A stretch of DNA of 64,000 nucleotides from a virus, in the IMG/VR virus record IMGVR_UViG_3300044697_000009, positions 21,262 through 85,261 of that record; one strand, given 5' to 3'. Both the position numbers and the translations under genes were made by a program. This document shows, in pieces, positions 1 through 64,000 of the stretch. Position 1 is the stretch's first letter. Each line of letters starts with the position of its first letter. The notes beneath the pieces were generated by a model, which saw only the letters and a list, made by a program, of their open reading frames with translations, did no database searches and was not told the DNA's origin.

Positions 1-3000
1 TATAGTAATTGGGATATAAGCAGGTAAAAGGTCAGTTGAGAAACTCATAGTTGCGGTAGTAAAGGCCTTGTTTTGAAACATGAGTGTTGCTTCTCTCATA
101 TGCTTAAGACCAAGTGGATCATTTAAAGTCTGAGGAGCCCATGTAACCGATGTAGGTATGCTGTTGTAAATTGTAATAGGACCTACAACAAAATCCAATG
201 CATAGTTGACATAGATATTTGAATTAGCATTATTAACAGATTGGATACTTGTTATAATAGCTTCTTGAATCGTAGTTTCAGTAACAGTTGAGTAATTATG
301 AAATGTACAACCAAGATCAGTGTTCATTGTATTGATCATTGAGTTAAAACTTGTTTGAATATCTCTAAAGTCTTCATTATCAACAAAGAAGCTTCCAGAA
401 GTTCCAGGGACAGTAACACTTACTGGGACTGAAAACGTATTATCGTCAATCACAGTGACTTGATACGTACCATCAATACTAGGTGTTGAGTTACTTCCTG
501 AGATCGTGATAACCCGACCAGTTTGAAGATTATGATTATCACATGTAATAACAGTAGGATCTGCAGCTGAAATATTAGTTATAGTTCCAGTACCTTCGAT
601 TGTTTCAAATGCTTCATAAACATCAGCTGCCGTTGCACCACTTTGAGCCAATCGTTTAGAATCATTGGCTACTTGATTAATCAATGCGTCAACAGCAGTT
701 CTAAGATCAACTCCAGCTGAAATCTCTAGGTTCTCAGTATACGTATGAGTCAAAGTTACGTCTGTATCCATTTTTTGGAGAAGGTTATTATATCCGTAGA
801 CTGTGAGAAGTTGTTCTTGAACAAGTACATCACCAACATCGACGTTACTTAGTCCAGTGAATAGTAATTGAGTCCCAAAATATGCATCAACTGCTAACTG
901 AACGTCTATTTCTCGATCTGCATAATCAGTACGATCAAAATTCTTACGTTCCTGCTCGATATAATTTGTATCTCCAGCACCTAAATACTGTAAGTCATCA
1001 GCAGAATTAATAACTCCGCATGTATCTGTTTTATCAAAAACAGACCAAGTATTTGTTAACGTACTATAGCGATAAGCAATTGTAGCGTATGTATCGTCTG
1101 TAGAACTAACAGTATAAACAGTATAGCTATTGTCCGATTCATAACCTATTCCCCAGGTAGCTGAGTTAAAATTAGTGTATTGAGTCGTTGCAAGTGGTAA
1201 GACTAAAGTATCTATAGGACGAGAAATAATATTAACGCCAGCTTCTGATACTGTATGGATACCTTTAGTAGTCCACGCAAAAACCAAGTTGTTCTGAACA
1301 TCAACCGAATCAGGCGCTATAAGTATAACGCTACTATCAAACAACGCTAGGTTAAAAGGAGCAACTTCTCCAGATATACGGAATAATCCGTCTTCTTTAA
1401 AAACAAATAAACTATCACGTAATGGAAATATTCTTAATATTGCTTTATCTTTTGCACCAACATCAATTGTGTTAACAAGCGGCACGGCTTCAGGTTGCAA
1501 GTATTGTGAATAATAAATCCTATTTGGAAGGACTTGATCGTCACTAACGGGAGCACCATCTGCAGCTCTGATACTTCCAGTTGTACCAGCAACTGTTACA
1601 TGTACTGGAATACTAAAAGTATTAGCGTCAATAACCGTTGCCGTGTATAATCCATCGATATTTGGTGTTGAGTTACTACCTATAATCAAGACTTGATCTA
1701 GATTTGTTAAACCATGGCTTGTAGCAGTAATTACTGTAGGATTAGCAGCGGTGATATTAGTTATAGTATCAGAAGGTGAAAGATCTGGGTTAAAACTTGT
1801 ACCAACGTTTTCATCGTTAGCTATGACATAAAATGGATTTGAAGACAATGTTCGTTCTTGAAGTGAAATTTGTCCAGGAACTGTTAAACTACTAGAAAGA
1901 TAATATGCATTAACTGAGCTATCAGCGTTTTGATTAATGATTCTAACAAGACTTCTAGCAGTTTCATCAACTGCCGTCGCTGGAGATTCAGAAGTAGACA
2001 ACAATACAGTATTGGTTGCGGCATTTTCACCAGTACCAGATTGAGTCGTAGTAACAGTAAATCCACTTGTACCAGCTGCCGAAGCTGAAGTAATTCCATC
2101 ACCAACCGTAGTTATTGTAACGTCATCTCCAGAAACTGTTGTTATGAAATCATAGTTATATCTAGCAATAGTATAATTTGTTTTAAGGGCAACAGTATTT
2201 GCATTATCACCAGAATTCACACTTACACGAATACCAGTTAATCCGGCAGGAGCAGGATCTGTAGCAGTACCAAGTTCATACCAAACGTAGTATTGAGTCT
2301 GATTCTCAGCTGAATTAATAGTAAAATAGCTTGCAGCTCCAGAACTATTTAAAGTCGATGCTGCTTTAGTCACGACATCTGTAATTTGTGGAGTTCCTGT
2401 TGCGAAGTTATAAGTCGTAGTATGTATACCATCAGTAATCATTAACAATGGAGTAATGGAATTATTAAAATCGGTAATCATCTTAGCAACGCCAAGAAGA
2501 TTTATGGTTAATTGATGCGGGCTTCTTGTATTGGCATAGAACATACAGTTCTTGAAATAGTTCATGTCAACGCAATAAGGCGGAGCTTGATTTGCACTTA
2601 AAATCCCAGTTCCATTTGCAGCATCGGTATACAAGAATGCGCCCAAAAATGCATCTGGAGTATCATCAGTAACAATAATATAACCATTTGATATATCAGT
2701 ATTAGTCGGATAAGCTTCGTAGACTTGTTGAAGTTCATCACTAGGTGAGACATCCGTCTGAATTACAGAAGGGCCAGTTGCTATTGCTTGAGGAGATCTA
2801 TAGATTTGAAAAAAGTCGTTTGTAGTAACACCTTGAGGTATAGTTATTCTTAAGACAACATTAGCTGTTGTCGTTAAGCTAAGCCCTGAGATATATTTTG
2901 ACATAGAATCTGGAGATATAACAGGAGTTGTTCCAGAGGTAGGCTCAGTTTGAAGTGCAGTAAGTATTGACCTAAGATATGTTTGTAATGCAACGAGTTC

Positions 3001-4932
3001 TGCATCGGTAGCTGGAGAATCAGGAACTGCCGGTTGAGTAATATTTGTAAATGTATTGCTATTAATTGTAGCTGAAACTACACTAACAAGTCCGGTAGCT
3101 GATGTCAAAAAAGTAATACCAGGTCCAAAAGTAAATGTCACACCGGTATTATTGACGTTAATTCCACTTGAAATAGTAACGGTATTAGGACCAGCAGCTC
3201 CTATTGCTGTTACATACGTATAACTAGGAATTCCTGTACCGGATACAAGGCTTCCTACAAAGATTCCTGAGATATCGGCTAAATTTGTTAATACGTTATT
3301 TGCAACGCCAGACGTTGTCGTGTTAACTGTGAATACTGTAGTACCTGCAGTCGCATCAATAGAAGGACCAACATTTGCGTTAGTAATCGTTAAAAGATTT
3401 GATATAGTAAAGCTACCAGCACTACCAGCAACAGTAACATCAACTGGAACTGTAAATTGAGTTGAATTCAATACAGTCACGGTCTGAGACCCATCGATAC
3501 TAGGTGTTGAGTTACTACCAGAAATCGTAATAGTATCGCCAGTAGCTAATCCATGTGGTGTCAATGTAGTGACTAAAGTAGGATTTGCAACAGAGATATT
3601 TGATATATTTATAGTTGAAGACGTAGTTGTAATACTAAAATCTGATGTAGCTCCTAGAATTGCTGCAGATGTTTGACTAGCAACAGTAGCGGCGTCGTCA
3701 TTTGTAGTTAAAGACACCTGAATTCCAGTCTTACCAGGAAGTGCCGGGTCATTACCTGCCGATGAGACTTGATACCAAACGTAGTATTCTGTTACGTTAT
3801 TGGCATTATTAAGCGTGAAATAGCTTCCAGCTAAACTCTGAGAATAATCAGCACCAGTTGCAACAGTTGTTACTTGTGCAGTACCACTTGATTCATTACC
3901 GGTAGTAGTAAAAGTATTAAACACACTAGATACTGTCTCAGGACCATCTAGTGTTCCAGTTGTGGGAGTAAATCCCGAAAGATTAATCGATTGGCCAGAT
4001 ACGAAATAATCATTGGGATCTACTCCCGTGTTAGTAAAGGCGACACTGGCAACGCCATTACTTATGCTACTACCAGAGATCTGAAGCGGAGCAACTGATA
4101 CTTGATCGGCATAAACTATATCAGCGTCTAATTCTTCTGTCAGATTTATTAAATTTTCTTGTAATTCAATGCCTGTTGCATTTGTTGATAATCCGTATGT
4201 TTCAACAAATTGATTAAACGTAATAAGGCTCGGATTACTTGAGTTATTTGCTGTATCATCTAATGCACCTAAAAGATTCATAAAATCTCTTAACAAAAGA
4301 CTAAGCAATGGATTATATATAGTTACAGGCTCACTTGGAGATCCATAAATCAAGTTATCATTGACGTCAATTGTATTCCATAATACACGATACTCAACAC
4401 CAGCGTCTTGAGTCATATATCCAGTTTGACTACCAGTTGTGACATCAAGTGTTGCAGTTAAATCTAAAGCATTGATGCCGCCAGCATTAGTTATATATCC
4501 ATCCGCAGTTGTGAATTGACTTGGATCAGAAGCTGAGATTTTTTGAACACCATTTGAAGTCGTGAAATAAAAATTACTATTGGCCTCAATAAAACGAATT
4601 CTACGTCCTGTTTGAGGTTCAGTATAACTACCGGCAAATGTATTAAAGATCTCATTTCCACTTGTATCAGTTGTACCGGTATCGTATTGAAGACTTGTTG
4701 CAAAATGTCTTAAGATTCTATTTTTGTAGACTGCAAGTTGTTTTGCTCTATCGTTTTCATCTCCAAAGCTTTGGCCATAGAGTTGATATCCACGACGACT
4801 CTCAATAACGCCATCACGTTTAATAATAACGTTAGTTGCTTCCATTAAACTACCAGGAGGAGTTAAATCTGGATCAAGAGAGTTCGGTTGTGGATTCAAA
4901 CCGATAGCTTTTAAGAGAACACTTGCGGACAT
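1..4932 (-). CDS. Large tail nozzle/hub-like virion protein (P22 gp10 / T7 gp12-like), 3' end outside window
   Basis: ATG at 4932 just after the adaptor stop (MSASVLLKAIGLNPQPNSLD...GSLMEATNVIIKRDGVIESRRGY). The frame appears open to the window edge. Contains repeated inserted beta-domains. Function is inferred from position and N-terminal motif. Confidence 0.7.
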   Translation of the reverse strand, partial: MSASVLLKAIGLNPQPNSLDPDLTPPGSLMEATNVIIKRDGVIESRRGYQLYGQSFGDENDRAKQLAVYKNRILRHFATSLQYDTGTTDTSGNEIFNTFAGSYTEPQTGRRIRFIEANSNFYFTTSNGVQKISASDPSQFTTADGYITNAGGINALDLTATLDVTTGSQTGYMTQDAGVEYRVLWNTIDVNDNLIYGSPSEPVTIYNPLLSLLLRDFMNLLGALDDTANNSSNPSLITFNQFVETYGLSTNATGIELQENLINLTEELDADIVYADQVSVAPLQISGSSISNGVASVAFTNTGVDPNDYFVSGQSINLSGFTPTTGTLDGPETVSSVFNTFTTTGNESSGTAQVTTVATGADYSQSLAGSYFTLNNANNVTEYYVWYQVSSAGNDPALPGKTGIQVSLTTNDDAATVASQTSAAILGATSDFSITTTSSTINISNISVANPTLVTTLTPHGLATGDTITISGSNSTPSIDGSQTVTVLNSTQFTVPVDVTVAGSAGSFTISNLLTITNANVGPSIDATAGTTVFTVNTTTSGVANNVLTNLADISGIFVGSLVSGTGIPSYTYVTAIGAAGPNTVTISSGINVNNTGVTFTFGPGITFLTSATGLVSVVSATINSNTFTNITQPAVPDSPATDAELVALQTYLRSILTALQTEPTSGTTPVISPDSMSKYISGLSLTTTANVVLRITIPQGVTTNDFFQIYRSPQAIATGPSVIQTDVSPSDELQQVYEAYPTNTDISNGYIIVTDDTPDAFLGAFLYTDAANGTGILSANQAPPYCVDMNYFKNCMFYANTRSPHQLTINLLGVAKMITDFNNSITPLLMITDGIHTTTYNFATGTPQITDVVTKAASTLNSSGAASYFTINSAENQTQYYVWYELGTATDPAPAGLTGIRVSVNSGDNANTVALKTNYTIARYNYDFITTVSGDDVTITTVGDGITSASAAGTSGFTVTTTQSGTGENAATNTVLLSTSESPATAVDETARSLVRIINQNADSSVNAYYLSSSLTVPGQISLQERTLSSNPFYVIANDENVGTSFNPDLSPSDTITNITAANPTVITATSHGLTNLDQVLIIGSNSTPNIDGLYTATVIDANTFSIPVHVTVAGTTGSIRAADGAPVSDDQVLPNRIYYSQYLQPEAVPLVNTIDVGAKDKAILRIFPLRDSLFVFKEDGLFRISGEVAPFNLALFDSSVILIAPDSVDVQNNLVFAWTTKGIHTVSEAGVNIISRPIDTLVLPLATTQYTNFNSATWGIGYESDNSYTVYTVSSTDDTYATIAYRYSTLTNTWSVFDKTDTCGVINSADDLQYLGAGDTNYIEQERKNFDRTDYADREIDVQLAVDAYFGTQLLFTGLSNVDVGDVLVQEQLLTVYGYNNLLQKMDTDVTLTHTYTENLEISAGVDLRTAVDALINQVANDSKRLAQSGATAADVYEAFETIEGTGTITNISAADPTVITCDNHNLQTGRVITISGSNSTPSIDGTYQVTVIDDNTFSVPVSVTVPGTSGSFFVDNEDFRDIQTSFNSMINTMNTDLGCTFHNYSTVTETTIQEAIITSIQSVNNANSNIYVNYALDFVVGPITIYNSIPTSVTWAPQTLNDPLGLKHMREATLMFQNKAFTTATMSFSTDLLPAYIPITI

Positions 4933-4933
4933 G

Positions 4934-6517
4934 TTATACCCTGCGTCTCACGCCCATTTTATTGTAACGAAGTAAACTATGGCGAGCTGTGATTTTTTGT
5001 GGAGTTCCTTCTACACGATCATCAAGCAATGTACCTTGTTGTTGGTTCATTTCCTGAATCTTTTGTAAAGAATTCTGAAGACCTTGTTGATCGCCAAGAC
5101 TTGCGAGTATTCTTGCCGCTGCACGTTCTGCTAAAGAATTATGTAAATCAGGAGGAAGTTGTGGAATAATTGCTTCATTAGCAGGACAAATATAGTCTCC
5201 GACGCTTAATCCTATTCCGTTATAAGCATTTGGAACCGGAATATCTACTGCATTGAAATAAATCGTATTACCAGAAATCGAGACAATCGGAATATCCCAA
5301 TTAAAGATTCTATGTCCTGGATTAGTTTGTAGGAAATCGATAAGATTTCCATTTGCATAAACACCAGAAGGAATACTAACAAAGTCAATACCCTGAGTAC
5401 CAGTGACAATTCCATTTGTATTCAACGTTGGAATACTAAAAGCTTTTGAATTATTTGTAGTGAATGAATAACTAACATTAGAATACTGAATATGAGCTAC
5501 ATCAGTTGATGAATTCCCATTTGTAGCATTGTTGATAATTCCAGTAAGCGCATTTAATGCAATAACGAAATTACTAGTTGTAGTAACTGAACTACCAGAA
5601 TCAATCAAGAATTGATTAGGACTTGTAAAACTACCTGAAGACCCATTTCCTGTGATAGTAGCTGCGATTTGGAAATTGTCATTATCTACGATGTTAATTA
5701 CTTGATACGTTCCATCAATACTAGGGGTAGAATCACTTCCAGAGATTACAACAGTTTGTCCAAGAGTTAAATAATGATTATCGGCAGTGATTTGAACAGT
5801 ACCAGTTTGAGGTGAAGTAATACTTGTAATTGATACAGAAGAACTAGGAACTGCAGTTAAAGTCGCAATTGGAGTTGTATAGACTTCATAACTACCAGGT
5901 AAATAACTCTGATAAGGAGGGTTTCCAACGGCAGGGAGAACTGAAACCGTTTGGACAAGTTGGATATTAAATACATCACCTGGATTCATTACACTACTAT
6001 TTACTGTAATGTCTTGTGAAAAATACTGAATAATTGCAGCTTGGTCATTGGTAACGAGTTGATTCGGACGAATATAAAACGACATTACAAACTGACCAGT
6101 AGGATCAGCAGTAACAGCAGGTAAAAGAACGATATCATTACCTTCTACGTAATATTTATGAACCGCCTGATTAGCACCGATATTTCTTTGAAAGAAAGCT
6201 TTGTCATCAGGTGAGACACGAGTCATATCGAACATATTGCCGGCATTATCTTGCCATTTTATGTCACGAAGTCTCATACCAATTGCACGATTGGGAATTG
6301 GATAACGATTAATTCCAGTAGTTAAAGGTACGACTTCATACGTAACAAAGAATTCTTCATGATACGTCAATACACTTGGGACTTGAGAAATATACATTTC
6401 TTCGTTCACAAATGCGAGAATATCGTCATTGCTAAATGTGTTTTGACTTATCGGAAAAGCAATCTTACGTTGAATACTAGCGATAAGGTCATCACTCGTC
6501 AGCCACGGATTAGCCAT
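4934..6517 (-). CDS. Head-tail adaptor / tail tubular protein A-like with inserted domains
   Basis: Helical N- and C-terminal parts (DDILAFVNEE; IPQLPPDLHNSLAERAAARIL) flank a beta-rich insert. Lies directly upstream of the nozzle-like gene. Confidence 0.6.
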   Translation of the reverse strand: MANPWLTSDDLIASIQRKIAFPISQNTFSNDDILAFVNEEMYISQVPSVLTYHEEFFVTYEVVPLTTGINRYPIPNRAIGMRLRDIKWQDNAGNMFDMTRVSPDDKAFFQRNIGANQAVHKYYVEGNDIVLLPAVTADPTGQFVMSFYIRPNQLVTNDQAAIIQYFSQDITVNSSVMNPGDVFNIQLVQTVSVLPAVGNPPYQSYLPGSYEVYTTPIATLTAVPSSSVSITSITSPQTGTVQITADNHYLTLGQTVVISGSDSTPSIDGTYQVINIVDNDNFQIAATITGNGSSGSFTSPNQFLIDSGSSVTTTSNFVIALNALTGIINNATNGNSSTDVAHIQYSNVSYSFTTNNSKAFSIPTLNTNGIVTGTQGIDFVSIPSGVYANGNLIDFLQTNPGHRIFNWDIPIVSISGNTIYFNAVDIPVPNAYNGIGLSVGDYICPANEAIIPQLPPDLHNSLAERAAARILASLGDQQGLQNSLQKIQEMNQQQGTLLDDRVEGTPQKITARHSLLRYNKMGVRRRV

Positions 6518-6540
6518 TTAAAGCTCCTGTGGTTTCAGTA

Positions 6541-7077
6541 TTAATATGGATTTTCAGATTTCTTTGAGCTACGTTTTTTCTTCAAAGCCATGAGTTTTTC
6601 AAGCTTTGCATTTAACTCGTCTTCATCCATATCTTCAGGCATATCACCTTGCATTTCAGAAGCAGCAGGAGAACCATGTTCTTCATGAGCAGACAAAGCA
6701 TCATGGACGGTGTTTTCAGCGTCATCAACCATATCATTCATTTCTGAATCACTGGTATCATGTTCTGGAACATCGCCGCCTTCACTCATTTGAAGACTAT
6801 CATCGTCGGAGTTTTGGTCCATAGACATATCGGGACTTTGATCAGGATTTTCTTCTTGATCAACGACTTGTTTAGCTTTGTCAAGACCGGCTTTCAAGTC
6901 CTCAGGACTATCAGCGGCGACAACGGCTTTATGGACTTCAGGCGAAGCCATTTTGTGATGCATGTGCTGGGCAGCTAAATCTCTTAGATGCGAAACAACA
7001 TCCATCTTTGCAGCTTTTTCGGCGTCAGAAAGATTTTTCTTACCTTTCATCACCTTTTCTAGTTTTTCTCGTAACAT
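6541..7077 (-). CDS. Acidic hypothetical protein
   Basis: 178 aa ORF with GGGAG SD; D/E/M-rich. Confidence 0.7.
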   Translation of the reverse strand: MLREKLEKVMKGKKNLSDAEKAAKMDVVSHLRDLAAQHMHHKMASPEVHKAVVAADSPEDLKAGLDKAKQVVDQEENPDQSPDMSMDQNSDDDSLQMSEGGDVPEHDTSDSEMNDMVDDAENTVHDALSAHEEHGSPAASEMQGDMPEDMDEDELNAKLEKLMALKKKRSSKKSENPY

Positions 7078-7098
7078 TTTATTCTCCCTTTAGAATAG

Positions 7099-7380
7099 TT
7101 ACACTTTAAAAAATCGTTTAGTACGATTAAATACTCTTGGTTTTGGAAGTCCTGCGACTTTAACGGGTTCAATCTTAGGCCCTGCAGGAGGAGTTTGAGT
7201 CGGTTGTTCTTGTACACTCATTACTCCAGGTTTTCCATAAGGCGAAGACGTTGCACCTGGAACTGAAGTCTTAGGAGTAACACCAACACTAGGAATACTA
7301 GGTGCTTGATTCCCTATTTTTCCCAATGCTTGTTCTTTTTCAAAAAATCCTTTACGTTGATTGGGATTCTTAAAACTCAT
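7099..7380 (-). CDS. Pro-rich basic hypothetical protein
   Basis: 93 aa ORF in the late operon, coupled to the upstream small ORF. Confidence 0.6.
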   Translation of the reverse strand: MSFKNPNQRKGFFEKEQALGKIGNQAPSIPSVGVTPKTSVPGATSSPYGKPGVMSVQEQPTQTPPAGPKIEPVKVAGLPKPRVFNRTKRFFKV

Positions 7381-7548
7381 TTAGCTTCCTTCCCACATTT
7401 TCTTCAAACGTTTGAATTTATGAACTTTCTCTGGTAATTTTTTACCTTTAGAAGCACGATCAAATTCTTTCACTGTTTTAGGTGAGATTTCACCACGTTC
7501 TTCTGCGGCATGAAAAAATCTACGTTGGGCATCTGATTTATAAGGCAT
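7381..7548 (-). CDS. Small basic phage protein (MPYKSDAQRRFF type), missing from the ORF track
   Basis: Read by hand, 55 aa: MPYKSDAQRRFFHAAEERGEISPKTVKEFDRASKGKKLPEKVHKFKRLKKMWEGS. Fills the gap exactly, with a TAATG overlap. Confidence 0.75.
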   Translation of the reverse strand: MPYKSDAQRRFFHAAEERGEISPKTVKEFDRASKGKKLPEKVHKFKRLKKMWEGS

Positions 7549-8600
7549 TATCCTACTACCATCCAGCTATCACTGTCGCCGTTATAACACAAAGCAACAT
7601 GACCATAATTAGAACTTATTACATAACTTGTTGCACCATCTATATGATCTGCTTCATAAGGCGTGACTGTAATATGATTAGTGCCAGCATGACCATCTAC
7701 ATCTTTAATTATGTAATACTGTCCTTGTGTTGCGCCTTGTGGAAGATTAACAGTACACGCTTTACTAGAAGTTGAAATAGCAACTACGTTATCTATGGTT
7801 AAACCAACACTTAATGGAGATGCGGATGAATTATAGTTCTGAACATTTAAATACACTGAATAATTGAATTGACCTGGACCATCAAGAATAATTGCGTTAT
7901 TTTGATTTCCATTTCCATCAGTGCCAGTGGTGATAATTACACTGCCACCGATTGGACCACTAGTACTATTTGTGCTTCCTGCCATAATATTTATATTACC
8001 ACCATTAGCTGAGTTAGATGTACCAGCCGAAAGACTTAATGCAGCTCCTCCAGCTTGATCTGAATTTCCGCAACTAATATTGACACGTCCTGCTTGGCCA
8101 GATCCACTAGAAACGCTACCGCCAGAGATGTTTATAGTAGAAGCATTTCCGCTTCCAGCATTAGCTATGTTTCCGCCTTTGATGTTTATTACTCCAGCAT
8201 TACCAGTAGATGAAGGATTAAGTAAATCACCAGTTAACAACAGGAGTTCAGATGAATCATTAGAAACAGAATTTGTATCTGTAGAACCAATCATTATTAA
8301 TTGCTGAGATTGGTCGTCATCAGAAACATTACCAATAAATGCGCCTGGTCCAGCTGAATTCAGAGTTAATGAAGCTTCAGCTTCTATAGGACTAGGAAGA
8401 CCACTACCACCACCTGCATCTTGAAAACTAGGATCAACATCAGGGCCATTAGATGTCAGGACTTGACCAGATGTTCCTTGGTTAGATGATTGAACTGCAG
8501 TCTGAGCATCTTCAAGTGCTGAAACGACAGTATTCGTGTACATTGGATCACCACCAAGTACGCTCTGCAGAAGATTAATTATCGTTTGATTAATAGCCAT
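7548..8600 (-). CDS. Tail fibre/spike-like protein
   Basis: GTSGQVLTSNG motif, G/N/S-rich GxInIxxG repeats, and a C-terminal LP-x4-G-x5-KD...ITxxP...IDG...NYG domain shared with the other fibres. Confidence 0.65.
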   Translation of the reverse strand: MAINQTIINLLQSVLGGDPMYTNTVVSALEDAQTAVQSSNQGTSGQVLTSNGPDVDPSFQDAGGGSGLPSPIEAEASLTLNSAGPGAFIGNVSDDDQSQQLIMIGSTDTNSVSNDSSELLLLTGDLLNPSSTGNAGVINIKGGNIANAGSGNASTINISGGSVSSGSGQAGRVNISCGNSDQAGGAALSLSAGTSNSANGGNINIMAGSTNSTSGPIGGSVIITTGTDGNGNQNNAIILDGPGQFNYSVYLNVQNYNSSASPLSVGLTIDNVVAISTSSKACTVNLPQGATQGQYYIIKDVDGHAGTNHITVTPYEADHIDGATSYVISSNYGHVALCYNGDSDSWMVVG

Positions 8601-8608
8601 ATATTTCC

Positions 8609-10690
8609 TTATAAAATTCTAACAATAGACATTTCAAGAGCACTACCATATGCTTCGCCTAAACCGATAGAAAATGTTGGTCCACTAGTAACTTGTTGTA
8701 ACTTCAGAGTCACACTAGATGAAGTACCAGGTGCATAAATTCCTGTTATTGTTACTGGAGATCCTCCAGACCCAGAGCCACCACTGACATATACCGACAT
8801 TGGAGCAGAAACTACATTTGTTCCATCTGTTAGTTGAAACGAACACCAACCAGTTCCACCAGTAGATGAAAATGCTAAAAAAGAAACAAAATAAACAGCA
8901 CTTGAAGATGCTGGTGTAAATGTTATGCCGGGTAAAGAACTACCGGCAGCTGAAACAGTTATATTGTTTGATGTTCTTGTATTTAAAGTATCATTACCGC
9001 CAGTCAATCCGAAATCAGCATATCCTATAGTAGAACCGCCAGTCCAAAAATTGGTATGATCGAAGTATCCAGACCAATATGTATTCGTTGGATTAGAAGT
9101 TAATGTAGTCAAAAGTTGTGCTTCTGAACCACCAGATGGTTTTATATAATAATTGTTATCAGACTTTGGATAAATTGCTACATATCCAGAAGGAACTGAT
9201 GATGGAGTCGTGATTTTGTTGATGGCGATACCACCAGGAGACTGAGCCTCTATAGTACCGTTACCACCAGTCTGAAGAAGCAAGATTTCATTATTTGAAG
9301 CAACAATGCTTATCCCTGAACCACGATCTGAGACTTCATTAGTTAATATCGTGTTTTGAAATGTTTTATTACCAGCAAATGTTTGAGCCCCTGTATTAAC
9401 CATTCCTGGATTGGTAGCTGAAGCACTTTGTGCATAGAGATCGTTGCTTACGATTACTAAACCGTTACTTGACGCACTCTGTGAATCAAAAGTTCCAATT
9501 GTATTGACACCACTTCCGCCACCACCAGAACTGCCACCAAATGAATACCAATTCGTACCATCTGAGTAATAAGCCGCAGAACCGTAGTTTGAAGAAATCG
9601 TGGCACTAGAAGCACCATCAATTGTTTCTGAACTATGAGGATCAATAGTAATATTGTGTGTAGCTGAAGCGCCTTTATAGTCTTTTACATAAATTACACG
9701 ACCTGAAGTAGGACTAGGTAACGTAATAGTCGATACGGCACTACTGACATCAACATCCAAGAAATAATCAGTTGTTGAATTATCAACTGAATAACTTCCA
9801 GACACGGCATTAGTTGTAAAACGAATTCCACCTAGAAATTCATGAACTGCAGTACTACTTGCGGCACCAAGTGTGACTTGACTACTAGTAGAATTACCTA
9901 AAACAGTGTTTCCATCAGATGTCAATGCACCAGTAAATGTTTTACTGCCAGAAAAACTCTGAGTCCCAGTATTGACCAATCCAGGTTCTGTACTAGAAGC
10001 AGATTGAGTAGATAATACGTTACTAACAAGGCTTAAACCATTTGAGTTCGCGCTCTGTGAATCTAAAGCACCGATACTTGTTGGAACACTTGATATTCCA
10101 AGCATTGTGTTGACTTGTGACACTGTCAGGTCACTAGGTGAGGCTGAACTACCTGTATTATTACCCTTTAAAGTATTGGATGCCATCTGTGAGAGATTTG
10201 AATTCCCAACAGTATTAGATGCAAGATTTGCTCCGGTAATGCCAGCAGATCCTGAGAGATTTGTATTTGTCAGTCCAGTGATTGTATTACTACCGGCAGC
10301 GATTGTTTTATTAGTCAATGTATCTGTAGTATTTCTACCAACTAATGTATCAGTTGCATCGGGAAGTGTGACTGTACGATTTGCAGTTTGAACGCCAGCG
10401 AGAGTTAATTCAGTACCAGTTGTAGCACCAGAAACAGAGAAATCAATGACCTTTGTCGTATCTGTAGGATCTACGAAATCGGTATTAGAAGCGTCTAAGT
10501 CTTTATTTTGCAACCTATTAGCACCTTGATCTGCATGAGTCTCAGTTACGACTGGAGATGCATTAGTGCCGTTATGAAAATTGATTTTGTTGATTGTGTT
10601 TAAGACTTCAATCTCACCTAGTTGACTAACACTTGATGTAGACACCGGAACGACTTGAAATCCGAACATTAAACGACGTATATTAAGCAT
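8609..10690 (-). CDS. Tail fibre protein
   Basis: 693 aa, S/T/G-rich, with TLVGRNTTDTLTNKTI and TGxQxFxGxKTF fibre repeats. Confidence 0.7.
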   Translation of the reverse strand: MLNIRRLMFGFQVVPVSTSSVSQLGEIEVLNTINKINFHNGTNASPVVTETHADQGANRLQNKDLDASNTDFVDPTDTTKVIDFSVSGATTGTELTLAGVQTANRTVTLPDATDTLVGRNTTDTLTNKTIAAGSNTITGLTNTNLSGSAGITGANLASNTVGNSNLSQMASNTLKGNNTGSSASPSDLTVSQVNTMLGISSVPTSIGALDSQSANSNGLSLVSNVLSTQSASSTEPGLVNTGTQSFSGSKTFTGALTSDGNTVLGNSTSSQVTLGAASSTAVHEFLGGIRFTTNAVSGSYSVDNSTTDYFLDVDVSSAVSTITLPSPTSGRVIYVKDYKGASATHNITIDPHSSETIDGASSATISSNYGSAAYYSDGTNWYSFGGSSGGGGSGVNTIGTFDSQSASSNGLVIVSNDLYAQSASATNPGMVNTGAQTFAGNKTFQNTILTNEVSDRGSGISIVASNNEILLLQTGGNGTIEAQSPGGIAINKITTPSSVPSGYVAIYPKSDNNYYIKPSGGSEAQLLTTLTSNPTNTYWSGYFDHTNFWTGGSTIGYADFGLTGGNDTLNTRTSNNITVSAAGSSLPGITFTPASSSAVYFVSFLAFSSTGGTGWCSFQLTDGTNVVSAPMSVYVSGGSGSGGSPVTITGIYAPGTSSSVTLKLQQVTSGPTFSIGLGEAYGSALEMSIVRIL

Positions 10691-10691
10691 A

Positions 10692-11186
10692 TTAATCCGT
10701 AATCAAGAGTGATTTAGCTGTGTAACCAATCGTACCTGAATGATTAGATCCAGTAATACTGGTAGATGAGAATTGGACTTGACCCAAGTCTGTAATAGAG
10801 AATGTAACGTCTCCGTTGCCCGTATATTCCCTTGACATTTCCCATTTATTACCAGTAGGATTATTAGGATTGTATATAACTTCTAAAGTCCCAAACTCCG
10901 ATACTGTCGTAGCACCTGATCCAGTTGTAGATCTATAAACAGTGTATTGAACTGCTGCACCTTGTACTGCCGCAACCGGGAAGGCTAAAGCTGGTAAACT
11001 AACATTTGTATTAACATTAGCGACCATTGTATAGATTTGAGGAGGAATATCGTAAGGACCTGCAACTGATGCAAGAGCATCTGCCGTTAATTCAGCGAAC
11101 TGAGTAATAGCAGGCGCCCAGTTTGGGGAATCAGCAGATACGGGGAATTGTATAGGAGTTCCAGATATAGTAACAGTGATTGGCAT
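10692..11186 (-). CDS. Virion structural protein (hypothetical)
   Basis: Beta-rich ORF downstream of a late-promoter motif. ATG at 11186. Confidence 0.6.
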   Translation of the reverse strand: MPITVTISGTPIQFPVSADSPNWAPAITQFAELTADALASVAGPYDIPPQIYTMVANVNTNVSLPALAFPVAAVQGAAVQYTVYRSTTGSGATTVSEFGTLEVIYNPNNPTGNKWEMSREYTGNGDVTFSITDLGQVQFSSTSITGSNHSGTIGYTAKSLLITD

Positions 11187-11216
11187 CAATAACCTATAGT
11201 AGAAAAGAGATCTACT

Positions 11217-11229
11217 ATATAGTTATTAA
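11217..11229 (-). promoter_or_regulatory. Putative phage late promoter TTAATAACTATAT
   Basis: Recurrent intergenic motif upstream of structural genes. Confidence 0.65.
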
Positions 11230-11231
11230 CT

Positions 11232-12731
11232 TTATGATCTTTTAGGATAAGGAAAATTTGTCCAGGTTTTTTCTAGTTTCTCGTATTTATTTTTCTTTAA
11301 TAAAAGCACATACTTACCTTTTTTAGGTTTCTTTTTAATCGGTAAGTCCTTGTATTGTAGTCTTGCGTATTCATCAAGGAGTTGTTTCACCTCCAATGGC
11401 ATAGCCTTCCTGTTTTGAAACCCTCCTTCAGTATTCCATTCTGGAAGCCATTCTATACCTAGGTCTTTAGCATATTTTTTCATGCTAGATGTTCTTGTAA
11501 AATGCCGTTCAGTTACTTCTTTACCATCTTTAACATAGACCTGGGTTGATCCATAGTTTTTACCTAAGTAATCAAAATTACAAGCCTGGTATATAGTTCC
11601 TATTTCACCTGCATCAGGATCGCTATAAGCCGTAAATATACGTTTTTCTGTATTATTCACCATCCATCTACAACTAAACATAACTAGCCGTGAGCCTAAA
11701 TTCTTCGGAGTCCAGCTAGCGCAGGCTCCTCGTTGAATCAAGGCTTCTAATTTCTTATCGAATTGATAGCTATTAGGCTCAGCTATCATCACGACTCCGC
11801 CTAATAACCCGTTGTATCTAGCTGTAAACACGTATCTAACGCCAAATCCACAAGTCCCAAGCCATTCGTATCTTTCAATAAACTTTCTATGTTCATCCGT
11901 AATCTTTTCTTGAGCTAAAACGAATTCACTAGCTTTTACGTTTAAAGGCATTCCATTTTTGATGTCTTCTTTAAGTAGTTGATCTCTCTTAAGTTTTTGC
12001 CAACATACATTTTTTGGAAGACTATCTTTTTTAATATTTCTATTATAGTCGGAAAACTCAGGTTTTAAATTAGTGTAATGACATAATTCGTACATCTGTT
12101 GTTCGGTTCTAACTTTAGATAAAGGAATAACGTGATCTATATCCCATATTTCACCGTAGTTATCCCAAGTCATATTAGGTTGGAATTGAGACTCCAGATA
12201 CATTTTAAGTTCTTCTAGAGTACATCCTATGTATTCAGAAAAATGAGTGTCCTTTTTCCAAGACGTTCGTTTTAATGCGTAATATAACCTATTTCTGAGT
12301 CTTCGGCTTAATTTATAGAATAAATCATTTTTTTCTCGATCTTTTCTATAAGACCGTCTTTTTATTCTAATTATAGGCTTATTATCATGGTAATATTGTC
12401 TAGTTCTTTGTTTTATATTTTCTTTTTTAGATTCATAATATTTTTTAGTATTTATAGATCTGCATTCTTTACATTGTGTACATAATCCATCCGGATTGTT
12501 TTTATCTTTAGTAAAGTATTCGGCGGGTTTTTGAATGCCACAAGTTCTACAAATTTTTGAAGAAACTGATATAGAATTATTTTTTGGATTATTTAGACGA
12601 CGAATTCTTTTTTTCTTAGAACCGCAATTTCTGCAATATGTTCTATATCCGTCTTTAGTTAAACTATGTTTATTGAATTCACTTATATTATATTCTGTAT
12701 GACATAATGTACATGTTTTTCGATCAATCAT
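11232..12731 (-). CDS. Zn-finger/HNH endonuclease fused to a Mom-like (GNAT-fold) DNA modification domain
   Basis: Two CxxC...CxxC repeats; HNH-type WDIDHVIPLS...HYTNL; C-terminal AYSDPDAGEIGTIYQACNFDYLG resembles the Mom-family YAD-x5-GTIYQAxN motif. Confidence 0.7.
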   Translation of the reverse strand: MIDRKTCTLCHTEYNISEFNKHSLTKDGYRTYCRNCGSKKKRIRRLNNPKNNSISVSSKICRTCGIQKPAEYFTKDKNNPDGLCTQCKECRSINTKKYYESKKENIKQRTRQYYHDNKPIIRIKRRSYRKDREKNDLFYKLSRRLRNRLYYALKRTSWKKDTHFSEYIGCTLEELKMYLESQFQPNMTWDNYGEIWDIDHVIPLSKVRTEQQMYELCHYTNLKPEFSDYNRNIKKDSLPKNVCWQKLKRDQLLKEDIKNGMPLNVKASEFVLAQEKITDEHRKFIERYEWLGTCGFGVRYVFTARYNGLLGGVVMIAEPNSYQFDKKLEALIQRGACASWTPKNLGSRLVMFSCRWMVNNTEKRIFTAYSDPDAGEIGTIYQACNFDYLGKNYGSTQVYVKDGKEVTERHFTRTSSMKKYAKDLGIEWLPEWNTEGGFQNRKAMPLEVKQLLDEYARLQYKDLPIKKKPKKGKYVLLLKKNKYEKLEKTWTNFPYPKRS

Positions 12732-12737
12732 ACATAC

Positions 12738-12766
12738 ACTATATCACAAGTTATATAAAAAGTCAA
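12738..12766 (-). promoter_or_regulatory. Sigma70-type promoter for the HNH-Mom gene (probably leaderless)
   Basis: TTGACT-17 bp-TATAGT with TG extension; the ATG is 6 nt downstream of the -10 box. Confidence 0.75.
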
Positions 12767-12787
12767 GTGTTTTTTGCATGAATTATA

Positions 12788-12816
12788 TAAAAAAGAGGGG
12801 GCTGTTAACCCCCTCT
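12788..12816 (-). terminator. Rho-independent terminator after the major capsid gene
   Basis: AGAGGGGG-TTAACAG-CCCCCTCT followed by a T-run on the minus strand. Confidence 0.85.
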
Positions 12817-12829
12817 AGATACTGAGGAA

Positions 12830-14071
12830 TTAGGTATTTACGATGTTGTTGACCAATACGTTTCTACCTGGGGCCATGCAAAATATCGCCTGATCCGAGT
12901 AGAGACGGAGTTCATAGGCTGCAGAGTTTTCCAAATCGCGGAAAAACTCTTCACCTTGACCAGGTCGTTTAAACGTCATATCAGTTGAACCAACTCGGAA
13001 CCATTCTTCCATAGCAAGGATATAAGCATAACCTTGTTTAACGTAGATAGAAGGCTCGATTTCGATCTCACCGTTTTGTGAGAAGAAACGGAGAGCTTTC
13101 CCACCGTTTTGGAGTTGAACAGAAGAATACGATTCGTCGTATCTGCGGAGAGCAGCTTGGTCAGACAGAACGTTTGACCAGGTACGAGGATTCAAGAGAG
13201 CCAAGACGTTACCATCGAGACCTTTTTCAACTGCACGAGCAGTCGCATAGTTCAAGATGTTAAACGAAAGAGCGGAACTTGAAGCGGAATACGTATTACC
13301 TTTCCAGAGGTTAAACTGAGCCGCGTTGATATTAAACAACGTAGTTTGATTCGTAAGAATCATATGGATACCAGGAAATTCGTTACCATAAGCGCCAGCG
13401 TGCCAGATAACGTCGTTAGTCTGAACGCCAGTAGCGTTAGTTGACAATGTAACGGTTTGAGCCGTCATATCAACAGCGGAAACTGAGAAGTTCCCACGAG
13501 ATGTCGAACCGTTGCTGGAACGAATCTCAATCGGCATACCTTCAGCACCAGCCCAGATACCAGGAGCCCATTCAGACGTAGTGATTGTAAGAACAGCGCC
13601 AGACGTACTAGCGATGGTCGCGTAACCAACTTGTCCATAGAGCATCTCGATTTCGAGCTTTTTAGCCATAGAACGGAGCATGTTGGCAACGAGGAATTTC
13701 GTCGCATCCATGAACGCTTTTTGACCACCAAGGGCTGCACGAGAAGCAGCGGCATAACCGAGCAGTGAACGAAGCACTACAGGATTACCACGGACTTGAG
13801 CATCCTTGATTTGACCAGCGATAGGAGCATTCAAATTGAAAGCATCTTCATCACTAGCAGCAAAGGTGATACCATGTTCCAGACCCAAGATAACAGGTTG
13901 ATGGTAAAGGTTACCAGGCTGTTTATCTTTAGACAGGAACTTGATTTTATTCATGAGCTTAACTCCATCAGGAATCAGCTCGCCAAGTTTATCAGCGTAG
14001 GTTTCTTTGAAGAAACCGTTAAGGGTACCAACCGAGTTATTCGGGGTACCAAATGTATTTGCACTCGCCAT
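12830..14071 (-). CDS. Major capsid protein (HK97 fold)
   Basis: 413 aa, downstream of the scaffold, AAGGAG SD, strongly biased codons and a terminator after it. The N-terminal LNGFFKETY pattern is seen in P22-like capsids. Confidence 0.85.
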   Translation of the reverse strand: MASANTFGTPNNSVGTLNGFFKETYADKLGELIPDGVKLMNKIKFLSKDKQPGNLYHQPVILGLEHGITFAASDEDAFNLNAPIAGQIKDAQVRGNPVVLRSLLGYAAASRAALGGQKAFMDATKFLVANMLRSMAKKLEIEMLYGQVGYATIASTSGAVLTITTSEWAPGIWAGAEGMPIEIRSSNGSTSRGNFSVSAVDMTAQTVTLSTNATGVQTNDVIWHAGAYGNEFPGIHMILTNQTTLFNINAAQFNLWKGNTYSASSSALSFNILNYATARAVEKGLDGNVLALLNPRTWSNVLSDQAALRRYDESYSSVQLQNGGKALRFFSQNGEIEIEPSIYVKQGYAYILAMEEWFRVGSTDMTFKRPGQGEEFFRDLENSAAYELRLYSDQAIFCMAPGRNVLVNNIVNT

Positions 14072-14089
14072 TTTCTATACTCCTTAAAA

Positions 14090-14569
14090 TTAATAGCTTT
14101 CGCCGCTAGAGGTTGCAGGTTCTGTAACGTATTCGACTTCGACACAGCCGTTAAGAGTGTTTGAAGTAGCGATAGATACAGAAGCTACGCAATCCAACAT
14201 CATATCGGAACCGTTACTAGCGATAGGACCGCCAGCATCTTCAGACAATTTGTATAAAACTCCGGTAACGACATCGGCACAACGAAGGCTGACTATCTTT
14301 TGTACGGGTTCTCTAATTTTGACCAAAATATTAAAGGTCCCGGACGAGTCAACGGGTGAAGTGGAATAATTTGCAGTTTCTCCAGAATCCAAAGCGGAAG
14401 TGATTTGATCGACACCTTGTGTCCTGATAAACAGGATGGCAGGTTCGTCACAACTCACTGAAACGCTAGCTGAAGAAGCATTCCCAACGATCACGAAGGG
14501 AATTGAGACTTTTTGAACTTTAAGTTGTCTTTGTAACGTAAGTTCATTACTAGCTTGATATTGAGACAT
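14090..14569 (-). CDS. Capsid decoration/cement-like protein (hypothetical)
   Basis: Beta-rich ORF between scaffold and capsid. ATG 14569 preferred because of the AAGGAAAG SD. Confidence 0.5.
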   Translation of the reverse strand: MSQYQASNELTLQRQLKVQKVSIPFVIVGNASSASVSVSCDEPAILFIRTQGVDQITSALDSGETANYSTSPVDSSGTFNILVKIREPVQKIVSLRCADVVTGVLYKLSEDAGGPIASNGSDMMLDCVASVSIATSNTLNGCVEVEYVTEPATSSGESY

Positions 14570-14690
14570 CTTGTCTTTCCTTCTAAAATAGGTTAATACA
14601 ATGAAATTAAACCCTATTTCTTCCCGTTGGATGTCCACGCCCAATTAAGGTAACGCAGAGTCTACTAAGCAAATACTTTAGTGCTTACAC

Positions 14691-14703
14691 ATATAGTTAT
14701 TAG
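14691..14703 (-). promoter_or_regulatory. Putative late promoter (CTAATAACTATAT) for the capsid operon
   Basis: Motif copy with one mismatch, followed by a hairpin-rich leader. Confidence 0.6.
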
Positions 14704-14766
14704 AAATTATATAATATTTTGGTATATTTTTTGCTTACCATAGGATTATATAATGATTCTGAGGAT

Positions 14767-15672
14767 TTACACCCCAAAAAAGGTTTTGAAATTTACTTTC
14801 TTACCAGTTTCTTTAGGTTCTGCTTTTTTACCAACATCGAGAGTTTTGTTGGAACCAACGGCGACTTTTTCTTTCGCCCTAGCAACATTTTTCTTTCTAA
14901 TGCTGTTAATTTTGTCCTTACCAACAAGTTTCTCTACGACTTCATCAGGCATTACCTGAAACATGGACTTTAAGTCTTCCATTACTTCTTCACGAACCAA
15001 TGGAATAACGTCTTCTGGGAGGACGTCTTTACCATTTTGAAGCCCAACAAGCATATAATCTGCAATCTTTTTAACTATATACGGGGATTTAGGAAGATCA
15101 GTTTTTTGAAGTGCTTGATCCATAAGGATGTCATAACGTTCATATTGTTCTTCTGTAAGTCTTTGTTTTTGTTCTTCTAATGCAGCTTGCTTTTCTCTTT
15201 CACGTTCTTCTTTTAAGGCTTTAAGCTCAGCTTCAAGTTTTTCTTTAGCAAGTTGTTCAGGAGATTTCTTAGAGTCAGCAATTTCTTTCTCAATGATATC
15301 AGCTGCTAGTTTTTTAACATCTAGACCGATATGAGGGTCTGAAAGAACACGAGCTGGATCTTTTCGTAAATCTTCAATGAATTTAACTACTTCCTTTTGA
15401 AGACTTGAGAATTCTTCCATCCGTTTACCAGCGACTTTTGCCATCTGGAGTTGACGAGTGATGTATTCATCGTCATTTGGATCGAATTCTTCCTCGAATT
15501 CTTCACCGTCGACTTTGAGTTTAAATTTTCTTTTAGAAGGTGTGGAAGATTGAGCTGGTTTAGTCTGAGCTTGAGTTTCCTGAGTAGTTTCAGGGGTTTC
15601 AGCCGCAGTGTCTTGTGTTTCAATACTATCTGTTGCTTCTGGCGCCGCAGGAGCGGCTTGATCTTGTGCCAT
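14767..15672 (-). CDS. Capsid scaffolding protein
   Basis: Acidic disordered N-terminus, KLKVDGEE motif, coiled coil; upstream of the capsid. Confidence 0.75.
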   Translation of the reverse strand: MAQDQAAPAAPEATDSIETQDTAAETPETTQETQAQTKPAQSSTPSKRKFKLKVDGEEFEEEFDPNDDEYITRQLQMAKVAGKRMEEFSSLQKEVVKFIEDLRKDPARVLSDPHIGLDVKKLAADIIEKEIADSKKSPEQLAKEKLEAELKALKEEREREKQAALEEQKQRLTEEQYERYDILMDQALQKTDLPKSPYIVKKIADYMLVGLQNGKDVLPEDVIPLVREEVMEDLKSMFQVMPDEVVEKLVGKDKINSIRKKNVARAKEKVAVGSNKTLDVGKKAEPKETGKKVNFKTFFGV

Positions 15673-15754
15673 GGTTTAATTCCTTTCGTCCCGTCCATTG
15701 GATAGGGAGAATAATACCGTCCCGAAATTGGGATAGGTCAATAATTCTAGAGAG

Positions 15755-15982
15755 TTATACGGCTACACCTTTTTTACCTTTGATATTCAGATACGATTTA
15801 TCCTTTAAAGCCTTCATTGGGTCTTGAGAAGCCTTAGCTTCGGCAGTAGCTTTGCCAGGATTGATTAAATCTTGTACCCTAGTGAATTTCTTAGGTTTTT
15901 CTTTCTCTTTTTTCTTACTTGAATCACTATAAGTTTCTTTCATGTCAGGTAACAAACCGTTAAAAGTGTTTATGGATGCCAT
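15755..15982 (-). CDS. Small basic protein whose N-terminus resembles the capsid N-arm
   Basis: MASINTFNGLLPDMKETYSD vs capsid MASANTF...TLNGFFKETYAD. Has an AGGA SD and its own late motif. Confidence 0.65.
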   Translation of the reverse strand: MASINTFNGLLPDMKETYSDSSKKKEKEKPKKFTRVQDLINPGKATAEAKASQDPMKALKDKSYLNIKGKKGVAV

Positions 15983-16003
15983 ATATAATAATTCCTGTCT
16001 GTA

Positions 16004-16016
16004 ATATAGTTATTAA
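16004..16016 (-). promoter_or_regulatory. Putative late promoter TTAATAACTATAT
   Basis: Exact motif copy upstream of the 15982/scaffold unit. Confidence 0.65.
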
Positions 16017-16132
16017 AACTAAAGCAATCGTGAATAGTTTTAATCTTTTATGTCTTTTGATGTATTTATCTTGTTTTATATTCAAAGTATGATGAGATTT
16101 TTGTGGATTCGAATTAAATATGATTTTACCCA

Positions 16133-16471
16133 TTATAAATTACCTACTGCTTGAATAATTTGGTTTTTCATGTATTGAATTCTGTCTGGAGTTAAATAAG
16201 GTGACATTTGTGGAGTTATTTCAACATAACTCAATGCATCAAACGCCAACCAAAGAAGCCCTTGACTTCCATAAAGATTTACTTCTTGTAGAGCTAATTC
16301 TATTTCATTTGCAATTGTTGAACTCATGCCCATAGCCATGTTTTCAGCACCAAATTGTTGTACCATTCCAGTCCATGCGGCTTGTGCTTCTTGAACTTTT
16401 TCTAATGCCGTGTTGTATTGTGTTTGATTCAAATTAAAGTATGTAGGATTTCCATTATATCCGCACGCCAT
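16133..16471 (-). CDS. Hypothetical protein (possible fibre assembly protein)
   Basis: Helical small ORF after the Gly-rich genes. Confidence 0.55.
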   Translation of the reverse strand: MACGYNGNPTYFNLNQTQYNTALEKVQEAQAAWTGMVQQFGAENMAMGMSSTIANEIELALQEVNLYGSQGLLWLAFDALSYVEITPQMSPYLTPDRIQYMKNQIIQAVGNL

Positions 16472-16472
16472 T

Positions 16473-17465
16473 TCATTCCTCATATTCTATTACAACTAAA
16501 CCAGGAGATCCTGAACCACCATTTCCCGCATTGCCTCCAGCTCCACCACCTGCAGTACCGGCGCCACCTCCGCCACCTCCTCCGCCACCACCACCACCAC
16601 GTCCTCCAACTCCAGCTGTACCAGATGTCGCATTAGTACCAGTACCTCCTGTACCAGATGCTACTCCAGTTCCACCATTACCACCATTTCCAGCATTACC
16701 ACCTGAAGGAGAAGGTAAATTTCCTAATGTAAATTCATCTCCAATACCACCTACACCGCCTGCACCACCTCCGCCTCCACCACCAGAAGAACTATTTCCA
16801 GTTCCACCTGTACCAGCTGTACCAACTACAGGAGCAGTAAATGAATTTCCATAAAAAAAACTACTACTAGCAGGAGTTGCTGGAGTTCCGCCATTATTAC
16901 CACTTGCTCCTGTAGAACTAGCGCCACCAGCTCCAGATCCAGAAGCTGCTGTTTGTGAACTAGGTGTATATAACAAACCATAACTTGTTGATGCCGCAGC
17001 TCCGCCTATACCCCCGGCACCTCCAACTGATGCGGATGATGCTATTAAACCTCTAGTGCCATTACTACCACCTGTTCCACCTAATGTTGTAGATACAAGT
17101 CCAACGATTGCCGATAATCCACCTTGACCACCTGAACTCCCATTTGTTCCATCGGCTGGAGTACTTGCTCCTCCAGTTCCTGCAGTTCCACCACTACCAC
17201 CGGAACCGACAGTAATTGTATATGTTGTACCAGGAGTAACAGCTAATGAAACTTCTATAAATGAAGTTGGCCCACCTCCACCTCCACCATTTCCACCGCC
17301 TCCACCACCGCGATTTGTATTTATTTGACTTCCCGCACCACCACCACCTCCACCTCCACCACCAGCTCCTGGACGTAAGAAAGCTTTTATACACGTTACT
17401 CCCGCAGGACATGTCCACGTTCCTGATGTAATAAATGTTTCATATATTTTTCTTGTTTGAGGCAT
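16473..17465 (-). CDS. Glycine-rich adhesin-like protein, paralog 3
   Basis: FITSGTWTCPAGVT...poly-G...GSPGLVVIEY architecture. Confidence 0.75.
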   Translation of the reverse strand: MPQTRKIYETFITSGTWTCPAGVTCIKAFLRPGAGGGGGGGGGAGSQINTNRGGGGGGNGGGGGGPTSFIEVSLAVTPGTTYTITVGSGGSGGTAGTGGASTPADGTNGSSGGQGGLSAIVGLVSTTLGGTGGSNGTRGLIASSASVGGAGGIGGAAASTSYGLLYTPSSQTAASGSGAGGASSTGASGNNGGTPATPASSSFFYGNSFTAPVVGTAGTGGTGNSSSGGGGGGGAGGVGGIGDEFTLGNLPSPSGGNAGNGGNGGTGVASGTGGTGTNATSGTAGVGGRGGGGGGGGGGGGAGTAGGGAGGNAGNGGSGSPGLVVIEYEE

Positions 17466-18463
17466 TACTCAGTCCATTCAATAACTATTAAACCAGAAGA
17501 CCCATTTCCACCAGCACCACCAGAACCTCCAGCACCACCAGATACTAATCCCGCACCACCACCGCCACCGCCGCCTCCTGAACCGCCACCACGTCCTCCA
17601 GTTCCGTTTCCACCAGATGAACCATTTGTTGCAGCACTAGCAGTTGCAGTACTTCCACTAGTTCCATTTCCGCCGGCTCCGCCGTTTCCACCGGAAGGTG
17701 CCGATTGTCCATAAACTGAATATTCATCAGCTGTCGCACCACCACTTCCTCCACCGCCAGCACCTCCTCCCCCATATAAGCTACTAGAACCTGTTCCGTT
17801 AGTGCCTCGTAATCCATTTGTTGAATTAGCGTTAATATATATGAAATATGAATTTGTTGTTCCTGGTGTTCCACTTGTTCCAGCTCCACCATTTCCACCA
17901 GTTGAACTCCCCCCTACGCCACCAGCAGCTCCAGGTCTAGCAGTACCAGAAGTTAAAACTCCAACACCAAATGATGTGCCCGCTGTACCAACTGCACCAA
18001 CTGCTCCTCCAGAACTAGAAGTACCAGGATTTCCTGGACCTCCGCCGCCTCCTGGGTATCCGCCAACTGCGTATATTCCATAAGGAATTCCTAAAGTAAT
18101 TAAATTTCCAAAAGATGATATACCACCAAATCCTCCAGAATTTCCAGTAGTACCAATATTACCAGCAGAACCTCCATTAGCGGCAGATCCACCTGAACCA
18201 CCAGCTCCGATTGTTACTGTATATGTAGTTCCAGGGACAACTGTTAATGGGAAATACCAACCAGATGCAGCACCACCAGAACCTCCAGAAGAACCACCTG
18301 CGCCGCCTCCTCCTGCTCCAGTGTAACCTCCACCTCCTCCACCGCCACTACCACCTCCACCAGCTCCTGGTCTTATATAAATTCTAATATTTTCAACACC
18401 AGCCGGTGCTGTCCAAGTTCCACTTGTTGTAAATATTTGAGAAACTTTTCTAGATTGAGACAT
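17465..18463 (-). CDS. Glycine-rich adhesin-like protein, paralog 2
   Basis: FTTSGTWTAPAGV...GSSGLIVIEW architecture. Confidence 0.75.
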   Translation of the reverse strand: MSQSRKVSQIFTTSGTWTAPAGVENIRIYIRPGAGGGGSGGGGGGGYTGAGGGGAGGSSGGSGGAASGWYFPLTVVPGTTYTVTIGAGGSGGSAANGGSAGNIGTTGNSGGFGGISSFGNLITLGIPYGIYAVGGYPGGGGGPGNPGTSSSGGAVGAVGTAGTSFGVGVLTSGTARPGAAGGVGGSSTGGNGGAGTSGTPGTTNSYFIYINANSTNGLRGTNGTGSSSLYGGGGAGGGGSGGATADEYSVYGQSAPSGGNGGAGGNGTSGSTATASAATNGSSGGNGTGGRGGGSGGGGGGGGAGLVSGGAGGSGGAGGNGSSGLIVIEWTE

Positions 18464-18717
18464 TACCCATTACCATTAACTATAATAGTTCCATCGGGAG
18501 AAGTATAAGTATCTGGATTTGGATATATAGGAGGTAGATATGACCAACCGATTTGTGGTATACAGCTAACTCCATTTAAAGTTAAATTATCTATTCTATT
18601 TACGTAATCGAAATTTTCTCCACCTAATGGATTAACAAAGAATAAATCAAGTATTGAATCATCATCTAATTCAAATACATTAACAATAAAACCTTGTGAA
18701 ATTTGCGCGTATGTCAT
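18463..18717 (-). CDS. Small fibre-associated protein
   Basis: MTYAQISQGFIVNV...PQIGWSY pattern typical of small proteins next to Gly-rich fibre genes. Confidence 0.6.
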   Translation of the reverse strand: MTYAQISQGFIVNVFELDDDSILDLFFVNPLGGENFDYVNRIDNLTLNGVSCIPQIGWSYLPPIYPNPDTYTSPDGTIIVNGNG

Positions 18718-19697
18718 TATTCAATCCATTCTATAACTAACAATCCATTACTTCCTTGCGATCCTGCGGCACCATTTCCACCACTTCCACCAGTTGTACC
18801 GCCAGCTCCGCCACCACCGCCTCCTCCACCACCAGCACCACCTCTACCGCCAGTTGGTTGAGAACCAGGATTTGTACCAGATACGCCATTTGAACCTGTA
18901 GTTAAACTTGCATTTCCACCATTACCACCGTTACCAGCTGTCCCACCTGTTGGAGCGCCAACTCCATAGACATTGTATTCATCACCATTTGAAGCAGTGC
19001 CACCAGCGCCGCCAGCGCCACCACCACCGTTTGTTGATATTCCGGTGCCACCTGTTCCCGAAGTTGCTAATGTTGGTATAGAATTTATTGGAGAAAAAAA
19101 TATATTAGCGGCAGGAGTTCCTACCGTTCCACCATTACTGCCATTAGCACCTGTATCAGAACCACCTGCTCCACCGGAAGAACCATTAGCACCAAGACCA
19201 GGTAATAGTCCATATACGCCACCATTTGAAGCCACACCGCCTCCAGTTCCTCCCGTTGTTGAAGTTCCTGCACCGCCTAAATGACTAGCCAAACCACCAT
19301 TTCCTCCTCCAGTTATATTATTTTGACCAGCAGAAATTAAAGATCCAAGACTTGTTATTCCACCATTACCACCGGCAGATCCTGCAGTTCCAGGATTTCC
19401 AGCAGAACCTCCAGTTCCAGCTGTTCCGCCTGAACCCCCAGAACCAACTGTAACCGTGTATGAAGTTCCTGGAGTAACCATTAAAGATGTATAAAATCCA
19501 GAAGCCGCTCCTCCAGATGATCCTCCACTTCCGCCTCCTCCACCACCGCCAGATGAGCCCGAATATCCTCCCCCACCACCTGCACCACCTCCGCCACCTC
19601 CGGCGCCAGGTCTGATGTAAACTCTTACACTAGTAACGCCAGCAGGAGCCACCCATGTACCAGAAGTTATGAAAGTTGTAAAAAGTTTACGACTCAT
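18717..19697 (-). CDS. Glycine-rich adhesin-like protein, paralog 1
   Basis: FITSGTWVAPAGVT...GSNGLLVIEW architecture. Confidence 0.75.
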   Translation of the reverse strand: MSRKLFTTFITSGTWVAPAGVTSVRVYIRPGAGGGGGGAGGGGGYSGSSGGGGGGGSGGSSGGAASGFYTSLMVTPGTSYTVTVGSGGSGGTAGTGGSAGNPGTAGSAGGNGGITSLGSLISAGQNNITGGGNGGLASHLGGAGTSTTGGTGGGVASNGGVYGLLPGLGANGSSGGAGGSDTGANGSNGGTVGTPAANIFFSPINSIPTLATSGTGGTGISTNGGGGAGGAGGTASNGDEYNVYGVGAPTGGTAGNGGNGGNASLTTGSNGVSGTNPGSQPTGGRGGAGGGGGGGGGAGGTTGGSGGNGAAGSQGSNGLLVIEWIE

Positions 19698-19700
19698 TTC

Positions 19701-22520
19701 TCAAATCATCCACCAATTCCCGGCAGATCCAACATGAAATGTCCAAGAACCATAATTTGTATATAAAACTTTTGATGCACTTAATCCTTCAATCATTTCT
19801 GAAGAATGCGGAGCAATTGTAATGGGATAAGTCTGAGCATTACCAGAACGGTCTTTAATAACAATAGTTCTACCAACAGTTGGTGTCGGTAATGTAATAG
19901 TTATAGCAGCAGATTGATTACAAAGAATTACATCATCAGTAGTAGTCGTATCAACTGTATAATTACTTGTGATAGTTTTAGTAGTTCTATACATACCACC
20001 ATTTATTTGATGTATAGCAGTACTAGATGATTGAGGACCTAGAGTAACACCGCCAGAATCAACTCTAAAAGCTTCAGCTGATGTCACAGATCCAGATGGA
20101 GTTACATTTATTGTGATATAAGTATGATTAGATGAATTCGTGAAAGTTTCACCGGCAATAAAATTCAAAGACCCAGTTGATGCTGAAGGAAATGTAGATG
20201 TTCCATATCCTTGGCCGGAGATAAATCCTAAAATATTACCTGTTGTGGCAGCGGTTGGAGACCCTGATGTACCATTTGCGTATCTATTTCTAGTACCAAC
20301 TGTTCCACCATATCCGGTTTGTACAATTCTTTGGGTAGATCCGGTATTATTAACAATATCAATTGCCGTTCCAGAAGCTGCAGAAGTCTCACCAATAGCA
20401 ATCTGGTTCACGTTATTGATAGAATAATTGCCCATGTTGAGATTTGCGGCTTGTGTACCAAGACTTTGAAGTGATGATGTAACAACAGTGGAATTCAATG
20501 TCGTTCCAGTTAAAGTCCCAGCTGGAGCGATAACTACGTTTTCAGATGCAGCAGTAATCAATCCTTTTCCGTTCACGGTGAATGAAGGAATTGATGTCGA
20601 TGATCCAAAACTACCAGTATTTGAATTCACAGTTGCAAGCGTTAAAGCTGCACTTCCAGGACCAGATGCACTGCCATCTCCCGTCAAAGCTGTAATAGTG
20701 CCAAGCATTGTGTTGACTTGTAAAACTGTCAGATCACTAGGTGTTGCGGAACTTCCAGTGTTATTACCTTTCAATGTGTCTGACGACATTTGGGATAATT
20801 TAGAGTTTGTTACACCGTTGTTTTTAACTTCAAGGTTATTTGAACCATTTATATCTAATGTTGAATTATCAACATTGACGTTCCATGTAACACCACTATT
20901 TGATAATCCTAGTCCTGGGTTGACTACAAATCCAGTTGCTACTTGTACCCACATTGTTCCGTTGTAATAATAAGTATCACCAGCATCATAGGATAAAGGA
21001 TTGTTATCTAATACTAACCATCTGTTTTCAGGAACAGCAAATGAATATGCGTAAGAACCGGGCGTGGCATTTGTAACCGTTGCTATATTGTCTTGATGTC
21101 CTACAAAATTACCACCTAAAGTCCCAGTTTGGCTTATATTAACGCCTAATCTATCGCCAGTTTGAACTGCTCTTCCAAGAGCGTCATGCCATGTAGTTCC
21201 ATCATAAAATACAAAATGTCCAGCACCGATAGATGACCAGGCACCAGTTGGAGAAGCTCCAATTAAATACGTTGTAGTATAATTAACCGGTGATACAGGA
21301 GGTGTTGATAAACTATCATCTATTAAATTAGCTATGATTATTGGATTTTGAGGATAGATTCCTTGAGCTAAGTAGTCAACATAGTTCTTCGTTGCCGCGT
21401 CTTGATTCGAAGTAGGATCAGTGACATTATGTATAAAATTTGAACCCATATCAAGGGCCCCGCTCATTGTGTCACCAGTCTTTAAAACGTTTAACGAAGC
21501 CGCACCTGTTAAACTAGCGGTGATTGTTCCAGCAGAAAAATCTCCAGAAGAATCACGTTCGACTATCGTTGATGCAGTATTAGATGAAGTAGCAGAATCT
21601 AGGATTACTTTATCAGTCGCAAGCATAAACCCGTTATTTGATTCAGTAACAGCAGCATGTAATGTAGGAGATGTTTGATTGCCGTGAGCATGAACGTGAT
21701 CAGCTAATGCTAAATAAGATGAAGATCCAGCAACGTTTGAAGTCCCGATTTGAACCGGAGCAGTTGAATCGTTAAGCATTGCTGAGACATTGGCGACAGA
21801 AAGATCTGAGGCATTTGCTGTTGAACCAGAGTTATTACCTTTGAGAGTCAAGGAAGCCATTTGAGCAAGCTTACTATTACTTACTACATTGCTTTGAATT
21901 GTGGAAGAAACTGATCCAGGTCCTGTTGCAACAACATCACCAGTTAACGCCGTAATAGCTTCATCAGAAAACGCATTGATTTGTCCTTGGATTTTTTCAA
22001 GGGCAGAAAGAATAGAATCTGTTGCTGAGATCGGTGTATTAGCGCCGACAGAATATCCTGTTAATAATTTCCCAGTAACAACAGTAGACGCTATTGATGT
22101 ACTAGATTGAGTACCTGTAACATCACCTGATAAAGATCCAGTAAATCCTGTTGAGTTACCGGATAAACTAGCAGTAATAATACCAGCTGAGAAATTACCT
22201 GAAGAATCACGTTCGACTAATGTAGAAGCGGTGTTAGTTGAAGTCGCTTCTGAAACAGTTGTAACAGTATTTGCGATATTAGTTGCTGATTGTCCGCCAA
22301 CTGAATTAACGGTAGCTGAAGCACTTCCAGGGCCAGTAGCTGAGACATCCCCAGTTAAAGCTGAAATAAAATCAGTAGAACCGAATTGATATGTAGTACC
22401 ATCACTGTCTTGAAGATATATACTAGTACCTTGAATATATAATTCGATGAATCCACTTGGAGGAGGCGAAGGAGTTGTTGAATATTGTGCTAAAACTAAT
22501 AAAGAACCTGGATTTGCCAT
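19701..22520 (-). CDS. Long tail fibre protein
   Basis: 939 aa with LTGDVxATGPGS repeats, DPTSNQDAATKNYVD and TVNGKGLITAAS fibre motifs. Confidence 0.8.
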   Translation of the reverse strand: MANPGSLLVLAQYSTTPSPPPSGFIELYIQGTSIYLQDSDGTTYQFGSTDFISALTGDVSATGPGSASATVNSVGGQSATNIANTVTTVSEATSTNTASTLVERDSSGNFSAGIITASLSGNSTGFTGSLSGDVTGTQSSTSIASTVVTGKLLTGYSVGANTPISATDSILSALEKIQGQINAFSDEAITALTGDVVATGPGSVSSTIQSNVVSNSKLAQMASLTLKGNNSGSTANASDLSVANVSAMLNDSTAPVQIGTSNVAGSSSYLALADHVHAHGNQTSPTLHAAVTESNNGFMLATDKVILDSATSSNTASTIVERDSSGDFSAGTITASLTGAASLNVLKTGDTMSGALDMGSNFIHNVTDPTSNQDAATKNYVDYLAQGIYPQNPIIIANLIDDSLSTPPVSPVNYTTTYLIGASPTGAWSSIGAGHFVFYDGTTWHDALGRAVQTGDRLGVNISQTGTLGGNFVGHQDNIATVTNATPGSYAYSFAVPENRWLVLDNNPLSYDAGDTYYYNGTMWVQVATGFVVNPGLGLSNSGVTWNVNVDNSTLDINGSNNLEVKNNGVTNSKLSQMSSDTLKGNNTGSSATPSDLTVLQVNTMLGTITALTGDGSASGPGSAALTLATVNSNTGSFGSSTSIPSFTVNGKGLITAASENVVIAPAGTLTGTTLNSTVVTSSLQSLGTQAANLNMGNYSINNVNQIAIGETSAASGTAIDIVNNTGSTQRIVQTGYGGTVGTRNRYANGTSGSPTAATTGNILGFISGQGYGTSTFPSASTGSLNFIAGETFTNSSNHTYITINVTPSGSVTSAEAFRVDSGGVTLGPQSSSTAIHQINGGMYRTTKTITSNYTVDTTTTDDVILCNQSAAITITLPTPTVGRTIVIKDRSGNAQTYPITIAPHSSEMIEGLSASKVLYTNYGSWTFHVGSAGNWWMI

Positions 22521-22529
22521 ATTTTTTCC

Positions 22530-22865
22530 TTAAAGTATAATTACTTCTCCACCGGGTTGGATAACTAAACTTGCTCCGGATTGTAATGTTAGACCTGGAG
22601 TAATTAAAGTTTCATCTGTATTTACAGTTACAGTTCCATTAACATTTCGTTGTGTTATATATCCTTGTGCTTCAATAGCCCCTGAGTCTTGGACATTTGT
22701 ACCAGGAGAATCTTGAATCGTTGTTCCTGTATCATCGGCCCACCTAGTAATAGCTCCAGTTGTTGTAGGTGATAATCCAGTAACATTTCCAGAACCAGAA
22801 CCTGATTCGATATAAATCAACTGTAGATTGCCAGTATAAGGATTTAAGATCGTCTTATAAGCCAT
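22530..22865 (-). CDS. Hypothetical virion protein
   Basis: 111 aa, tightly packed in the late operon. Confidence 0.6.
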   Translation of the reverse strand: MAYKTILNPYTGNLQLIYIESGSGSGNVTGLSPTTTGAITRWADDTGTTIQDSPGTNVQDSGAIEAQGYITQRNVNGTVTVNTDETLITPGLTLQSGASLVIQPGGEVIIL

Positions 22866-23291
22866 TTATGTCCTAACTGCCGATGTTAAATTCGCACTAC
22901 TGTCATAACCAAGAGTAAGAGTCGCAACAAGAGTTCCAGATAATCCACCAGAATAGTATTCAATCTCAGTTGGAACTGTCTGACTATCTATAACTGAATT
23001 CGTTATACTGATACTATCGAAACTAACTGGAATTAACTGAGCGACATTAATAACGCTTTGATTCCCAGAACTATCAATCTTTGGAATCTGTAGTGTTCCA
23101 TTTGATTGACCATTCTGCGTTCCATACATTATTACACTATCACCATCAGTAGCTGTAACACTAACTAACAATTCCCCATTCACTGTCAAAGGAGCAGTCA
23201 GTGTCGCAGTAGTTCTTAATGCCTGAGCAATAGGGTCATAAGAATATTGAAGTATTTGTTGATGGTCTAAACCACTTGGTGTAAAAGCCAT
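22866..23291 (-). CDS. Hypothetical virion protein
   Basis: 141 aa after the portal, with a GGLSGTLVATLTLGYD motif. Confidence 0.6.
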   Translation of the reverse strand: MAFTPSGLDHQQILQYSYDPIAQALRTTATLTAPLTVNGELLVSVTATDGDSVIMYGTQNGQSNGTLQIPKIDSSGNQSVINVAQLIPVSFDSISITNSVIDSQTVPTEIEYYSGGLSGTLVATLTLGYDSSANLTSAVRT

Positions 23292-25399
23292 TATTTCCTC
23301 ATAGGTGGAGTCATTTGATTAGCCATTACTGGTAAGTTACGAAACTGTCCAGGAGGCTGTGGGATATTAGGTAACGCCATAGGCGCTTGTCCGTTACTAA
23401 GTGTCACTCCTGGAGTAATAGGTCCAAGTGCAGGATTAGATAATATAGGAGCAGGACCTTGTCCAGGTGGCGGTATCACTCCATGAGGACCGCCCTGGAC
23501 ATTAGGAGTGGGACCACCGGGAGAAGGAGGAGTTCCCGATGGCCCCGTTTGTTGACCGGGCAACGGAGGAAGTTGCTGTTCTCCGATCAACTGTAGTAAG
23601 CCTGGATCTGTATTTCTTAATGCATTTAAATGAGCCTCGATATGATCCATTACGATTTTAACAAGTTCTGGATTTTCTCTCAAATCTGGATCATCAAGTA
23701 CGGCTTTATGTTCTTGAACGTGTTGAGAATGTTTATCAGTTGGCGATACTAAAGGATTTTCACCATTCAATAATTTTTCATTCTCACGTTTAATTGTTAA
23801 GAGTTCTTTCATCTCGATGTTGTACATATCATCAAGACGGCCTGTATTAATAACTTGGAAGTATTGTTGAGGATCTGTCAAAAGTTTCATCTGAAGGAGT
23901 TGTTCTGCCATTTGAACACGACCAGCGATTGTCCGTGACAATGGGTTACCAACATCAACAACAACACGATTGATCTCAGAGATATCATCTCCAGTAAATT
24001 CTTTAAGCATAGAACGATTGCTAACGCCAACTAATGTAACAATCTTAGGCGTCATCGCAAAGTCTTTAAGAATACTCAGTAATCCCGTACCAACGTTCTC
24101 AATAAGTTTAACGTATGATTGTTGAAGACCTGATACGAATTGAAGCGCCATGGATTGAACAAGAGCAAGAGCAGTTCCAGATTTCAATGAAGCTTCTGGA
24201 TTACCACGAGCAACAGAGTTAACACCTGAGATCGTCTCAGCAGATTGAATACACATATCTAGGAATTTAAAGATTTCAGCTGGTGTTTGTGTCAGGTTCA
24301 AAGGCTCAGGTTTCATGTTACCTTCGATAATGTTCATTGCACCTTCGAGCTGGTTGACTGCGATATCAGCGCCACGAGGTACAAATAGATTCTGAACACC
24401 AAATGCGTTTTCGTTAGTTGCAATCGTACTGAATAAAGAATTGATTAATTCCTGAATCGGCATGATATCAAACATGTCAGTATATCCATAAGGAGTACCA
24501 AGGATCTCAGCAGGTACGATTCTAAAGATCGGAATTGTTCTATAAGGCATCTTGGCGTCTTGAAGAATACAATCGCTATCCAAGAACAACATATATCGAC
24601 CTTCAGGCAAGGCTTCAGATTGACGATGAAAAAATTCGTATACTGCGATGTCATCTGTTTCATCATTTGACCAAACAGCTAAACGATATACAGAACTATC
24701 TGTTTTGGAAGGAATTCCACGGATTTTATCAGCTAGTTCAGGATACTTAGCCATTAAGTTATAGCGATTTTGAAAACTACGACAAAGAATCCAATCATTG
24801 TCCCAATTTTCTTTTGTACCATCCACTACGACATCAAATGGAGTTAATGTAGTGAATTCGATTTCACCTTCGTAATTAAACTCACCAGTTTCAGGATCAG
24901 CATCATAAAGATTACCGCCCATTGCATTCCAGGCAAGTTTTATATATCCAGCACCAAGTACAATAGCAAGTTCGACGGCTTTATTTAAAACGTCTTCAAG
25001 ATGTTTTTCTCTCATGTAGTAATCAAGAATACCATCTGCGATAATCGTTTGAGATTCTGACTTAGCATCAGAGTTTACAGCACGAGCTTCCATAATAGGA
25101 CGATTTGAAGTAATCATGATGTAAATATGTCGTGCTAAGTTTCTAAAATGGTTTACTGGAAATTGTATTAACTCACCTTGATCGCCAGTAAAGTTAACTC
25201 TATGTCCATAACCCAGGTCATGTTCATATGCGCCATGATACATTCTCCACATATTGCTAAGTTTTTCTAAATACGCATTAGCTCTTAACATATTGAAGAA
25301 GCTCTGTGCTCTTGATAAACACGTACTTGCTACAACATCTGGAGTATTAGCTGCGAAATAAATCGAATCAGCTTGTTTAAAAGAACTTGTATCGCTCAT
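23291..25399 (-). CDS. Portal protein
   Basis: 702 aa directly after TerL. The ETISGVNSVARG...SGTAL motif is P22-portal-like; Pro/Gln-rich tail. Confidence 0.85.
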   Translation of the reverse strand: MSDTSSFKQADSIYFAANTPDVVASTCLSRAQSFFNMLRANAYLEKLSNMWRMYHGAYEHDLGYGHRVNFTGDQGELIQFPVNHFRNLARHIYIMITSNRPIMEARAVNSDAKSESQTIIADGILDYYMREKHLEDVLNKAVELAIVLGAGYIKLAWNAMGGNLYDADPETGEFNYEGEIEFTTLTPFDVVVDGTKENWDNDWILCRSFQNRYNLMAKYPELADKIRGIPSKTDSSVYRLAVWSNDETDDIAVYEFFHRQSEALPEGRYMLFLDSDCILQDAKMPYRTIPIFRIVPAEILGTPYGYTDMFDIMPIQELINSLFSTIATNENAFGVQNLFVPRGADIAVNQLEGAMNIIEGNMKPEPLNLTQTPAEIFKFLDMCIQSAETISGVNSVARGNPEASLKSGTALALVQSMALQFVSGLQQSYVKLIENVGTGLLSILKDFAMTPKIVTLVGVSNRSMLKEFTGDDISEINRVVVDVGNPLSRTIAGRVQMAEQLLQMKLLTDPQQYFQVINTGRLDDMYNIEMKELLTIKRENEKLLNGENPLVSPTDKHSQHVQEHKAVLDDPDLRENPELVKIVMDHIEAHLNALRNTDPGLLQLIGEQQLPPLPGQQTGPSGTPPSPGGPTPNVQGGPHGVIPPPGQGPAPILSNPALGPITPGVTLSNGQAPMALPNIPQPPGQFRNLPVMANQMTPPMRK

Positions 25400-26865
25400 A
25401 ATATCCTCTTGGGTTTGGACTTAACATTAAAGATTTTTTTATATACATCAGCAGGGTCTTGATTTTGAGTATTGTAGTATTTCATTTGATCAATCATCGT
25501 GAGACTTGATGGATTGATATCGTAGTTAGCTGGATATGGATTTTTTCCAAAAATAACGTTACGAACTAAATAAATCAATGCATCGACTGCATCATAATGT
25601 GCATCATCAGGAGATCTCGCAAAACGATTCCTTGCATTCCTACTATCCCATTTAGCGTTCTTAAGATGCCGTATTAATGTTACACATCTAGGATGGATTA
25701 TTATTTTCTTTGCCGCCAACAATGTTCTAAGATTATTAACCGCTGTTTCTTTTTCATCTTTTTTAGTAGGTATGAAGTTTATACGATTACCACTGTTAAC
25801 CAAGATCTCACGAATCGTAATATAATCTACGTCACTGAATCTAAGATAAGGTGTCTTGACTTCCAATGACAAAGGATTGGTCCAGAGTTCTTTTTCTTTT
25901 GTATCAATCCTCTCGACAAGTTTTACAAGACTTTCGTTAGGATTATTAAAGTTCATAATGAGTTCGTCTTCAATAATGATTTTATTTGCACGGAAGTCGA
26001 AGTATCCAAATACAACAACAGTTAAGTCCCGACCACCAGTATCCATAGCTTCGTATGCATCATAAAATGGAGGTTTTGGCCATTCTTTAACGATTTCTTT
26101 TTCTAAGACTGCATCAAATTCAGGAACGACGGATAAAGTAGGATCTTTAATGACTTGGCATAAGAATTCCCGTTTCCAGGAGTCTGAGTTCTCACCACCC
26201 ATTGATTCTTTAAGACGTTCGATTTGTTCTTCTTTAAGTAATGGATTGTCGTAGACTGTCTTTCTAGTAAGTTTATTTCGCGTCTCCGCTTCCTCAATAA
26301 ACTTAAAAAAATCATGGTCAAGGTCTGCTGGAGGAGTACTAGCAAGTACGATCTTACCTCCAGTATGAATAGTTGTAGGAATAAAGATTTGTTCTACAAT
26401 ATACCTTAAATCTGTACAAAAACCTGCTTCATCGATTAATACAAGTGTAGCTTTTTGACCACGGAGACGATCATAGTGTTTATTGTCTGTACCGGCTAAC
26501 TGGATTTGTGAACCATTACTGAAGTAATATGTATGGTACTTAGCTTTGAAGTCCGGGCGGATACTTTGAGGACAATCATTTAAGAGTTCAGTAAAGATTT
26601 TTTCAAACACGGAATGAATATGGACTTTTGTATCTGTTACTAGTTTTATAATTGCGTCATTTTTTCTAAGTGCGTGTTCAAGTGCTAGAATCGCCATGAG
26701 ATACGATTTACCACTTTGACGACTTAAGAGCCATACGAGGATACTATGAGGATCGGAGTTATAAAAGAGATCATACATCTCTTGTTGGACTCTGTGGCAT
26801 TTCCATCTAAGGTTGCCTTGCGTCCATAAAATAGCCCGGGCCTGCTGAGTATCGAGTTTAGACAT
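25396..26865 (-). CDS. terL: Terminase large subunit
   Basis: Walker A SRQSGKS, Walker B VLIDEAG, motif III ASTP, nuclease AMDTG...HYDAVDA. Confidence 0.9.
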   Translation of the reverse strand: MSKLDTQQARAILWTQGNLRWKCHRVQQEMYDLFYNSDPHSILVWLLSRQSGKSYLMAILALEHALRKNDAIIKLVTDTKVHIHSVFEKIFTELLNDCPQSIRPDFKAKYHTYYFSNGSQIQLAGTDNKHYDRLRGQKATLVLIDEAGFCTDLRYIVEQIFIPTTIHTGGKIVLASTPPADLDHDFFKFIEEAETRNKLTRKTVYDNPLLKEEQIERLKESMGGENSDSWKREFLCQVIKDPTLSVVPEFDAVLEKEIVKEWPKPPFYDAYEAMDTGGRDLTVVVFGYFDFRANKIIIEDELIMNFNNPNESLVKLVERIDTKEKELWTNPLSLEVKTPYLRFSDVDYITIREILVNSGNRINFIPTKKDEKETAVNNLRTLLAAKKIIIHPRCVTLIRHLKNAKWDSRNARNRFARSPDDAHYDAVDALIYLVRNVIFGKNPYPANYDINPSSLTMIDQMKYYNTQNQDPADVYKKIFNVKSKPKRIL

Positions 26866-27259
26866 CGTCCTCACCAGTTGCAAGACGTAAGAGTTCTGCT
26901 TGAGGTATGTCTTTACCGAGGTCAGCTAAGTTCTCGGTTTTTGTTATGTCTTTAAGGATTTTACAATAGATATCAAATCTTTTAGCTTCTTCAAGAGTTA
27001 ATGCGCGAGTCAATGAAAAATCACGGAGTTTTGAGATCTCAGTTCTACAGATATATTCTTGGTCATTAGTCTCAAACTTCTTTGCATCTGATTCAGTTTT
27101 GATTAAAGGAACTGTACCTTCAACAAGAGCTTTGAGATGAGTAATCTCTTCTTCTTGAGCTTTAATTGTTTTTAAAAGTTCTGTATTTGTTTTAGTCAGA
27201 GCAATATTGAAAGCTTTTAGATCTATGATTTCTTTTGCAATATCAAGTTTGTCTTTCAT
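26858..27259 (-). CDS. Hypothetical protein (terminase small subunit candidate)
   Basis: Helical 133 aa ORF overlapping the terL start; assignment by position only. Confidence 0.45.
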   Translation of the reverse strand: MKDKLDIAKEIIDLKAFNIALTKTNTELLKTIKAQEEEITHLKALVEGTVPLIKTESDAKKFETNDQEYICRTEISKLRDFSLTRALTLEEAKRFDIYCKILKDITKTENLADLGKDIPQAELLRLATGEDDV

Positions 27260-27594
27260 TAAAACCTCGCAGGCGTTTGAATCGGTTGACCTTGCTTCAT
27301 TGTTTTAGCGAGACTAAGACCTGATACGTGGGTTCTGACTTCGTCGTATGCTTTTGCTTGAGCATTCACAGTCTTGATAATTGCTTCATCTTGGTCTTTT
27401 AAGGCCTTGATTTCAGCATCATAATTCTGTTTCATGTCTTGGATTTCTTTAGATCGGTCTTTTAATTCATACAGACCAGCTAAGATACCCGCTATAACGA
27501 CAGCGGTAGCTGACTGCCAATCTGCTTGAAAAAATAATACTTTTCCAATAGTTAGAGAAAAAAGGAAAAGCGGGGCGTGTTTTAGATAACTCAT
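27259..27594 (-). CDS. Membrane protein with coiled coil (possible holin/spanin-like)
   Basis: Two hydrophobic N-terminal segments followed by a coiled coil; GGAGG SD. Confidence 0.5.
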   Translation of the reverse strand: MSYLKHAPLFLFSLTIGKVLFFQADWQSATAVVIAGILAGLYELKDRSKEIQDMKQNYDAEIKALKDQDEAIIKTVNAQAKAYDEVRTHVSGLSLAKTMKQGQPIQTPARF

Positions 27595-27710
27595 TTTATC
27601 CTCCAAGTTATTGAAATTATTAAAGAGTTTTGCGTAAACCGCTCTTTTGTCCGGGTCAAAGCCCGTGTATTGCCCTAACTGGGCCTCCGGTATTGCTAAA
27701 TCTCTCTAAG

Positions 27711-27756
27711 ATATAGTTATTAAATTCTTAGATAATCCCCGTTTTAATAACTATTT
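27711..27756. promoter_or_regulatory. Divergent pair of late-promoter motifs
   Basis: Minus copy at 27711-27723 faces the packaging operon. Plus copy TTAATAACTATTT at 27744-27756 faces the lysis genes. Confidence 0.65.
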
Positions 27757-27759
27757 AGT

Positions 27760-27897
27760 ATGAAAATAAAACACTTAGATCAATCACCTATCTGCCCGGT
27801 ATGTTCTGCCTGGATGCTTACACATCCTAGTAATCATGAGTATCTTAAGTGTATAAGTTGTGGATTTTGTTGTAAAATTATAAAAAGGTTGAAATAA
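27760..27897 (+). CDS. Small zinc-ribbon protein
   Basis: Read by hand: MKIKHLDQSPICPVCSAWMLTHPSNHEYLKCISCGFCCKIIKRLK. TAATG-coupled to the endolysin. Confidence 0.6.
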   Translation: MKIKHLDQSPICPVCSAWMLTHPSNHEYLKCISCGFCCKIIKRLK

Positions 27898-28331
27898 TGG
27901 TTGGATTAGATTGGAATGACCCTAATTCTTTATTAAGTCAGTATTTTCGAGTGCACGAAGCGTTGTATCTACCTACCTGGGGGCGATTAGCAACAGAAGA
28001 TGATGGTTTGACTGATGAAATTAAAGAAAATTTATTAGATCTTTGTTCTAAGATGGACCAAATACGTGAATTCCTTGGATTTCCTATGAATGTCCATTGT
28101 ATGTACCGTCCTCCGAGCTATAACCTAGTGATTGGAGCACCAGAGAATGACGTCCATAGTCTAGGACAAGCCGTTGACTTTGATTGCAACCCTGATCTCA
28201 CAATAGATGAAATCAGAGACAAAGTTTTACCGGTATTAGATAAATATAATATAAGAATGGAAAGAAACACATCGACATGGATTCATTTAGATACACATCC
28301 TGTCGGAAATGCTAGATATTTTTATCCATAA
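27897..28331 (+). CDS. Peptidase M15 family endolysin
   Basis: YRPPSYN, H-x6-D (HSLGQAVD) and WIHLD zinc-peptidase motifs. Confidence 0.85.
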   Translation: MVGLDWNDPNSLLSQYFRVHEALYLPTWGRLATEDDGLTDEIKENLLDLCSKMDQIREFLGFPMNVHCMYRPPSYNLVIGAPENDVHSLGQAVDFDCNPDLTIDEIRDKVLPVLDKYNIRMERNTSTWIHLDTHPVGNARYFYP

Positions 28332-28340
28332 GGAGATAAA

Positions 28341-28508
28341 ATGGCTAAACCTAAATTAGGATCTGGAGAAAGATTCGCAAGATTGAAGAAACATATTCAA
28401 AGCGAAGGATATTCTTCTGAATCAGCTCAGAAAATCGCAGCTTCGGTAGGACAGAAAAAATATGGAGCTAAGAAAATGGCCCATATGGCAGCTAAGAATC
28501 GGAAATAA
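28341..28508 (+). CDS. Small basic phage protein (KPKLGSGERF type)
   Basis: Read by hand, 55 aa: MAKPKLGSGERFARLKKHIQSEG...GQKKYGAKKM. AAGGAG SD. Confidence 0.75.
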   Translation: MAKPKLGSGERFARLKKHIQSEGYSSESAQKIAASVGQKKYGAKKMAHMAAKNRK

Positions 28509-28509
28509 T

Positions 28510-28701
28510 TCAAGAAGCTTGTCTTTTTAATCGCATTTTTGATTTAATACGTTCTCTATTACAATCAGGGCAGTAGTGACCATTCCAAAGACCACCGGTT
28601 GAGTCCTTCCACCGTTTGTCTTTAGTATTATATTTCCCGTCTTGTATCCGTAGCTTAAGTTGTTTACAGATACGACATTCCGTCATGTTCTGTTCACTCA
28701 T
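28510..28701 (-). CDS. Small CxxC protein
   Basis: CRIC...CPDC. Confidence 0.6.
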   Translation of the reverse strand: MSEQNMTECRICKQLKLRIQDGKYNTKDKRWKDSTGGLWNGHYCPDCNRERIKSKMRLKRQAS

Positions 28702-28915
28702 TTTCTACTGCCTTTCTTAAAGGAATGACTTTAGACTTTTGTTTCAACCCATCAATAACTTTGAGATAAACGTTTTTATGAGAAATCAAGGATCTGACGA
28801 GATTAAATACAGCTTTTTCATCACTCCAGTCTGATTTATCCATAGCCCTAAGCCATGCAAATACAATAGGATCGTCTTGGTATTGTTCTGTAATAGTATC
28901 AATGATTTTGGACAT
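28694..28915 (-). CDS. Hypothetical protein
   Basis: GGAGG SD, 73 aa. Confidence 0.6.
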   Translation of the reverse strand: MSKIIDTITEQYQDDPIVFAWLRAMDKSDWSDEKAVFNLVRSLISHKNVYLKVIDGLKQKSKVIPLRKAVENE

Positions 28916-28942
28916 TTAAGCCTCCTGCTTATCTGAATAAAG

Positions 28943-29209
28943 TTATTCGTCTTGAATAACTATCTGCATTTTATAGAAATTAATAAATACTTGGTGTTTG
29001 TTATCAATTGCTTCTAATAAAAACTTTAATTCTTTAAGGTCTTCAGCCTCAATCAGTATTTCCTTTAATCCATCATCGTCTATAAGTTCTTGTTTATACT
29101 CAAAGAGTTCATTAAACCTACCTTGAAGTTCAAGAGTTTCCATATAATGAATTTCTTCTGCTTCAAGTACTAATGGGAGTTTAGATTTCCGTGATAATTT
29201 AAAGACCAA
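28943..29209 (-). CDS. Hypothetical protein
   Basis: 88 aa, adjacent to the HAD gene. Confidence 0.5.
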   Translation of the reverse strand: MVFKLSRKSKLPLVLEAEEIHYMETLELQGRFNELFEYKQELIDDDGLKEILIEAEDLKELKFLLEAIDNKHQVFINFYKMQIVIQDE

Positions 29210-29569
29210 TTATTCATCCTTGAGATAGATATGGCTTCCAAGCACGCTATTGGCATCAGAATCGTCAATCCATTTGGTTGGCTTAGTTTGTACATAGTCA
29301 ACAATATCTTCTAACTCTAAGGCTTTTACAGCTTCAAGGGCCCATTTATATCCGGCTGCCGACCAAACGACAATCGTCATACCACGTCCTTTATATTTCC
29401 TTAAGAGTTCTACGTGTTTTGTATGTGGTTTTAAATAATTAATGGAGTTGTCATAAGGATCTATTATCTTTAATTTGTATTCACTAGGAATTTTGTATGT
29501 ATGATCCCACATTAATAGCGTGTTATCTACATCACATACTATAACAGATTCGTTTTCTATAACCTGCAT
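29210..29569 (-). CDS. HAD-superfamily phosphatase (capless)
   Basis: Motif I CDVDNTL, motif II VWSA, K(P) and IDD. Confidence 0.8.
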   Translation of the reverse strand: MQVIENESVIVCDVDNTLLMWDHTYKIPSEYKLKIIDPYDNSINYLKPHTKHVELLRKYKGRGMTIVVWSAAGYKWALEAVKALELEDIVDYVQTKPTKWIDDSDANSVLGSHIYLKDE

Positions 29570-29592
29570 CGCTCCTCCGATTATCAGGTTTT

Positions 29593-29621
29593 ACTATACC
29601 ACAGTTTACTATAAATGTCAA
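29593..29621 (-). promoter_or_regulatory. Sigma70-type promoter
   Basis: TTGACA-17-TATAGT with TG extension. Confidence 0.75.
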
Positions 29622-29628
29622 GAGAAAT

Positions 29629-29823
29629 TTAGTACTTTGGATCGAATTTACATTTAGTACAGGTTAGGTGCCCTTCTTCATTATACTCATAAGTATGCGG
29701 AGGACAACACTTTTCTTCTGTATTCAATGGTTTATGATCGGACTTGTGTTCCGTATGTACAGGAAGGTTTAATACAAAGAAAAATAATAAAAGAATTACC
29801 CAGAACATTTCTTTTCTTTCCAA
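29629..29823 (-). CDS. Small membrane-anchored Cys/His protein
   Basis: Hydrophobic N-terminus, CCPPH...CTKC. Confidence 0.5.
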   Translation of the reverse strand: MERKEMFWVILLLFFFVLNLPVHTEHKSDHKPLNTEEKCCPPHTYEYNEEGHLTCTKCKFDPKY

Positions 29824-29892
29824 ATCACAGTCTTACCGCAGATCCAGCATTTCATTCCGTATAACGTGATTCCATAATTATGTACTTTACAC

Positions 29893-30720
29893 TTAGCCAT
29901 GAGTTTTTAAAATACCTTCTATTATCTGGTACATAGACCAAACGTACTTACTAAAGGCTACGTCTTCAAGATTTAATTGGTCTATAATCGATTTAATCCA
30001 GTCGGGTTTTTTATCAATGTGCTTTACTTCCATAATAAAGTCGTCATGATTCGTGTACTTAGTACCTAAGTCATGGAATTTATCCCATAGGCCTTGGTTC
30101 TTAATGTCTTGTATTACATTGACACTTGGGGTTAATAACGCTAGAGGTGAGATGTTTTGATCAATAGTTACCCTAAGATCTTCACCGTCTTGATATGCAT
30201 AACGTTTATAGATGATGTCTACAACAGGACGGAGCTGATTCATAATGAATATGTAATTCAATAACTTAGCTTGGGTTACGACATCGTCATGAGGAATGTC
30301 TGTATTATATTGGAATAATTCATCATCTATTGGAAGCTCGGGCTTAGATGACTGAGTCAATGCTTTAAATGCATTAGGACCTATACGAAGACGGTTCTTA
30401 CGACTATCACCTTGTTGTTTGTATTTACATTCCAAAAAGACTTCATCACTCCATTTACCGTTTGGAGCATAGGCTCTAATTCTTATCTTTCTTCTATCAT
30501 CAAGTCCAGCTAAGTGTTGTTTAAGAAATGTAAAGTCCGGGCTATCAAAATAAATACTACGATTCAATGTATATACTGTATTAGGCTGAGGAAAGTATAA
30601 CTCCATGTGTTTTTTAATCTCAGCTTTAACCTCGATATAATACTGTTTCTGTACTATATACTTTTGCTCAATTCTATTTAAGTCGATAGAATTACCTTCA
30701 GGAATACCAACATTACTCAT
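29893..30720 (-). CDS. VTC-domain (polyphosphate polymerase-like, CYTH/TTM) protein
   Basis: SIYFDS, RRKIRIRAY, FLECK, YKRYAY, LRVTID, MEVK and FSKY motifs of bacterial VTC-domain proteins. Confidence 0.85.
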   Translation of the reverse strand: MSNVGIPEGNSIDLNRIEQKYIVQKQYYIEVKAEIKKHMELYFPQPNTVYTLNRSIYFDSPDFTFLKQHLAGLDDRRKIRIRAYAPNGKWSDEVFLECKYKQQGDSRKNRLRIGPNAFKALTQSSKPELPIDDELFQYNTDIPHDDVVTQAKLLNYIFIMNQLRPVVDIIYKRYAYQDGEDLRVTIDQNISPLALLTPSVNVIQDIKNQGLWDKFHDLGTKYTNHDDFIMEVKHIDKKPDWIKSIIDQLNLEDVAFSKYVWSMYQIIEGILKTHG

Positions 30721-31035
30721 TATGTGTCCTTTTAATTACACGGAATTTATTACGACGTTTCTTAATCTTTCGTTCACGAAGGTCATCCTTGATTACGACA
30801 TAGATCATAGTAGATAATCCAATGAGAAACAATAGAATAAACCCTACGGATTTCAGGCAGACTTCCCCTCGTATTAGTACAAGTACGTCGACTTGCATTA
30901 GGAAAACAATAAGAAATACTTCTTTATTGTGACAGGCGATCAAGCCTGTATAGATTAACTAACTGTACAACAACAACTGCTGTACTTCACATTACAGTTA
31001 TTAATTTAGAGGTATGAAAAACGTATGTTTTTGCA

Positions 31036-31551
31036 TTATTTTTTTAGTAATGTTGTAGTTAATTCATTTGTTGCATATACAGGACGTATAGGAGTTAATG
31101 AATTTATGTATTTACAAAAGGATTCGGCATCATGTATATTATCGAAGTACCCGATAGTACTAGACTTATTCTGAGAATTGACTATATCAACACGTACTAA
31201 AGTCTTTGTTTTAGGATCTATTACAATACGAGTCTTGTATTTAACAGGTGGGACTTGGTTATAGAGTTTATAGCCTTGAGATTTGTATAAGTCATAATAA
31301 TAGGATTGACGTATACGTAAGTCTTCAGGACTACAGAATTCAAGGATATAGAGTTTTAAGTTACTATAGTATTTATTTAATGATTTGTTACTATGGATAC
31401 CTTGTTTCATATCCGAGATATGCTTAGACACACTAATTAGTATATTGTTACTATAACTAATATATAGACTTTTAGTACGATGATGTACGAAGGCATAAAC
31501 ACCAGATTGGGATAATTCTTTCATGTTACTATAATTAGATACAAGGACCAT
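31036..31551 (-). CDS. GIY-YIG-like endonuclease
   Basis: SGVYAF-x8-YISYS, HSNKSL and YN motifs (variant). Confidence 0.6.
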   Translation of the reverse strand: MVLVSNYSNMKELSQSGVYAFVHHRTKSLYISYSNNILISVSKHISDMKQGIHSNKSLNKYYSNLKLYILEFCSPEDLRIRQSYYYDLYKSQGYKLYNQVPPVKYKTRIVIDPKTKTLVRVDIVNSQNKSSTIGYFDNIHDAESFCKYINSLTPIRPVYATNELTTTLLKK

Positions 31552-31556
31552 ACAAT

Positions 31557-31569
31557 ATATAGTTATTAA
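31557..31569 (-). promoter_or_regulatory. Putative late promoter TTAATAACTATAT
   Basis: Exact copy 5 nt upstream of the GIY-YIG ATG. Confidence 0.6.
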
Positions 31570-31795
31570 ATAGAGGTGGTTATATCACCTCGATACGGGA
31601 ATTTCCATGTAATGAAATCAAGGACTTAGTATGTTACTATAGTAGTATTTTTAAAGAAATACATAAGAAATTGGACTTAATGTACCTAAAACATACATTT
31701 TTAGTGTTAGAATTATGTTACTATAGTGAAATCCTGTAAGTGGTTGTATTGACTATAGTTATAACTCTTACCCCTCAGAGACTACCTACCCCCAC

Positions 31796-31812
31796 CTGGC
31801 ATAATCCTTGCA
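31796..31812 (+). promoter_or_regulatory. Sigma54 (-24/-12)-type promoter
   Basis: CTGGCATAATCCTTGCA has the GG/GC spacing of YTGGCACGRNNNTTGCW. An IHF consensus AATCAAGGACTTA lies at 31616-31628. Confidence 0.55.
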
Positions 31813-32158
31813 ATAATAGCAATCCCTATACCATATACGCTATACAATCCCCGACTATTATAATGATAGATACAAAATAATAACATATTGATAATACTAT
31901 AGTAACACGAAGGTTGTATGTGTTATATACAGTTATAGTAATTCCCTAATAGTTGTAGATGTACAGAATATGTACTACAGAACGTATACAATCAGATCTA
32001 ATACGTTTGGGGATGGTTTGGTATGGGATTTGTAACGAGAAGTGGGTGAGAGATGGAGTTGAGACGAATGTTTAATCTACCCTTCCCTTTACCCTTTGAC
32101 CTAGACCAGAACGTAGGCAGACATTCCCCTCTTCTTACCCTTTGCTTGAACTACTGTC

Positions 32159-32187
32159 TTGACTCCGTCTCTCTTTTCTTGTATATT
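32159..32187 (+). promoter_or_regulatory. Sigma70-type early promoter
   Basis: TTGACT-17-TATATT before the first plus-strand ORF. Confidence 0.55.
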
Positions 32188-32269
32188 AGTTATATATTGA
32201 TTCGTTGATAATGAAACTAAAGTTTTTAAAACATATACCGATATAGTAACAGAACGTTAGTGAAAGGAT

Positions 32270-32512
32270 TTGAATATGAATACGAAAACAGGTACGATAG
32301 TACAGTTATTCCCTAAACCGAAGTATTCCAGCTATAGAACGTATTTGAACTCATTGAACGTTGAAGTAGAGCAGGAACGGTCGGGAACTACCAATACCGA
32401 TATACCTCAACCAGAAGGTTATATCCTAAATATTGACGTTGAAGAACCTAAATGCGAAGCCTGTAAGCTCTATCTATCGAAATGTTATTGTTTAGGGGGA
32501 GATGCATCATGA
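32270..32512 (+). CDS. Hypothetical protein with a C-terminal Cys cluster
   Basis: AAGGA SD; CEAC...CYC. Confidence 0.55.
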   Translation: MNMNTKTGTIVQLFPKPKYSSYRTYLNSLNVEVEQERSGTTNTDIPQPEGYILNIDVEEPKCEACKLYLSKCYCLGGDAS

Positions 32513-32700
32513 TTCCAGTATATACGATTACCCATAAAACGACCTCACTAACTCATGGAAAAATCTATGTCTATCAAAACCATAAGCTTATATTCGTTAA
32601 GACTTGGACTAATCCAAAGACAATTGACTTGATTAAATCTGAAATCCGTAGTATTATACAGAATAGATACGGAAATGTTATAGAATTGAGGACTGCATGA
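32509..32700 (+). CDS. Hypothetical protein
   Basis: ATGA-coupled start with a GGGGGAG SD. Confidence 0.55.
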   Translation: MIPVYTITHKTTSLTHGKIYVYQNHKLIFVKTWTNPKTIDLIKSEIRSIIQNRYGNVIELRTA

Positions 32701-32853
32701 CACCGTTTGAAGCATTATGGAGTCTAGGATTGTTAGGACTAACGATATACGAAGGTTATGGAATGCCTAACGACCTAGATAAAATCTTTAAAATCTCAGT
32801 TGTAACGTTTTTATTTGGTATATACACGACGTTACGTACGAAAGGAACACGCC

Positions 32854-33705
32854 ATGACTAAAGACCAAGTATTAAAGCGTATTAAGGGCAACGACCTACG
32901 TATTAAGTACAAACCTAGGAAACATACGTTTGAAGCAAGTAATCTCGTTATAGACGCGAATACAATGCAAGGTTGGTCATACGACTGGTATACAATCTTA
33001 CATTACTTCGATAAAACGTTGGTGTTAAATACCTATCGTTATTCACATTCAACTATTAAACACGTATATAAAATCATGAGTCTTTTGGATACATTAGGTT
33101 TAAAATACGAATGTCTTGAAGCACCTCAAGGTCTCCAGGATTTACATAGTTCAGTATTTTATAATATCAAAGAATTAGCTAAGTTTATCGTGAAACAGAA
33201 ATATTCGAAAACGAAGATTTACGACTTTAACATTAAAGAACAACGAAAACAGTTAAAACTACTGAATAAATTAGGTTTTCCCTATAGTAAAAAAGAATTA
33301 GAACTACAGATTGAGGTCGAAGAAAAGAAACGAGACCAACGTTTGATTCAACAACGTGAATACCATAAGAAGCGTGCAGCTGAACTATCCGCAAAACGTA
33401 AAGAACGAGCTGAAATTTTAAAGAAATTCAAATCATCTAAGTACGTTCTTATGAGTCTTTGGAACAACCTTGTTACTGTAGTAACCCTTAATAAATTCTT
33501 AAGAACACATAATATTGATATTGAAAATTTTTCTAAATATTACAATGTGAAAAAAAGTATTTTAGATACACTTGAGAACTACGATTTGTTGAACTCAGAA
33601 GCGATAACCTCGCTGAAAAAAGCACAGAATGCATACAATGTAATGCAAAAGTTTAAACAGTCTCAAAACGATTATAACGCAGTATATAATGTCGAAGTTG
33701 TGTAA
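32854..33705 (+). CDS. Hypothetical protein
   Basis: Basic ORF of about 283 aa; AAGGA SD before ATG 32854. Confidence 0.7.
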   Translation: MTKDQVLKRIKGNDLRIKYKPRKHTFEASNLVIDANTMQGWSYDWYTILHYFDKTLVLNTYRYSHSTIKHVYKIMSLLDTLGLKYECLEAPQGLQDLHSSVFYNIKELAKFIVKQKYSKTKIYDFNIKEQRKQLKLLNKLGFPYSKKELELQIEVEEKKRDQRLIQQREYHKKRAAELSAKRKERAEILKKFKSSKYVLMSLWNNLVTVVTLNKFLRTHNIDIENFSKYYNVKKSILDTLENYDLLNSEAITSLKKAQNAYNVMQKFKQSQNDYNAVYNVEVV

Positions 33706-33821
33706 CTATTTAAAAAGGTAGGGAATTTATGCGTAGTTTATTTGTAGTATTGTTGACGCTGTTATTTACTGTAGTTGTATATAACTTTACGACTAACGTA
33801 TTCACGACACAAAATGAAGTC

Positions 33822-33850
33822 TTGACAGTGATCACGAAATAATGTAGAAT
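33822..33850 (+). promoter_or_regulatory. Sigma70-type promoter for the tRNA/AAA operon
   Basis: TTGACA-17-TAGAAT. Confidence 0.7.
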
Positions 33851-33884
33851 AAATATTATAGAGTATTTTGTATTAGACGATACA

Positions 33885-33957
33885 AGTCCCGTAGCTCAAT
33901 GGTTAGAGCAGGCTCTTTATAAGGGTCAGGTTGCTGGTTCGAGTCCAGCCGGGACTA
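33885..33957 (+). tRNA. tRNA-Ile (anticodon UAU), CCA not encoded
   Basis: Acceptor AGTCCCG/CGGGACT, D arm GCTC-AATGGTTA-GAGC, anticodon arm GGCTC-TTTATAA-GGGTC, T arm GCTGG-TTCGAGT-CCAGC. Confidence 0.9.
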
Positions 33958-33976
33958 TTAAACGAAAGGGTATGAT

Positions 33977-34981
33977 ATGAAACCAAGTGATTTAAGACAA
34001 TTGATCGAAACACGTTTTAAAGCAGGTATTCGTAGACCATTGCACGTCGAATCAAGTCCTGGATTAGGCAAGACTCAAATCCCTGCGCAGATCGCTAAAG
34101 ACTTAGGTATTGGATTTATTGCAATTCATGCTCCGTTACTTCAGCCTGAGGACTACGGGTTTCCTGTCATTAACCAAACGCGTGACGACGTTGATTTCGT
34201 TGTTAGTCGCACGAAATTCCCTATTGAGTCGTCCAAATGCCCTGAGACTGGTATTCTTTTAATTGACGAATTGTCGCAGGCAGATAATTCTGCTCAAAAA
34301 ATCTTAGCGAATCTTATTCAAGAACGTGAAATCCACGGTCAACATTTAAAACCCGGGTGGATGATCATTACTACGGGTAATAGAACAACTGACAGAGCAG
34401 GTGCGAACCGTTTACTTTCACATCTAAAGAACCGTTTAACGACAATTGAACTTGAACCGTCACTTGATGACTGGACTAACTGGGCATTATCAAACGACGT
34501 CAAGACTGAAGTCATCTCATTTATTAGGTTTCGCCCTGGATTATTGTCAAGTTTTGACCCACAACAAGACGTAAACCCGACACCTAGGTCATGGACTGAA
34601 GGTGTATCTGCCGCATTCGGTATTGTCAACCCTGCTCAGGAATTCCAAGTCTTCAAAGGAGACGTAGGCGAAGGTCCTGCTGCTGAATTCTGCGCATTTC
34701 TTAAGATCTACCGTAACCTTCCAAATCCTGATCTCATCGTAATGAATCCAAAGACTGCCGAAGTCCCTAAAGACCCAGCAACGATGTATGCATTGACAGG
34801 TGCATTGAGTACAAGAGCGACGACTGAAAACTTCGTTCGTATTCTTGAGTACATGAAACGTTTGACACCTGAATTCACTGTATTGTTTGTACGTGATGCA
34901 TTGCATAAAACTCCAGGAATTGCAAATACAAAAGAATTCATTACGTGGGCAGCAGGCGACGGCGCTAAACTCTTAAGCTAA
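33977..34981 (+). CDS. AAA+ ATPase (MoxR/AAA_5-like)
   Basis: SSPGLGKT, LLIDE, TGNR, LKNR and PTPRSW motifs. Confidence 0.9.
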   Translation: MKPSDLRQLIETRFKAGIRRPLHVESSPGLGKTQIPAQIAKDLGIGFIAIHAPLLQPEDYGFPVINQTRDDVDFVVSRTKFPIESSKCPETGILLIDELSQADNSAQKILANLIQEREIHGQHLKPGWMIITTGNRTTDRAGANRLLSHLKNRLTTIELEPSLDDWTNWALSNDVKTEVISFIRFRPGLLSSFDPQQDVNPTPRSWTEGVSAAFGIVNPAQEFQVFKGDVGEGPAAEFCAFLKIYRNLPNPDLIVMNPKTAEVPKDPATMYALTGALSTRATTENFVRILEYMKRLTPEFTVLFVRDALHKTPGIANTKEFITWAAGDGAKLLS

Positions 34982-35083
34982 GGTACTGTATGGAATATTT
35001 AAGCTTGATTAATACTTATTTCGAGTTTATAATAGTTGTAGTCGTAGTCATCGTATTATGTTTTATTGATTAACGAGGTATAT

Positions 35084-35917
35084 ATGCTTAATGAAAAAGC
35101 TGTATTAGTGAATCTTAAGATCTCCCAGTGGACTGGTCGGAAGTTTGATAAACGTGCAACGTCAACGGTCGTAACGACGCATAACACTGACGTACAGGCA
35201 GGTAACTATTCAAAGAAACTCTTACCCGGAGCAAAAGAACTTGACGCAATACAGAATACGTCAGCTAACATACGTAGCTTTTTTTATCAACAAACGTTGC
35301 CTTGGTGTAACGAAGGCTCTAGAATCCTTGCTAGTTCAAATTACCTAGGTTTCACTAACGCGATTCGTACCCATAAATCAGAATTCGAAACCGCTGTCAA
35401 GGAGTTTATTAAAAAATACCCAGAACTTAAGGACATGGCCAAGACTAAACTCGGTGATTTGTTCAACGACTACGAATACCCAGACGTTGCGACACTTCAA
35501 AACTCGTTTGGTTGCGAAGTTTCCTACATGCCGGTGCCTACAGTTGGTGACTTCCGCGTTGAGTTAACGCCTGAAGAAAAACAGAACTTCGAAAAACAAA
35601 TTAAACTTGCTGAGACTCAGGCATTAAACGACGTATGGCAACGTTTAAACTCGGTCGTATCAAAAGCAGTTGATAAACTAAAGTCTCCTGATGCCGTGTT
35701 TCGTGATTCACTAATTGAGAATATTCAAGATTTATGTAACCTTTTGCCAAGACTTAATGTCACTGAAAACGAAAACGTTGAGAAAATGCGGCAAGACGTA
35801 CAAAAAATTGTTGACAGCATTAGCGCTGAAGATTGTAGAAAAATCCCCGAAGTCCGTTCACATGCCGCCGAACGCCTTGATGAAGCAATGAAACGTATGT
35901 CTGGGTTTATTTCATGA
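35084..35917 (+). CDS. DUF3150-like helical protein of the AAA+/vWA module
   Basis: LVNLKISQWTGRKFD, TLPW and FNDYEYP; lies between the AAA+ and vWA genes. Confidence 0.6.
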   Translation: MLNEKAVLVNLKISQWTGRKFDKRATSTVVTTHNTDVQAGNYSKKLLPGAKELDAIQNTSANIRSFFYQQTLPWCNEGSRILASSNYLGFTNAIRTHKSEFETAVKEFIKKYPELKDMAKTKLGDLFNDYEYPDVATLQNSFGCEVSYMPVPTVGDFRVELTPEEKQNFEKQIKLAETQALNDVWQRLNSVVSKAVDKLKSPDAVFRDSLIENIQDLCNLLPRLNVTENENVEKMRQDVQKIVDSISAEDCRKIPEVRSHAAERLDEAMKRMSGFIS

Positions 35918-36117
35918 AACCTTTGACTGAACTCGAATACAAACTTTTAACGCCGGGCATGAAAGTTAAGTGTATTGATCATACACTTACAACGAGTCTT
36001 GAAAAATATAAAATCTATAAAGTAAAAACTATATGTTTTAATTGTATTGTTGTTGAAGAAACTCCGCATTTTTTACCGTTTGCTTATTCTAGATTTACGT
36101 TAGATTTAGGGGAATAA
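35914..36117 (+). CDS. Family A small SH3-like paralog (A1)
   Basis: MKPLTELEYKLLTPGMKVKC...RFTLDLGE. Confidence 0.7.
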   Translation: MKPLTELEYKLLTPGMKVKCIDHTLTTSLEKYKIYKVKTICFNCIVVEETPHFLPFAYSRFTLDLGE

Positions 36118-36119
36118 CT

Positions 36120-37238
36120 ATGAACGAAAAGATTTCAAAAGCAAAAGCATTGCTGGTACTTGATCAACCGTTTTTCGCAAGTCTCCTTTTGACGATGCCG
36201 ATTCATGAAGACAAAAAGATTACTACAATGGCAACAAACGGCGATTGGATCAAGTTTAACCCAGAATTCGTTGATAAATTATCGATTCAAGAACTTATCT
36301 TTGTCCTAGCGCATGAAACAATGCACTGCGTTTTCCAGCACATGCTTAGACGTGGGGATAAAAACCATAATAAATACAATATTGCGGGGGATTATGTCAT
36401 TAACGATCATTTGATTCGCGAACATGTAGGCGAAATGCCTCATGGCGGACTTCATAACCCCCAGTTAGTACAAGAAGGCAATGGGACGACTGAAGGCGTT
36501 TATGCCTTATTACCTAAGGAAGACGAACAAAAAACAGCGGGCAACATGGGTCAAGGTGGAAGCATGGATGAAGTCGAGTCCGATGACTTGACCCAGGCAG
36601 AAGCAAATCAAAAGTCTGAAGAAATGCGAGTCAAGGTTATTCAGGCAAAGAACGCGGCTAAGACGTGTGGCAAATTCTCAGCAGGCCTTGAGAGACTCGT
36701 TAATGATTTAACCCGCCCTAGAATTGACTGGAGAACAGTATTGAGACGATTCTTAAGCGATCGGGCAAAAGTTGATCTGAGTTATGCAAAACCTAAGCGG
36801 CGTTTCATGGCCGACGACGTAAACCTGCCAAGTCTGTTAGGTGAGCAGTTAGGTGAAATCGTCATTGCAGTTGATTGTTCAGGCAGTATTGATGACAAAC
36901 TTCTAAACGAGTTTGGTACTGAAATTTCAAGTATCAAAGAAGACACAAAACCAGTGAAAGTCCACGTAATTTATTTTGATTCTGAAGTCCTAAGGCATGA
37001 TGAATTCTCAAGAGACGACGACCTTCGCATCAACGCATGCGGTGGCGGTGGGACGGCATTCTCACCCGTGTTTAGATATATCCAAAACAAAAACATTAGC
37101 CCTGTGGCATGTGTATTTTTGACTGATCTTCAGTGCAATGACTTCGGTCAAACACCGAGTTACAATGTAATGTGGGCATCGACTGACAATGGCAATGCGC
37201 CGTTTGGTGAAATCTTATTATTGAAAGATGCCGCATGA
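36120..37238 (+). CDS. DUF2201-type metallopeptidase + vWA-like domain protein
   Basis: TMATNG, HETMH (HExxH), MIDAS-like DCSGS, GGGGTAF, FLTD. Confidence 0.85.
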   Translation: MNEKISKAKALLVLDQPFFASLLLTMPIHEDKKITTMATNGDWIKFNPEFVDKLSIQELIFVLAHETMHCVFQHMLRRGDKNHNKYNIAGDYVINDHLIREHVGEMPHGGLHNPQLVQEGNGTTEGVYALLPKEDEQKTAGNMGQGGSMDEVESDDLTQAEANQKSEEMRVKVIQAKNAAKTCGKFSAGLERLVNDLTRPRIDWRTVLRRFLSDRAKVDLSYAKPKRRFMADDVNLPSLLGEQLGEIVIAVDCSGSIDDKLLNEFGTEISSIKEDTKPVKVHVIYFDSEVLRHDEFSRDDDLRINACGGGGTAFSPVFRYIQNKNISPVACVFLTDLQCNDFGQTPSYNVMWASTDNGNAPFGEILLLKDAA

Positions 37239-37444
37239 AACCGTTAGATGAAATCTCTTTGAAGTTTTTAAAGCCCGGCACGAAACTTAAATGTATTAAT
37301 GCCATATATGAATTGAGAAATGGAGAAATATACGAATTTATGGAAATTTATTCCATTAACAATGGAAATATAACAATTAATTTAAAAAATGTTAAACATA
37401 CTTATTTCATTAACCGTTTTACACTAGACTTGGGATGTGAATGA
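37235..37444 (+). CDS. Family A small SH3-like paralog (A2)
   Basis: MKPLDEISLKFLKPGTKLKC...RFTLDLGCE. Confidence 0.7.
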   Translation: MKPLDEISLKFLKPGTKLKCINAIYELRNGEIYEFMEIYSINNGNITINLKNVKHTYFINRFTLDLGCE

Positions 37445-38088
37445 AAGCATTTAATAACAATACTTACATAAAACAAGAGATCGTGGGAAATCTAGTAAAA
37501 TCAAGATTCACATCTCAAAACATTACACTACAAACGGATTCATTACCGAAGTGGTTAGTCTTTTATTTAAATTGCCAACCTGATAAAAATAGAATTCTTG
37601 AAGTCATCAACGCTATAGAGCCGGGAATGGACTTAGATAATATAAAGCAGTTATTCATGATTCATGTCCTTGAATTCTCACTACTTCAGTTCGATCATTC
37701 AAAAAATCTGAAAGTTAAAAAAGCGATTATACAAGTAATAAATCTTTATAAACAAAACAATACTGACAAAAAAAAATGGAATGCCGCTCAATCCGCCGCT
37801 TATGCCGCCTCTAATGCTACTTATGCCGCTAATGCCATTAATGCCGCTTATGCCGCTAATGCCGCCTATGCCGCCTCTAATGCTACTTATGCCGCTAATG
37901 CCGCCGCCTATGCCGCCTCTAATGCTACTTATGCCGCTAATGCCGCTAATGCCGCCGCCTATGCCGCCGCCTATGCCGCCGCTAATGCTACTTATGCCGC
38001 TTGTGCCGCCGCTTATGCCGCCGCTCAAAACAGGTTATTAGACTACTTAATTAAATTAATACAAGACTTAAAGGTAAATGCTGCATGA
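37441..38088 (+). CDS. Ala-rich repeat protein
   Basis: AAYAA/ANAA repeats near the C-terminus. Confidence 0.7.
   Translation: MKAFNNNTYIKQEIVGNLVKSRFTSQNITLQTDSLPKWLVFYLNCQPDKNRILEVINAIEPGMDLDNIKQLFMIHVLEFSLLQFDHSKNLKVKKAIIQVINLYKQNNTDKKKWNAAQSAAYAASNATYAANAINAAYAANAAYAASNATYAANAAAYAASNATYAANAANAAAYAAAYAAANATYAACAAAYAAAQNRLLDYLIKLIQDLKVNAA
37781..38026 (+). repeat. Coding minisatellite of (T/A)ATGCCGC(C/T) units
   Basis: Several near-identical TATGCCGCCTCTAATGCTACTTATGCCGCTAATGCC blocks. Confidence 0.85.
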
Positions 38089-38309
38089 CTCCTATAACTA
38101 AAGACATGCTCATATATTTACAACGTGGGACGAAGGTAAAAAGCCTTGAAAATAGAGGCCACAGGGAAATTGGATTAGTAAAAGATAAGATTTATACGAT
38201 TAATAGAATTTATCCTACAGAAAGTTTAGATGGATATCTTTCATTACAAGAAGTTCCTAGTCCTATTTATTTATCAACTAGATTTACATTGGACTTAGAG
38301 GAAAAATGA
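38085..38309 (+). CDS. Family A small SH3-like paralog (A3)
   Basis: LIYLQRGTKVKS...RFTLDLEEK. Confidence 0.7.
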   Translation: MTPITKDMLIYLQRGTKVKSLENRGHREIGLVKDKIYTINRIYPTESLDGYLSLQEVPSPIYLSTRFTLDLEEK

Positions 38310-38488
38310 AACTATTATTAATCCTAGTATTGACTTTTCTTATAAGTTGTGCTCAGCCCGTTGAATTTTCAACTATTACCCAACCTGTGATTCAATATTG
38401 TACCAAACAATGCCAAAACTACGGCAGAACGTTGGACTTCATAGTAATTTATCCAAATGATCAGGGCGATATGTGTCAATGTAATTAA
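38306..38488 (+). CDS. Small Cys-rich lipoprotein
   Basis: Signal peptide with a LISC lipobox. Confidence 0.55.
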   Translation: MKLLLILVLTFLISCAQPVEFSTITQPVIQYCTKQCQNYGRTLDFIVIYPNDQGDMCQCN

Positions 38489-38616
38489 TCTAAATATTTT
38501 CTTTGACTTTCTAAAACTAATTCGATACAACGTGTTCAGTGTCTGTCAGGTAGCTGATAGCTATTAAAGCTATTAGTGGGGGTGGGGTTGTTCCGTGACC
38601 CCCGACTAAGGAAAAT

Positions 38617-38898
38617 ATGAAGATCACAAACACGATGCTAAAAGAATACCTAGACCTTAAGCAAGAACAAAAACGTATTGAAGCCCGACTACTTGAAATC
38701 AAATCAGAAATCATTGAACAAGGTGGCTGTCAGACTCAAGATTACGTTGCAGGTATAAGAGTCCAGCCTCGTCGAGTCCTGGCTAGTATTGAGACGTTTG
38801 AAGACTTATTAGGCGAATTCTACATGACTAGAAATAATCTAGTGAATACAATACAGGTCACCTACGTTGACGTAGTTAAACGCCCAAACCGGCCATAA
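38617..38898 (+). CDS. Hypothetical coiled-coil protein
   Basis: AAGGA SD, 93 aa. Confidence 0.6.
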   Translation: MKITNTMLKEYLDLKQEQKRIEARLLEIKSEIIEQGGCQTQDYVAGIRVQPRRVLASIETFEDLLGEFYMTRNNLVNTIQVTYVDVVKRPNRP

Positions 38899-39202
38899 CT
38901 TTAACACTTTCATAGTACTTTAAAGCAATATAACCCTATAGTATGAGAGTTGCATACTTAGTTTTGTATGCCTGCTGTAGTCGTTAAACAATTCTCAGTC
39001 TATCTCTACGATAAATTCTCAATCATTCTTCGTGTCGGTGACCAATTAATAGTTGATACTTCTGAAGGCATTGCATGGCGCCCCGGCTATGAACAATATA
39101 CTTTTGACATTTCGACTGAAGAATACAGACTAATAGATAACTGACAATCGCCGCACATTGACAATTTTTGTCAAGTCCTAAGGCTTATATTCAATTCCTA
39201 GA

Positions 39203-39219
39203 CTGGCATGTATCCTGCA
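39203..39219 (+). promoter_or_regulatory. Sigma54-type promoter
   Basis: CTGGCATGTATCCTGCA with correct GG/GC spacing, 46 nt upstream of ORF 39266. Confidence 0.55.
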
Positions 39220-39265
39220 CATAATATAAAATTATTATTAACTTCCATATAAAGGAGAAAAATTT

Positions 39266-39739
39266 ATGGAAACTGTTCTTAATACAAATGAAATTAAAGA
39301 AATTGCAAATTCATCTAACACAGCTAAAGCGATTTTTAATGAACTCGGCAGACGTGTCAGGTCCCGGTCGAGACTTGATCTTCGAAAACTGAAATACGAA
39401 ATTTTGTCAAGTGGAAATCAAGTAGTTGACGAAGAATATGTCGAAACGTTTAAAAAACTTCAGGCCTCGGGAGCTGGTAAACTCGTTAGCGGAAGACTTG
39501 GAAATCCAACTAGATTTATTTGGAATTATAAATTGAAAGATGTTACAAATTCCGCATTTGAACCTGAAACTAAAGTTAATGAGCCTGGTATTAAACCGGT
39601 GAGACGTAAATCCAAGACTCGATCTAAGCACAAAGACTTGTCATTGGCGCCCATTACAATAACGTTTCAACTTCCAAATGATATCAGAAGCGAAGATTTG
39701 AGTGCATTAATGAGTCTAGTAAAGGAATTATCGAAATGA
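39266..39739 (+). CDS. Putative winged-helix-like DNA-binding protein
   Basis: FKKLQASGAGKLVSGRLGNPTRFIW; AAGGAG SD. The fold is an inference. Confidence 0.55.
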   Translation: METVLNTNEIKEIANSSNTAKAIFNELGRRVRSRSRLDLRKLKYEILSSGNQVVDEEYVETFKKLQASGAGKLVSGRLGNPTRFIWNYKLKDVTNSAFEPETKVNEPGIKPVRRKSKTRSKHKDLSLAPITITFQLPNDIRSEDLSALMSLVKELSK

Positions 39740-40062
39740 AAGTATTAGTGATTGAAAGTGACTACGACCTGGCTGAGAGTTTAAAACTAGCTATCAATAA
39801 CCTTGGTGCAGAAGTTGATATAGCATTTGATATAAAAACGGCAGCTAAGCTTTTGAATTACCATTATGATTTAATACTAGCTGACCATATGCTATTAAAA
39901 GTATCAGGGAATTTTGATATCTTATCTAAAGTCAAGTCTAATTCGGTCGTAGTCCTTTCTTCACTAACACCTAACGAAACAAAGGAATTGAAGTACAACC
40001 ATATACAAAAACCATTCGGATTAAAAGAAATAGAAGATTATATAAACCCTAAACACCCGTAG
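39736..40062 (+). CDS. Single-domain response regulator (REC)
   Basis: KVLVIESD, DLILAD (phosphoacceptor), VVLSS, KPF. Confidence 0.8.
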   Translation: MKVLVIESDYDLAESLKLAINNLGAEVDIAFDIKTAAKLLNYHYDLILADHMLLKVSGNFDILSKVKSNSVVVLSSLTPNETKELKYNHIQKPFGLKEIEDYINPKHP

Positions 40063-40268
40063 AAGTTTTATACACTTGGATTCTATAATAATTTCCTTAT
40101 GTTATAGTGTCTGAGTCTAATACTATCTAAGACTTATACATGGCAGAGTTTTAATTCTCTAATGATTTCAATCCCCTAACATTGGCACGAACTGTGAAAT
40201 ACCAATTACCAGACAGCACGAGTAACGAGACGATAAGATCTACTCGGAAGCAAGTCGAAGTAAGGTGG

Positions 40269-40296
40269 TTGACTTCAAGTATTGAGATGACATAAT
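40269..40296 (+). promoter_or_regulatory. Sigma70-type promoter for the candidate ncRNA
   Basis: TTGACT-16-CATAAT with TG extension. Confidence 0.5.
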
Positions 40297-40309
40297 GTAG
40301 GTAAATTAG

Positions 40310-40650
40310 TGGACGGTCTTTAGACTTATGGAACTAGTTCGAAACATTAGTAGTCGGTATCAAGTAAACCTTGCAAGCTTAACAAGTACTATGAGAAAAA
40401 GTCGTTGCTTTTTCCATGGGATACGGATGGCGGGTTACCATCACGGGACGAATCTCCCGGCGGACAGCGGACCTTACTTACCTCGGGGCTTTAATGCCTA
40501 AAACACAGGGGTTATACGGAATCACGAAACACGCGGTTTCCCAAGAGAAGTACGGCAACGATGCTTTAACCGTGGAAATAAGGATTCTTTCGAATAAAAG
40601 TCGAAACGGCGGGATAGCATGGCCTAGGCCTAAACTTTCCTAGCTGTCTA
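40310..40650 (+). ncRNA. Candidate ~340-nt structured ncRNA
   Basis: GC-richer segment with paired ends (TGGACGGT/GCTGTCTA), multiple nested hairpins and a GCAA tetraloop. Confidence 0.5.
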
Positions 40651-40668
40651 ACGATGAGGTCGTTACTG

Positions 40669-40866
40669 ATGAGACTATCTAAAACTGTAATTATTAAAAT
40701 GACTAGAAAAGATGCCGAAGAATTAGGTCTTCTGATTTGTAAATGTGGGCATCCTAGAAACAATCATTTTGATTTTGATGAAAAACCTTGCGCACATTGT
40801 CCATGTAAATATTTTCACGAAATTTCTCGACGTGGTATTATAATTAAATCAAGGAGTAAAAAATGA
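40669..40866 (+). CDS. Small Zn-binding protein
   Basis: CKCGH-x4-H...CAHCPC; GAGGT SD. Confidence 0.6.
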   Translation: MRLSKTVIIKMTRKDAEELGLLICKCGHPRNNHFDFDEKPCAHCPCKYFHEISRRGIIIKSRSKK

Positions 40867-40973
40867 TAATTAGTACATCCAATTGCATGGTTTCTTTATT
40901 TAATCTTTTTTGGATTTAAAGTAGGAAGAAAATGTAAAATGAGATACTTTGAATATCAAGTTAGGAATCGAAA

Positions 40974-41303
40974 ATGAAGTTTTACTTAACAATATTCGCA
41001 TTGATTTTATTAGGCTGTAGTCCTGGAGACTACGCTACGTTACAAGGCCCACCAGGGCCGCAAGGTCCTATTGGAAATCCTGGTAGTAGTGTTACAATGG
41101 TACAGTTTTGTTCGAATTATTCAACTACATACCCGTCAACATTTCCTGAATACGGATTCTGTGTATCAAATAATCTTTATGCAACGTATTGGAATGGGAC
41201 AGATGCTTGGACTGCGGAAATCGTACCTGGGTATTATGATTCAACATCAACGTCTGCTCCTTGTAGTTTTACTGTTTTACCTAACTGTGTGGTGGAAAAT
41301 TGA
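40974..41303 (+). CDS. Lipoprotein with a short collagen-like segment
   Basis: LLGC lipobox, GPPGPQGPIGNPG. Confidence 0.7.
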   Translation: MKFYLTIFALILLGCSPGDYATLQGPPGPQGPIGNPGSSVTMVQFCSNYSTTYPSTFPEYGFCVSNNLYATYWNGTDAWTAEIVPGYYDSTSTSAPCSFTVLPNCVVEN

Positions 41304-41521
41304 ATCGCAAATACAAACGTCTTAATAAATTTATGTTGAAATTCTTACAACCCGGAGTTAAAGTAAAATACGTAGGAAATCTTCGAGAAAATCATCATTA
41401 TAAATTAAAACGTTATAAAGTCTATGAATTCATTAATTATTTTGGTTACAATCATGTGATTATTCATGCTGAGAATCGTAATATCAACGTTCCATGCCAT
41501 GCATTTACATTGGATATCTAA
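41300..41521 (+). CDS. Family A paralog (A4)
   Basis: LKFLQPGVKVK...AFTLDI. Confidence 0.7.
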   Translation: MNRKYKRLNKFMLKFLQPGVKVKYVGNLRENHHYKLKRYKVYEFINYFGYNHVIIHAENRNINVPCHAFTLDI

Positions 41522-41733
41522 TGAAGACATTTCCTAAACATTTAAAAAAACTTCTAGTACCTGGAGTTAAACTAAAGTGTGTAGATGATTCTTCAAATAC
41601 GCGTAAAGATAAAATAAAAATGAATGAGATTTACACATTTGACGGCTGGCATGAAGTATGGGACAATGAAATTTATATAAAAGAAAACAATCAGTCTTGG
41701 TTTATAGATCGGTTTACATTGGATTTAGAATGA
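41521..41733 (+). CDS. Family A paralog (A5)
   Basis: LKKLLVPGVKLKC...RFTLDLE. Confidence 0.7.
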   Translation: MKTFPKHLKKLLVPGVKLKCVDDSSNTRKDKIKMNEIYTFDGWHEVWDNEIYIKENNQSWFIDRFTLDLE

Positions 41734-42044
41734 CCCTCACTGCTGAAGCATTAAAATTTTTGCCAGATGGCACAAGACTTAGAAGCCTAGTGAATGATGT
41801 TGGTCTTGAATTTAATAAAATCTATACTTTAGATATATTTCCTAAGACTTATTCCACACTTAATGGAATGTTAAAAGAATTATACGCAGATAAATTAATT
41901 GAATTAATTCCTGATGGCGTAGGTTTATTATCTAAAATCAAGTTTAATCGCACTGAATTTAAAACACAAGTATTATCACTCAAAGAATTTCCATATAAAG
42001 AATTCCCTATTAGTTATTTTTCTCTAGACTTGGAGTCATTATGA
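41730..42044 (+). CDS. Family A paralog (A6) carrying an inserted capsid N-arm copy
   Basis: LKFLPDGTRL...TLNGMLKELYADKLIELIPDGVGLLSKIKF...YFSLDLE. Confidence 0.75.
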   Translation: MTLTAEALKFLPDGTRLRSLVNDVGLEFNKIYTLDIFPKTYSTLNGMLKELYADKLIELIPDGVGLLSKIKFNRTEFKTQVLSLKEFPYKEFPISYFSLDLESL

Positions 42045-42216
42045 AAATGAAAATCGTTGAATCCTTGAAACCAATCTGTGTAATCTGTGGCGAAAAAAAC
42101 CTAGAGTTGTATTACAATGACACAGAAGTCCGGTGTTTAAAATGTATTCCAACAGGGCATAATGTCGAAACTAGAAATGAAACGTTTGAAGTCAAGAAAC
42201 CTGAGGCGTTACACTA

Positions 42217-42498
42217 ATGTGGAAAGTTGGCGATAAAATCAAATGTATTTTATATGATGGCGATTCTATCCAACCTTGGATAACTATAGGAAAGACCTAT
42301 GAAATACTCGAAGTCATAAAAAATTATCATTACGATAATGAACATAAAGATAAATATAATCAACAATATAGAATAATGAATGACCAAGGTGGAAGTTGGT
42401 GGATACAACCGCATTGTTTTAAACTAGTATTTAAAACTACGGGCCCAGAGAAATCTGAAGTCGAAATCCTGGATAGAATACAAGAGAATTTTAAATGA
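42217..42498 (+). CDS. Family B paralog (B1)
   Basis: MWKVGDKIKC...SEVEILDRIQENFK. Confidence 0.7.
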   Translation: MWKVGDKIKCILYDGDSIQPWITIGKTYEILEVIKNYHYDNEHKDKYNQQYRIMNDQGGSWWIQPHCFKLVFKTTGPEKSEVEILDRIQENFK

Positions 42499-42713
42499 AA
42501 CCATTAGATGAAACTACAGTAAAATTCCTAACGCCCGGAGTGAAATTAAAATGTATCGTTAAGGGGGAAAAATATTCTCTACAAACAAATAAAACATACA
42601 CATTTAACAACATATCTGGAATAATTAACGATATAACAGTAATTTGTGTTATGGAAGGAAATAAAAAATTAGGCCCATATTTTGCTTATAGATTTACATT
42701 GGATTTAGAATGA
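42495..42713 (+). CDS. Family A paralog (A7)
   Basis: MKPLDETTVKFLTPGVKLKC...RFTLDLE. Confidence 0.7.
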   Translation: MKPLDETTVKFLTPGVKLKCIVKGEKYSLQTNKTYTFNNISGIINDITVICVMEGNKKLGPYFAYRFTLDLE

Positions 42714-42913
42714 CTGATATTGAATACAAACTTTTAACTCCAGGTATGAAAATAAAACGTATTAAGATTTCAACGGCGGTTTATAATATAAAAATAGGGA
42801 GTATATCCACAGTTGAGAAAACATTTGAACTTATTGATAGAAAATTTATTCAAGTTAAAGAATGCGATCAGTTTTGGTATTTTCATGAAGATTTTACATT
42901 GGAGATTGATTAA
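42710..42913 (+). CDS. Family A paralog (A8)
   Basis: EYKLLTPGMKIK...DFTLEID. Confidence 0.7.
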   Translation: MTDIEYKLLTPGMKIKRIKISTAVYNIKIGSISTVEKTFELIDRKFIQVKECDQFWYFHEDFTLEID

Positions 42914-43079
42914 TGTACCACATCTATGACAATGGTAAACGAATCACAATCACGCCCGTGTCATATAATTTCGTCTTGACAAATCTATTCCCAACTGCCA
43001 AAATAGACACTATGACGCTATCAAGTCTAAAACCAGGGGAAGAATACAATTATCATCAATATAAATTCGTGAGACAAGT

Positions 43080-43364
43080 ATGAAAATTAAAGCAAAGCTC
43101 ATGGACCAAAGTATTATTCTAGAAAACAATGGATTTGAATGGATAGTAACAGAAAGTAATGTACTTGACACACCTAAAAACACTACGTTTAAAACGTTAG
43201 TTGAGTTTCAATTCCATCACCCTTGGTATTCATTAGAAGAAATCGGAATAGAAGAATATTACGTAGGATGTATTCATGACTTAAAAATACGAGAAATCTT
43301 TATAACTCGTGAAGAATATTGTACTAAATGTAATTATACAAGAACTTTAAAACCTGGAGAATGA
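43080..43364 (+). CDS. Hypothetical protein with a C-terminal Cys/His cluster
   Basis: CIH...CTKC. Confidence 0.55.
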   Translation: MKIKAKLMDQSIILENNGFEWIVTESNVLDTPKNTTFKTLVEFQFHHPWYSLEEIGIEEYYVGCIHDLKIREIFITREEYCTKCNYTRTLKPGE

Positions 43365-43365
43365 A

Positions 43366-44754
43366 ATGAAACGAAGTCTTAAATCACTTCAAGGTATGTT
43401 TCCAATCGTAGCTCAAGTCTCTCCTTATCCAGGATATAAACGTCCTGGAGAGAATTTCTTTCATTATATGCCTTATAACTTTGAAGTATCTGAAATCATT
43501 ATTACTAAAATCCAATATCAAGAAAATAATAATATCATGACCTTAAATTATATTCCATTATCTACACCAGATTCGTTCTTTGAACGAACAATTCATATTG
43601 ATGATGAATTCATAATTGAAGTCCTAACGGGCAAGAAACGTAAGGACATCATGGCTAAGTATTATACTTATCTTAATGAAAATCTTTCCCGGCTTAACTA
43701 TCTCCAGTTCAGAATTGGAAGTGATCCTGAATTCTTTGTTGAAGATTCAAAAGGTGAAATTATTCCTAGTTTTAAATTTCTCGGTAGTAAACAACAACCT
43801 AGTCATACATGGGGACAAATTCAAGTCGGAAGTCTTATTGAAGCTACAAATCAAAAAATGTATTGGGATGGCTTCCAGGCCGAATTTGAAACTCTTGCTT
43901 CGACTTGTTTTGGGTGGTTAGTAGATAGTATTTGGTATGGTTTGAAAGGATTATACGAAGAAGCTAAGAAATTTAACCCTGAAGCTAAAATTTCAGCTAA
44001 AACTCTTGTTGAAATTCCTATGAAAGAATTTGAAGCAACAGATCCGAAGTTCCTCGAATTTGGTTGTATGCCAAGTAAAAATGCTTACGGACTTAATGCT
44101 CCATTACTTAATGGAACGCAGACTAGACTTAGATCTACAGGTGGACATATTCACTTCGGTATTGGAAAAATGCCTGAGTATAAATATAGAGAAGTAGTTA
44201 AGACTCTTGACGCAATTCTTGGAGTTGCTTGTGTCGCATTGTTTCAAGGTCATGATCATCCTGAAAGACGAATGATGTACGGACTTCCTGGTGAATATAG
44301 AACACCTCAACACGGTCTTGAATATCGAGTACTTAGTAATGCTTGGATGTTTCATCCATTGATATCTAATCTTGTATTAGACTTATCTCGACAATCATTT
44401 AGATTCGGTGCCGCTGGACTTCGTAAACAATGGAAAACTTCAGAAGAAGAAACTATTGCTTGTATCAAGAATTGTGACGTTAAACTTGCTCAAGAAATCC
44501 TAAGTCGAAACAAAGACCTTTTCTTAAAACTTCTTGGTAGTTGTTATACACAATACATGACTAATAAAGAAGTCTTGACATTGTTATATAACATCTTCTA
44601 TAATGGAATGGATACTGCGATTAAGAATCCAAAGGATATCGTAGGTAATTGGTGTCTTGAAGGTGAAGGATTGTGGCGTGGGCATTCAAATGGAACTGGA
44701 AAACAAGTAAATACTGGTGTTCAAATCTTGATTACCGGCGATAAAGCCGCATAA
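43366..44754 (+). CDS. phiEco32-like COOH-NH2 ligase type 2
   Basis: IGSDPEFF, DGFQAEF, FGCMPS.NAY, RSTGGHIHFG, YGLPGEYR, GLEYRVLSN.W. Confidence 0.85.
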   Translation: MKRSLKSLQGMFPIVAQVSPYPGYKRPGENFFHYMPYNFEVSEIIITKIQYQENNNIMTLNYIPLSTPDSFFERTIHIDDEFIIEVLTGKKRKDIMAKYYTYLNENLSRLNYLQFRIGSDPEFFVEDSKGEIIPSFKFLGSKQQPSHTWGQIQVGSLIEATNQKMYWDGFQAEFETLASTCFGWLVDSIWYGLKGLYEEAKKFNPEAKISAKTLVEIPMKEFEATDPKFLEFGCMPSKNAYGLNAPLLNGTQTRLRSTGGHIHFGIGKMPEYKYREVVKTLDAILGVACVALFQGHDHPERRMMYGLPGEYRTPQHGLEYRVLSNAWMFHPLISNLVLDLSRQSFRFGAAGLRKQWKTSEEETIACIKNCDVKLAQEILSRNKDLFLKLLGSCYTQYMTNKEVLTLLYNIFYNGMDTAIKNPKDIVGNWCLEGEGLWRGHSNGTGKQVNTGVQILITGDKAA

Positions 44755-44763
44755 GGATAAGAT

Positions 44764-45051
44764 ATGATTTTTGATGCAACTAAACCCGAACCTGATTCTA
44801 AACCAAAAGTCGTTGAACTAGCCGAAAATGCTGGTATTAAAGACGATATGTTAGAAACTGTTCATGAATTAATGAAAATGTATAGCGGGAAGACTCCAAA
44901 GGATTTCTCTGTAGAAGAATTCTATTACATGTTTGAAGCAGGAATGCATAAAGCTGGAGTTAAGAACAACTTTAGACTCAAGTCTTTAATGAAACTATGC
45001 CATGCATATCTATATGGATATTCACTTGGCCGAGTAATTACAAAGGATTAA
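44764..45051 (+). CDS. Hypothetical protein
   Basis: AAGGA SD, 95 aa. Confidence 0.6.
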   Translation: MIFDATKPEPDSKPKVVELAENAGIKDDMLETVHELMKMYSGKTPKDFSVEEFYYMFEAGMHKAGVKNNFRLKSLMKLCHAYLYGYSLGRVITKD

Positions 45052-45053
45052 AT

Positions 45054-45293
45054 ATGTGGAAAGTTTTTATTGAATTCGTTGGTGAGAATGACTTAACGTT
45101 TATTCCCGGGAATTATCTTTTCAAGACTCGCAGCCATGCCGCAATGGGTACTGATAATACACGAGGATTTCCATTATTGTCATCGGCAATTCAATACACA
45201 TTGAGTGAAGACTTCGTTGAGTACCTAGATTCAAAACATCCTATGAAGGAAATTAAATCTCTTTGTATTAAATTTGTTGATATCGGAGACTAA
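45054..45293 (+). CDS. Hypothetical protein
   Basis: AAGGA SD before ATG 45054. Confidence 0.55.
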   Translation: MWKVFIEFVGENDLTFIPGNYLFKTRSHAAMGTDNTRGFPLLSSAIQYTLSEDFVEYLDSKHPMKEIKSLCIKFVDIGD

Positions 45294-45445
45294 TATGTAT
45301 TCTGTAGTTAAACATACTCCCGAAAAACTCATCGTTGTCGAGGATAAAATCGAGACTCGTGAAGAAGCCGAATATGCAATGGCCGAAGCTATTATAGAAG
45401 ATAATCAGTATTTTTATGAAATCGTGACTAATGGAGACGTAAAAA

Positions 45446-45664
45446 ATGCGTGAATTTTTCGCTGTAATTGGATTTATTTCATTGGCACTTCTGGGAGCTT
45501 GGGGGATGAGTTCATGTGAACGCAAATACTTTCCGGAAAAAACACTTCAGCAACGTGTAAAAGAAGCTGAAGACGAGTGCCGGGAATTAGGTGCTACTGG
45601 GTATTCATTTCAAACTGGTTGTATTTTTTCAATTCCTAAGAAATCTTCGGGAGATAAGAAATGA
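45446..45664 (+). CDS. Small membrane/lipoprotein
   Basis: Hydrophobic N-terminus ending in MSSC. Confidence 0.55.
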   Translation: MREFFAVIGFISLALLGAWGMSSCERKYFPEKTLQQRVKEAEDECRELGATGYSFQTGCIFSIPKKSSGDKK

Positions 45665-46170
45665 CATACAAAGAAGCTAAAGAAATTCTTAAGACAGCTA
45701 AAAATAAAAACATTGGAAAACCTTTAGGTGAAGGTTATTATCTAATGATGGATAAACAATTCCTTGTAGTTAAAAAAGGATTATTAGAAGCATTGCGAAT
45801 CAATTCAAAAAATGAGTTTACTTTAGGATTGATTAAACCTACTCGTTCTGTATTAAACATCGTGAATCAATTCCTTCCATATAAACTTAAAATCAAATCA
45901 GGTCTTGTTTATATCGGAAATATGGAATATTGGAAAGGAATGAGGCTTGATTCAAACGGTGAAGTAATGATAGACCAAGCTTGGGATGAAGATTCAGAAT
46001 ACACCATGACATGTTTCAGATGTGAAACTAGGTATTCAAATACTCACTGTAGTAATTGTGTATCCGATTATATTGAAGAACTTGAAACAGATGCTGAAAC
46101 TATAGAACCAGAAGGAGATCCTGACGACTACGACGATGATTATAACCAACCTATTGACGATTGGAGTTAA
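45661..46170 (+). CDS. Hypothetical protein with a CxxC pair and acidic tail
   Basis: CFRC...CSNC followed by a D/E-rich end. Confidence 0.6.
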   Translation: MTYKEAKEILKTAKNKNIGKPLGEGYYLMMDKQFLVVKKGLLEALRINSKNEFTLGLIKPTRSVLNIVNQFLPYKLKIKSGLVYIGNMEYWKGMRLDSNGEVMIDQAWDEDSEYTMTCFRCETRYSNTHCSNCVSDYIEELETDAETIEPEGDPDDYDDDYNQPIDDWS

Positions 46171-46442
46171 GACGTATGGTTATTCAAACTAAGAAACTAG
46201 ATATGAAAGAATACAAAGAAAAATTAATAGAACAACAAGGATTTTTGTGTCCTTGGACATCTGAATACATCGAACCAAGTAACGTTGAAATCTTGTATCT
46301 CAACGGTATGGACTTTGCTATTTCACATCACGGATTAAATCAACTTCGGGATGACCCTAAATGGGGAAAAGTTTATATCAACAACAAAATAGTTCATAGT
46401 ATTGATATTTCAGGTGGAAGATTCATAAGGGATATGGGATGA
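46161..46442 (+). CDS. Hypothetical protein
   Basis: Packed ORF in the operon; start codon uncertain. Confidence 0.5.
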   Translation: MELRRMVIQTKKLDMKEYKEKLIEQQGFLCPWTSEYIEPSNVEILYLNGMDFAISHHGLNQLRDDPKWGKVYINNKIVHSIDISGGRFIRDMG

Positions 46443-46642
46443 TTTACGAAGTCTTAGGATATAATACGAATCATTTAGAAAAATCACCATGCTGTATCAT
46501 TAAGTCTGAAAGTTTTGAATTATGCGATCATATTTTCCAGACATTAGGTGTGTTTTTCGCAGTGAATCGTTATAATAGTTTTAAACTTGTCCTAAAATGT
46601 GTTGACAATGGACAAATAATTAAAAATGGAGAGAAAAAATGA
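46439..46642 (+). CDS. Hypothetical protein
   Basis: ATGA-coupled ORF. Confidence 0.5.
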   Translation: MIYEVLGYNTNHLEKSPCCIIKSESFELCDHIFQTLGVFFAVNRYNSFKLVLKCVDNGQIIKNGEKK

Positions 46643-47499
46643 CTAAACGTAAACCCAAAGTCATTGATTCGATTCAAAACGAACTCAAGATGTTATTTAC
46701 AGAAGATATTCCTGATATTGCATTAAAAGAACCAGTCAAAGGTAGTGAATTTATCCGTAAAGGTTTTGTTGAATGTATCGATAACAAAGGCATTGAACAT
46801 TTATTAAATAAACACAAAATCTATGTCCTTAATGAAATCCATGTTTCTCAGACTAAACTTGAAGTATGTTGCGAAGACGGCAAGATGCATTTCTTAGATA
46901 CTAAGTTCTTCAAAGGTATTGATTATGGTCCTTTCATTGAAGGTGATTCTGTGTCATGTGCGGGATTCGCGGATTCTGAACAACTAGAAGGTAAAATTAT
47001 TAATCCAGCTGAACTAATCCATCTTAATGGAATCGTCAAATCCGGTGATGAAACTCATGCCGTTGTATCATGGAGTAGTTATGTATTTAAAATTCCTAAT
47101 CAACAACTTCGTTTAAGACAAAGATATCCCAAACTTCCTGATAATCCGTTTAAAGAAAACGATGTAGTCCGATGTATAATTGGATACAAATCTGAAATCT
47201 TTCCTAATTGGAAATACACAGTAGTCGCTAAAGATAGAGAACGTGTATTAATAAAAGAACGATCTGATAGATGGTATCCTCATACACATTTTATTTTAGA
47301 TAATAAATCCAAGACAAAACAAATTCGTCAAAATCGTGACTTAAAACAAAGTATTCGGGAGTATTTAAATCTTCATAGTAATGAAATCGTATCTCCCCAC
47401 GATCTTATTGAATATCTTAAGACTTTGAAACATGACGTTGATGTCAATGTAGTTATTAATGAAATTCGCGATTTTGCGAGAACTAGCTTTCACTGGTGA
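46639..47499 (+). CDS. Protein with tandem SH3-like segments related to families A/B
   Basis: FIRKGFVECID...KIY, PFIEGDSVSC, PFKENDVVRCI...KY...HFILD. Confidence 0.6.
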   Translation: MTKRKPKVIDSIQNELKMLFTEDIPDIALKEPVKGSEFIRKGFVECIDNKGIEHLLNKHKIYVLNEIHVSQTKLEVCCEDGKMHFLDTKFFKGIDYGPFIEGDSVSCAGFADSEQLEGKIINPAELIHLNGIVKSGDETHAVVSWSSYVFKIPNQQLRLRQRYPKLPDNPFKENDVVRCIIGYKSEIFPNWKYTVVAKDRERVLIKERSDRWYPHTHFILDNKSKTKQIRQNRDLKQSIREYLNLHSNEIVSPHDLIEYLKTLKHDVDVNVVINEIRDFARTSFHW

Positions 47500-47715
47500 G
47501 GTTTTGATTGGAAGATTTATGCACATTCCCACAAACAATAAAAGAAGTCGCAACAAGCGAGTATTCCGTAAAACTCGTACAACACAAACACTTGTATGAG
47601 ATCCGTTACGATGATATGCCGAGAGGATTACCTTTCAGTAATCTGACTATTGCGATAGATGTTTTTGAAAAACTCTTGACTAAACCATATAAAATAAACA
47701 ATAATTAGGACTGAT

Positions 47716-47925
47716 ATGTTGAAACTCGTTAAAGTCAAAACTATGTTTGGATTTGAAATGAACTTTAGGCATCATCAGTTACTAGAGATTCGTCAAGACA
47801 AGAAATACAAAAACGTCTGTCATATCAGGACTTCAATACGAGACAAAGAAGGTAAGCCTATGTGGTTTACTGTAGAACACTCGGCGATTGATGTAATCAA
47901 CCGTTATAACGAAACGAAAGGTTAA
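47716..47925 (+). CDS. Hypothetical protein
   Basis: AGGA SD, 69 aa. Confidence 0.55.
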   Translation: MLKLVKVKTMFGFEMNFRHHQLLEIRQDKKYKNVCHIRTSIRDKEGKPMWFTVEHSAIDVINRYNETKG

Positions 47926-47927
47926 GT

Positions 47928-49265
47928 ATGTACAGTCTTAAGACAAGATCTATTACTAAAAAAATAGACAAATCAACGTACTCTAAATACATGAGTGTTA
48001 GGAAACTTCTTAAGGAATATAATAAAACTCATACTAATAATATCGATGAACTAGAGTATGCCCAAAATGAAATGAAGCAGTTTATTAGGAAGTTTCGTAA
48101 AGAATTAAAAGAATGTAAAACTGAATACAAATTCTCGTATGTCGTTAAAAACAGGTCATGGAAATATTTATTTGGCGATAGTATTAGCCATTCATTTGAG
48201 ATCAATACGTTCCATGATTCAAGTATTTTAAAGAACTTTAGACATGAAATGGTTCATAAAAACCTTTTCTTTAGCCAAGAAAAACCTAAAATCGAATGGT
48301 TCAAAGAAATCAACCAAAAAATCCAGGATAATTATCGTAAAAAGAAAATTCAGAAACGAAGTCTCAGGGTGCAATCTAGAACTGGAGTAAATAAAAACGG
48401 CGATCAAGTACAGTATAAAGTCTGTGGTGCCGTGATGTATCAACGTCCAAAACAGTTAAAGAGAGGTGAATCTCCTAAGACTCATGTATCATATGATAAG
48501 GAAATGATTATGAAGTTAATGAAATCTAGAGACAAACAAGTCATATTTGAAGAAAAGAAACCAAAGACTAAAGACAATTACATTGGTATTGAAATCGAAT
48601 TCTTCTGCGATCTCGATCGTGATGATTTAAGTTACCAACTTGCCAACGAAGGTCTTGGTAAATATGTAGCACTTCATACAGATGGCAGTATCCAACAAGA
48701 CGCTGGAACATTTGATCATGAAATCTGTATCCTTGCAAAAGAAAAAGAAATCTTTGGTGTTGTTAAAGACGTATGTAAAGTTCTTCAAGACGCAAATGCG
48801 AGAGTCAACAAATCTTGCGGGCTTCATGTACATTTGGATATGAGAAATCGTGATCACAAAACGGCGTTCTATAACCTAGCTTCAAGTCAAAATGCTTTAT
48901 TCGCAATGAATCCATTCTCAAGACAAGCTGGAACATATTGTAAACGAATTGATACAAAAGACTTCGCAAAAGCTGCGTGTCAAGACCGGTACTTCGGTAT
49001 TAATGCCCAGGCTTATGAAAAACATAAAACAATTGAAATCCGTATTCATTCTGGAACAATTATGGAAGACAAGATTAATAACTGGGTTAAGATTCTTATG
49101 GCGATTGTTAATAAACCCGAGAAAGTTGAAAAATCAGCTTCAACACTATTGGAATTTGTGACTCAATTCGATATCGATAAAAAACTCACGAAATACATCT
49201 ATGAAAGAGTTTCTAAGTTCGCTGGCGAAGATAAACGTGGCGTTGAAGAACGAGGTGTCGCTTAA
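47928..49265 (+). CDS. Amidoligase_2-family COOH-NH2 ligase
   Basis: IGIEIEF, DGSI, HEI, VNKSCGLHVHLD, RY.GIN, TIEIRIHSGT. Confidence 0.85.
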   Translation: MYSLKTRSITKKIDKSTYSKYMSVRKLLKEYNKTHTNNIDELEYAQNEMKQFIRKFRKELKECKTEYKFSYVVKNRSWKYLFGDSISHSFEINTFHDSSILKNFRHEMVHKNLFFSQEKPKIEWFKEINQKIQDNYRKKKIQKRSLRVQSRTGVNKNGDQVQYKVCGAVMYQRPKQLKRGESPKTHVSYDKEMIMKLMKSRDKQVIFEEKKPKTKDNYIGIEIEFFCDLDRDDLSYQLANEGLGKYVALHTDGSIQQDAGTFDHEICILAKEKEIFGVVKDVCKVLQDANARVNKSCGLHVHLDMRNRDHKTAFYNLASSQNALFAMNPFSRQAGTYCKRIDTKDFAKAACQDRYFGINAQAYEKHKTIEIRIHSGTIMEDKINNWVKILMAIVNKPEKVEKSASTLLEFVTQFDIDKKLTKYIYERVSKFAGEDKRGVEERGVA

Positions 49266-49505
49266 ATGTTTAAAGCTGGCGATAAAGTTATGGTAATAAT
49301 CCCCATAGGTCATTTACAACAGAATGATATTAGAACTCTTAGAATCCATCACTATACAAAAAAACTTTATATACCTCACAATGAAGGTACTAAAGAAGGA
49401 TGGTGGGTTGAAGGAAATGAAAAATGTTTAAAATTACTACAAAAGCCCGCACCTAAAACAGAAATAGAAGCTTTAGATCGTTTTCAACAGAATTTTAAAT
49501 ACTAA
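49266..49505 (+). CDS. Family B paralog (B2)
   Basis: MFKAGDKV...TEIEALDRFQQNFKY. Confidence 0.7.
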   Translation: MFKAGDKVMVIIPIGHLQQNDIRTLRIHHYTKKLYIPHNEGTKEGWWVEGNEKCLKLLQKPAPKTEIEALDRFQQNFKY

Positions 49506-49514
49506 GGAGATTAT

Positions 49515-50600
49515 ATGTGTAAAATTTGTATCATCCCTGGAATTACCGACAAGACTACAGAACTCGTTTGGAAATTCATTACAAAAATGTCAAAAGAAAT
49601 GTCTGGATATTCTGAAACCGATGGATTTGGATATGCAGCTTTTGACGGCCAAGGTAATTTGTTTGGTGAACGTTGGCTTAATCCTAAAGAAGCATTCTCA
49701 AACCGTGATGAAAAAAATATCCTCGTACAAGAATTGATTCATAAATACAAAGGATTCTTGAGAGGAAAGCTTCCTATCTACAATAAATTCGGCGAAGGTA
49801 ATATGAATAGTCTTAGGACTGCTATACTTCACGCAAGGAATGCAACAACCGAGAAAGGACTCATCAATGTCCATCCTTTTGTTCATGGAGACTCGGCATT
49901 GATCCATAACGGAATAATCGCAAATCATGAACAACTTCACAAAAAATACTCTACATGTGATAGTGAAGTCATATTGACTGAATACAATAAATTTAACGTA
50001 ACTAACAATATTAAGAACATCAATAACGTTGCATCAAAACTTGATGGATATTATGCATGTAGTGTATTATCTAAAACTGATGACAATAAGTACATAGTCG
50101 ATGTATTTAAAGAAGATTCGGCAAGACTTAAAGGTTATTTCATCAAGGAATTTAATACTGTTGTATTCGCTACTCCCGGTGCAAATGATACCTACGGTCC
50201 GATTCAATCCGTATGTCGAGACTTAAACCTAACTATTGTGGACGAATTTGATCTTGAAGACTCAAGTCTCCTTCGAATGGATGCAATGACCGGCGAAGTC
50301 TTAGATATGTGCAAGTTCAATTCTAAATTCAAGAAAGGTAAACGAGAAGTCACTGTTATTGATAAATGGACTCAAGAATTCGGTAACCATAACCGTGGCG
50401 GCGGCAGTCAACGAAGTTTCTCTGAAAAACAAAAAGATGAAGAACTTGAACGTCAGTTACTTGAGAATCTTTCATTTATGAACTACGAAGACGATACAAA
50501 AGAATTCACGGTATTGAATCAAGAAACGAAGTTCAATGAAGCCGGAGACTGGGAACAATCTGAGAATGGTGTCTGGAGAAAGAAAACGGCGGCACAATGA
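49515..50600 (+). CDS. Class II (Ntn) glutamine amidotransferase
   Basis: Cys2 (MCKI), DGFG, HARNAT, NVHPF, HNGII, DSE. Confidence 0.9.
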   Translation: MCKICIIPGITDKTTELVWKFITKMSKEMSGYSETDGFGYAAFDGQGNLFGERWLNPKEAFSNRDEKNILVQELIHKYKGFLRGKLPIYNKFGEGNMNSLRTAILHARNATTEKGLINVHPFVHGDSALIHNGIIANHEQLHKKYSTCDSEVILTEYNKFNVTNNIKNINNVASKLDGYYACSVLSKTDDNKYIVDVFKEDSARLKGYFIKEFNTVVFATPGANDTYGPIQSVCRDLNLTIVDEFDLEDSSLLRMDAMTGEVLDMCKFNSKFKKGKREVTVIDKWTQEFGNHNRGGGSQRSFSEKQKDEELERQLLENLSFMNYEDDTKEFTVLNQETKFNEAGDWEQSENGVWRKKTAAQ

Positions 50601-50839
50601 CTAGAAAGTTCAAACCTGGAGACAAAGTTCTAAGAACTATTGATTCTGGAGCCTATGGAATCACAGTCCCAGGGCAAATCTATACAGTGAAAAGAACGAA
50701 AGACAACGGACATATAGCATTAGTCGAATGCCCAGATGGATTTGGATATTCAATGAAATCGTTTACTTTAGTAAGTACTGCTCCATTAACGGAATTTGAA
50801 TGGTTAGATAGAGTACAGGAGAATTTTAAAGATGTATGA
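50597..50839 (+). CDS. Family B paralog (B3)
   Basis: KFKPGDKV...TEFEWLDRVQENFKDV. Confidence 0.7.
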   Translation: MTRKFKPGDKVLRTIDSGAYGITVPGQIYTVKRTKDNGHIALVECPDGFGYSMKSFTLVSTAPLTEFEWLDRVQENFKDV

Positions 50840-51062
50840 CACTGATTTTGATTATACTGTATCAGATAAAAAAACATATCATGTCTATGCTAGTTGCAAT
50901 AATATCGTAACAAGACAGTGTTTTGGATTAACTCTAAAGTTTACAGATCATGAAGGAAGTATCATAAAGCTCGACTATGATCCAGATATGTTTAAAGATG
51001 TGACTAAACAAGCAGTTGAAAGATTATTGTATACATATTATAATTGGGGAATTTCCCTTTAA
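50832..51062 (+). CDS. Hypothetical protein
   Basis: Packed ORF, 76 aa. Confidence 0.5.
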   Translation: MYDTDFDYTVSDKKTYHVYASCNNIVTRQCFGLTLKFTDHEGSIIKLDYDPDMFKDVTKQAVERLLYTYYNWGISL

Positions 51063-51071
51063 GGAGTCAAA

Positions 51072-51818
51072 ATGAAAATCATGCCTTACAAACGTTTTAG
51101 TAAATCTTGTAGGACTTTACGCCAAGCATTCGGCATGCGAAGTCTTCGGGTTGTTCATCCAGATTTAACACCTCGTGGTAGAGAAACTGTTATCAACTGG
51201 GGTTCAGCTAAATCAAAACCTATGGCTGTGTGCAAATTCTTAAACCCTCCTGATAAAGTAGCTGTGGCGGTTAATAAACTTGAGACATTCAAGATTCTTA
51301 AAGATGCTGGTGTCAATGTTCCTGAATTCTCAAAATCAGTAGAAGACGCTAAGACTTGGATTGAAAAAGGATACAAAGTCCTGGTTCGAAGTCTTTTAAG
51401 AAGTCATAGTGGTCAAGGAATAAAAGTAATTGATACAGTTGAAGACCTACCGTTGTATGCACCTTTGTATGTTCGTTACTATAGAAAAAAACATGAATTC
51501 CGGGTCCATGTCGTAAACGGTGAAGTCGTTGATTATATCGAGAAAAAAGCTAGACAAAATAAACCAATGAATTTTAATCCTTATATCAGAAGCTACGATA
51601 ACGGATGGGTTTTTTGTCGAGACGGCATTACTCATATCCAAGAAGTCAAAGACGAAGCGATAAAAGCTGTCAAAGCCTTAGGTCTTGATTTCGGTGCAGT
51701 TGATGTAATCTTTACTAAGAAAGATAAACCAGTAGTTCTTGAAGTCAATACGGCTCCAGCTATGAGTGGAACTACTATCAATGCATACGTCTCAGCCTTT
51801 GAACAGTACATGTACTAA
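51072..51818 (+). CDS. ATP-grasp peptide ligase (RimK/phiEco32-like)
   Basis: INWG, NKLET, HSGQGI, EFRVHV, LGLDFGAVDV, LEVNTAP. Confidence 0.9.
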   Translation: MKIMPYKRFSKSCRTLRQAFGMRSLRVVHPDLTPRGRETVINWGSAKSKPMAVCKFLNPPDKVAVAVNKLETFKILKDAGVNVPEFSKSVEDAKTWIEKGYKVLVRSLLRSHSGQGIKVIDTVEDLPLYAPLYVRYYRKKHEFRVHVVNGEVVDYIEKKARQNKPMNFNPYIRSYDNGWVFCRDGITHIQEVKDEAIKAVKALGLDFGAVDVIFTKKDKPVVLEVNTAPAMSGTTINAYVSAFEQYMY

Positions 51819-51827
51819 GGAGATTAT

Positions 51828-52358
51828 GTGTTTAAAATCGGACAACGAGTAAAAATAACTAATACAAACGACATCATAGCCGGCGATTATCATTTTGTAA
51901 ATAATGAAGTCTTAACTATTAACGCGACAAGTACTCATGATGGTCGTGTATATTATTGGCTTGGTAGACAAGGTGAAAATCGAATAGCTATCTACGAAAC
52001 TGGTATTCGTAAATTATTCAAGAAACGTCCTAAAGACATTGTCAATTCCGAATGGACTTTAAAAGATGAAATCCAAGTCCTTGATAGAATAAGAAAGAAC
52101 TTCCAATCTGATGATGATTACTATGACTATGATGATCCTGTTGAAAGAATTAGACCTATTACACCGGAAAATTTGACTGAACCAATGGATGTTAGAGTTA
52201 CTACTGCTCAAACTCTTCAAGGAATGCAGCAAAACCTACAACAACAAATGGGATTGATACAGCCTAATATTCAAGGTGTAGTACTTCAAAATCAAATCCA
52301 AGATTTTCAACAGCAATGGACAGGAGATAATGTTACACAGAATCCTTTTAGGAGATAA
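51828..52358 (+). CDS. Family B paralog (B4) with a Q-rich extension
   Basis: FKIGQRVKI...DEIQVLDRIRKNFQ followed by an acidic/Q-rich tail. Confidence 0.65.
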   Translation: MFKIGQRVKITNTNDIIAGDYHFVNNEVLTINATSTHDGRVYYWLGRQGENRIAIYETGIRKLFKKRPKDIVNSEWTLKDEIQVLDRIRKNFQSDDDYYDYDDPVERIRPITPENLTEPMDVRVTTAQTLQGMQQNLQQQMGLIQPNIQGVVLQNQIQDFQQQWTGDNVTQNPFRR

Positions 52359-52359
52359 A

Positions 52360-52584
52360 ATGGAAACTGAAGAAAGAAAACTTGAGAAAAAAGAGATAGT
52401 AACACTAATGCTTAAGAAAGTCGAAGAAATAGTCCATGCAGGTATTGATTCAACTGATACAGAAGGATATAGTCCATTAGATCTTATTGTATTGACAATT
52501 AACCATGTTATGATCCTGGCTGAGACACAACGTAAAGCCGAAGCTGAATTTGATTCAGATGATGATTCAGGAACCTTACAATGA
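52360..52584 (+). CDS. Acidic hypothetical protein
   Basis: AGGAG SD. Confidence 0.6.
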   Translation: METEERKLEKKEIVTLMLKKVEEIVHAGIDSTDTEGYSPLDLIVLTINHVMILAETQRKAEAEFDSDDDSGTLQ

Positions 52585-52829
52585 ACTTACGACATAAATT
52601 CATTAGACATAATAGGAATATGGACATATGTTATTTAGTTAACAAAGTATTTGATACAGGAAAGAAGCTTAAACTAAGTCTCATCGCATTTAATATGGGG
52701 TATACAGAAACATATCGCTTGAACATACAGTTCAAAGCTGTTATATTCAAAGAAGAATTAAAGAACTGGCAACTATGCCTAGATAGTAATGCTAAATGCT
52801 TAAGATATTCTGAATGGAAACAAATATGA
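52581..52829 (+). CDS. Hypothetical protein
   Basis: ATGA-coupled ORF. Confidence 0.55.
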   Translation: MNLRHKFIRHNRNMDICYLVNKVFDTGKKLKLSLIAFNMGYTETYRLNIQFKAVIFKEELKNWQLCLDSNAKCLRYSEWKQI

Positions 52830-53074
52830 CTCGTTTAAGATTTAAGAAAACACACCAAGGATACGCAACAAATGAGTTATTCATTAAGAAAGACTTGTAT
52901 TATGGCTACATAGCTATAGATAAAAAATACTATTACTGGAATGTATATAACTCTGAGAATAGAAAGATTTATTGGGGACGAACACTTACACTAAAAGCCG
53001 CTAAAACATGTCTTAAAGACGCTTTTAGAGCGTTAGGAGCTACGTTTTATGACGAAGTCAGACAAAAAGATTAA
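52826..53074 (+). CDS. Hypothetical protein
   Basis: ATGA-coupled ORF. Confidence 0.55.
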   Translation: MTRLRFKKTHQGYATNELFIKKDLYYGYIAIDKKYYYWNVYNSENRKIYWGRTLTLKAAKTCLKDAFRALGATFYDEVRQKD

Positions 53075-53357
53075 GAAACTAAAACTCAAAGAGATCCTGT
53101 ATTGTATATACTGCGGAAAGAAGTCAGCATTCAAAGTCTGTAACGAATGTTATTTAATCGAATTATAAGGAGAATATATGGAAATCCTGCAACTCAATAC
53201 CCCAATTAAAGTCTTGATTAAAGATAAAGAACCTGCCGAGGCTATTGCTATCTGGGATTACGGTCGTGACGAAGACATTCAATTCCTTTGTTTCAAAGAA
53301 AAAGATGGACAAAGTATATTTGTTAACGGAACTGATATACGTCGAAGAAAATAATAC

Positions 53358-53386
53358 TTGACTTTTTATGAAAAATGTGATATAGT
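53358..53386 (+). promoter_or_regulatory. Sigma70-type promoter
   Basis: TTGACT-17-TATAGT with TG extension, near-identical to the promoters at 12738 and 59365. Confidence 0.8.
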
Positions 53387-53501
53387 ATTACAGTTACATT
53401 ACGACAGCCGATAAGGCTGTATAGCAATGTGAAATTAACTACTAAGAAATAACAACACAGCACGATTAACAAAATTAACACTAAGTAGCGAATTGTGAGA
53501 G

Positions 53502-53825
53502 GTGTATTTAATGCTTAAATCAAAAAAAGTAATTCCTTCAGAAACTACTGATAAGATTAAAGAATATTTAGTACATAACTTAGAATCTATTACTAAAGAC
53601 TTCAATAAGTTTGATGAATTATATAACGCAATAAAAGAAATTACACCTAAGGAACTTCAGAACGACTTGCAACAACAAAGAACCCAAGAACTCTTGTATT
53701 TCATGTGTCATAAAGTATCTGATGCAATAGGTGTCGATACCGAATCAGTTATTAATGTAGTTGAATCTAGACTTCCAGAAATAATGGAGATGTATAACAA
53801 ACAAAAAGGAGAAACAAATGCTTAA
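53502..53825 (+). CDS. Hypothetical protein
   Basis: Helical ORF downstream of the promoter; start may be a few codons later. Confidence 0.6.
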   Translation: MYLMLKSKKVIPSETTDKIKEYLVHNLESITKDFNKFDELYNAIKEITPKELQNDLQQQRTQELLYFMCHKVSDAIGVDTESVINVVESRLPEIMEMYNKQKGETNA

Positions 53826-54039
53826 ATTCCTCATCGGTAATCTTCTCATCACGGGCGTAACTGCTGGATTGCTTGGATTTGTCCTTAGTATCTACAATGT
53901 AGGTGTTTTGGGTGGATTCTTGACGTCTGTTGTTGCAGTACTTGGTATTACGTACTTCTATACCATTCCACAATGGACTTTGATGAAGTATTTGAAATCA
54001 ACTTCCTGTTCTATGAACAGTAGTAGTAAGGTTTCATAA
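53818..54039 (+). CDS. Two-TM membrane protein
   Basis: Two hydrophobic segments; AGGAG SD. Confidence 0.6.
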   Translation: MLKFLIGNLLITGVTAGLLGFVLSIYNVGVLGGFLTSVVAVLGITYFYTIPQWTLMKYLKSTSCSMNSSSKVS

Positions 54040-54270
54040 TGTTAGTAATTCTAGTACTTGGCATATTTCTTGCAACCATAGTTAATTTCATGTATTATGA
54101 ATACAGAGTGGTAAAAGGTTTGAAATCTGAACCTAGTTACATCACATCGAAATATACTAACTATTTGTTATACAAGAAATATTCTAAGAAGACATCAGCT
54201 CGATCTGTCATGCTTAATTCCGAGGAATAGCATATAGCATAGGTGAAAGTCCTGTCATGTCGAATTAATA

Positions 54271-54350
54271 GAGGCTGTAGTTTAATGGTAAAACAATCAG
54301 GCGGAGAGTAATCCCTGAATAAGTTCTACGTTCGAGTCGTAGCGGCCTCA
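54271..54350 (+). tRNA. tRNA-like element with an aberrant extended anticodon arm (identity undetermined)
   Basis: Acceptor GAGGCTG/CGGCCTC, D arm GTTT-AATGGTA-AAAC and T arm CTACG-TTCGAGT-CGTAG are canonical. The anticodon arm TCAGG-12 nt-CCTGA is not. Confidence 0.65.
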
Positions 54351-54379
54351 CTCCAAAAGGTGTATATGGATAATAAATT

Positions 54380-54850
54380 ATGGAATTGACAATTGATGAA
54401 CATAAAGTTATCATAGATGATGAAGATTATGAGAAAATATCAAAATTTAAATGGTATATTTTAATCACTGTAGATGGAAATAAATATGTTTCAAAAACAG
54501 CTAAATCGGACATAAAATTTATACATCATTTGGTTTTTGGTAAACCTGAAAATGGTAAATGTATTGACCACATAAATGGAAATGGTTTGGATAATAGAAA
54601 ATCCAATTTAAGAATATGCACAAATCAAATGAATCAAGGAAATCAAAAGATAAAGAAAAGCAATACATCTGGTTACAAAGGTGTCGGTTGGGTTAAGGAT
54701 AGAAAAAAATGGAGAGCATACATTTGCTTTGGAAGAAAATATAAACATTTAGGTTCCTTCGAATCGAAGGAAGAAGCGGCCAGAAAGTATGATGAATATG
54801 CAAAACTCGTTTTTGGTGAATTTGCCAGAACAAACTTTAAAGCAGATTAA
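54380..54850 (+). mobile_element. Free-standing HNH-AP2 homing endonuclease
   Basis: IDHINGNGLDNRKSNLR (HNH) followed by SGYKGV...WRAYI...LGSF...AARKYD...GEFARTNF (AP2). Confidence 0.9.
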
Positions 54851-55436
54851 AGATTTAAGATATAACGGAAAAATTATTTTTCCTGAAGAAAAGTTGATGT
54901 TTAAGGCATTGGAATTAACACCAATTGAAAAGGTTAAAGTTGTAATATTGGCCCAGGATTGTTATCATGGAGAAAGACAAGCAAATGGGTTAGCTTTCTC
55001 GGTAAATAGAGGTGAGAAAATACCACCGTCACTACAGAACATTTTCCTTGAACTTTGTACAGATCTTGATATTCCAGTACCTAGTCATGGAGATTTAACT
55101 AAGTGGGCGGAACAAGGTGTATTACTTCTGAATTCTGTATTAACTGTTGAGAAAGGTAAACCTGGTAGTCATTTTGGTATTGGCTGGGAGGATTATACAA
55201 ATAATATTATTAAAAAAGTGAATCAAAAACAAACGCCTGTAGTATTTATGTTGTGGGGAAAGAAAGCACAAGAAAAATCATATCTTATAGATAATAGTAT
55301 CCATCTTGTACTAACTGCAAGTCATCCTTCACCTCTGTCCGCTTATCGTGGATTTTTAGGATGCGGTTGTTTTAGTGAATGTAACAAGTTCTTAGAATCT
55401 AGATCTATTTCAGGAATTGACTGGAGACTTGAATAA
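54789..55436 (+). CDS. ung: Uracil-DNA glycosylase, family 1
   Basis: VKVVILAQDCYH (variant of GQDPYH), GLAFSV, PPSL.NI, WA.QGVLLLN, HPSPLS. Confidence 0.9.
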   Translation: MMNMQNSFLVNLPEQTLKQIKDLRYNGKIIFPEEKLMFKALELTPIEKVKVVILAQDCYHGERQANGLAFSVNRGEKIPPSLQNIFLELCTDLDIPVPSHGDLTKWAEQGVLLLNSVLTVEKGKPGSHFGIGWEDYTNNIIKKVNQKQTPVVFMLWGKKAQEKSYLIDNSIHLVLTASHPSPLSAYRGFLGCGCFSECNKFLESRSISGIDWRLE

Positions 55437-55870
55437 TGCGTGTCGGTGATGTAGTAACTCCATACAAGAAAATGTATGATAAGTTTAAACCTAGACGTTT
55501 AGAATATGGAAAGAAATATATTGTAACTGAATTTGCTAGAACTGAAATCGAAGATAGGAAATACGGACTTCAAGGAGTTCGACTTAGATATTTAAATGGA
55601 CAACCAGTAGGTGAATATTATGTAAATAATAAAAACGTAGGATATCCATATCCCATGACAATGTTCTATATAGTGGAACAACGAGGTAAACCAGTATCTG
55701 AAATCGAGTACTTAGACCGTATACAAAAGAACTTTAAAGATGATGAAGTTAAACCTAGGTATTCAGTAGCTCAAATAAGAAATCTTATGGATACAATAAA
55801 TAATACGAATGTTGATGAAGTTATTAATATTGATGAAGTTATTGAAGAAATCATGGGTACGGAAGAATAA
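55436..55870 (+). CDS. Family B paralog (B5) with an acidic extension
   Basis: MRVGDVV...SEIEYLDRIQKNFKDD. Confidence 0.65.
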   Translation: MRVGDVVTPYKKMYDKFKPRRLEYGKKYIVTEFARTEIEDRKYGLQGVRLRYLNGQPVGEYYVNNKNVGYPYPMTMFYIVEQRGKPVSEIEYLDRIQKNFKDDEVKPRYSVAQIRNLMDTINNTNVDEVINIDEVIEEIMGTEE

Positions 55871-56163
55871 TGAGTCTTGATAGACTGAGTTACGAAATTG
55901 AAGAATATCTTAAATTCAGTTGTAAAGATCGAGGTATAGAAGTAGAACTATACCATAGTCCTAATACTCCGAATTATATCATGTATTTTCGAAAATCATC
56001 TTGGAGTAAATCTGTAAAATTTGAAATTCCATTACATATAATGTCTAATATAATACTGAGCGGCTATTATTCTAAATCATTATATGAAGTCCACAAATTA
56101 ATAGAATATAGATTGTCTTTAGATGGTTGTATTGACGCTATTAAAACGGCATTAAATAAATGA
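55870..56163 (+). CDS. Hypothetical protein
   Basis: TAATG-coupled ORF. Confidence 0.5.
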   Translation: MSLDRLSYEIEEYLKFSCKDRGIEVELYHSPNTPNYIMYFRKSSWSKSVKFEIPLHIMSNIILSGYYSKSLYEVHKLIEYRLSLDGCIDAIKTALNK

Positions 56164-56483
56164 ATAATCTATTTACATCGTTATGCATGTTCTTATCTCT
56201 CCATAATCCAGGATGTAACGCATTCCTAGATGCCAGTATGCAGAAAGTTGAAGTCGAGCAGAACGTAAACAAGGCTCAGGTCATTATTTTAGATCAAACA
56301 TACAAAACAGTAGGCAAGACTAATGTTATTGCAATAGCGGCGATATACGGCGGTATAGATGCATATAATAAGAAGGATCTGAAGATTAGTACACCTATTA
56401 AGATCTTGTATATAGAGAATCTGACAGTTGAGGTGTCTCCTAATCAGGTAAAGAGTTTAGTTAATTGGAAAATACAGTTTTGA
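56160..56483 (+). CDS. Hypothetical protein (possibly exported)
   Basis: ATGA-coupled, hydrophobic N-terminus. Confidence 0.5.
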   Translation: MNNLFTSLCMFLSLHNPGCNAFLDASMQKVEVEQNVNKAQVIILDQTYKTVGKTNVIAIAAIYGGIDAYNKKDLKISTPIKILYIENLTVEVSPNQVKSLVNWKIQF

Positions 56484-56637
56484 GGTATAATATGAAGATG
56501 ACATTTTATGCTATATGTGATAAACATGGAAGAACGTATTGGACAGATTCTAAACGGTCTGGATGTGAATCGTTGTTAAAAGAAATGAAGAAAATAAATA
56601 AAAAGATAAAGATTGTGAAGTTTAAAGGAGTCTATAG

Positions 56638-56898
56638 ATGAAGGCGTTTATTCTACGAGATCGTACCGGCAAGTTATGGGGTATTAACTCTTCGTATAAC
56701 AATGCGGTGTTATTTCTAGATGCTGGTTCTGGTATGCAAGCATGGCAGAATCTCGGTAGTAGTGCAAATCCGTATGAACTTGTTGAAGTCGATATTACTG
56801 ATTCTGTTAAGTTAATTAAAGTATTTGATGACGATAAAACTATGAAATTGGAGACAAAAGATGGGACGATTGTACCACAAGAAAATAAACCTTCTTGA
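56638..56898 (+). CDS. Hypothetical protein
   Basis: AAGGAG SD. Confidence 0.6.
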   Translation: MKAFILRDRTGKLWGINSSYNNAVLFLDAGSGMQAWQNLGSSANPYELVEVDITDSVKLIKVFDDDKTMKLETKDGTIVPQENKPS

Positions 56899-57322
56899 CG
56901 CACCTAAGGACTCTTGGATCATTACTACAGCAAATACAAAATCAAAGTATTGGCCGGGACTATTAGCTAATATTAAATCTGAATTCCCCGAATCATTTAA
57001 ACAATTTATGGTTCATTGTGATTGTTTTGATGAGGCATTGATTTGCCCAACAATTGTATGTAGTCCTGAAAATGGTAAAAGACTAGTGTTTTTATTGACA
57101 TCTGACGGATTTAACAAAAAAGATAATACTAAATACAAAGTTTTTAAGAATCTTGCTAATAGTATTGAAGACTTATTCTCTATGTACGAAGTCCCTAAAG
57201 AAATTTACTCAGATAATCTTTGTGGTGAGATTTTTAAACTCCAGCCCGAAGGTGTTGAAGAATTATTGTTGAGTTTTATGGATAAATATGATGTGATTTG
57301 GAATATGTGTGATGAAAAATAA
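56861..57322 (+). CDS. Degenerate macro-domain-like protein
   Basis: NLLDAP...IITTAN...IKSEFP...FLLTS...LCGEIF follows the macro-domain pattern, but the Gly-rich loops are altered. Confidence 0.5.
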   Translation: MGRLYHKKINLLDAPKDSWIITTANTKSKYWPGLLANIKSEFPESFKQFMVHCDCFDEALICPTIVCSPENGKRLVFLLTSDGFNKKDNTKYKVFKNLANSIEDLFSMYEVPKEIYSDNLCGEIFKLQPEGVEELLLSFMDKYDVIWNMCDEK

Positions 57323-58301
57323 ACTCTCTCATTCTAGTATTACGATGTATCTTGAATCATCTATGAAGTGGTTCTTGCATTATCGTGAGAAAATCCGACC
57401 AGTTAAGACTAAATCAGCGTTAGTGTTTGGTAATGCACTTGACGCAGCATTCAATAGTTTGTTACAGCATAGAAACTTATCTAAAGCAATGCAAGTCTTT
57501 ATGTATCGTATGAAAAACGTTATAATAAATAATAAACGGGTGAAGATCGATGAAACTGATTTAGTGATATATACAAAAAATGATTTAGACCAGGAATTAC
57601 TTGAATATTTCAAAGCGACAGAACACAGTAATCCTCAATGGATGTCACTATGCTTAAAAGGTAAATTAATAGTTGAGGCGTATTATAACGAAGTCCTTCC
57701 AAGGATTAAAGACGTCCTAAGTATTCAAAAACGTGTACGGCTTGAAAATGCTGATGGAGATAGTATTGAAGGAAAGCTAGACGCGATAGTGAGGTGGGAA
57801 GACGGCAATGTTTATCTCGTGGATAATAAATCCTCTACAGTTAGATATACTCCTGAAAGTGTTAAAGAAAGTAATCAACTAGCATTGTATAATTACATCG
57901 AGAAAGATAATTATCCAATTAATGCTTGTGGGTTCATAGTATTGAATAAAAACATTAATAAAAACAAGACTAAGACTTGTATATCATGTGGATACGTGAC
58001 TCAATCAAATCATAAGAAATGTAATAACGAAGTCAATGGAAAACGCTGCAATGGTGAATTCATAGTACAGATCCATCCAACAGTAAGTATTGAATACATA
58101 TTTGATGTTCTTGGTGATTCCGATGGTGAAAGAGTAATTGAAGAATTTGATAAAGTCAATAACTTAATCCATAATGGTGAGTTTAAATGTCCTGGTGATA
58201 ACTGTAAATCAAAATTCGGTGTATGTCAATATTGGAACTATTGTAGAACTGGTGATATGACTGGATTAGTTAAACTCCCAGAGCGGAAACGAAAACGATG
58301 A
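57309..58301 (+). CDS. PD-(D/E)xK (RecB/Cas4-like) exonuclease
   Basis: LSHSSI, FGNALD, GKLD, VDNKS, QLALY and a C-terminal Cys cluster. Confidence 0.8.
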   Translation: MMKNKLSHSSITMYLESSMKWFLHYREKIRPVKTKSALVFGNALDAAFNSLLQHRNLSKAMQVFMYRMKNVIINNKRVKIDETDLVIYTKNDLDQELLEYFKATEHSNPQWMSLCLKGKLIVEAYYNEVLPRIKDVLSIQKRVRLENADGDSIEGKLDAIVRWEDGNVYLVDNKSSTVRYTPESVKESNQLALYNYIEKDNYPINACGFIVLNKNINKNKTKTCISCGYVTQSNHKKCNNEVNGKRCNGEFIVQIHPTVSIEYIFDVLGDSDGERVIEEFDKVNNLIHNGEFKCPGDNCKSKFGVCQYWNYCRTGDMTGLVKLPERKRKR

Positions 58302-58359
58302 AACCTATTACAGATACAGAGATTTCAGATTGTAAAACTTTTTTAGAATATGGCGAATT

Positions 58360-59154
58360 ATGAAGATATGGCAGAGTTATTTCGATAGTAACGGATTGTT
58401 GTGTCAAAAAGGTCCAACATTTGATGGAGGAGATACTCCATGTCATTCTGGGTTATGCTATTCAGCGAAGTATCTTGGTTGTGATTTTCCTACAACTACG
58501 CGTATATTGGACTGTTATAGAAAATTAACAACATCGTCGGGATTATTATTTAGAAATCCTGTGAATTACAATAATCCAAGTGATACATCAAGAGATCAAT
58601 ACGTTGGATTTGTGTGTGGATTATTAATAAATTATTATCGTTCATTGGTTTATGAATTATATGATGCATTACCTAGAAATTTTCTAAAATGGCCAGTTTA
58701 TCCAAATGGCGACTTATTTACAATCCAAGACTATGTATTGTTTAATAGATATAAAGTTTCTCGTTTTGTTCGTGAAATCGGAGACTTTCTACTTTTACTT
58801 GAAGTCCTAGTACAATGTTTTTGGACTACTAGAGTTCCAGGCAAGATAGCTACATTCTTGTATAAACTCACTAAGTGGAATTGGTTATTATATAACGCCA
58901 GTCCTAATGCTGAAGGTGTTCCTCAAGACCCTCGTGGGCCAGAAAGCACTAGTAATGATTTAAACGTATTTCATCAACTTCTAGTATCAAAGCTTATTCA
59001 GCCGAGTCTTATGAGTCGCATAGCCTCTAAAATCTATGCCTGTTACCGTCCTAAAGGCATTCAGTACGCATTTGATTCGTATTTTGAGGGAGATATGTCA
59101 CCCCCTGTAAACATTCTCTTAAAACCTGTTATAAAGCGTTATTTCTATGCTTAG
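58360..59154 (+). CDS. Hypothetical protein
   Basis: 264 aa with DGGDT and SRDQ motifs; function not recognised. Confidence 0.65.
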   Translation: MKIWQSYFDSNGLLCQKGPTFDGGDTPCHSGLCYSAKYLGCDFPTTTRILDCYRKLTTSSGLLFRNPVNYNNPSDTSRDQYVGFVCGLLINYYRSLVYELYDALPRNFLKWPVYPNGDLFTIQDYVLFNRYKVSRFVREIGDFLLLLEVLVQCFWTTRVPGKIATFLYKLTKWNWLLYNASPNAEGVPQDPRGPESTSNDLNVFHQLLVSKLIQPSLMSRIASKIYACYRPKGIQYAFDSYFEGDMSPPVNILLKPVIKRYFYA

Positions 59155-59359
59155 TTTGTTTTTATTATCTATCCTTGCTCAAGGAAGTCCTGTACATTCG
59201 TGTAACCAAAAAGTATATGACATAATCTATAAACGAATTATACAAGACTCTATGACTAAACCTGATGACAAGGAATCAATGGATCTCAGGAATAATGCTA
59301 TAGAAGCACTACGTCTTCTCTGTAATGGACAGAAAAGTAAATACGAAACTAATAAATAA
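59147..59359 (+). CDS. Small exported protein
   Basis: Signal-like N-terminus. Confidence 0.45.
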   Translation: MLSLFLLSILAQGSPVHSCNQKVYDIIYKRIIQDSMTKPDDKESMDLRNNAIEALRLLCNGQKSKYETNK

Positions 59360-59364
59360 TTTAC

Positions 59365-59393
59365 TTGACTTTTTGCTTAAATTGTGGTATAGT
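59365..59393 (+). promoter_or_regulatory. Sigma70-type promoter for the replication/recombination genes
   Basis: TTGACT-17-TATAGT with TG extension. Confidence 0.8.
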
Positions 59394-59425
59394 ATATTTC
59401 TGTTTTGATGAAAAAGGAGTTTCCT

Positions 59426-59728
59426 ATGGGACGTAAAAAAGAACAGGAAGAATTAGAACTCAATAATTCTGTTGAACCTGAATCAGAAATCTCACAATCC
59501 GTTTCGACTCAATCTCAAGACCCCAACGGTAATGTTCTCTATACCCACGAAAGTCTTGGTATTTTTAAAGACATGAAAACTGGTGAATGGAAAGTCGCCT
59601 GTATCAAGTTTAATCCAGATACGTCTGAAGCCAAGATGTATGATGTCATTACATGTGGTTATAAAGACTTTGCTATTGAGAGATTTAAAATCGAATCAAG
59701 TAAACGTGTTATGAGAAACGAGAGGTAA
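59426..59728 (+). CDS. Hypothetical protein
   Basis: AAGGAG SD before ATG 59426. Confidence 0.6.
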   Translation: MGRKKEQEELELNNSVEPESEISQSVSTQSQDPNGNVLYTHESLGIFKDMKTGEWKVACIKFNPDTSEAKMYDVITCGYKDFAIERFKIESSKRVMRNER

Positions 59729-60264
59729 TGATGAAAACATATAAAACTAAAAAAGGTACAGAACTTCAGTTAATGCAACTCAAAGGTAAAGACTACATGA
59801 TGGTGGCATACCGCGTTGCTTGGCTTGTTGATGAATGTGACTCGTACTCAATCGACACAGAAATTTTGTCCCATGATGCCGAACATGCCACAGTCAAAAC
59901 GACCCTTAAGATCTTTGATAAAGACGGTAAACTTGTGAAATCAACGCAAGCAACAAAAACCGAACACAAGAAGGATTTCAATGATTTCCTAGAAAAAGCG
60001 GAGACCGGGAGCCTTGGACGTGCATTGAGTTATGCTGGATTTGGTACGCAGTTCGCAGTCGCTGACATGGACGAAGGCGCCAGGATTGTGGATACCCCGC
60101 TAGAAGCGACATCTGGGCAATCGAAGGAATCGTCACCAACCGTCCGGCGCTCTTCGTTCCGCAAGCCAGCTAAAGACGCGGCACCGGCAGAATCTCAATC
60201 TACTCCCACTCAAGCGGTTGAAACCTCAAATGGTAATGGAGCTACAAGCTTCAATAAATGGTGA
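59728..60264 (+). CDS. Rad52-like single-strand annealing protein
   Basis: KGKDYMMVAYRV...EKAETGSLGRAL...GFG followed by a disordered tail. Confidence 0.7.
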   Translation: MMKTYKTKKGTELQLMQLKGKDYMMVAYRVAWLVDECDSYSIDTEILSHDAEHATVKTTLKIFDKDGKLVKSTQATKTEHKKDFNDFLEKAETGSLGRALSYAGFGTQFAVADMDEGARIVDTPLEATSGQSKESSPTVRRSSFRKPAKDAAPAESQSTPTQAVETSNGNGATSFNKW

Positions 60265-60267
60265 TCT

Positions 60268-60576
60268 ATGCTTAAAGAAGTCAGAGACAAGCTTAAAGCT
60301 ATGAGTCTTGAATTGTATGGAGCAAGTAGTAAATGGAATAAACTTTTGAATCAACCTGAAATCATCATAGAAGAAACAGAACACAACGGCGTTAAGGTTA
60401 AGACAAAGACTACGAAGTATCATACAGTTGATGAATTGATCCAAGAAATGGAAAAAGCAATCGAAACAAAGCGTATAGAAAACACGCGAAAGGAAGAAAA
60501 TGAGCGACGAGTCAGGGAAGCAAGACTTGCAAAAGGAATCCCAACCGGAGACGCAACAGGAGAATCAGCAGATTGA
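60268..60576 (+). CDS. Hypothetical protein
   Basis: 102 aa ORF. Confidence 0.5.
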   Translation: MLKEVRDKLKAMSLELYGASSKWNKLLNQPEIIIEETEHNGVKVKTKTTKYHTVDELIQEMEKAIETKRIENTRKEENERRVREARLAKGIPTGDATGESAD

Positions 60577-60925
60577 TGCACTACAAAACGCTTTGTCTCA
60601 AGGTGATGCGCAGCAGGTAGATCAGCACGATCCATTAGATACTCATGCTCAATTATTCCATCTATATACTCCTCGTCTTCGAGGCATGCTTAATATGATG
60701 AATAAAAAAGCATTGATTCGATTGTTGTTCAGTCTAATTCAATTCCCTTTGCAAGAAGGCGAACTTAAAACTAGAAGTAAACTTGAAAAAGATGCATTTC
60801 AAATCTCAGATCAGATGCTTACATCTAAATACTTGATGGTGTTAGGTACTTATCTTCAGATTGAAACTGAAAACGCTAAAAAACTTGAAACTAATTCTAT
60901 AGAAGGAGAAACAAATGGCAGGTAA
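60500..60925 (+). CDS. Hypothetical protein
   Basis: AAGGAAG SD; overlaps the previous ORF. Confidence 0.55.
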   Translation: MSDESGKQDLQKESQPETQQENQQIDALQNALSQGDAQQVDQHDPLDTHAQLFHLYTPRLRGMLNMMNKKALIRLLFSLIQFPLQEGELKTRSKLEKDAFQISDQMLTSKYLMVLGTYLQIETENAKKLETNSIEGETNGR

Positions 60926-61187
60926 ATATAAACGTTCTATTATTGGAAGTATCGTCAAATCTAAAGACCCCAACAAACCTCCGTATATGAAAATCAACGG
61001 GAGTCATACGTTGAAAGACGGTCAGTATCTCAATCTTGAGAACAAAGATTTTCAACTCTCAAGTCTTGATGAAGCATTGAAGGCTGGTCGTATGTCTCCT
61101 GAAACTGTCGCTGAAGCTAAGGCTCGGATTGGTAATATTCCCTCGTTTGTTTTGTATCATGTCGTGAGTGTTTCTAAAGACGAATAA
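60915..61187 (+). CDS. Hypothetical protein
   Basis: AAGGAG SD, 90 aa. Confidence 0.6.
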   Translation: MAGKYKRSIIGSIVKSKDPNKPPYMKINGSHTLKDGQYLNLENKDFQLSSLDEALKAGRMSPETVAEAKARIGNIPSFVLYHVVSVSKDE

Positions 61188-61193
61188 CTCTAA

Positions 61194-61348
61194 AGTGTGA
61201 GCGGCGTGGTAGCTGAATCTGGGCGCTGTATGGCACCTGGTACTGGAGACACGCGGGGAGCATCAATGACCTTTCTAAAGGCCCGGATAGGTGTAAGGTT
61301 GAAATTTGCAATACCCTATCTAGTCGGAGTAGCGCCCGACCCACACTA
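61194..61348 (+). ncRNA. Candidate tRNA-shaped multi-arm ncRNA (~155 nt)
   Basis: AGTGTG/CACACT closing stem, GCGTG/CACGC arm, GATAGG/CCTATC arm, and terminal GTCGG-AGTAGCGC-CCGAC arm. Confidence 0.55.
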
Positions 61349-61363
61349 TCAAAAGGATAAGAT

Positions 61364-61687
61364 ATGCATGCAAAAGAAGCAAGGGAAATAGTCGAAGACT
61401 TCGCAAAAAACTACGTACCAAAACGAAGAGAAAAGTTAATGGCGGAGATTCGAAAGAAAGCTCAAAATGGATACAATGTTTTGTATTTCAGCGAGTACTG
61501 GGTTGATCCTGATGACTATGGGTATTTGAAACTTCTTGGTTATACTGTAGAAGAACCTAAATATGAAAGTGTTCAATCACTGCAAGGAATTCAGCAACAA
61601 GCATACCCAACAATATATAATCCATATTGGTATCCAAGTCAAATAAATCAAGGCATAACATATATAGAAGGAAAAATAGAATGGTAA
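61364..61687 (+). CDS. Hypothetical protein
   Basis: AAGGA SD, 107 aa. Confidence 0.6.
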   Translation: MHAKEAREIVEDFAKNYVPKRREKLMAEIRKKAQNGYNVLYFSEYWVDPDDYGYLKLLGYTVEEPKYESVQSLQGIQQQAYPTIYNPYWYPSQINQGITYIEGKIEW

Positions 61688-63642
61688 AATACATTCGTCT
61701 TTGTGAAGGATTGAATGATAAAGGTAAATTGATTTCTCCAGAAGAAATCTCAGATTATATTAATACAGTTGAAAGTCGTGAACATGATTGGTATTCAAGT
61801 ATTTATTACTATACTGATAAACATTTAGAACAATTTCAAAAAACAGGAACTATATCAGGTATTACTGATGTAAAGACTGATAAACTCGTATTTGATTTTG
61901 ATTCAAAACAAGATATCGAAATGGCTAGAACCGATACAATTGAAGCGATTTCTAGGCTTGAGAAATTCGGAATCAAAGATGAAAGTATTGAGATCTATTT
62001 CTCAGGTCAAAAAGGATTTTCGTTAGTAGTTCCTTTAGAAAAAGAACTCACTCCACAACAATTATCTGATATTGCTATTAATAAAATAGGCTACGGTCTT
62101 AAAACTCTTGACACGAGTATCTACAACGCTAGTCGTATCTTTAGACTCCCTGGTACAAGGCATCAAGCTTCTGGACTCTATAAAATTCCGTTAGATAAGA
62201 TCGATATTCAAGAACTTCCTATTGAAAGCATAAAAGAACTTGCGTCTCAATTCTATGACGTAGAATCTAGGACTCCGGCCAAACCATTGCCTGAATTATT
62301 CGAAACTGAAACCATTGATGTTACTCCCGAAGTAGCTGATACAGATTTCGAAGTTGATTATTCAAAAAAACCAAGCCGATGGACAAATTGTAAATGGAGT
62401 ATTGCTCAAGGTAACTTTGGTCCTGGAGAACGTCATACGGCACTCACGATATTAGCTGCAACATGCCGTGGGTTCGGATTTACAAAAGACATGACATACG
62501 ACATTTGTAAAGGCGCGCTTCGTAGGAGTCATGAAAAATTTGGTAAAGGTGGCACGACTAAAGACGAATTATACGAGAATATTATAGAACAAAGTATTTT
62601 CGGTGATAATTGGAAAGGTGGCCAGTACACCTGTAAGAAAGATCCATGGCTTAAACTGTATTGTGAAAGCTTAGGCGAACATAAATGTGAAGCACCAGAA
62701 GACGATGCTCCGTTATGTATGCCAATGGATAAGATGTGGAAAGACTTCATTGATTACGCAGAGAACTTTGAAAAGAATTTAATTAAAGTTGGTCTTGAGA
62801 GTTTTGATTCCAACGTCGTTTTGACTACTTCGGCACTTTACGGATTACTTGGTGCTCCTGGTGCAGCTAAAACTACTGTAGCACTTCAGTTCTTAAGGAA
62901 TGCGTCTAAACAAGGAATTCCTTCCATGTTCTTTTCAATGGATATGGGGAATCGTCCGATCTGTGCAAAACTGATACAAAATGAAACTGGTATTCCTTAC
63001 AGAAGTTGTCTTGAACTTGTCAAAGCAAATAAAAACCGAGCTATAGATTTGATGAAACAAATCTCACCTAAATATGAAAACGTTGCTATGAGTTTTAAAT
63101 GCGGATTAAATGTTGAGCAGATTCGTGAAGGTATTGAAGAACAAAACAAGATAAACGGTCCTGGTAACGAAGTAAAGTTCGTCGTGATTGACTATCTTGA
63201 GAACATCTCGTCTCAGTATTCAGATCAAACAGCAAGTACTGGATACATAGCTAATTGTCTTAAAGACCTTGCGACAGAATTAAATGTCTGTATCTTGTTG
63301 TTACTTCAGACGCAAAAACATTCAACACCTGAGGTCTCAGATCCACTTCTTAATCTCCGTGGGGTTAAAGGCTCAAGTCTGATCGAACAAGCTTGTAGTT
63401 GCATCATAAGTATTTGGAGAGAAGGTTACGGACCTCAGTACAAAGACAATGATAAATACCTATCCATGGCCGTTATCAAGAATCGTTTCGGTGAATTATG
63501 GAGAGGTGATTTTTCTTGGGAAGGTAAACGTGGTCAGATTTCTGAATTATCAGAAGAACAAGAAGTCGAATTAAAGGATTTTCTTAAATCAAAAGAAGAA
63601 ATGAAACGAAGTACGAATAATAACTTTAATAAGTGGGATTGA
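61681..63642 (+). CDS. AEP-type primase fused to a DnaB-like SF4 helicase
   Basis: VFDFD, FSGQKGF, RIFRLPGTRH (AEP); GAPGAAKT, FFSMDM, VVIDYL, KGSSLIEQ, KNRFG (SF4). Confidence 0.85.
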   Translation: MVKYIRLCEGLNDKGKLISPEEISDYINTVESREHDWYSSIYYYTDKHLEQFQKTGTISGITDVKTDKLVFDFDSKQDIEMARTDTIEAISRLEKFGIKDESIEIYFSGQKGFSLVVPLEKELTPQQLSDIAINKIGYGLKTLDTSIYNASRIFRLPGTRHQASGLYKIPLDKIDIQELPIESIKELASQFYDVESRTPAKPLPELFETETIDVTPEVADTDFEVDYSKKPSRWTNCKWSIAQGNFGPGERHTALTILAATCRGFGFTKDMTYDICKGALRRSHEKFGKGGTTKDELYENIIEQSIFGDNWKGGQYTCKKDPWLKLYCESLGEHKCEAPEDDAPLCMPMDKMWKDFIDYAENFEKNLIKVGLESFDSNVVLTTSALYGLLGAPGAAKTTVALQFLRNASKQGIPSMFFSMDMGNRPICAKLIQNETGIPYRSCLELVKANKNRAIDLMKQISPKYENVAMSFKCGLNVEQIREGIEEQNKINGPGNEVKFVVIDYLENISSQYSDQTASTGYIANCLKDLATELNVCILLLLQTQKHSTPEVSDPLLNLRGVKGSSLIEQACSCIISIWREGYGPQYKDNDKYLSMAVIKNRFGELWRGDFSWEGKRGQISELSEEQEVELKDFLKSKEEMKRSTNNNFNKWD

Positions 63643-63643
63643 T

Positions 63644-63958
63644 ATGGATAAAGAACAAGTTCCTGATCTCTTTACCGTAACATTCGTCGGTGAGTATCTT
63701 GAGATTATTTGTAAATTCCAACGGGAGATGATCGAAGAAACCGAACACGGAGTATACCGTGAAATAGCTCCTGGTGTTGTCCATGGATATCTCATAGATT
63801 TCGATGATAAGTATTATTTCCTTGGCGATGACAAAAGAGTTATTACTCGTTGCCTTGATAGATCTGAAGTCTCATATATCGAAGTAATTGAAGAACAAAA
63901 TGAGTATGATAAAATCTTAGATCATATGCCGATTCCCGGTGAAAACGAGTCGAACTAA
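63644..63958 (+). CDS. Hypothetical protein
   Basis: 104 aa acidic ORF. Confidence 0.55.
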   Translation: MDKEQVPDLFTVTFVGEYLEIICKFQREMIEETEHGVYREIAPGVVHGYLIDFDDKYYFLGDDKRVITRCLDRSEVSYIEVIEEQNEYDKILDHMPIPGENESN

Positions 63959-64000
63959 TGTATGATAAACTCATATTTGGAAAAAATAATACCGAGAATG
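63958..64000 (+). CDS. 5' end of the next gene (truncated by the window)
   Basis: TAATG-coupled MYDKLIFGKNNTEN... Confidence 0.45.
   Translation, partial: MYDKLIFGKNNTEN

What the first reader, a model, noticed from the sequence alone, without database searches (positions are those of the whole stretch)
11232..12816. HNH nuclease fused to a Mom-like DNA-modifying domain, as a self-contained unit in the structural operon
Seen: one 499-aa ORF has two Cys4 fingers, an HNH-type nuclease and a C-terminal domain with AYSDPDAGEIGTIYQACNFDYLG. It lies after the capsid terminator, has its own sigma70 promoter (probably leaderless) and is AT-rich. A late-promoter motif 2 nt after its stop restarts structural transcription. 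Established: Mu Mom is a GNAT-fold enzyme that hypermodifies adenine and protects against restriction. Inference: this may be a one-polypeptide cut-and-protect element (nuclease attacks unmodified DNA, Mom marks self), or a homing endonuclease that mobilises an anti-restriction gene.
Basis: partly seen in the sequence, partly recalled or inferred. Interest (0 to 1): 0.75.

Follow-up and report, generated by a model that had tools for sequence, protein, structure and literature searches.

The report
Mobile HNH nuclease–Mom DNA-modifier cassette
A phage gene placed just after the capsid gene joins a homing-type DNA-cutting module to a relative of phage Mu's Mom enzyme, which masks adenines in DNA, and it lies in a slot that related phages leave empty or fill with other mobile nuclease genes.

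Summary
Window 11232-12731 (minus strand) is a 499-aa ORF with three parts: two Cys4 zinc ribbons, an HNH-type core, and a C-terminal Mom-family GNAT. The Mom assignment rests on Pfam PF25680 (44.6 bits, cut-off 27.1) and on the best fold match, Mu Mom 8bv8.

The fusion is a real family. 88 of 119 listed non-self database clusters cover at least 81% of it.

The gene is a self-contained cassette of terminator, sigma70-like promoter ending 6 nt before the ATG, and ORF. It sits between the capsid gene and a conserved late-promoter motif.

In relatives this gap is a homing-endonuclease hotspot. It is empty, or holds HNH alone, GIY-YIG alone, HNH-Mom, Mom-GIY-YIG, or a Vsr-like nuclease with a Mom-like domain.

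Two filled/empty pairs (99.8% and 98.4% identical upstream flanks) differ by an HNH-only cassette, and substitutions cluster at the capsid gene's 3' end.

My best reading is a mobile homing-type nuclease coupled to a DNA adenine-acylating, anti-restriction domain. No activity was tested.

Nuclease-Mom fusions (REase type) were already predicted for jumbo phages, so this is a new variant of a known kind. This scan reached the same reading earlier on another genome (e1-3448434).

The parts
12830..14071 (-). Major capsid protein gene (413 aa), upstream neighbour. Its 3' end is the likely homing target region in relatives.
   Evidence: PHROG 14242 major head protein, E 4.5e-15. In L135 against L107, 6 of the 15 mismatches in 7,998 nt lie in the last 49 nt of the capsid gene, and the last 40 residues of the protein are identical.
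12794..12816 (-). Intrinsic-terminator-like hairpin plus T run, after the capsid gene and at the upstream edge of the cassette
   Evidence: Every filled or empty allele inspected has a hairpin here. RNA-library contigs of two runs stop at 12844-12847, which is only a weak hint.
12738..12766 (-). Sigma70-type promoter TTGACT-17-(TG)TATAGT. The -10 hexamer ends 6 nt before the ATG, so the mRNA is probably leaderless.
   Evidence: The same layout with exactly 6 nt occurs in 16 of 32 hotspot cassettes, against 7 of 2,320 ATGs in the window. Three further copies of a near-identical 31-nt promoter lie elsewhere in the genome, with 2-5 mismatches.
11232..12731 (-). 499-aa ORF: HNH nuclease module fused to a Mom-family GNAT
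   Evidence: AF2 model: pLDDT 94.6, pTM 0.78.
12471..12731 (-). aa 1-87: two Cys4 zinc ribbons (Hpy99I/Stc1-like)
   Evidence: Invariant cysteines. VIA-align to Hpy99I 3fc3: Z 6.0, rmsd 1.7 A over 41 residues, model aa 1-42. Foldseek to 3fc3: E 2.9e-3. Profile against Hpy99I: E 0.013.
12252..12470 (-). aa 88-160: four-helix K/R/Y-rich spacer
   Evidence: Helices 88-101, 103-116, 118-135 and 137-154 in both models.
12018..12251 (-). aa 161-238: beta-beta-alpha-Me (HNH) core with D199, H200, N221, N230
   Evidence: Conserved motif. PHROG 1035. Weak fold matches over model aa 135-238: Gme HNH 4h9d Z 4.2, GVE2 HNH 5h0o Z 3.5, Cap5 Z 3.3. BFVD hits named 'HNHc domain containing' and 'Intron encoded endonuclease'.
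11235..12017 (-). aa 239-499: Mom-family GNAT domain, with a long insertion between beta6 and beta7
   Evidence: Pfam PF25680. PHROG 1384. Foldseek top hit 8bv8 Mu Mom: E 2.7e-9, TM 0.61-0.65 by target. hhalign to Mu Mom: 91.8%. Residue mapping.
11216..11229 (-). Late-promoter-like motif TTAATAACTATATA, 2 nt after the stop and upstream of the next structural gene
   Evidence: 5 matches in the window against 0.89 expected. A TTTAACAACTA-type motif lies before the p165 homologue in empty-site relatives and before some cassette ORFs.
10692..11189 (-). Next structural gene (165 aa, no family match). It marks the downstream edge of the hotspot.
   Evidence: Homologues found after the capsid gene in 46 of 55 IMG/VR loci, at variable distance.

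Best explanation
The ORF is the payload of a roughly 1.6-kb portable cassette made of a terminator, its own host-type promoter abutting the start codon, and one gene. The cassette occupies the gap between the major capsid gene and the late promoter of the next structural gene in an 85-kb phage with direct terminal repeats.

The protein has two modules that also exist separately:
- The N-terminal module (two zinc ribbons, a helical spacer, and an HNH core with D199-H200...N221...N230) belongs to a large family of free-standing phage HNH genes. At this very site these behave like intronless homing endonucleases. I infer that it cuts cassette-free relatives near the 3' end of the capsid gene during co-infection, so that repair copies the cassette in.
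- The C-terminal module is a divergent Mom-family GNAT that keeps the equivalents of Mu Mom R111, S124, D149 and Y159. I infer that it acylates N6 of adenine in duplex DNA after replication. By analogy with Mu the donor would be an aminoacyl-tRNA, though the donor may differ. The modification would shield phage DNA from restriction, and possibly from its own nuclease.

Shown: the domain identities, the fusion family, the hotspot, gain or loss of HNH-only cassettes between the paired relatives, and the conserved promoter layout.

Inferred: both enzymatic activities, the target site, and any functional coupling between the two modules.
For: Domains:
- Pfam Mom scores above its cut-off.
- The fold search ranks Mu Mom 8bv8 first, at E 2.7e-9, with generic GNATs from 5.7e-5.
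- Alignment A5 maps Mu R111, S124, D149 and Y159 to R334, S347, D371 and Y381. S347, D371 and Y381 are invariant and R334 is at least 90% conserved in the 30 fusions. Those Mu residues matter for activity (Silva 2026, section 13).
- HNH motif and PHROG 1035.

Family:
- 88 of 119 listed clusters are full-length fusions.
- The same HNH module is also fused to canonical Mom in P0131, P0142 and P0186, at 121-135 bits.

Hotspot: 46 of 55 IMG/VR capsid loci could be classified.
- 12 are empty.
- 6 hold HNH alone.
- 10 hold GIY-YIG.
- 3 hold HNH-Mom.
- 2 hold Mom::GIY-YIG.
- 8 hold DUF7487/REase-like plus a Mom-like domain.
- 3 hold an unknown ORF and 2 something else.

Mobility:
- The capsid tree needs 22 changes of occupant.
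- L135 and L107 have flanks 99.8% and 99.5% identical, with a 695-nt HNH cassette in place of 69 nt, starting 3 nt after the capsid stop.
- In that pair 6 of the 15 upstream mismatches fall in the last 49 nt of the capsid gene, where the protein does not change.
- L095 and L170 give a second pair, with mismatches clustered on both flanks.
- L158 carries a truncated 117-aa HNH remnant.

Promoter.

Different histories of the two halves:
- P0004 is 76% identical in the Mom half but 48% in the HNH core; P0002 is 76% and 70%.
- GC is 28.2% in the HNH half against 36.2% in the Mom half.
Against: - No filled/empty pair was found for the HNH-Mom cassette itself. The closest capsid relative is only 80% identical, so homing is shown only for HNH-only relatives.
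- No Pfam HNH model matches, and the structural matches to HNH cores are weak, at Z 2.9-4.2.
- Mu Mom H58-Y59 are replaced by an invariant E289-W290, and R151 by D373. R151 also varies among canonical Moms. The chemistry may therefore differ, or be lost.
- The occupant labels cluster on the capsid tree (0 of 200 shuffles as low as 22 changes), so much of the pattern is vertical inheritance.
- Simple hitch-hiking does not explain why Mom-like domains are fused, rather than merely adjacent, to three or more nuclease classes.
- RNA evidence for the ORF is one 166-nt contig in one RNA library, and contigs cannot prove transcription.
Confidence: 0.6

Rival explanations
1. One-polypeptide cut-and-protect weapon, like a restriction-modification system. 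The HNH module cuts unmodified DNA of the host or of competing phages with relaxed specificity. The fused Mom module marks the carrier's own DNA, so self and non-self are told apart by adenine acylation rather than by sequence.
For: Mom-like domains are fused to several nuclease classes:
- HNH with two different Mom subfamilies.
- GIY-YIG in the opposite domain order, in L097. L185 has a canonical Mom plus a region 37% identical to those GIY-YIG proteins by tblastn, but no Pfam GIY-YIG hit at E<=1.
- DUF7487/REase_MTES_1575-like.
- Atlas clusters that carry TnsA-like domains.

Iyer et al. 2021 predicted exactly this role for REase-Mom fusions of jumbo phages (passage read). The promoter is of the host sigma70 type and matches three other promoters of this genome, so the protein could act from early in infection.
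Against: The same HNH family occurs without Mom at the same site (6 of 46 loci) and widely elsewhere. The Mom-like domain also occurs alone (Vibrio phage 501E54-1). In the HNH-only carrier L135, substitutions cluster next to the cassette while the capsid protein is unchanged, which points to site-specific cutting rather than relaxed cutting.
Confidence: 0.2
2. In these fusions the Mom-like domain is mainly a DNA-binding, base-flipping recognition module recruited by homing endonucleases. It would not be a genome-wide modifier.
For: BFVD matches of the C-terminal half include proteins named 'homing endonuclease' in Campylobacter phages CP21 and F336 and in Pseudomonas phage PA5oct. H58-Y59 of Mu Mom are not kept. 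The domain is joined to many nuclease types.
Against: The equivalents of R111, S124, D149 and Y159 are invariant or nearly so across the 30 fusions. Stand-alone members exist, one of them beside thymidylate synthase and Dam methylase genes in a cultured Vibrio phage.
Confidence: 0.1
3. The HNH module is a packaging-associated or otherwise essential, non-mobile nuclease, or an inactive relic. On this reading only Mom matters.
For: Members of the same PHROG lie next to terminase genes in some cultured phages: Aeromonas 4_D05 is annotated beside the small terminase and Paracoccus KLEP18-1 has it at the genome start.
Against: Near-identical phages exist with and without the HNH gene, so it is dispensable. 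The catalytic motif is invariant in fusions and in solo forms. The gene lies after the capsid gene, not by a terminase gene.
Confidence: 0.05

Closest known systems
Phage Mu Mom (PDB 8bv8; Pfam PF25680), the Gly-tRNA(Gly)-dependent N6-adenine modifier of duplex DNA
   Same: GNAT fold, and the best fold match. Pfam score is above the cut-off. Equivalents of R111, S124, D149 and Y159 are kept, and there is an insertion between the last strands of the fold.
   Different: Only about 17% identity. The Pfam match covers profile positions 80-160 of 202 only. H58-Y59 become E-W, and R151 becomes D. The insertion is longer (aa 394-464). The protein is fused to a nuclease. It is driven by a sigma70-type promoter inside the late operon, not by the Com-controlled late expression recalled for Mu. 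Donor and product are unknown.
Mom-REase fusions of jumbo phages (Iyer, Anantharaman, Krishnan, Burroughs, Aravind 2021, Viruses; passage read)
   Same: A Mom domain and an endoDNase in one polypeptide. The authors propose a protect-self, attack-others logic.
   Different: Their nuclease has the restriction-endonuclease fold. Here it is an HNH with zinc ribbons, in an 85-kb phage, within a demonstrably polymorphic homing hotspot. The REase-like form also occurs at this hotspot in relatives.
Free-standing homing endonuclease genes of phages, such as the T4 Seg and Mob genes (recalled, not from a call)
   Same: An intergenic cassette beside a conserved gene, with presence/absence polymorphism, clustered flank substitutions, low GC, GIY-YIG and HNH alternatives at one site, and decayed copies.
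   Different: This one carries a second, enzymatic domain in the same reading frame. Cleavage has not been shown.
Hpy99I, a beta-beta-alpha-Me type II restriction endonuclease (PDB 3fc3)
   Same: The zinc-ribbon region is similar in sequence and structure.
   Different: The similarity is confined to about 45 residues of the zinc ribbon. The catalytic cores did not align convincingly.
Single-chain type IIG/IIL restriction-modification enzymes (recalled)
   Same: A nuclease and a DNA modifier in one polypeptide.
   Different: Those use a PD-(D/E)xK nuclease, a SAM methyltransferase and a shared target-recognition domain. Nothing here shows a shared specificity.

Membership tests
Mom family (PF25680) of the GNAT superfamily | Profile score above Pfam's gathering cut-off | tested here: met
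   44.6 bits against 27.1, E 1.8e-11, but only profile positions 80-160 of 202. 47.8 bits in the six-frame search of the genome.
Mom family (PF25680) of the GNAT superfamily | GNAT fold closest to Mu Mom | tested here: met
   Foldseek ranks 8bv8_A and 8bv8_B first (E 2.7e-9 and 9.8e-9; TM by target 0.61 and 0.65), ahead of generic GNATs. BFVD: Mom of Salmonella phage FSL SP-031, TM by target 0.79.
Mom family (PF25680) of the GNAT superfamily | Residues needed for Mu Mom activity: R111, S124, D149, Y159 | tested here: met
   They align to R334, S347, D371 and Y381. These are invariant or at least 90% conserved in 30 fusions.
Mom family (PF25680) of the GNAT superfamily | H58-Y59 and R151 of Mu Mom | tested here: not met
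   They align to E289-W290 and D373. R151 also varies in canonical Mom-domain proteins in the same alignment. HY is kept in the canonical ones but not in this subfamily.
Mom family (PF25680) of the GNAT superfamily | Aminoacyl-tRNA-dependent modification of N6-adenine in duplex DNA | not testable with these tools
   Needs biochemistry. It is known only for Mu Mom and two mined homologues (Silva 2026; abstract and sections 13 and 38 read).
HNH / beta-beta-alpha-Me nucleases | Catalytic His at the end of strand 1, followed by Asn and Asn/His on strand 2 and the helix | tested here: met
   D199-H200 lie at the end of strand 196-200, N221 before strand 222-226, and N230 in helix 227-234.
HNH / beta-beta-alpha-Me nucleases | Match to a curated HNH profile or to a solved HNH core | tested here: inconclusive
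   No Pfam HNH family at E<=1. PHROG 1035 'endonuclease VII' at E 2.6e-20 over aa 58-232. VIA-align Z 4.2, 3.5 and 3.3 to the Gme, GVE2 and Cap5 HNH domains. No significant match to a solved HNH core by sequence profile.
Free-standing homing endonuclease gene | Presence/absence at one site in otherwise near-identical genomes | tested here: inconclusive
   Met for HNH-only relatives: L135 against L107/L108, and L095 against L170/L171. No such pair was found for the HNH-Mom fusion.
Free-standing homing endonuclease gene | Sequence changes clustered next to the insertion (target immunity or co-conversion) | tested here: inconclusive
   In the L135/L107 pair, 6 of 15 mismatches lie in the last 49 of 7,998 nt, with no protein change. 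In the L095/L170 pair, mismatches cluster on both flanks. This was seen in relatives only.
Free-standing homing endonuclease gene | Site-specific cleavage of the cassette-free allele | not testable with these tools
   Needs an in vitro cleavage assay.
Restriction-modification-like single polypeptide | Nuclease and modifier obligately linked, with the nuclease blocked by the modification | tested here: not met
   Linkage is not obligate, since both modules occur alone. Sensitivity to the modification cannot be tested here.

The most novel reading that the evidence does not exclude
The fusion is a mobile 'homing restriction-modification' unit. The Mom-like domain would acylate adenines, possibly from a charged tRNA, within or around the nuclease's own recognition sequence. 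A carrier genome would then be immune by chemistry rather than by sequence change. That would let homing nucleases of several unrelated folds (HNH, GIY-YIG, Vsr-like) invade conserved genes such as the capsid gene without first needing protective synonymous mutations. It would also explain why Mom-like domains have been fused to them repeatedly.
Probability: 0.22. Interest if true: 0.85.

Novelty: new variant of a known kind. Interest (0 to 1): 0.62.

Why it matters
Mom is the only known enzyme that uses a charged tRNA to modify DNA, and only Mu Mom and two homologues have been tested.

Here a large, uncharacterised branch of that family is joined again and again to homing-type nucleases, in a portable cassette that carries its own promoter.

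If the two activities are coupled, this would be a new way for selfish nucleases to gain self-immunity and for anti-restriction genes to spread between phages.

It would also supply natural pairs of a DNA modifier and a nuclease that may read the modification.

The capsid-gene hotspot gives a set of filled and empty alleles on which homing can be tested directly.

Tried and rejected
- Megablast of 5 kb around the gene against 50,697 phage records gave no match.
- tblastn against the same records found 113 records, of which 0 cover at least 80% of the protein. No cultured phage in that collection has this fusion.
- NCBIfam gave no family.
- A pattern search of IMG/VR with the single protein gave one distant locus.
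- The sequence profile of the fusions against PDB gave only marginal hits: Mom E 0.02 and Hpy99I E 0.073.
- The HNH-module profile against PDB gave only the zinc-ribbon match to Hpy99I at E 0.013.
- Foldseek with the N-terminal model gave no match at E<=0.001.
- hhalign of the DUF7487-type hotspot proteins against the fusion family was weak, at 36.8%. Their Mom-like C-terminus rests on the Atlas look-up and one weak Pfam hit.
- The tree of HNH modules (75 rows) needs 19 label changes, but only 16 of 72 inner branches are well supported. The supported ones do not exclude a single origin of the fusion, so I make no claim about the number of origins from it.
- Other capsid-locus pairs (L095/L128, L111/L083, L111/L084, L106/L125, L119/L123, L137/L115) are only 77-88% identical or give no match, and could not serve as filled/empty pairs.
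- No group I intron family was found in the split capsid genes.
- DNA contigs of runs X1 and X2 hold the stretch whole with no variant joint that skips the cassette. These runs may be the source of this DNA. Parts of the ORF not covered in the RNA libraries are no evidence either way.
- Packaging-HNH and assembly-artefact readings were rejected for the reasons given under rivals and because of the size of the family.

Literature: four full-text searches found no paper describing an HNH-Mom or homing-endonuclease-Mom fusion. A paper by Iyer et al. 2009 (PMC2995806) is not held, and Iyer et al. 2013 was not looked up; either may bear on this. Supplementary files were not opened. The supplements of Silva et al. 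2026 (a similarity network of more than 8,000 Mom homologues with Pfam annotation) may already list such fusions.
Full report
**What is there**

The window is bases 21262-85261 of an 85,261-base virus record with direct terminal repeats.

On the minus strand, a 499-aa ORF (11232-12731) follows the 413-aa major capsid gene (12830-14071; PHROG 14242, E 4.5e-15). It precedes a 165-aa gene (10692-11189) and a 693-aa baseplate- or fibre-like gene.

Between the capsid stop and the ORF lie two elements:
- a 10-pair hairpin with a T run (12816-12794);
- a TTGACT-17-TATAGT pair, preceded by TG, whose -10 hexamer ends 6 nt before the ATG.

Two bases after the ORF's stop comes TTAATAACTATATA. The degenerate form of this motif occurs 5 times in the window against 0.89 expected.

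The ORF is 32.3% GC against 36.9% for the window. The HNH half is 28.2% and the Mom half 36.2%.

**The C-terminal half**

- Pfam PF25680 (Mom) matches aa 341-422 at 44.6 bits (cut-off 27.1). PHROG 1384 'Mom-like DNA modification protein' matches aa 280-498.
- An AlphaFold2 model built on 60 sequences has pLDDT 94.6.
- Its best PDB match by Foldseek is the crystal structure of Mu Mom, 8bv8 (E 2.7e-9, TM by target 0.61-0.65). Ordinary GNAT acetyltransferases follow from E 5.7e-5.
- hhalign of the family against Mu Mom gives 91.8% probability over 52 columns.

Silva et al. 2026 (abstract and sections 13 and 38 read) report that Mom transfers glycine from Gly-tRNA(Gly) to N6 of adenine in duplex DNA. 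They report R111, S124 and R151 as essential, confirm an earlier report that D149A greatly reduces activity, and find that H58A, Y59A, Y159A, W48A and W181A drastically reduce it.

In a 17-sequence alignment that includes Mu Mom:
- R111, S124, D149 and Y159 fall on R334, S347, D371 and Y381, all invariant or nearly so in 30 fusion proteins;
- H58-Y59 fall on an invariant E289-W290;
- R151 falls on D373. R151 also varies among canonical Mom-domain proteins in that alignment.

The domain is therefore a divergent but probably active Mom relative. Its donor and product cannot be read from sequence.

**The N-terminal half**

- Two CxxC...CxxC ribbons (aa 4-36 and 58-90) are followed by four helices (aa 88-154) and a strand-strand-helix unit carrying D199-H200, N221 and N230.
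- PHROG 1035 ('endonuclease VII') matches aa 58-232 at E 2.6e-20.
- No Pfam HNH model matches at E<=1.
- A separate model of aa 1-240 (pLDDT 89.3) matches the zinc-ribbon part of the beta-beta-alpha-Me enzyme Hpy99I (VIA-align Z 6.0, rmsd 1.7 A over 41 residues; Foldseek E 2.9e-3).
- For aa 135-238 it matches the Gme, GVE2 and Cap5 HNH domains only weakly, at Z 4.2, 3.5 and 3.3.
- BFVD matches of this half carry names such as 'HNHc domain containing protein' and 'Intron encoded endonuclease'.

I take the HNH assignment as probable rather than proven.

**The fusion is a family**

- In the 5.8-billion-protein collection, 746 proteins match at E<=0.001. Of the 119 listed non-self clusters, 88 cover at least 81% of the query at 37-72% identity.
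- The exhaustive profile-free search found 253 representatives at E<=1e-30. They include stand-alone HNH modules (about 180-240 aa), stand-alone Mom-like proteins (about 270-300 aa), and Mom-like domains at the end of 400-890-aa proteins.
- P0131, P0142 and P0186 join the same HNH module to a canonical Mom domain (121-135 bits). P0083, P0132 and P0134 join DUF7487, with or without REase_MTES_1575, to Mom.
- Within the fusion family the halves disagree. P0004 is 76% identical to the window's protein in the Mom half but 48% in the HNH core, where P0002 is 76% and 70%. Together with the GC difference, this suggests exchange of modules.
- A tree of HNH modules is too weakly supported to count origins.
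- None of 113 matching records of cultured phages covers at least 80% of the protein.

**The site is a hotspot**

I fetched 55 IMG/VR loci around capsid homologues of 53-79% identity and located the next conserved gene in 46 of them. The gap between the two genes holds the following:

| Occupant | Loci |
|---|---|
| Nothing (88-181 nt: hairpin plus a TTTAACAACTA-type motif) | 12 |
| HNH gene alone | 6 |
| GIY-YIG/NUMOD homing-endonuclease genes, two types | 10 |
| HNH-Mom fusion (L083, L131, L137) | 3 |
| 448-aa Mom::GIY-YIG fusion with the domains in the opposite order (L097/L098) | 2 |
| 456-479-aa DUF7487 plus weak REase_MTES_1575 proteins | 8 |
| Unknown ORF of about 280 aa | 3 |
| Something else | 2 |

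- Several of these loci are identical or near-identical copies of one another: L087=L088, L114=L136, L117=L126=L130, L123=L124, L107=L108, L097~L098 and L118~L120. Five (L087, L088, L098, L120, L136) were classed by matching coordinates rather than by a family search.
- The C-terminus of the DUF7487 proteins is Mom/GNAT-like by the Atlas look-up: TM 0.90-0.93 to clusters in which up to 88% of members carry PF25680. By profile comparison the link is weak, at 36.8%.
- On a capsid tree of 56 rows (47 labelled) the occupant changes at least 22 times, where 8 is the minimum possible. The labels are still more clustered than shuffled ones (mean 31.5; 0 of 200 as low).
- A scan of metagenome contigs (80 loci, 18 flagged as copies of the first set) added more HNH-only cassettes (L146, L148, L149, L159, L176, L190, L192, L217) and more empty sites.
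- It also added a partial HNH-Mom (L183) and a 495-aa protein (L185). L185 has a full canonical Mom domain (132.6 bits) followed by a region 37% identical to the hotspot's GIY-YIG proteins by tblastn, but with no Pfam GIY-YIG hit at E<=1.
- L158, the closest relative by capsid identity (80%), carries a truncated 117-aa HNH remnant.

**Evidence of movement**

- L135 and L107/L108 are 99.8% identical over 7,998 nt upstream and 99.5% over 202 nt downstream. L135 has a 695-nt stretch (hairpin plus HNH gene) where L107 has 69 nt, starting 3 nt after the capsid stop codon.
- In that pair, 6 of the 15 upstream mismatches lie in the last 49 nt of the capsid gene, at 49, 46, 43, 40, 25 and 16 nt from the junction. 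The C-terminal 40 residues of the two capsid proteins are identical.
- L095 (HNH) and L170/L171 (empty) are 98.4% and 95.7% identical in the flanks. 23 of 83 upstream mismatches fall within about 100 nt of the junction, and most of the 55 downstream mismatches fall in the first roughly 160 nt.

These are the marks expected of intronless homing: target-site immunity or co-conversion. They concern HNH-only cassettes. No comparably close pair exists for the fusion in the data I could reach.

**Expression signals**

- Of 32 first ORFs of hotspot cassettes, the window's included, 16 have a TTGA..-16 to 18-.A...T pair whose -10 hexamer ends exactly 6 nt before the start codon. These cover HNH, HNH-Mom, GIY-YIG, Mom::GIY-YIG and DUF7487 types.
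- The same test, with 4-9 nt allowed, is met by 7 of 2,320 ATGs in the window. Only this one starts an ORF longer than 76 aa.
- Four of the cassettes without that layout, and one with it (L092), carry the late motif upstream instead.
- The window's promoter is one of four near-identical 31-nt copies in the genome (2-5 mismatches). At least two of the other three drive genes with AGGAG-type ribosome sites. The cassette therefore uses this phage's own host-type promoter class, unlike the late expression recalled for Mu mom.
- In two RNA libraries, contigs cover the capsid gene and stop at 12844-12847. One 166-nt contig lies inside the ORF (12265-12400). Contigs cannot prove transcription.

**Reading**

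The best-supported account is a mobile homing-type HNH gene that carries, in frame, a Mom-family DNA modifier.

Both modules work as independent genes elsewhere, so neither needs the other. Yet Mom-like domains have been joined to HNH (twice, with different Mom subfamilies), to GIY-YIG, and to Vsr/REase-like nucleases. That calls for a functional reason.

The candidates are:
- stabilisation of a selfish nuclease gene by a useful domain;
- mobility for the modifier;
- self-immunity of the carrier by modification.

The last is the boldest reading not excluded.

**Prior work**

- Iyer et al. 2021 (passage read) described Mom-REase fusions in jumbo phages and predicted a protect-and-attack role.
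- I found no description of HNH-Mom or homing-endonuclease-Mom fusions in four full-text searches. Supplements, and two older papers by the same group, could not be checked.
- Earlier notes of this scan reached the same reading on another genome (e1-3448434). They also record Mom genes coupled to a LAGLIDADG gene and to an overlapping Zn/HNH gene elsewhere. I did not test those two.

Noticed in passing
L104:7025-8069; also L107, L108, L113, L135, L110, L116, L117, L121: In many relatives the capsid gene is split. Residues 1-57 and 58-413 are separated by about 805 nt, which is not a multiple of 3. In L104 the insert holds a 187-aa ORF that looks like a GIY-YIG endonuclease by eye; no family search was run on it. 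L110 and L121 have two interruptions. No Rfam intron family matched. The window's own capsid gene is uninterrupted.
   Followed up: partly
G000 6126-6156 (outside the window); window 53356-53386, 59363-59393 and 12738-12768: There are four copies of a near-identical 31-nt sigma70-type promoter (ACTTGACTTTTT...TGTGATATAGT), with 2-5 mismatches between them. Three are on the plus strand. At least two of those precede genes with AGGAG-type ribosome sites.
   Followed up: partly
window 11216-11229, 16003-16016, 27710-27723, 27744-27757, 31556-31569: The late-promoter-like motif TTAATAACTATAT recurs 5 times against 0.89 expected. Four copies are on the minus strand.
   Followed up: partly
window about 31270-31506 (G000 52531-52767), minus strand: A 182-aa open frame gives a weak GIY-YIG match (E 0.0019, 15.2 bits, below the cut-off). 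It lies close to one of the late motifs and may be another endonuclease gene.
   Followed up: no
window 33885-33957 and 54271-54350: A tRNA-Ile (anticodon TAT) was found by both tools. A second Rfam tRNA match (47.1 bits) at 54271-54350 was not called by ARAGORN.
   Followed up: no
L158:5346-5699: The closest capsid relative (80% identity) has only a 117-aa remnant of the HNH module (zinc ribbon and spacer, no core) after the capsid gene. Opposite-strand genes follow it. It looks like a decayed or rearranged cassette.
   Followed up: partly
BFVD matches to the full model: Proteins named 'homing endonuclease' in Campylobacter phages CP21 (399 aa) and F336 (182 aa, TM by target 0.72) and in Pseudomonas phage PA5oct (498 aa) match the model. 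From the F336 protein's size and its TM scores I infer the match is to the Mom-like half; the output gives no aligned ranges. Some annotated phage homing endonucleases may therefore contain an unrecognised Mom-like GNAT domain.
   Followed up: no
L099:9371-10258, L101, L102, L122:3934-4797, L180, L187: A 276-295-aa protein family with no Pfam match recurs in the same capsid-downstream slot, followed by a small conserved ORF of about 85 aa.
   Followed up: no
L222 (Vibrio phage 501E54-1, OX241455.1 111306-112178): The closest Mom-half relative in a cultured phage (42.9% identity) is a stand-alone 290-aa hypothetical protein. It lies near thymidylate synthase and Dam methylase genes.
   Followed up: partly

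What the first reader, a model, noticed from the sequence alone, without database searches (positions are those of the whole stretch)
35914..42913. Family A: eight small paralogs with fixed ends (LKxLxPGxKxKC...RFTLDLE) and hypervariable cores
Seen: ORFs at 35914, 37235, 38085, 41300, 41521, 41730, 42495 and 42710 share an N-terminal (K/Y)xLxPG(M/V/T)KxK motif, usually a central K(I/V/T)Y, and a C-terminal (R)FTLD(L/I). The sequence between these is poorly conserved. They are mostly joined by ATGA/TAATG overlaps. Two are wedged within or directly after the AAA+/DUF3150-like/vWA-peptidase operon. Inference: an SH3/KOW-like barrel puts N- and C-termini together, so the constant ends could form one docking face and the variable loops a binding repertoire. 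This could be a diversified adaptor or anti-defence array, possibly feeding the AAA+/vWA machine. The capsid graft in A6 fits a loop-display scaffold.
Basis: partly seen in the sequence, partly recalled or inferred. Interest (0 to 1): 0.82.

Follow-up and report, generated by a model that had tools for sequence, protein, structure and literature searches.

The report
Eight small SH3-like phage paralogs
One peat-metagenome phage carries eight diverged copies of a tiny beta-barrel protein that its relatives lack; the copies look like small binding modules with variable loops, one of which displays a piece of the phage's own capsid protein, but what they bind is unknown.

Summary
Eight + strand ORFs (62-104 aa) at the stated coordinates form a real protein family. 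Leave-one-out profiles find each member at E 5.7e-20 to 1.7e-5, and start and stop codons overlap as described. AlphaFold2 gives a confident SH3-like barrel (pLDDT 90.3). The family matches no Pfam or PHROG model and forms one clade, so it expanded within this lineage. It belongs to a wider, unnamed SH3-like superfamily (GDKVKCI...IYTV...RFxLV). Most of the "fixed end" residues are conserved across that whole superfamily, so they are largely fold signature. Only the N-terminal helix and the C-terminal TLDLE are specific to this family, and the tail codons also carry Shine-Dalgarno-like purines for the next gene. The variable parts are three loops, not the whole core. The proposed link to the AAA+/vWA module failed my co-occurrence tests: 0 of 24 loci fetched around DUF2201 homologues or a weak A7 match carry the domain, and of 6 related phages with DUF2201_N, two carry 1-2 superfamily copies. 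This phage has 12 superfamily matches; 50 other viral records have at most 3. The capsid graft in A6 is real (23 of 30 residues) and sits in a loop. Function is unknown. The scan noted this family before on the same genome only (e1-6112960).

The parts
35914..36117 (+). A1, 67 aa, between the middle gene and the DUF2201 gene
   Evidence: ORF; 81.6 bits; leave-one-out E 5.2e-17; ATGA overlap with the upstream stop
37235..37444 (+). A2, 69 aa, overlaps the stop of the DUF2201 gene
   Evidence: 99.0 bits; E 1.1e-19
38085..38309 (+). A3, 74 aa
   Evidence: 97.2 bits; E 1.3e-11
41300..41521 (+). A4, 73 aa from TTG (TTGA overlap with the upstream stop); alternative ATG at 41333 gives 62 aa
   Evidence: 90.1 bits; P0006, 62 aa; E 3.2e-12
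41521..41733 (+). A5, 70 aa
   Evidence: 102.4 bits; E 9e-16
41730..42044 (+). A6, 104 aa, barrel with an insert of about 40 residues
   Evidence: 67.3 bits; E 1.7e-5; AF2 model has barrel blocks at pLDDT 80-91 and residues 38-77 below 50
41856..41945 (+). Graft inside A6 (residues 43-72), a copy of the major head protein N-arm peptide
   Evidence: 23 of 30 residues identical without gaps, pairwise E 7e-13; 11 of the 23 use another codon and 60 of 90 nt are identical; dN 0.257 with dS saturated, and the next best 30-aa window in the genome matches 10 of 30
13937..14026 (-). Source peptide, residues 16-45 of the major head protein (ORF 12830-14071)
   Evidence: phrog_14242 'major head protein' at E 4.5e-15; alignment
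42495..42713 (+). A7, 72 aa, the modelled member
   Evidence: 101.9 bits; pLDDT 90.3; E 5.7e-20
42710..42913 (+). A8, 67 aa
   Evidence: 90.3 bits; E 8.6e-12
33977..37238 (+). Context only: AAA+ gene (33977-34981), weakly DUF3150-like middle gene (35066-35917), DUF2201_N + DUF2201 vWA-peptidase gene (36120-37238). Not shown to be functionally linked to the family.
   Evidence: Pfam (DUF3150 at 14.6 bits, below its cut-off); HExxH and the DxSGS/T/D MIDAS residues are invariant in 13 homologues
42217..42498 (+). Same superfamily but not family A: 93-aa 'family B' member lying inside the A4-A8 block
   Evidence: profile built only from outside sequences, E 2.4e-6; falls outside the family A clade
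46639..47499 (+). Same superfamily: 286-aa protein with two weaker copies of the domain
   Evidence: outside-only profile, E 4.1e-8, two stretches
49266..50839 (+). Same superfamily: family B members 49266-49505 and 50597-50839, flanking a class-II glutamine amidotransferase gene
   Evidence: (E 0.003 and 6.3e-9)

Best explanation
Family A is a set of eight real, translationally coupled genes in the early/accessory arm of a complete 85-kb podovirus-like phage from a peat metagenome. All eight descend from one ancestral gene that multiplied within this phage lineage. Each encodes a short N-terminal helix packed on a five-stranded SH3-like beta-barrel. Shown here: the fold, the common origin, and the fact that most 'fixed end' residues are the signature of a wider, uncharacterised SH3-like superfamily. 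Inferred: the family-specific C-terminal L-D-L-E/G codons are partly held in place because they carry the Shine-Dalgarno-like purines for the next, overlapping gene. Also inferred, as my commitment on mechanism: the proteins act as small stand-alone binding modules. The barrel is a constant scaffold, and three variable loops (about residues 22-28, 38-48 and 55-61) give each copy its own target, either host or phage proteins during takeover, counter-defence or assembly. A6 is the clearest case. It keeps the barrel and presents, in the beta2-beta3 hairpin, a 30-residue copy of the capsid protein's N-terminal arm that has been kept by purifying selection. It would therefore compete for whatever binds that arm. 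The neighbouring AAA+/vWA-peptidase module is a neighbour in a variable region, not a demonstrated partner.
For: Real genes and a real family. Synonymous codons vary in the motifs, and codon identity at amino-acid-identical cells is 111 of 230 at the N end against 101.5 expected, so conservation acts on the protein. Fold: A7 model pLDDT 90.3, pTM 0.78, helix 6-10 plus five strands. VIA-align against 48,161 chains puts PARC CPH first (Z 7.3, rmsd 2.2, 62 aligned), then SH3 and NusG KOW domains and YorP, with 174 chains at Z>=5. The BFVD top hit is an uncharacterised phage protein at TM 0.80. Superfamily: an exhaustive HMMER search of 1.84 billion representatives gave 32 hits at E<=1e-3, 8 of them the window's own and 24 outside. 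The outside hits include proteins with many tandem copies (P0009, 1890 aa) and a methyltransferase fusion. A profile built only from 30 outside domains finds 7 of 8 members at E 2.5e-16 to 3.9e-5, and the conserved columns coincide. One origin: family A is one clade (98/84, 100% of 200 bootstrap trees), sister to metagenomic P0016+P0027 and then P0015. Lineage-specific expansion: the A2 profile finds 1 marginal match (17.3 bits) in 20 related records. The superfamily profile A3 gives 12 matches in this genome, against 2, 1, 1 and seventeen zeros in relatives, and 0-3 in 30 other viral records that bear the GDKVKCI motif. Shine-Dalgarno use: 31 of 51 genes have an SD-like 4-mer at -16..-6, against 0.10 background. 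Every gene downstream of a member has GGAG, GAGG, GGGG, GGGA or GGAT inside the member's last codons. The C end shows excess codon identity, 86 of 150 against 60.0 expected. A6.
Against: No binding partner was found or tested successfully, so the binding-module mechanism rests on fold analogy and on A6 alone. I had no model coordinates, so I could not show that the variable loops cluster on one face or that the conserved polar residues (K17, K19, T36, K53, E54, R66, T68, D70) are buried or exposed. A conserved surface, and hence a common partner, remains possible. Net charge ranges from -1 to +10 and pI from 5.4 to 10.0, which neither supports nor excludes nucleic-acid binding for single members such as A4. 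Within this phage clade there is a weak positive trend between DUF2201_N and the superfamily (2 of 6 against 1 of 14). In G008 one superfamily ORF (59816-60070, - strand) abuts its AAA+ gene. Terminal branches are long while all sampled relatives lack the family, so import of an already expanded block cannot be excluded. No expression data exist for this phage.
Confidence: 0.55

Rival explanations
1. One reading: the family is an adaptor or substrate array for the AAA+/middle-gene/vWA-peptidase machine. The constant ends dock on the machine, for example the acidic L-D-L-E tail on the vWA MIDAS metal, and the variable loops bring in different clients.
For: A1 and A2 are translationally coupled to the module's genes. 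The vWA domain keeps the DxSGS, T and D MIDAS residues, and the peptidase keeps HExxH, in 13 of 13 homologues. [quoted passage not shown] In G008 a superfamily ORF abuts a distantly related AAA+ gene. The likeness of L-D-L to integrin-type L-D-V MIDAS ligands is my recollection, not a test.
Against: None of the 24 loci scanned (5325 ORFs; 23 loci around DUF2201 homologues of 39-61% identity plus L024) has any family-A or superfamily hit. In 17 of the 22 loci that hold both genes, the middle gene and the vWA gene lie about 8-35 nt apart. In the other 5 the gap holds unrelated small ORFs, so this junction is an insertion slot. Four of the 6 related phages with DUF2201_N have no superfamily ORF. 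Six of the eight members lie 0.85-5.5 kb away from the module.
Confidence: 0.12
2. The family belongs with the downstream peptide-ligase cluster (COOH-NH2 ligase, Amidoligase_2, GATase, RimK-like ATP-grasp). The barrels would be substrates, carriers or specificity adaptors, and their C-terminal acidic ends would be extended or ligated, as RimK does to ribosomal protein S6 or PafA does with Pup.
For: A4-A8 are co-oriented with, and lie 450 nt upstream of, the COOH-NH2_lig gene at 43366, with no + strand terminator in between. Superfamily members of 'family B' directly follow the Amidoligase_2, GATase and ATP-grasp genes. Five of the eight members end in Glu or Asp. The RimK and Pup analogies are recalled, not tested.
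Against: Relatives that carry the ligases (G005 with COOH-NH2_lig and Amidoligase_2; G012 with Amidoligase_2) have 0 superfamily matches. Three members end in K, I or L. The last residues also encode the next gene's ribosome-binding site, which explains part of their conservation. The published suggestion for the phiEco32 ligases is cell-wall modification (as quoted in PMC10580990, passage seen; the original paper, Iyer 2009, is not held).
Confidence: 0.12
3. They are small nucleic-acid-binding regulators of the KOW, Sso7d or Tudor kind that act on transcription or translation of host or phage genes.
For: NusG and Spt5 KOW domains, ribosomal L21e/L24-type proteins and helicase SH3 domains are among the structural neighbours. 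One outside relative is named NusG by its source. K17 and K19 are conserved, and A4 has net charge +10.
Against: Seven of the eight members have net charge -1 to +3. No member matches the Pfam KOW model at E<=1. The structural matches are generic (no Z>=8).
Confidence: 0.1
4. The constant ends are DNA-level features, either recombination boundaries that shuffle cassette cores or a targeted-hypermutation system, rather than protein features.
For: A 22-nt identity links the 3' ends of A5 and A7, and a 17-nt identity links the 5' parts of A1 and A8. The C end shows excess same-codon use, 86 against 60.0 expected.
Against: Synonymous sites differ freely in the motifs, and the N end shows no excess (111 against 101.5). 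No reverse transcriptase is present in the genome. The same residues are conserved in distant proteins with unrelated DNA. The two assemblies show no sequence variation across 33900-45000.
Confidence: 0.04

Closest known systems
SH3-like small beta-barrels (eukaryotic SH3, CPH domain of PARC/Cul7/HERC2, KOW of NusG/Spt5, B. subtilis prophage protein YorP)
   Same: A five-stranded barrel of about 60 residues, with a G-x-K-V-x-C-I first strand and an R-F-x-L last strand after a 3-10 turn. Best matches are Z 6.3-7.3, rmsd 2.0-2.7 over 52-62 residues.
   Different: No sequence-profile membership in any Pfam SH3, KOW or CPH family. There is an extra N-terminal helix. The proteins stand alone at 62-104 aa. 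Function does not transfer from the fold.
Unnamed superfamily 'F-K-x-G-D-K-V-K-C-I ... G-K-I-Y-x-V ... R-F-x-L-V' seen in metagenomic and viral proteins (hits P0009-P0032; some touch Pfam DUF6501, DUF7244 and SH3_15, or phrog_4927 and phrog_4317)
   Same: The conserved columns are the same, and recognition works both ways by profile. The closest outside members (P0015, P0016, P0027) also have the M-K-P-L-T helix and P-G-T-K-L.
   Different: Family A has P-G instead of G-D and T-L-D-L-E instead of E-L-V. It ends right after the last strand. It occurs as eight separate genes, whereas outside members are single, tandem-repeat or fused. DUF6501 and DUF7244 themselves find nothing in this genome.
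'Family B' of the same phage
   Same: Same superfamily barrel for 42217, 49266 and 50597, in the same accessory arm of the genome.
   Different: Family B has a C-terminal helix tag and sits behind ligase genes. It falls outside the family A clade. I did not test 51828 and 55436 beyond weak scores.
Engineered loop-display binders on small barrels (for example Sso7d-based affitins); a works-like comparison recalled from general knowledge
   Same: A constant small barrel with variable surface loops or strands. A6 shows that a foreign peptide is tolerated in a hairpin.
   Different: Family A is natural, and no target is known. This is an analogy only.
MoxR-vWA ternary systems (Kaur et al. 2020, PMC7159879)
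   Same: An AAA+ gene plus a vWA gene plus a third gene, with small neighbouring genes.
   Different: That paper does not mention DUF2201, DUF3150 or such barrels (0 occurrences; the 2 'SH3' occurrences concern peptidoglycan-binding domains). Co-occurrence with family A is not found.

Membership tests
SH3-like small beta-barrel fold | Five antiparallel strands forming a small barrel, with the last strand following a 3-10 turn | tested here: met
   A7 model: strands 17-20, 34-44, 47-54, 57-63 and 67-69, with a helical turn at 64-66, pLDDT 90.3. The top 50 VIA rows are nearly all SH3, KOW or CPH domains, Z up to 7.3.
SH3-like small beta-barrel fold | Ligand-binding face formed by the RT and n-Src loops | not testable with these tools
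   No model coordinates are returned. I can only say that the variable stretches 22-28 and 38-48 fall at the first two inter-strand loops.
KOW (Pfam PF00467) | Match to the KOW profile | tested here: not met
   No KOW hit for any of the 9 proteins at E<=1.
DUF6501 (PF20111) | Match to the family profile above its cut-off | tested here: not met
   0 matches in the whole genome at E<=1. Only distant outside relatives touch this profile.
DUF7244 (PF23896) | Match to the family profile above its cut-off | tested here: not met
   0 matches in the whole genome at E<=1.
Unnamed GDKVKCI...RFxLV superfamily | Reciprocal profile recognition and the same conserved columns | tested here: met
   The family profile finds 24 outside proteins at E<=1e-3. 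A profile built only from outside sequences finds 7 of 8 members at E<=3.9e-5, with A6 at 0.12 because of its insert. Column table.
Accessory component of the AAA+/DUF2201 (MoxR-vWA-like) module | Co-occurrence with the module in other genomes | tested here: not met
   0 of 24 loci scanned. Two of 6 related records with DUF2201_N have 1-2 superfamily ORFs, and none has a solid family-A member.
Accessory component of the AAA+/DUF2201 (MoxR-vWA-like) module | Physical interaction with a module protein | not tested
The one modelling job gave no verdict and is reported under Tried and rejected.
Diversity-generating retroelement target | Reverse transcriptase plus a template/variable repeat pair | tested here: not met
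   No RVT_1 match in the genome. The longest exact match between members is 22 nt.

The most novel reading that the evidence does not exclude
The phage keeps a natural library of mimic-displaying mini-binders. A single SH3-like scaffold has multiplied, and its hairpin loops now carry different baits or decoys. A6 is the visible example: it shows the capsid protein's N-terminal arm early in infection. This could titrate a host immune sensor that recognises that arm, or it could time or poison capsid assembly by occupying the arm's scaffold or capsomer site. If so, the other seven members would be decoys or inhibitors for other targets. The family would then be a counter-defence array built on loop display, a design so far known mainly from engineered binders.
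Probability: 0.15. Interest if true: 0.8.

Novelty: new variant of a known kind. Interest (0 to 1): 0.48.

Why it matters
Small unannotated phage genes hold many host-takeover and counter-defence functions. This family offers a compact, well-folding scaffold (pLDDT 90 from only eight sequences) that one phage has multiplied far beyond what 50 other viral records show, so selection for diversity is likely. One member carries a capsid peptide under purifying selection, which gives a concrete and testable handle on what such mini-proteins bind. The work also shows that the neighbouring AAA+/vWA-peptidase module should not be read as their partner on position alone. Finally, it defines a wider SH3-like domain family that curated libraries do not yet name.

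Tried and rejected
The phage reference collection gave no DNA match for 33900-43400 and no tblastn match for A7.

The word-indexed search of 5.8 billion proteins returned only the eight self proteins, so I used the exhaustive search instead.

In their place I used single proteins and one degenerate motif pattern. Searches gave nothing useful: one 22-residue match and none.

Their contigs are only 859-4028 bp long in any case.

Complex prediction with the DUF2201 protein, A1 and Mg returned 'no answer' (ipSAE 0.00 and 0.00; controls were not run). I count this as neither for nor against binding.

No RNA holder was listed among sequencing runs. The only holders are two DNA runs that may be the source of this sequence.

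Laying those two assemblies on 33900-45000 showed no differences, so there is no population signal on diversification.

PADLOC gave no hit for the members or for the AAA+ and vWA proteins.

The sigma-70 promoter scan was no better than shuffles, 58 against 52.1.

Rfam found only the tRNA.

Literature: searches for phiEco32 + amidoligase, DUF2201 + phage, vWA-MoxR + conflict systems, and SH3-like + bacteriophage + paralogous + small proteins + lineage-specific expansion returned no paper describing this family. Iyer et al. 2009 (PMC3268129) is not held; I know it only from the citing passage in PMC10580990. Supplementary files were not consulted.

I considered nucleic-acid binding, a DGR and recombination cassettes; these are set out under the rival explanations.

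I could not map conservation onto 3D coordinates because the models are not returned as files.

Full report
SETTING. The window is bases 21262-85261 of an 85,261-bp virus record with direct terminal repeats, rated 100% complete. The - strand arm carries the structural genes. These include a T4-type large terminase, a P22/SU10-like portal and an SU10-like adaptor, and a major head protein (12830-14071; phrog_14242, E 4.5e-15). The + strand arm from about 32.8 kb onward carries accessory and replication genes. It starts with a sigma-70-like site at 33822-33850 (11 of 12 matches) and a tRNA-Ile(TAT) at 33885-33957. No + strand terminator-like site lies between 31500 and 45500. Shine-Dalgarno-like 4-mers precede 31 of 51 genes, against a background of 0.10. 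Two DNA runs labelled peat metagenome hold the sequence.

THE OBSERVATION. All eight ORFs are present at the stated starts, on one strand, and are 62-104 aa long. A profile of the eight, run against all 1242 stop-to-stop ORFs of the genome, scores them at 67-102 bits and the next ORF at 12.9 bits. In leave-one-out runs the omitted member always ranks directly after the seven training members, at E 5.7e-20 to 1.7e-5. The best non-members reach E>=3.7e-4 and turn out to be distant relatives. Start and stop overlaps (ATGA, TAATG and, for A4, TTGA) chain the genes to their neighbours. The motif codons differ at synonymous sites. Same-codon use at amino-acid-identical cells is close to the codon-usage expectation at the N end (111 of 230 against 101.5). 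It is higher in the core (108 of 185 against 88.4) and at the C end (86 of 150 against 60.0). Conservation therefore acts mainly on the protein, with a modest extra DNA-level constraint at the 3' end.

WHAT THE PROTEINS ARE. No Pfam or PHROG family matches any member at a meaningful level. AlphaFold2 on the eight-row alignment gives a confident model of A7: pLDDT 90.3, pTM 0.78, and four of five models at 88.7 or better. The model has a short helix at 6-10, five strands, and a helical turn before the last strand. Foldseek against the PDB finds nothing at E<=1e-3; its top rows are L21e/L24-type ribosomal proteins, NdhS, PsaE, nitrile hydratase beta and KOW domains. The alignment against 48,161 representative chains puts the PARC CPH domain first (Z 7.3, rmsd 2.2, 62 residues). 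Many SH3 domains, NusG KOW, HERC2 and the prophage protein YorP follow. There are 174 chains at Z>=5 and none at Z>=8. BFVD lists uncharacterised small phage proteins, the best at TM 0.80, and the ESM Atlas lists unnamed viral clusters. The fold class, an SH3-like small barrel, is secure. No specific family or function follows from it.

A WIDER SUPERFAMILY. The word-indexed search of 5.8 billion proteins returned only the eight self proteins. The exhaustive HMMER search of 1.84 billion representatives returned 32 proteins at E<=1e-3, of which 24 are not from this phage. Those 24 share F-K-x-G-D-K-V-K-C-I, G-K-I-Y-x-V and R-F-x-L-V. They occur as single small proteins, as two or three copies, fused to a methyltransferase (P0011), or as long tandem arrays (P0009, 1890 aa; P0010, 737 aa). 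A profile built only from 30 such outside domains recovers 7 of the 8 members at E 2.5e-16 to 3.9e-5; A6 scores 0.12 because of its insert. It also picks up four further ORFs of this phage: 50564-50836, 46624-47496 (two stretches), 42205-42495 and 49266-49502. Column by column, the residues fixed in family A (L/F12, G15, K17, V/L18, K19, C20, I21, L29, I34, Y35, T36, F/V37, I50, L52, K53, E54, Y62, R66, F67, L69) are also the residues conserved in the outside domains. Only three things are specific to family A: the M-K-P-L-x-E helix, which P0015, P0016 and P0027 share; P14 in place of the G-D turn; and T68, D70, L71 and E72. DUF6501 and DUF7244, which touch some outside relatives, find nothing in this genome.

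THE 'FIXED ENDS, HYPERVARIABLE CORE' PICTURE. The ends are mostly fold signature. The interior is not uniformly variable, since it contains conserved strand positions. The variable parts are three inter-strand stretches, about 22-28, 38-48 and 55-61. The family-specific C-terminal L-D-L-E/G also encodes purine-rich, SD-like strings (GGGG, GGGA, GAGG, GGAG, GGAT) 7-14 nt before the start codon of each downstream gene. This phage does use SD sites. There is no reverse transcriptase in the genome, and the longest exact match between members is 22 nt, so a retroelement-type diversifier is excluded.

ORIGIN AND COPY NUMBER. In a maximum-likelihood tree of 44 domains, family A is one clade (98/84, and 100% of 200 bootstrap trees). 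It is sister to P0016+P0027 and then P0015, and is separate from family B and from the G008 ORFs. The inner pairs are A2-A4, A3-A6 and A1-A8, with long terminal branches. Only 70 columns were usable, so inner forks are rough.

The major head protein has 55 related viral loci at 53-79% identity. Among 20 of those records, 9 of them at least 90% complete, the family profile finds one marginal match (G008, 17.3 bits). A full local scan of four complete relatives confirms this. G003, G007 and G009 have none. G008 has three superfamily ORFs of the family-B style, one of which also gives a marginal hit (18.4 bits) to the family-A profile. With the superfamily profile A3, this genome has 12 matches, G008 has 2, G004 has 1, G014 has 1 (E 6.6e-4), and the other 17 have none. 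In 30 further viral records chosen because they contain the exact GDKVKCI motif, the same profile finds 0-3 copies, and 24 of the 30 have at least one. Twelve copies in 85 kb is therefore an outlier among the 51 viral records examined.

THE AAA+/vWA LINK. The neighbours are an AAA ATPase, a middle gene and a DUF2201_N + DUF2201 protein. The middle gene reaches DUF3150 only at 14.6 bits, below the cut-off. The DUF2201 protein has invariant HExxH and MIDAS-type residues.

Twenty-three viral loci carry homologues of the DUF2201 protein at 39-61% identity. In the 21 loci that hold all three genes, the order AAA, middle gene, vWA is conserved. None of the 5325 ORFs of the 24 loci scanned matches the family or the superfamily profile. 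In 17 of the 22 loci that hold both the middle and the vWA gene, the aligned parts of the two genes lie about 8-35 nt apart. In five loci (L004, L005, L007, L017, L019) a gap of 217-345 nt holds small ORFs unrelated to family A. The place where A1 sits is thus a recurrent insertion slot.

Among the 20 related phage records, six have DUF2201_N. Two of these (G004, G008) have superfamily ORFs, and four have none. One record without the module (G014) has a weak hit. In G008 one such ORF abuts its AAA+ gene, which is only 24% identical to the one here. This adjacency is the only point in favour of a link. Copy number does not follow the module.

THE LIGASE NEIGHBOURHOOD. Downstream lie a phiEco32-type COOH-NH2 ligase (43366), an Amidoligase_2 (47928), a class-II amidotransferase (49515) and a RimK-like ATP-grasp (51072). 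A superfamily ORF follows each of the last three; for 51828 the profile support is only weak. This makes a ligase connection worth stating as a rival. However, G005 and G012, which carry such ligases, have no superfamily match.

THE GRAFT IN A6. Residues 43-72 of A6 align without gaps to residues 16-45 of the major head protein. Twenty-three of 30 residues are identical (pairwise E 7e-13). Eleven of the 23 identical residues use different codons, and 60 of 90 nt are identical. dN is 0.257 with synonymous sites saturated, and the next best 30-residue window anywhere in the six frames of the genome matches 10 of 30. The same peptide is 67-73% identical to the head proteins of four relatives. In the A6 model the barrel blocks have pLDDT 80-91, and residues 38-77, the insert in the beta2-beta3 hairpin, are below 50. 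A3, the sister of A6, has no insert. The graft is therefore an old, derived insertion that selection has kept as a peptide.

READING. Shown here: real genes, an SH3-like fold, membership of a wider unnamed superfamily, one origin, an expansion specific to this lineage, a capsid-peptide insert in a loop, and no general tie to the AAA+/vWA module. Inferred: dual coding of the C-terminal tail, and the role as stand-alone binding modules whose loops set specificity. What any member binds is unknown.

I put the ligase-linked reading at 0.12, the nucleic-acid reading at 0.10 and DNA-level cassette shuffling at 0.04. The family is a new sequence family of a known fold and a known evolutionary pattern, paralog expansion in a phage accessory region. 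The most unusual element is the capsid-arm display in A6.

Noticed in passing
L046-L078; G007:C1:60180-62542: In 22 of 55 related loci the major head protein match starts only at residue 58-109 (two of these lie at locus edges). In G007 the N-terminal piece is a separate ORF (62351-62542, - strand) about 1.1 kb upstream of the body (60180-61205). The capsid gene seems to be interrupted in many relatives, by an intron, a homing-endonuclease insertion or similar.
   Followed up: partly
window 35917-36120, and L004, L005, L007, L017, L019: The junction between the middle gene and the DUF2201 gene is a recurrent slot for unrelated small ORFs. Five of the 22 loci that hold both genes have 217-345 nt there, with at least two different small proteins.
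   Followed up: yes
window 37441-38088: This 215-aa ORF between A2 and A3 has a long Ala/Tyr/Asn-rich repeat of the (N-A-T-Y-A-A-N-A) type and a weak phrog_18326 match. Both public assemblies break inside the repeat, at 37830-37917.
   Followed up: no
window 43366-52358: A phiEco32-type peptide-ligase cluster (COOH-NH2_lig, Amidoligase_2, GATase, RimK-like ATP-grasp), in which each of the last three enzyme genes is followed by an SH3-like 'family B' ORF carrying a shared C-terminal helix tag.
   Followed up: partly
G008:C1:57312-60070 (- strand): In the closest complete relative, a family-B-style SH3-like ORF (59816-60070) overlaps the start of a distantly related AAA+ gene (58755-59834). A DUF2201-type gene follows (57312-58535) with no middle gene between them.
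   Followed up: partly
window 40062-40974: About 900 nt with only short, overlapping ORFs of 57-75 aa and no Rfam match.
   Followed up: no
window 40974-41303 and 38306-38488: Two small predicted lipoprotein-like ORFs with signal-peptide and Cys motifs. The first has a short collagen-like G-x-y run. Each lies next to a family A member.
   Followed up: no
window 33822-33957: A near-consensus sigma-70-like site (TTGACA, 17 nt, TAGAAT) lies directly upstream of a tRNA-Ile(TAT) and the AAA+ operon.
   Followed up: no

Follow-up and report, generated by a model that had tools for sequence, protein, structure and literature searches.

In a phage found in peat metagenomes, a segment of the major capsid protein is copied into the middle of a small protein of the non-structural gene arm, and the same segment recurs on unrelated small proteins of related phages. 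Judged from its sequence, the 30-residue copy is a true homologue of the capsid N-terminal arm (N-arm), placed in the loop of a small SH3-like paralog. The copy looks selected, and we tentatively interpret it as a mimic of the capsid arm that would most likely dock its carrier onto the head-assembly machinery, an explanation that we favour without calling it probable.

The window, that is the whole stretch of 64,000 nucleotides analysed here, forms the final 64 kb of one phage record, 85,261 bp long and bearing direct terminal repeats. The sequencing runs that contain the stretch are exclusively peat metagenomes; two peat DNA runs contain it identically, with no differences, and are probably its source, and a single peat RNA contig of 208 nt spans only positions 42052-42259, outside the gene under study. 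BLASTN with positions 41000-43500 gave no match to GenBank phages. The minus strand up to ~27 kb encodes head and tail proteins, and the plus strand from ~28 kb is non-structural, with metallopeptidase/VWA, phiEco32-type COOH-NH2 ligase, amidoligase and GATase genes; the window also contains two tRNAs. The gene of interest, ORF 41730..42044, belongs to a series of small genes linked by ATGA-type overlaps and is translationally coupled to its neighbours in this way, its own ATG overlapping the preceding stop (ATGA). It had been labelled early, as its position on the strand opposite to the head and tail genes, and only that position, suggests. A promoter and terminator scan of positions 40000-43600 returned 25 promoter-like sites, compared with 17.7 +/- 4.2 in shuffles, and no terminator. 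The arm-bearing gene and the head genes discussed below are the following.

41730..42044, plus strand: arm-bearing gene; its 104-aa product is a divergent member of the SH3-like 'FTLDL' mini-proteins (family HMM, model)
41730..41855, plus strand: N-terminal half of the barrel, its strands at residues 16-19 and 31-35 (family HMM 3-41)
41856..41945, plus strand: 30-codon copy of capsid residues 16-45 (BLASTP; capsid-only profile E 2.7e-17)
41946..42041, plus strand: C-terminal half of the barrel, strands 81-84, 87-93 and 97-99, with the FSLDLE-type tail typical of the family (HMM 48-71)
12830..14071, minus strand: major capsid protein, HK97 fold, 413 aa, with >2,400 metagenomic homologues (Foldseek, PHROG)
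13937..14026, minus strand: N-arm segment of the capsid protein (residues 16-45), the type of sequence from which the copy derives (nearly invariant in a comparison of 120 capsids)
14767..15672, minus strand: putative scaffolding protein, 301 aa (assigned solely by its position and composition)
15755..15982, minus strand: 75-aa ORF immediately upstream of the scaffold gene, its N-terminus weakly capsid-like (E 0.02)

Residues 43-72 of the 104-aa protein align without gaps to residues 16-45 of the capsid protein, with 23/30 identities (pairwise BLASTP, E 7e-13), which bears out the central claim of the initial annotation that this ORF holds a 30-aa copy of the capsid arm. The copy lies ~28 kb from the capsid gene, inside another protein, and in an all-against-all BLASTP of the 510 ORFs (minimum length 35 aa) that the whole 85,261 bp contain, the pair (E 1.1e-10) is the sole similarity that joins the structural to the non-structural part. 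At the DNA level 60/90 nucleotides are identical. Of the 30 codons, 12 agree, 11 carry synonymous differences and 7 encode another residue, so that the earlier hand count of 11 synonymous differences among 23 identical residues was exact; by codon position, the differences number 9/4/17. The GC3 of the copy (0.17) is near that of the gene that hosts it (0.22) and unlike that of the capsid arm (0.50).

The protein encoded at 12830..14071 is an HK97-fold major capsid protein. Foldseek matches it to the phage VP1 capsid (E 1.7e-8) and then to SU10, HK97 and encapsulins (to 1e-4), and it matches the major head protein family phrog_14242 at E 4.5e-15. In its model an N-arm helix at residues 17-32, of low confidence, stands ahead of the spine helix at 117-145, and the segment had therefore been rightly described as a capsid N-terminal arm. 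Among 8,000 scored candidates, 2,408 are capsid homologues at E <= 1e-5; the best 120 of these 2,408 are 73-82% identical, and residues 32-63 form the most conserved block of the protein. The putative scaffold consists of an acidic N-terminus, a coiled-coil middle and a basic C-terminus with a conserved FFG-type tip, and has no family match. A complex prediction of its C-terminal 117 residues with the 104-aa protein scored 0.00, which bears neither way. In the 75-aa ORF next to it the first 20 residues weakly resemble the capsid N-terminus and a Lys-rich tail follows; this ORF has a homologue in the related locus L004 and a similar ORF in the related genome G039, and is not picked up by the arm profile run over its own genome.

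What kind of protein carries the copy? ORF 41730..42044 is a member of a mini-protein family (the 'FTLDL' family, or family A) with an N-terminal L-x-PG-x-K-x-K-type motif, a central K-I-Y and a C-terminal F-T/S-L-D-L. The seven other members in the window are listed here.

35914..36117, plus strand: family member without the copy (alignment, family HMM)
37235..37444, plus strand: family member without the copy (alignment, family HMM)
38085..38309, plus strand: family member without the copy (alignment, family HMM)
41336..41521, plus strand: family member without the copy, the longest ORF beginning at 41300 (alignment, family HMM)
41521..41733, plus strand: family member without the copy, immediately upstream of the arm-bearing gene (alignment, family HMM)
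42495..42713, plus strand: family member without the copy (alignment, family HMM)
42710..42913, plus strand: family member without the copy (alignment, family HMM)

As originally described, these seven lack the graft and are shorter, with 61-74 aa; they have their ends in common with the 104-aa protein and its middle is missing from them (alignment A1). The family loop is hypervariable in length and sequence. An HMM built from the seven matches ORF 41730..42044 at E 2.9e-6 in two pieces, HMM positions 3-41 and 48-71, which bracket a net insertion of ~36 residues, and in a control profile A1 recovers 8/8 members in the phage's own genome. The AlphaFold2 model computed with the family alignment has a confident five-stranded core (pLDDT 81-91 for residue blocks 1-30 and 81-100), while pLDDT falls below 50 for residues 40-63 and 65-76, with a helix at 48-59. 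Because of this low pLDDT against the confident core, the copy is predicted to be a floppy excursion between strands 2 and 3.

Structural comparison supports the label SH3-like, given to the protein in the initial annotation, at the level of fold class: the modelled core is that of an SH3-like small beta-barrel. The best VIA-align match of the core is a CPH domain (Z 6.3, rmsd 2.5, 61 aligned), ribosomal L24/KOW is also among the best, and many SH3 domains score Z 4.7-5.7; the scores are middling, with 24 chains at Z >= 5 and none at >= 8, and SH3, KOW and Tudor domains fill almost the whole top 50. Atlas structure neighbours of the paralog at 42495 have TM 0.59-0.71 (CPH, KOW, L21e), and Foldseek with the 104-aa model gave no match at E <= 1e-3, its matches all being at E > 0.2. 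The family has no Pfam match, and its only PHROGs match, phrog_16125 for one member, is of unknown function and uninformative. Among 15 related records the family A profile matches one (G001, E 1.2e-4), in a protein that resembles another mini-protein family and is probably different. A relation between the family's own N-terminal motif and the capsid arm was also considered and rejected, as the seven-member HMM has no capsid match at E <= 10 among the 510 ORFs.

Neither a word-indexed search of 5.8 billion proteins nor an exhaustive phmmer search of 1.84 billion representatives found a relative of the 104-aa protein. The former gave 9 candidates, only the protein itself being significant; a 'longer' search with residues 38-80 gave 10 candidates, none at E <= 10, an odd outcome given the many capsids and hence a weak one. 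The phmmer search gave 8 matches at E <= 1e-3, which include the 104-aa protein itself, five short proteins, each an exon-1 or a truncated product of a capsid gene, and two long proteins of >1,500 aa with 6 matched stretches each.

Where did the copy come from? Compared with each of 120 capsids it is identical at 21-25/30 residues, and it departs from them at the invariant positions F6L and N26S as well as by K23G, where 119/120 capsids have K. Synonymous sites between the copy and the resident arm are saturated (pS 0.78; median 0.80 against 42 arms), and the median among capsid arms is 0.81 over 861 pairs. No donor was found above 25/30 residues among the 120 capsids or above 64/90 nucleotides among the arm DNAs of 41 loci. 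Pattern scans likewise gave no closer donor: a degenerate pattern hit 24 IMG/VR stretches, all capsid genes, a further scan hit 2 IMG/VR stretches, and a metagenome scan hit 4 stretches, three capsids at 20-22/30 and one unrelated sequence. This DNA evidence excludes that the segment was copied recently, whether from the resident gene or from one of the sampled relatives, and it upholds the proposal that the graft did not arise by recent duplication of the phage's present capsid gene. Because the capsid genes are equally saturated against each other, saturation gives no age for the copy and cannot date the copying event.

The initial annotation had treated restriction to this genome as evidence against a functional graft. 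Restriction does hold for the 104-aa protein; the capsid segment, however, recurs on unrelated proteins. A first screen used capsid residues 1-60 as the query over 15 related genomes, with the phage's own genome as positive control, and 2/15 relatives had a second match outside the capsid gene to the same residues: G006 (E 5.3e-6, residues 16-46) and G014 (E 0.016, residues 16-43). A profile of arms and copies (A4), run over 61 related IMG/VR records, added G017, which is the same phage as G014 (99.8% nucleotide identity), together with G052 (E 7.9e-5), G039 (E 0.006) and G050 (E 0.009); matches in G001, G012 and G048 were insignificant. To avoid circularity the profile was rebuilt from capsid arms only (A6), with E given per genome. 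It finds the phage's own copy at E 2.7e-17, G014 at 1.1e-6, G006 at 1.8e-6, G052 at 1.7e-4 and G039 at 1.8e-3, and does not find the G050 copy. Compared pairwise with the capsid of their own genome, the copies match at 15/28 residues in G006 (E 7e-7), 12/28 in G014 (E 6e-6), 13/35 in G052 (E 4e-4) and 11/23 in G050 (E 6e-4). Arm copies are solid in the phage studied here, G006, G014/G017 and G052, and probable in G039 and G050. Their carriers in the related phages are as follows.

G006: 146-aa orphan, the copy forming its last 31 residues; an HNH gene follows
G014: 62-aa ORF with a C-terminal copy, in a run of twelve tiny coupled ORFs
G050: Cys-rich frame of ~106 aa, the copy near the C-terminal end
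G052: 55-aa ORF with the arm helix at its N-terminus and a basic tail common to its neighbours
G039: 46-aa basic ORF upstream of the scaffold gene with an N-terminal copy, like the 75-aa ORF at 15755..15982

The carriers are mutually unrelated orphans without a Pfam family; that of G006 is present in 1/27 genomes. In G052 the adjoining mini-ORFs weakly resemble other capsid blocks (E 0.005-0.013). The exact 104-aa protein is unique, while the design is recurrent in the clade.

The presence of a capsid segment on unrelated small proteins in related phages favours selection, and so does the way in which the diverged copies differ from the arm. The three full copies (the phage's own, G006 and G014) align without gaps over the identical 30 columns; Tyr10, Leu17, Pro19 and Ile28 are invariant and Asn3 is kept. 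All three end at capsid residue 45, although the conserved block of residues 32-63 continues beyond it, so the 3' edge is real. At the 12 hydrophobic positions of the resident arm the three copies are still hydrophobic in 12/12, 11/12 and 11/12 cases, respectively, and the polar positions vary freely. In a neutral simulation, in which each copy was changed to its observed nucleotide distance from the resident arm, mean amino-acid identity was 11.7, 6.3 and 7.9 residues compared with the observed 23, 15 and 12 (P <5e-5, <5e-5 and 0.02), and the simulated chance of escaping a stop was 0.24, 0.12 and 0.11; these values charge the copy with all of the divergence, even though some of the synonymous changes come from the constrained capsid lineage. 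When only half of the synonymous differences between the phage's own copy and its capsid arm are placed on the lineage of the copy, neutrality is not rejected for that copy alone (Fisher P 0.22), and for this reason the case that the copy looks selected is built on recurrence and on the diverged, intact copies of G006 and G014, and not on the resident copy by itself.

If the copy is selected, what might it do? The initial annotation offered a decoy, an assembly inhibitor or an adaptor as candidate functions. The explanation that we tentatively favour is that the small SH3-like barrel displays a captured capsid N-arm, comprising an amphipathic helix, a Pro turn and a short strand, on a flexible loop, and that the copy has been retained since it would still be able to bind the partner of the arm in head assembly. 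By analogy with other HK97-fold phages, this partner would be either the C-terminal tip of the scaffold or the arm socket of a neighbouring capsid subunit. Acting much like an address tag, the copy would in that case recruit its carrier to the surface or the interior of the growing procapsid; alternatively, it would modulate assembly. Binding, the choice of partner and the consequence are all steps that we infer. Studies of P22 and SPP1 reportedly point to the same kind of contact between scaffold and N-arm as is described for 80alpha. There, as far as the excerpted text of PMC5644958 goes, a C-terminal helix-and-hook of the scaffold packs on the capsid N-arm helix through hydrophobic contacts, and phi29, in the portion of its source considered, points the same way. 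Since the copy keeps the hydrophobic face of the arm, it should keep the scaffold contact as well, which favours a docking role. The small Lys-rich ORFs with capsid-like N-termini that stand just before the scaffold gene in the phage's own genome and in G039, inside the head module, fit docking too. Several observations weigh against it. The copy is internal in the protein studied here, and its gene lies in the non-structural arm, while packaged proteins are often encoded with late genes; three near-invariant capsid residues are lost in the copy and the 104-aa protein occurs in one phage only; and the proposed partner is a putative scaffold, so named from position and composition. In addition, the neighbours of the G052 carrier that resemble other capsid blocks fit epitope display better than a scaffold tag.

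Docking has to be weighed against the possibility that the copy does nothing. A fragment of a capsid gene, from the phage itself long ago or from a co-infecting relative, could have been joined in frame into the permissive loop of a dispensable paralog and tolerated there, its arm binding unused. Such an origin suits a singleton protein, a family loop of hypervariable length and sequence and a copy that is modelled as disordered, and it suits the test in which the resident copy, once part of the synonymous change is assigned to the capsid lineage, does not depart significantly from neutrality (P 0.22). The clade also has a recombination hot spot in the 5' region of its capsid gene, where broken ends should be common. 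In ~22/55 related capsid loci the gene is interrupted within its first 90 codons, the breaks falling after approximately residues 21, 49, 53-57, 63-67 and 86-90; two or three breaks occur in some of these loci. A group I intron model matches the intervening sequence in 3/5 loci searched, at 28-40 bits (E 4e-7 to 1.5e-3) and below the gathering score of the model; at the gathering threshold Rfam returned no family in 10 loci. One split locus contains an ORF that is, by its motif, a putative GIY-YIG endonuclease. Loci such as L034 and L041 have the layout of an exon 1, in which a capsid N-terminus comes first, then a group I intron and then the remaining capsid sequence. In many relatives group I introns apparently interrupt the capsid gene directly behind the arm, which explains the short 'mini-capsid' proteins in databases. 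In one of these exon-1 products, P0127, capsid similarity ends exactly after residue 45, which is the 3' edge of the copy. The arm-coding region is thus a likely source of broken DNA ends, and breakage related to introns or endonucleases is a possible route by which the copy was captured.

ORF 41730..42044 was itself considered as an exon-1 product and rejected: an intron search of the window gave nothing at E <= 0.1, and the copy is embedded in a different protein, 28 kb from the capsid gene. A search of the window found no intron or endonuclease connected to the copy, and a link between the G006 copy and the HNH gene that adjoins it was rejected as well, because that HNH has no relative in the capsid-intron loci; both results count against a functionless mosaic. 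Accident also has difficulty with at least three other phages that carry intact in-frame copies, 40-54% identical, in which 11/12 hydrophobic positions, the Asn, Tyr and Pro are kept and there is no indel, when the chance of escaping a stop is 0.11-0.24 in the simulations. We regard a functionless copy as somewhat unlikely.

A further explanation is that the mimic acts on the immunity of the host: made before the capsid itself, it may occupy an abortive-infection sensor without firing it. The arm hardly varies among 120 capsids whose overall identity is 73-82% and would be a good target for a sensor, and arm-bearing genes lie in the non-structural arm. Polar positions diverge and the hydrophobic face is kept, as expected if binding were kept and activation lost, and the G052 mini-ORFs that weakly resemble other capsid blocks agree with such a display. 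The sensor is hypothetical, however; a full-text literature search found no phage-encoded capsid-peptide decoy, and an early mimic could equally trigger the sensor prematurely. We consider a decoy unlikely.

That the mimic is instead a weapon against co-infecting relatives, titrating the scaffold of rivals or capping their capsid subunits while its diverged residues spare resident assembly, we judge to be distinctly improbable, as the resident arm is as close to the copy (23/30) as the arms of rivals (21-25/30) and self-sparing is not evident. In favour of such a weapon, the clade is diverse and very abundant (of 8,000 scored candidates, 2,408 are capsid homologues at E <= 1e-5), the arm hardly changes across it, and the arm-bearing genes are each confined to one lineage, which is a common trait of accessory genes for competition.

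A bolder and in our estimate doubtful generalization is that phages of this clade repeatedly evolve 'self-mimics', small proteins produced separately from the head genes that display the invariant capsid N-arm and would blind host sensors or poison the head assembly of co-infecting relatives. The G052 array, which maybe displays several capsid blocks with a shared basic tail, would then be the most developed form. Were this true, copying of the own capsid would constitute a strategy of counter-defence or competition, and if the copies are decoys they would indicate an unrecognised layer of the capsid-sensing arms race. If instead the copies bind scaffold or capsid, as in the docking role that we favour, an abundant environmental phage clade would have a natural and portable 30-residue tag, through which the assembly of its heads could be approached. 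Group I introns appear densely placed in the first 90 codons of this family of capsid genes, which is of interest in its own right for intron and homing-endonuclease biology.

How does the arm copy compare with known systems? The capsid targeting sequence (CTS) of T4 is N-terminal and is removed by the head protease. The copy differs in this respect, being internal in the 104-aa protein and C-terminal in G006 and G014, and neither a head protease gene nor a cleavage site was identified. The likeness lies elsewhere: the T4 internal proteins (IPI-III) are diverse and share only the CTS, which addresses the scaffolding core of the prohead, as far as the excerpted text of PMC3012670 goes, and here, too, a short peptide is the sole common part of otherwise unrelated small proteins. 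The CTS is not a capsid copy, whereas the present peptide copies the capsid arm. The closest case of mimicry at the scaffold/N-arm interface of an HK97-fold capsid is CpmB of SaPI1, which, in the part of PMC5644958 that we draw on, competes with the 80alpha scaffolding protein for the capsid N-arm by placing a helix on the N-arm helix. CpmB, however, is a satellite product that mimics the scaffold, whereas here it is the capsid side that is imitated, by the phage itself. A competing scaffold of the CpmB type was accordingly rejected as an identity for the 104-aa protein, since the copied segment comes from the capsid and not from the scaffold.

Encapsulin cargo-loading peptides are short terminal peptides that dock cargo inside an HK97-fold shell. 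They differ in that they are not copies of the shell protein and serve a cellular compartment, not a virus. Abortive infection, finally, can be triggered by capsid-derived segments, as by the Gol peptide of T4 gp23 with Lit or by the capsid protein with CapRel, and these resemble the arm in being short conserved capsid segments that act as recognisable molecular patterns. They are, however, segments of the capsid protein itself and not a separate phage gene, and we know of no separate phage gene that displays a capsid trigger segment. A full-text literature search gave no description of phage proteins that copy a capsid arm. Short peptides that address proteins to the head and mimicry at the scaffold/capsid interface are already known; what the literature search did not turn up is a phage that copies its own capsid arm onto unrelated accessory proteins, and the recurrence among related phages is new evidence.

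The likeness to the capsid N-terminus extends to the start of a small ORF in the structural region of the window:

15755-15982, minus strand: 75-aa ORF immediately preceding the putative scaffold gene

Its first residues weakly resemble the capsid start, with 13 identities across capsid residues 1-27 and one gap (E 0.02), and are followed by a Lys-rich tail. Locus L004 of a relative carries a homologue with 53% identity, and a similar ORF of 46 aa is found in the related phage G039.

In two related phages, small ORFs with capsid-arm sequence are embedded in runs of short genes. The G014 run (locus L094, 1922-4139) consists of twelve ORFs of 38-62 aa each, connected by 4-nt overlaps, which show weak likeness among themselves and are 17-33% identical to the arm-bearing member. 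Four neighbouring small ORFs in G052 (locus L178, 1327-2362) have a common C-terminal basic tail of the type K-K-R-K-x-K-x-N-L-P; the capsid arm helix forms the start of one of them, and two further ORFs weakly resemble other blocks of the capsid N-terminal region (E 0.005 and 0.013).

A search with the HMM of family A, the SH3-like 'FTLDL' mini-proteins that include the arm-bearing ORF, gave a weak extra match:

50597-50839, plus strand: 80-aa ORF matching the family-A HMM with E 5.5e-4

This ORF also has a C-terminal segment in common with ORFs 49266-49505 and 55436-55870, the second mini-protein family of the window.

The capsid of the related phage G001 is 79% identical to that of the window, yet very little of the non-structural arm (27800-64000, plus strand) is held in common. 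Ten plus-strand ORFs of this arm match G001 (tblastn, E <= 1e-4), mostly at 23-43% identity, a bare count rather than a fraction. The arm also contains two tRNA genes:

33885-33957, plus strand: tRNA gene (Rfam RF00005, 66.6 bits)
54271-54350, plus strand: tRNA gene (Rfam RF00005, 47.1 bits)

A peat metatranscriptome contig of 208 nt, possibly DNA carry-over, is identical to 42052-42259, just downstream of the arm-bearing ORF and within the same gene run.

Directly after the capsid gene lies a large ORF:

11232-12731, minus strand: 499-aa ORF, presumably HNH plus Mom-like as read from its sequence

Several relatives have a counterpart in the same place (72% identical in G001, 52% in L003), often as one half only. 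The window's own capsid gene is without interruption; among 55 related capsid loci, approximately 22 have a gene interrupted inside the first 90 codons, including L024, L030, L032, L034, L036, L041 and L045. The breaks fall at roughly eight distinct sites, with at most three in one gene, and gaps in 3 of the 5 loci searched give sub-threshold matches to group I introns (RF00028, E 4e-7 to 1.5e-3). Within the split locus L034, the stretch 2217-2876 contains an ORF with the look of a GIY-YIG endonuclease.
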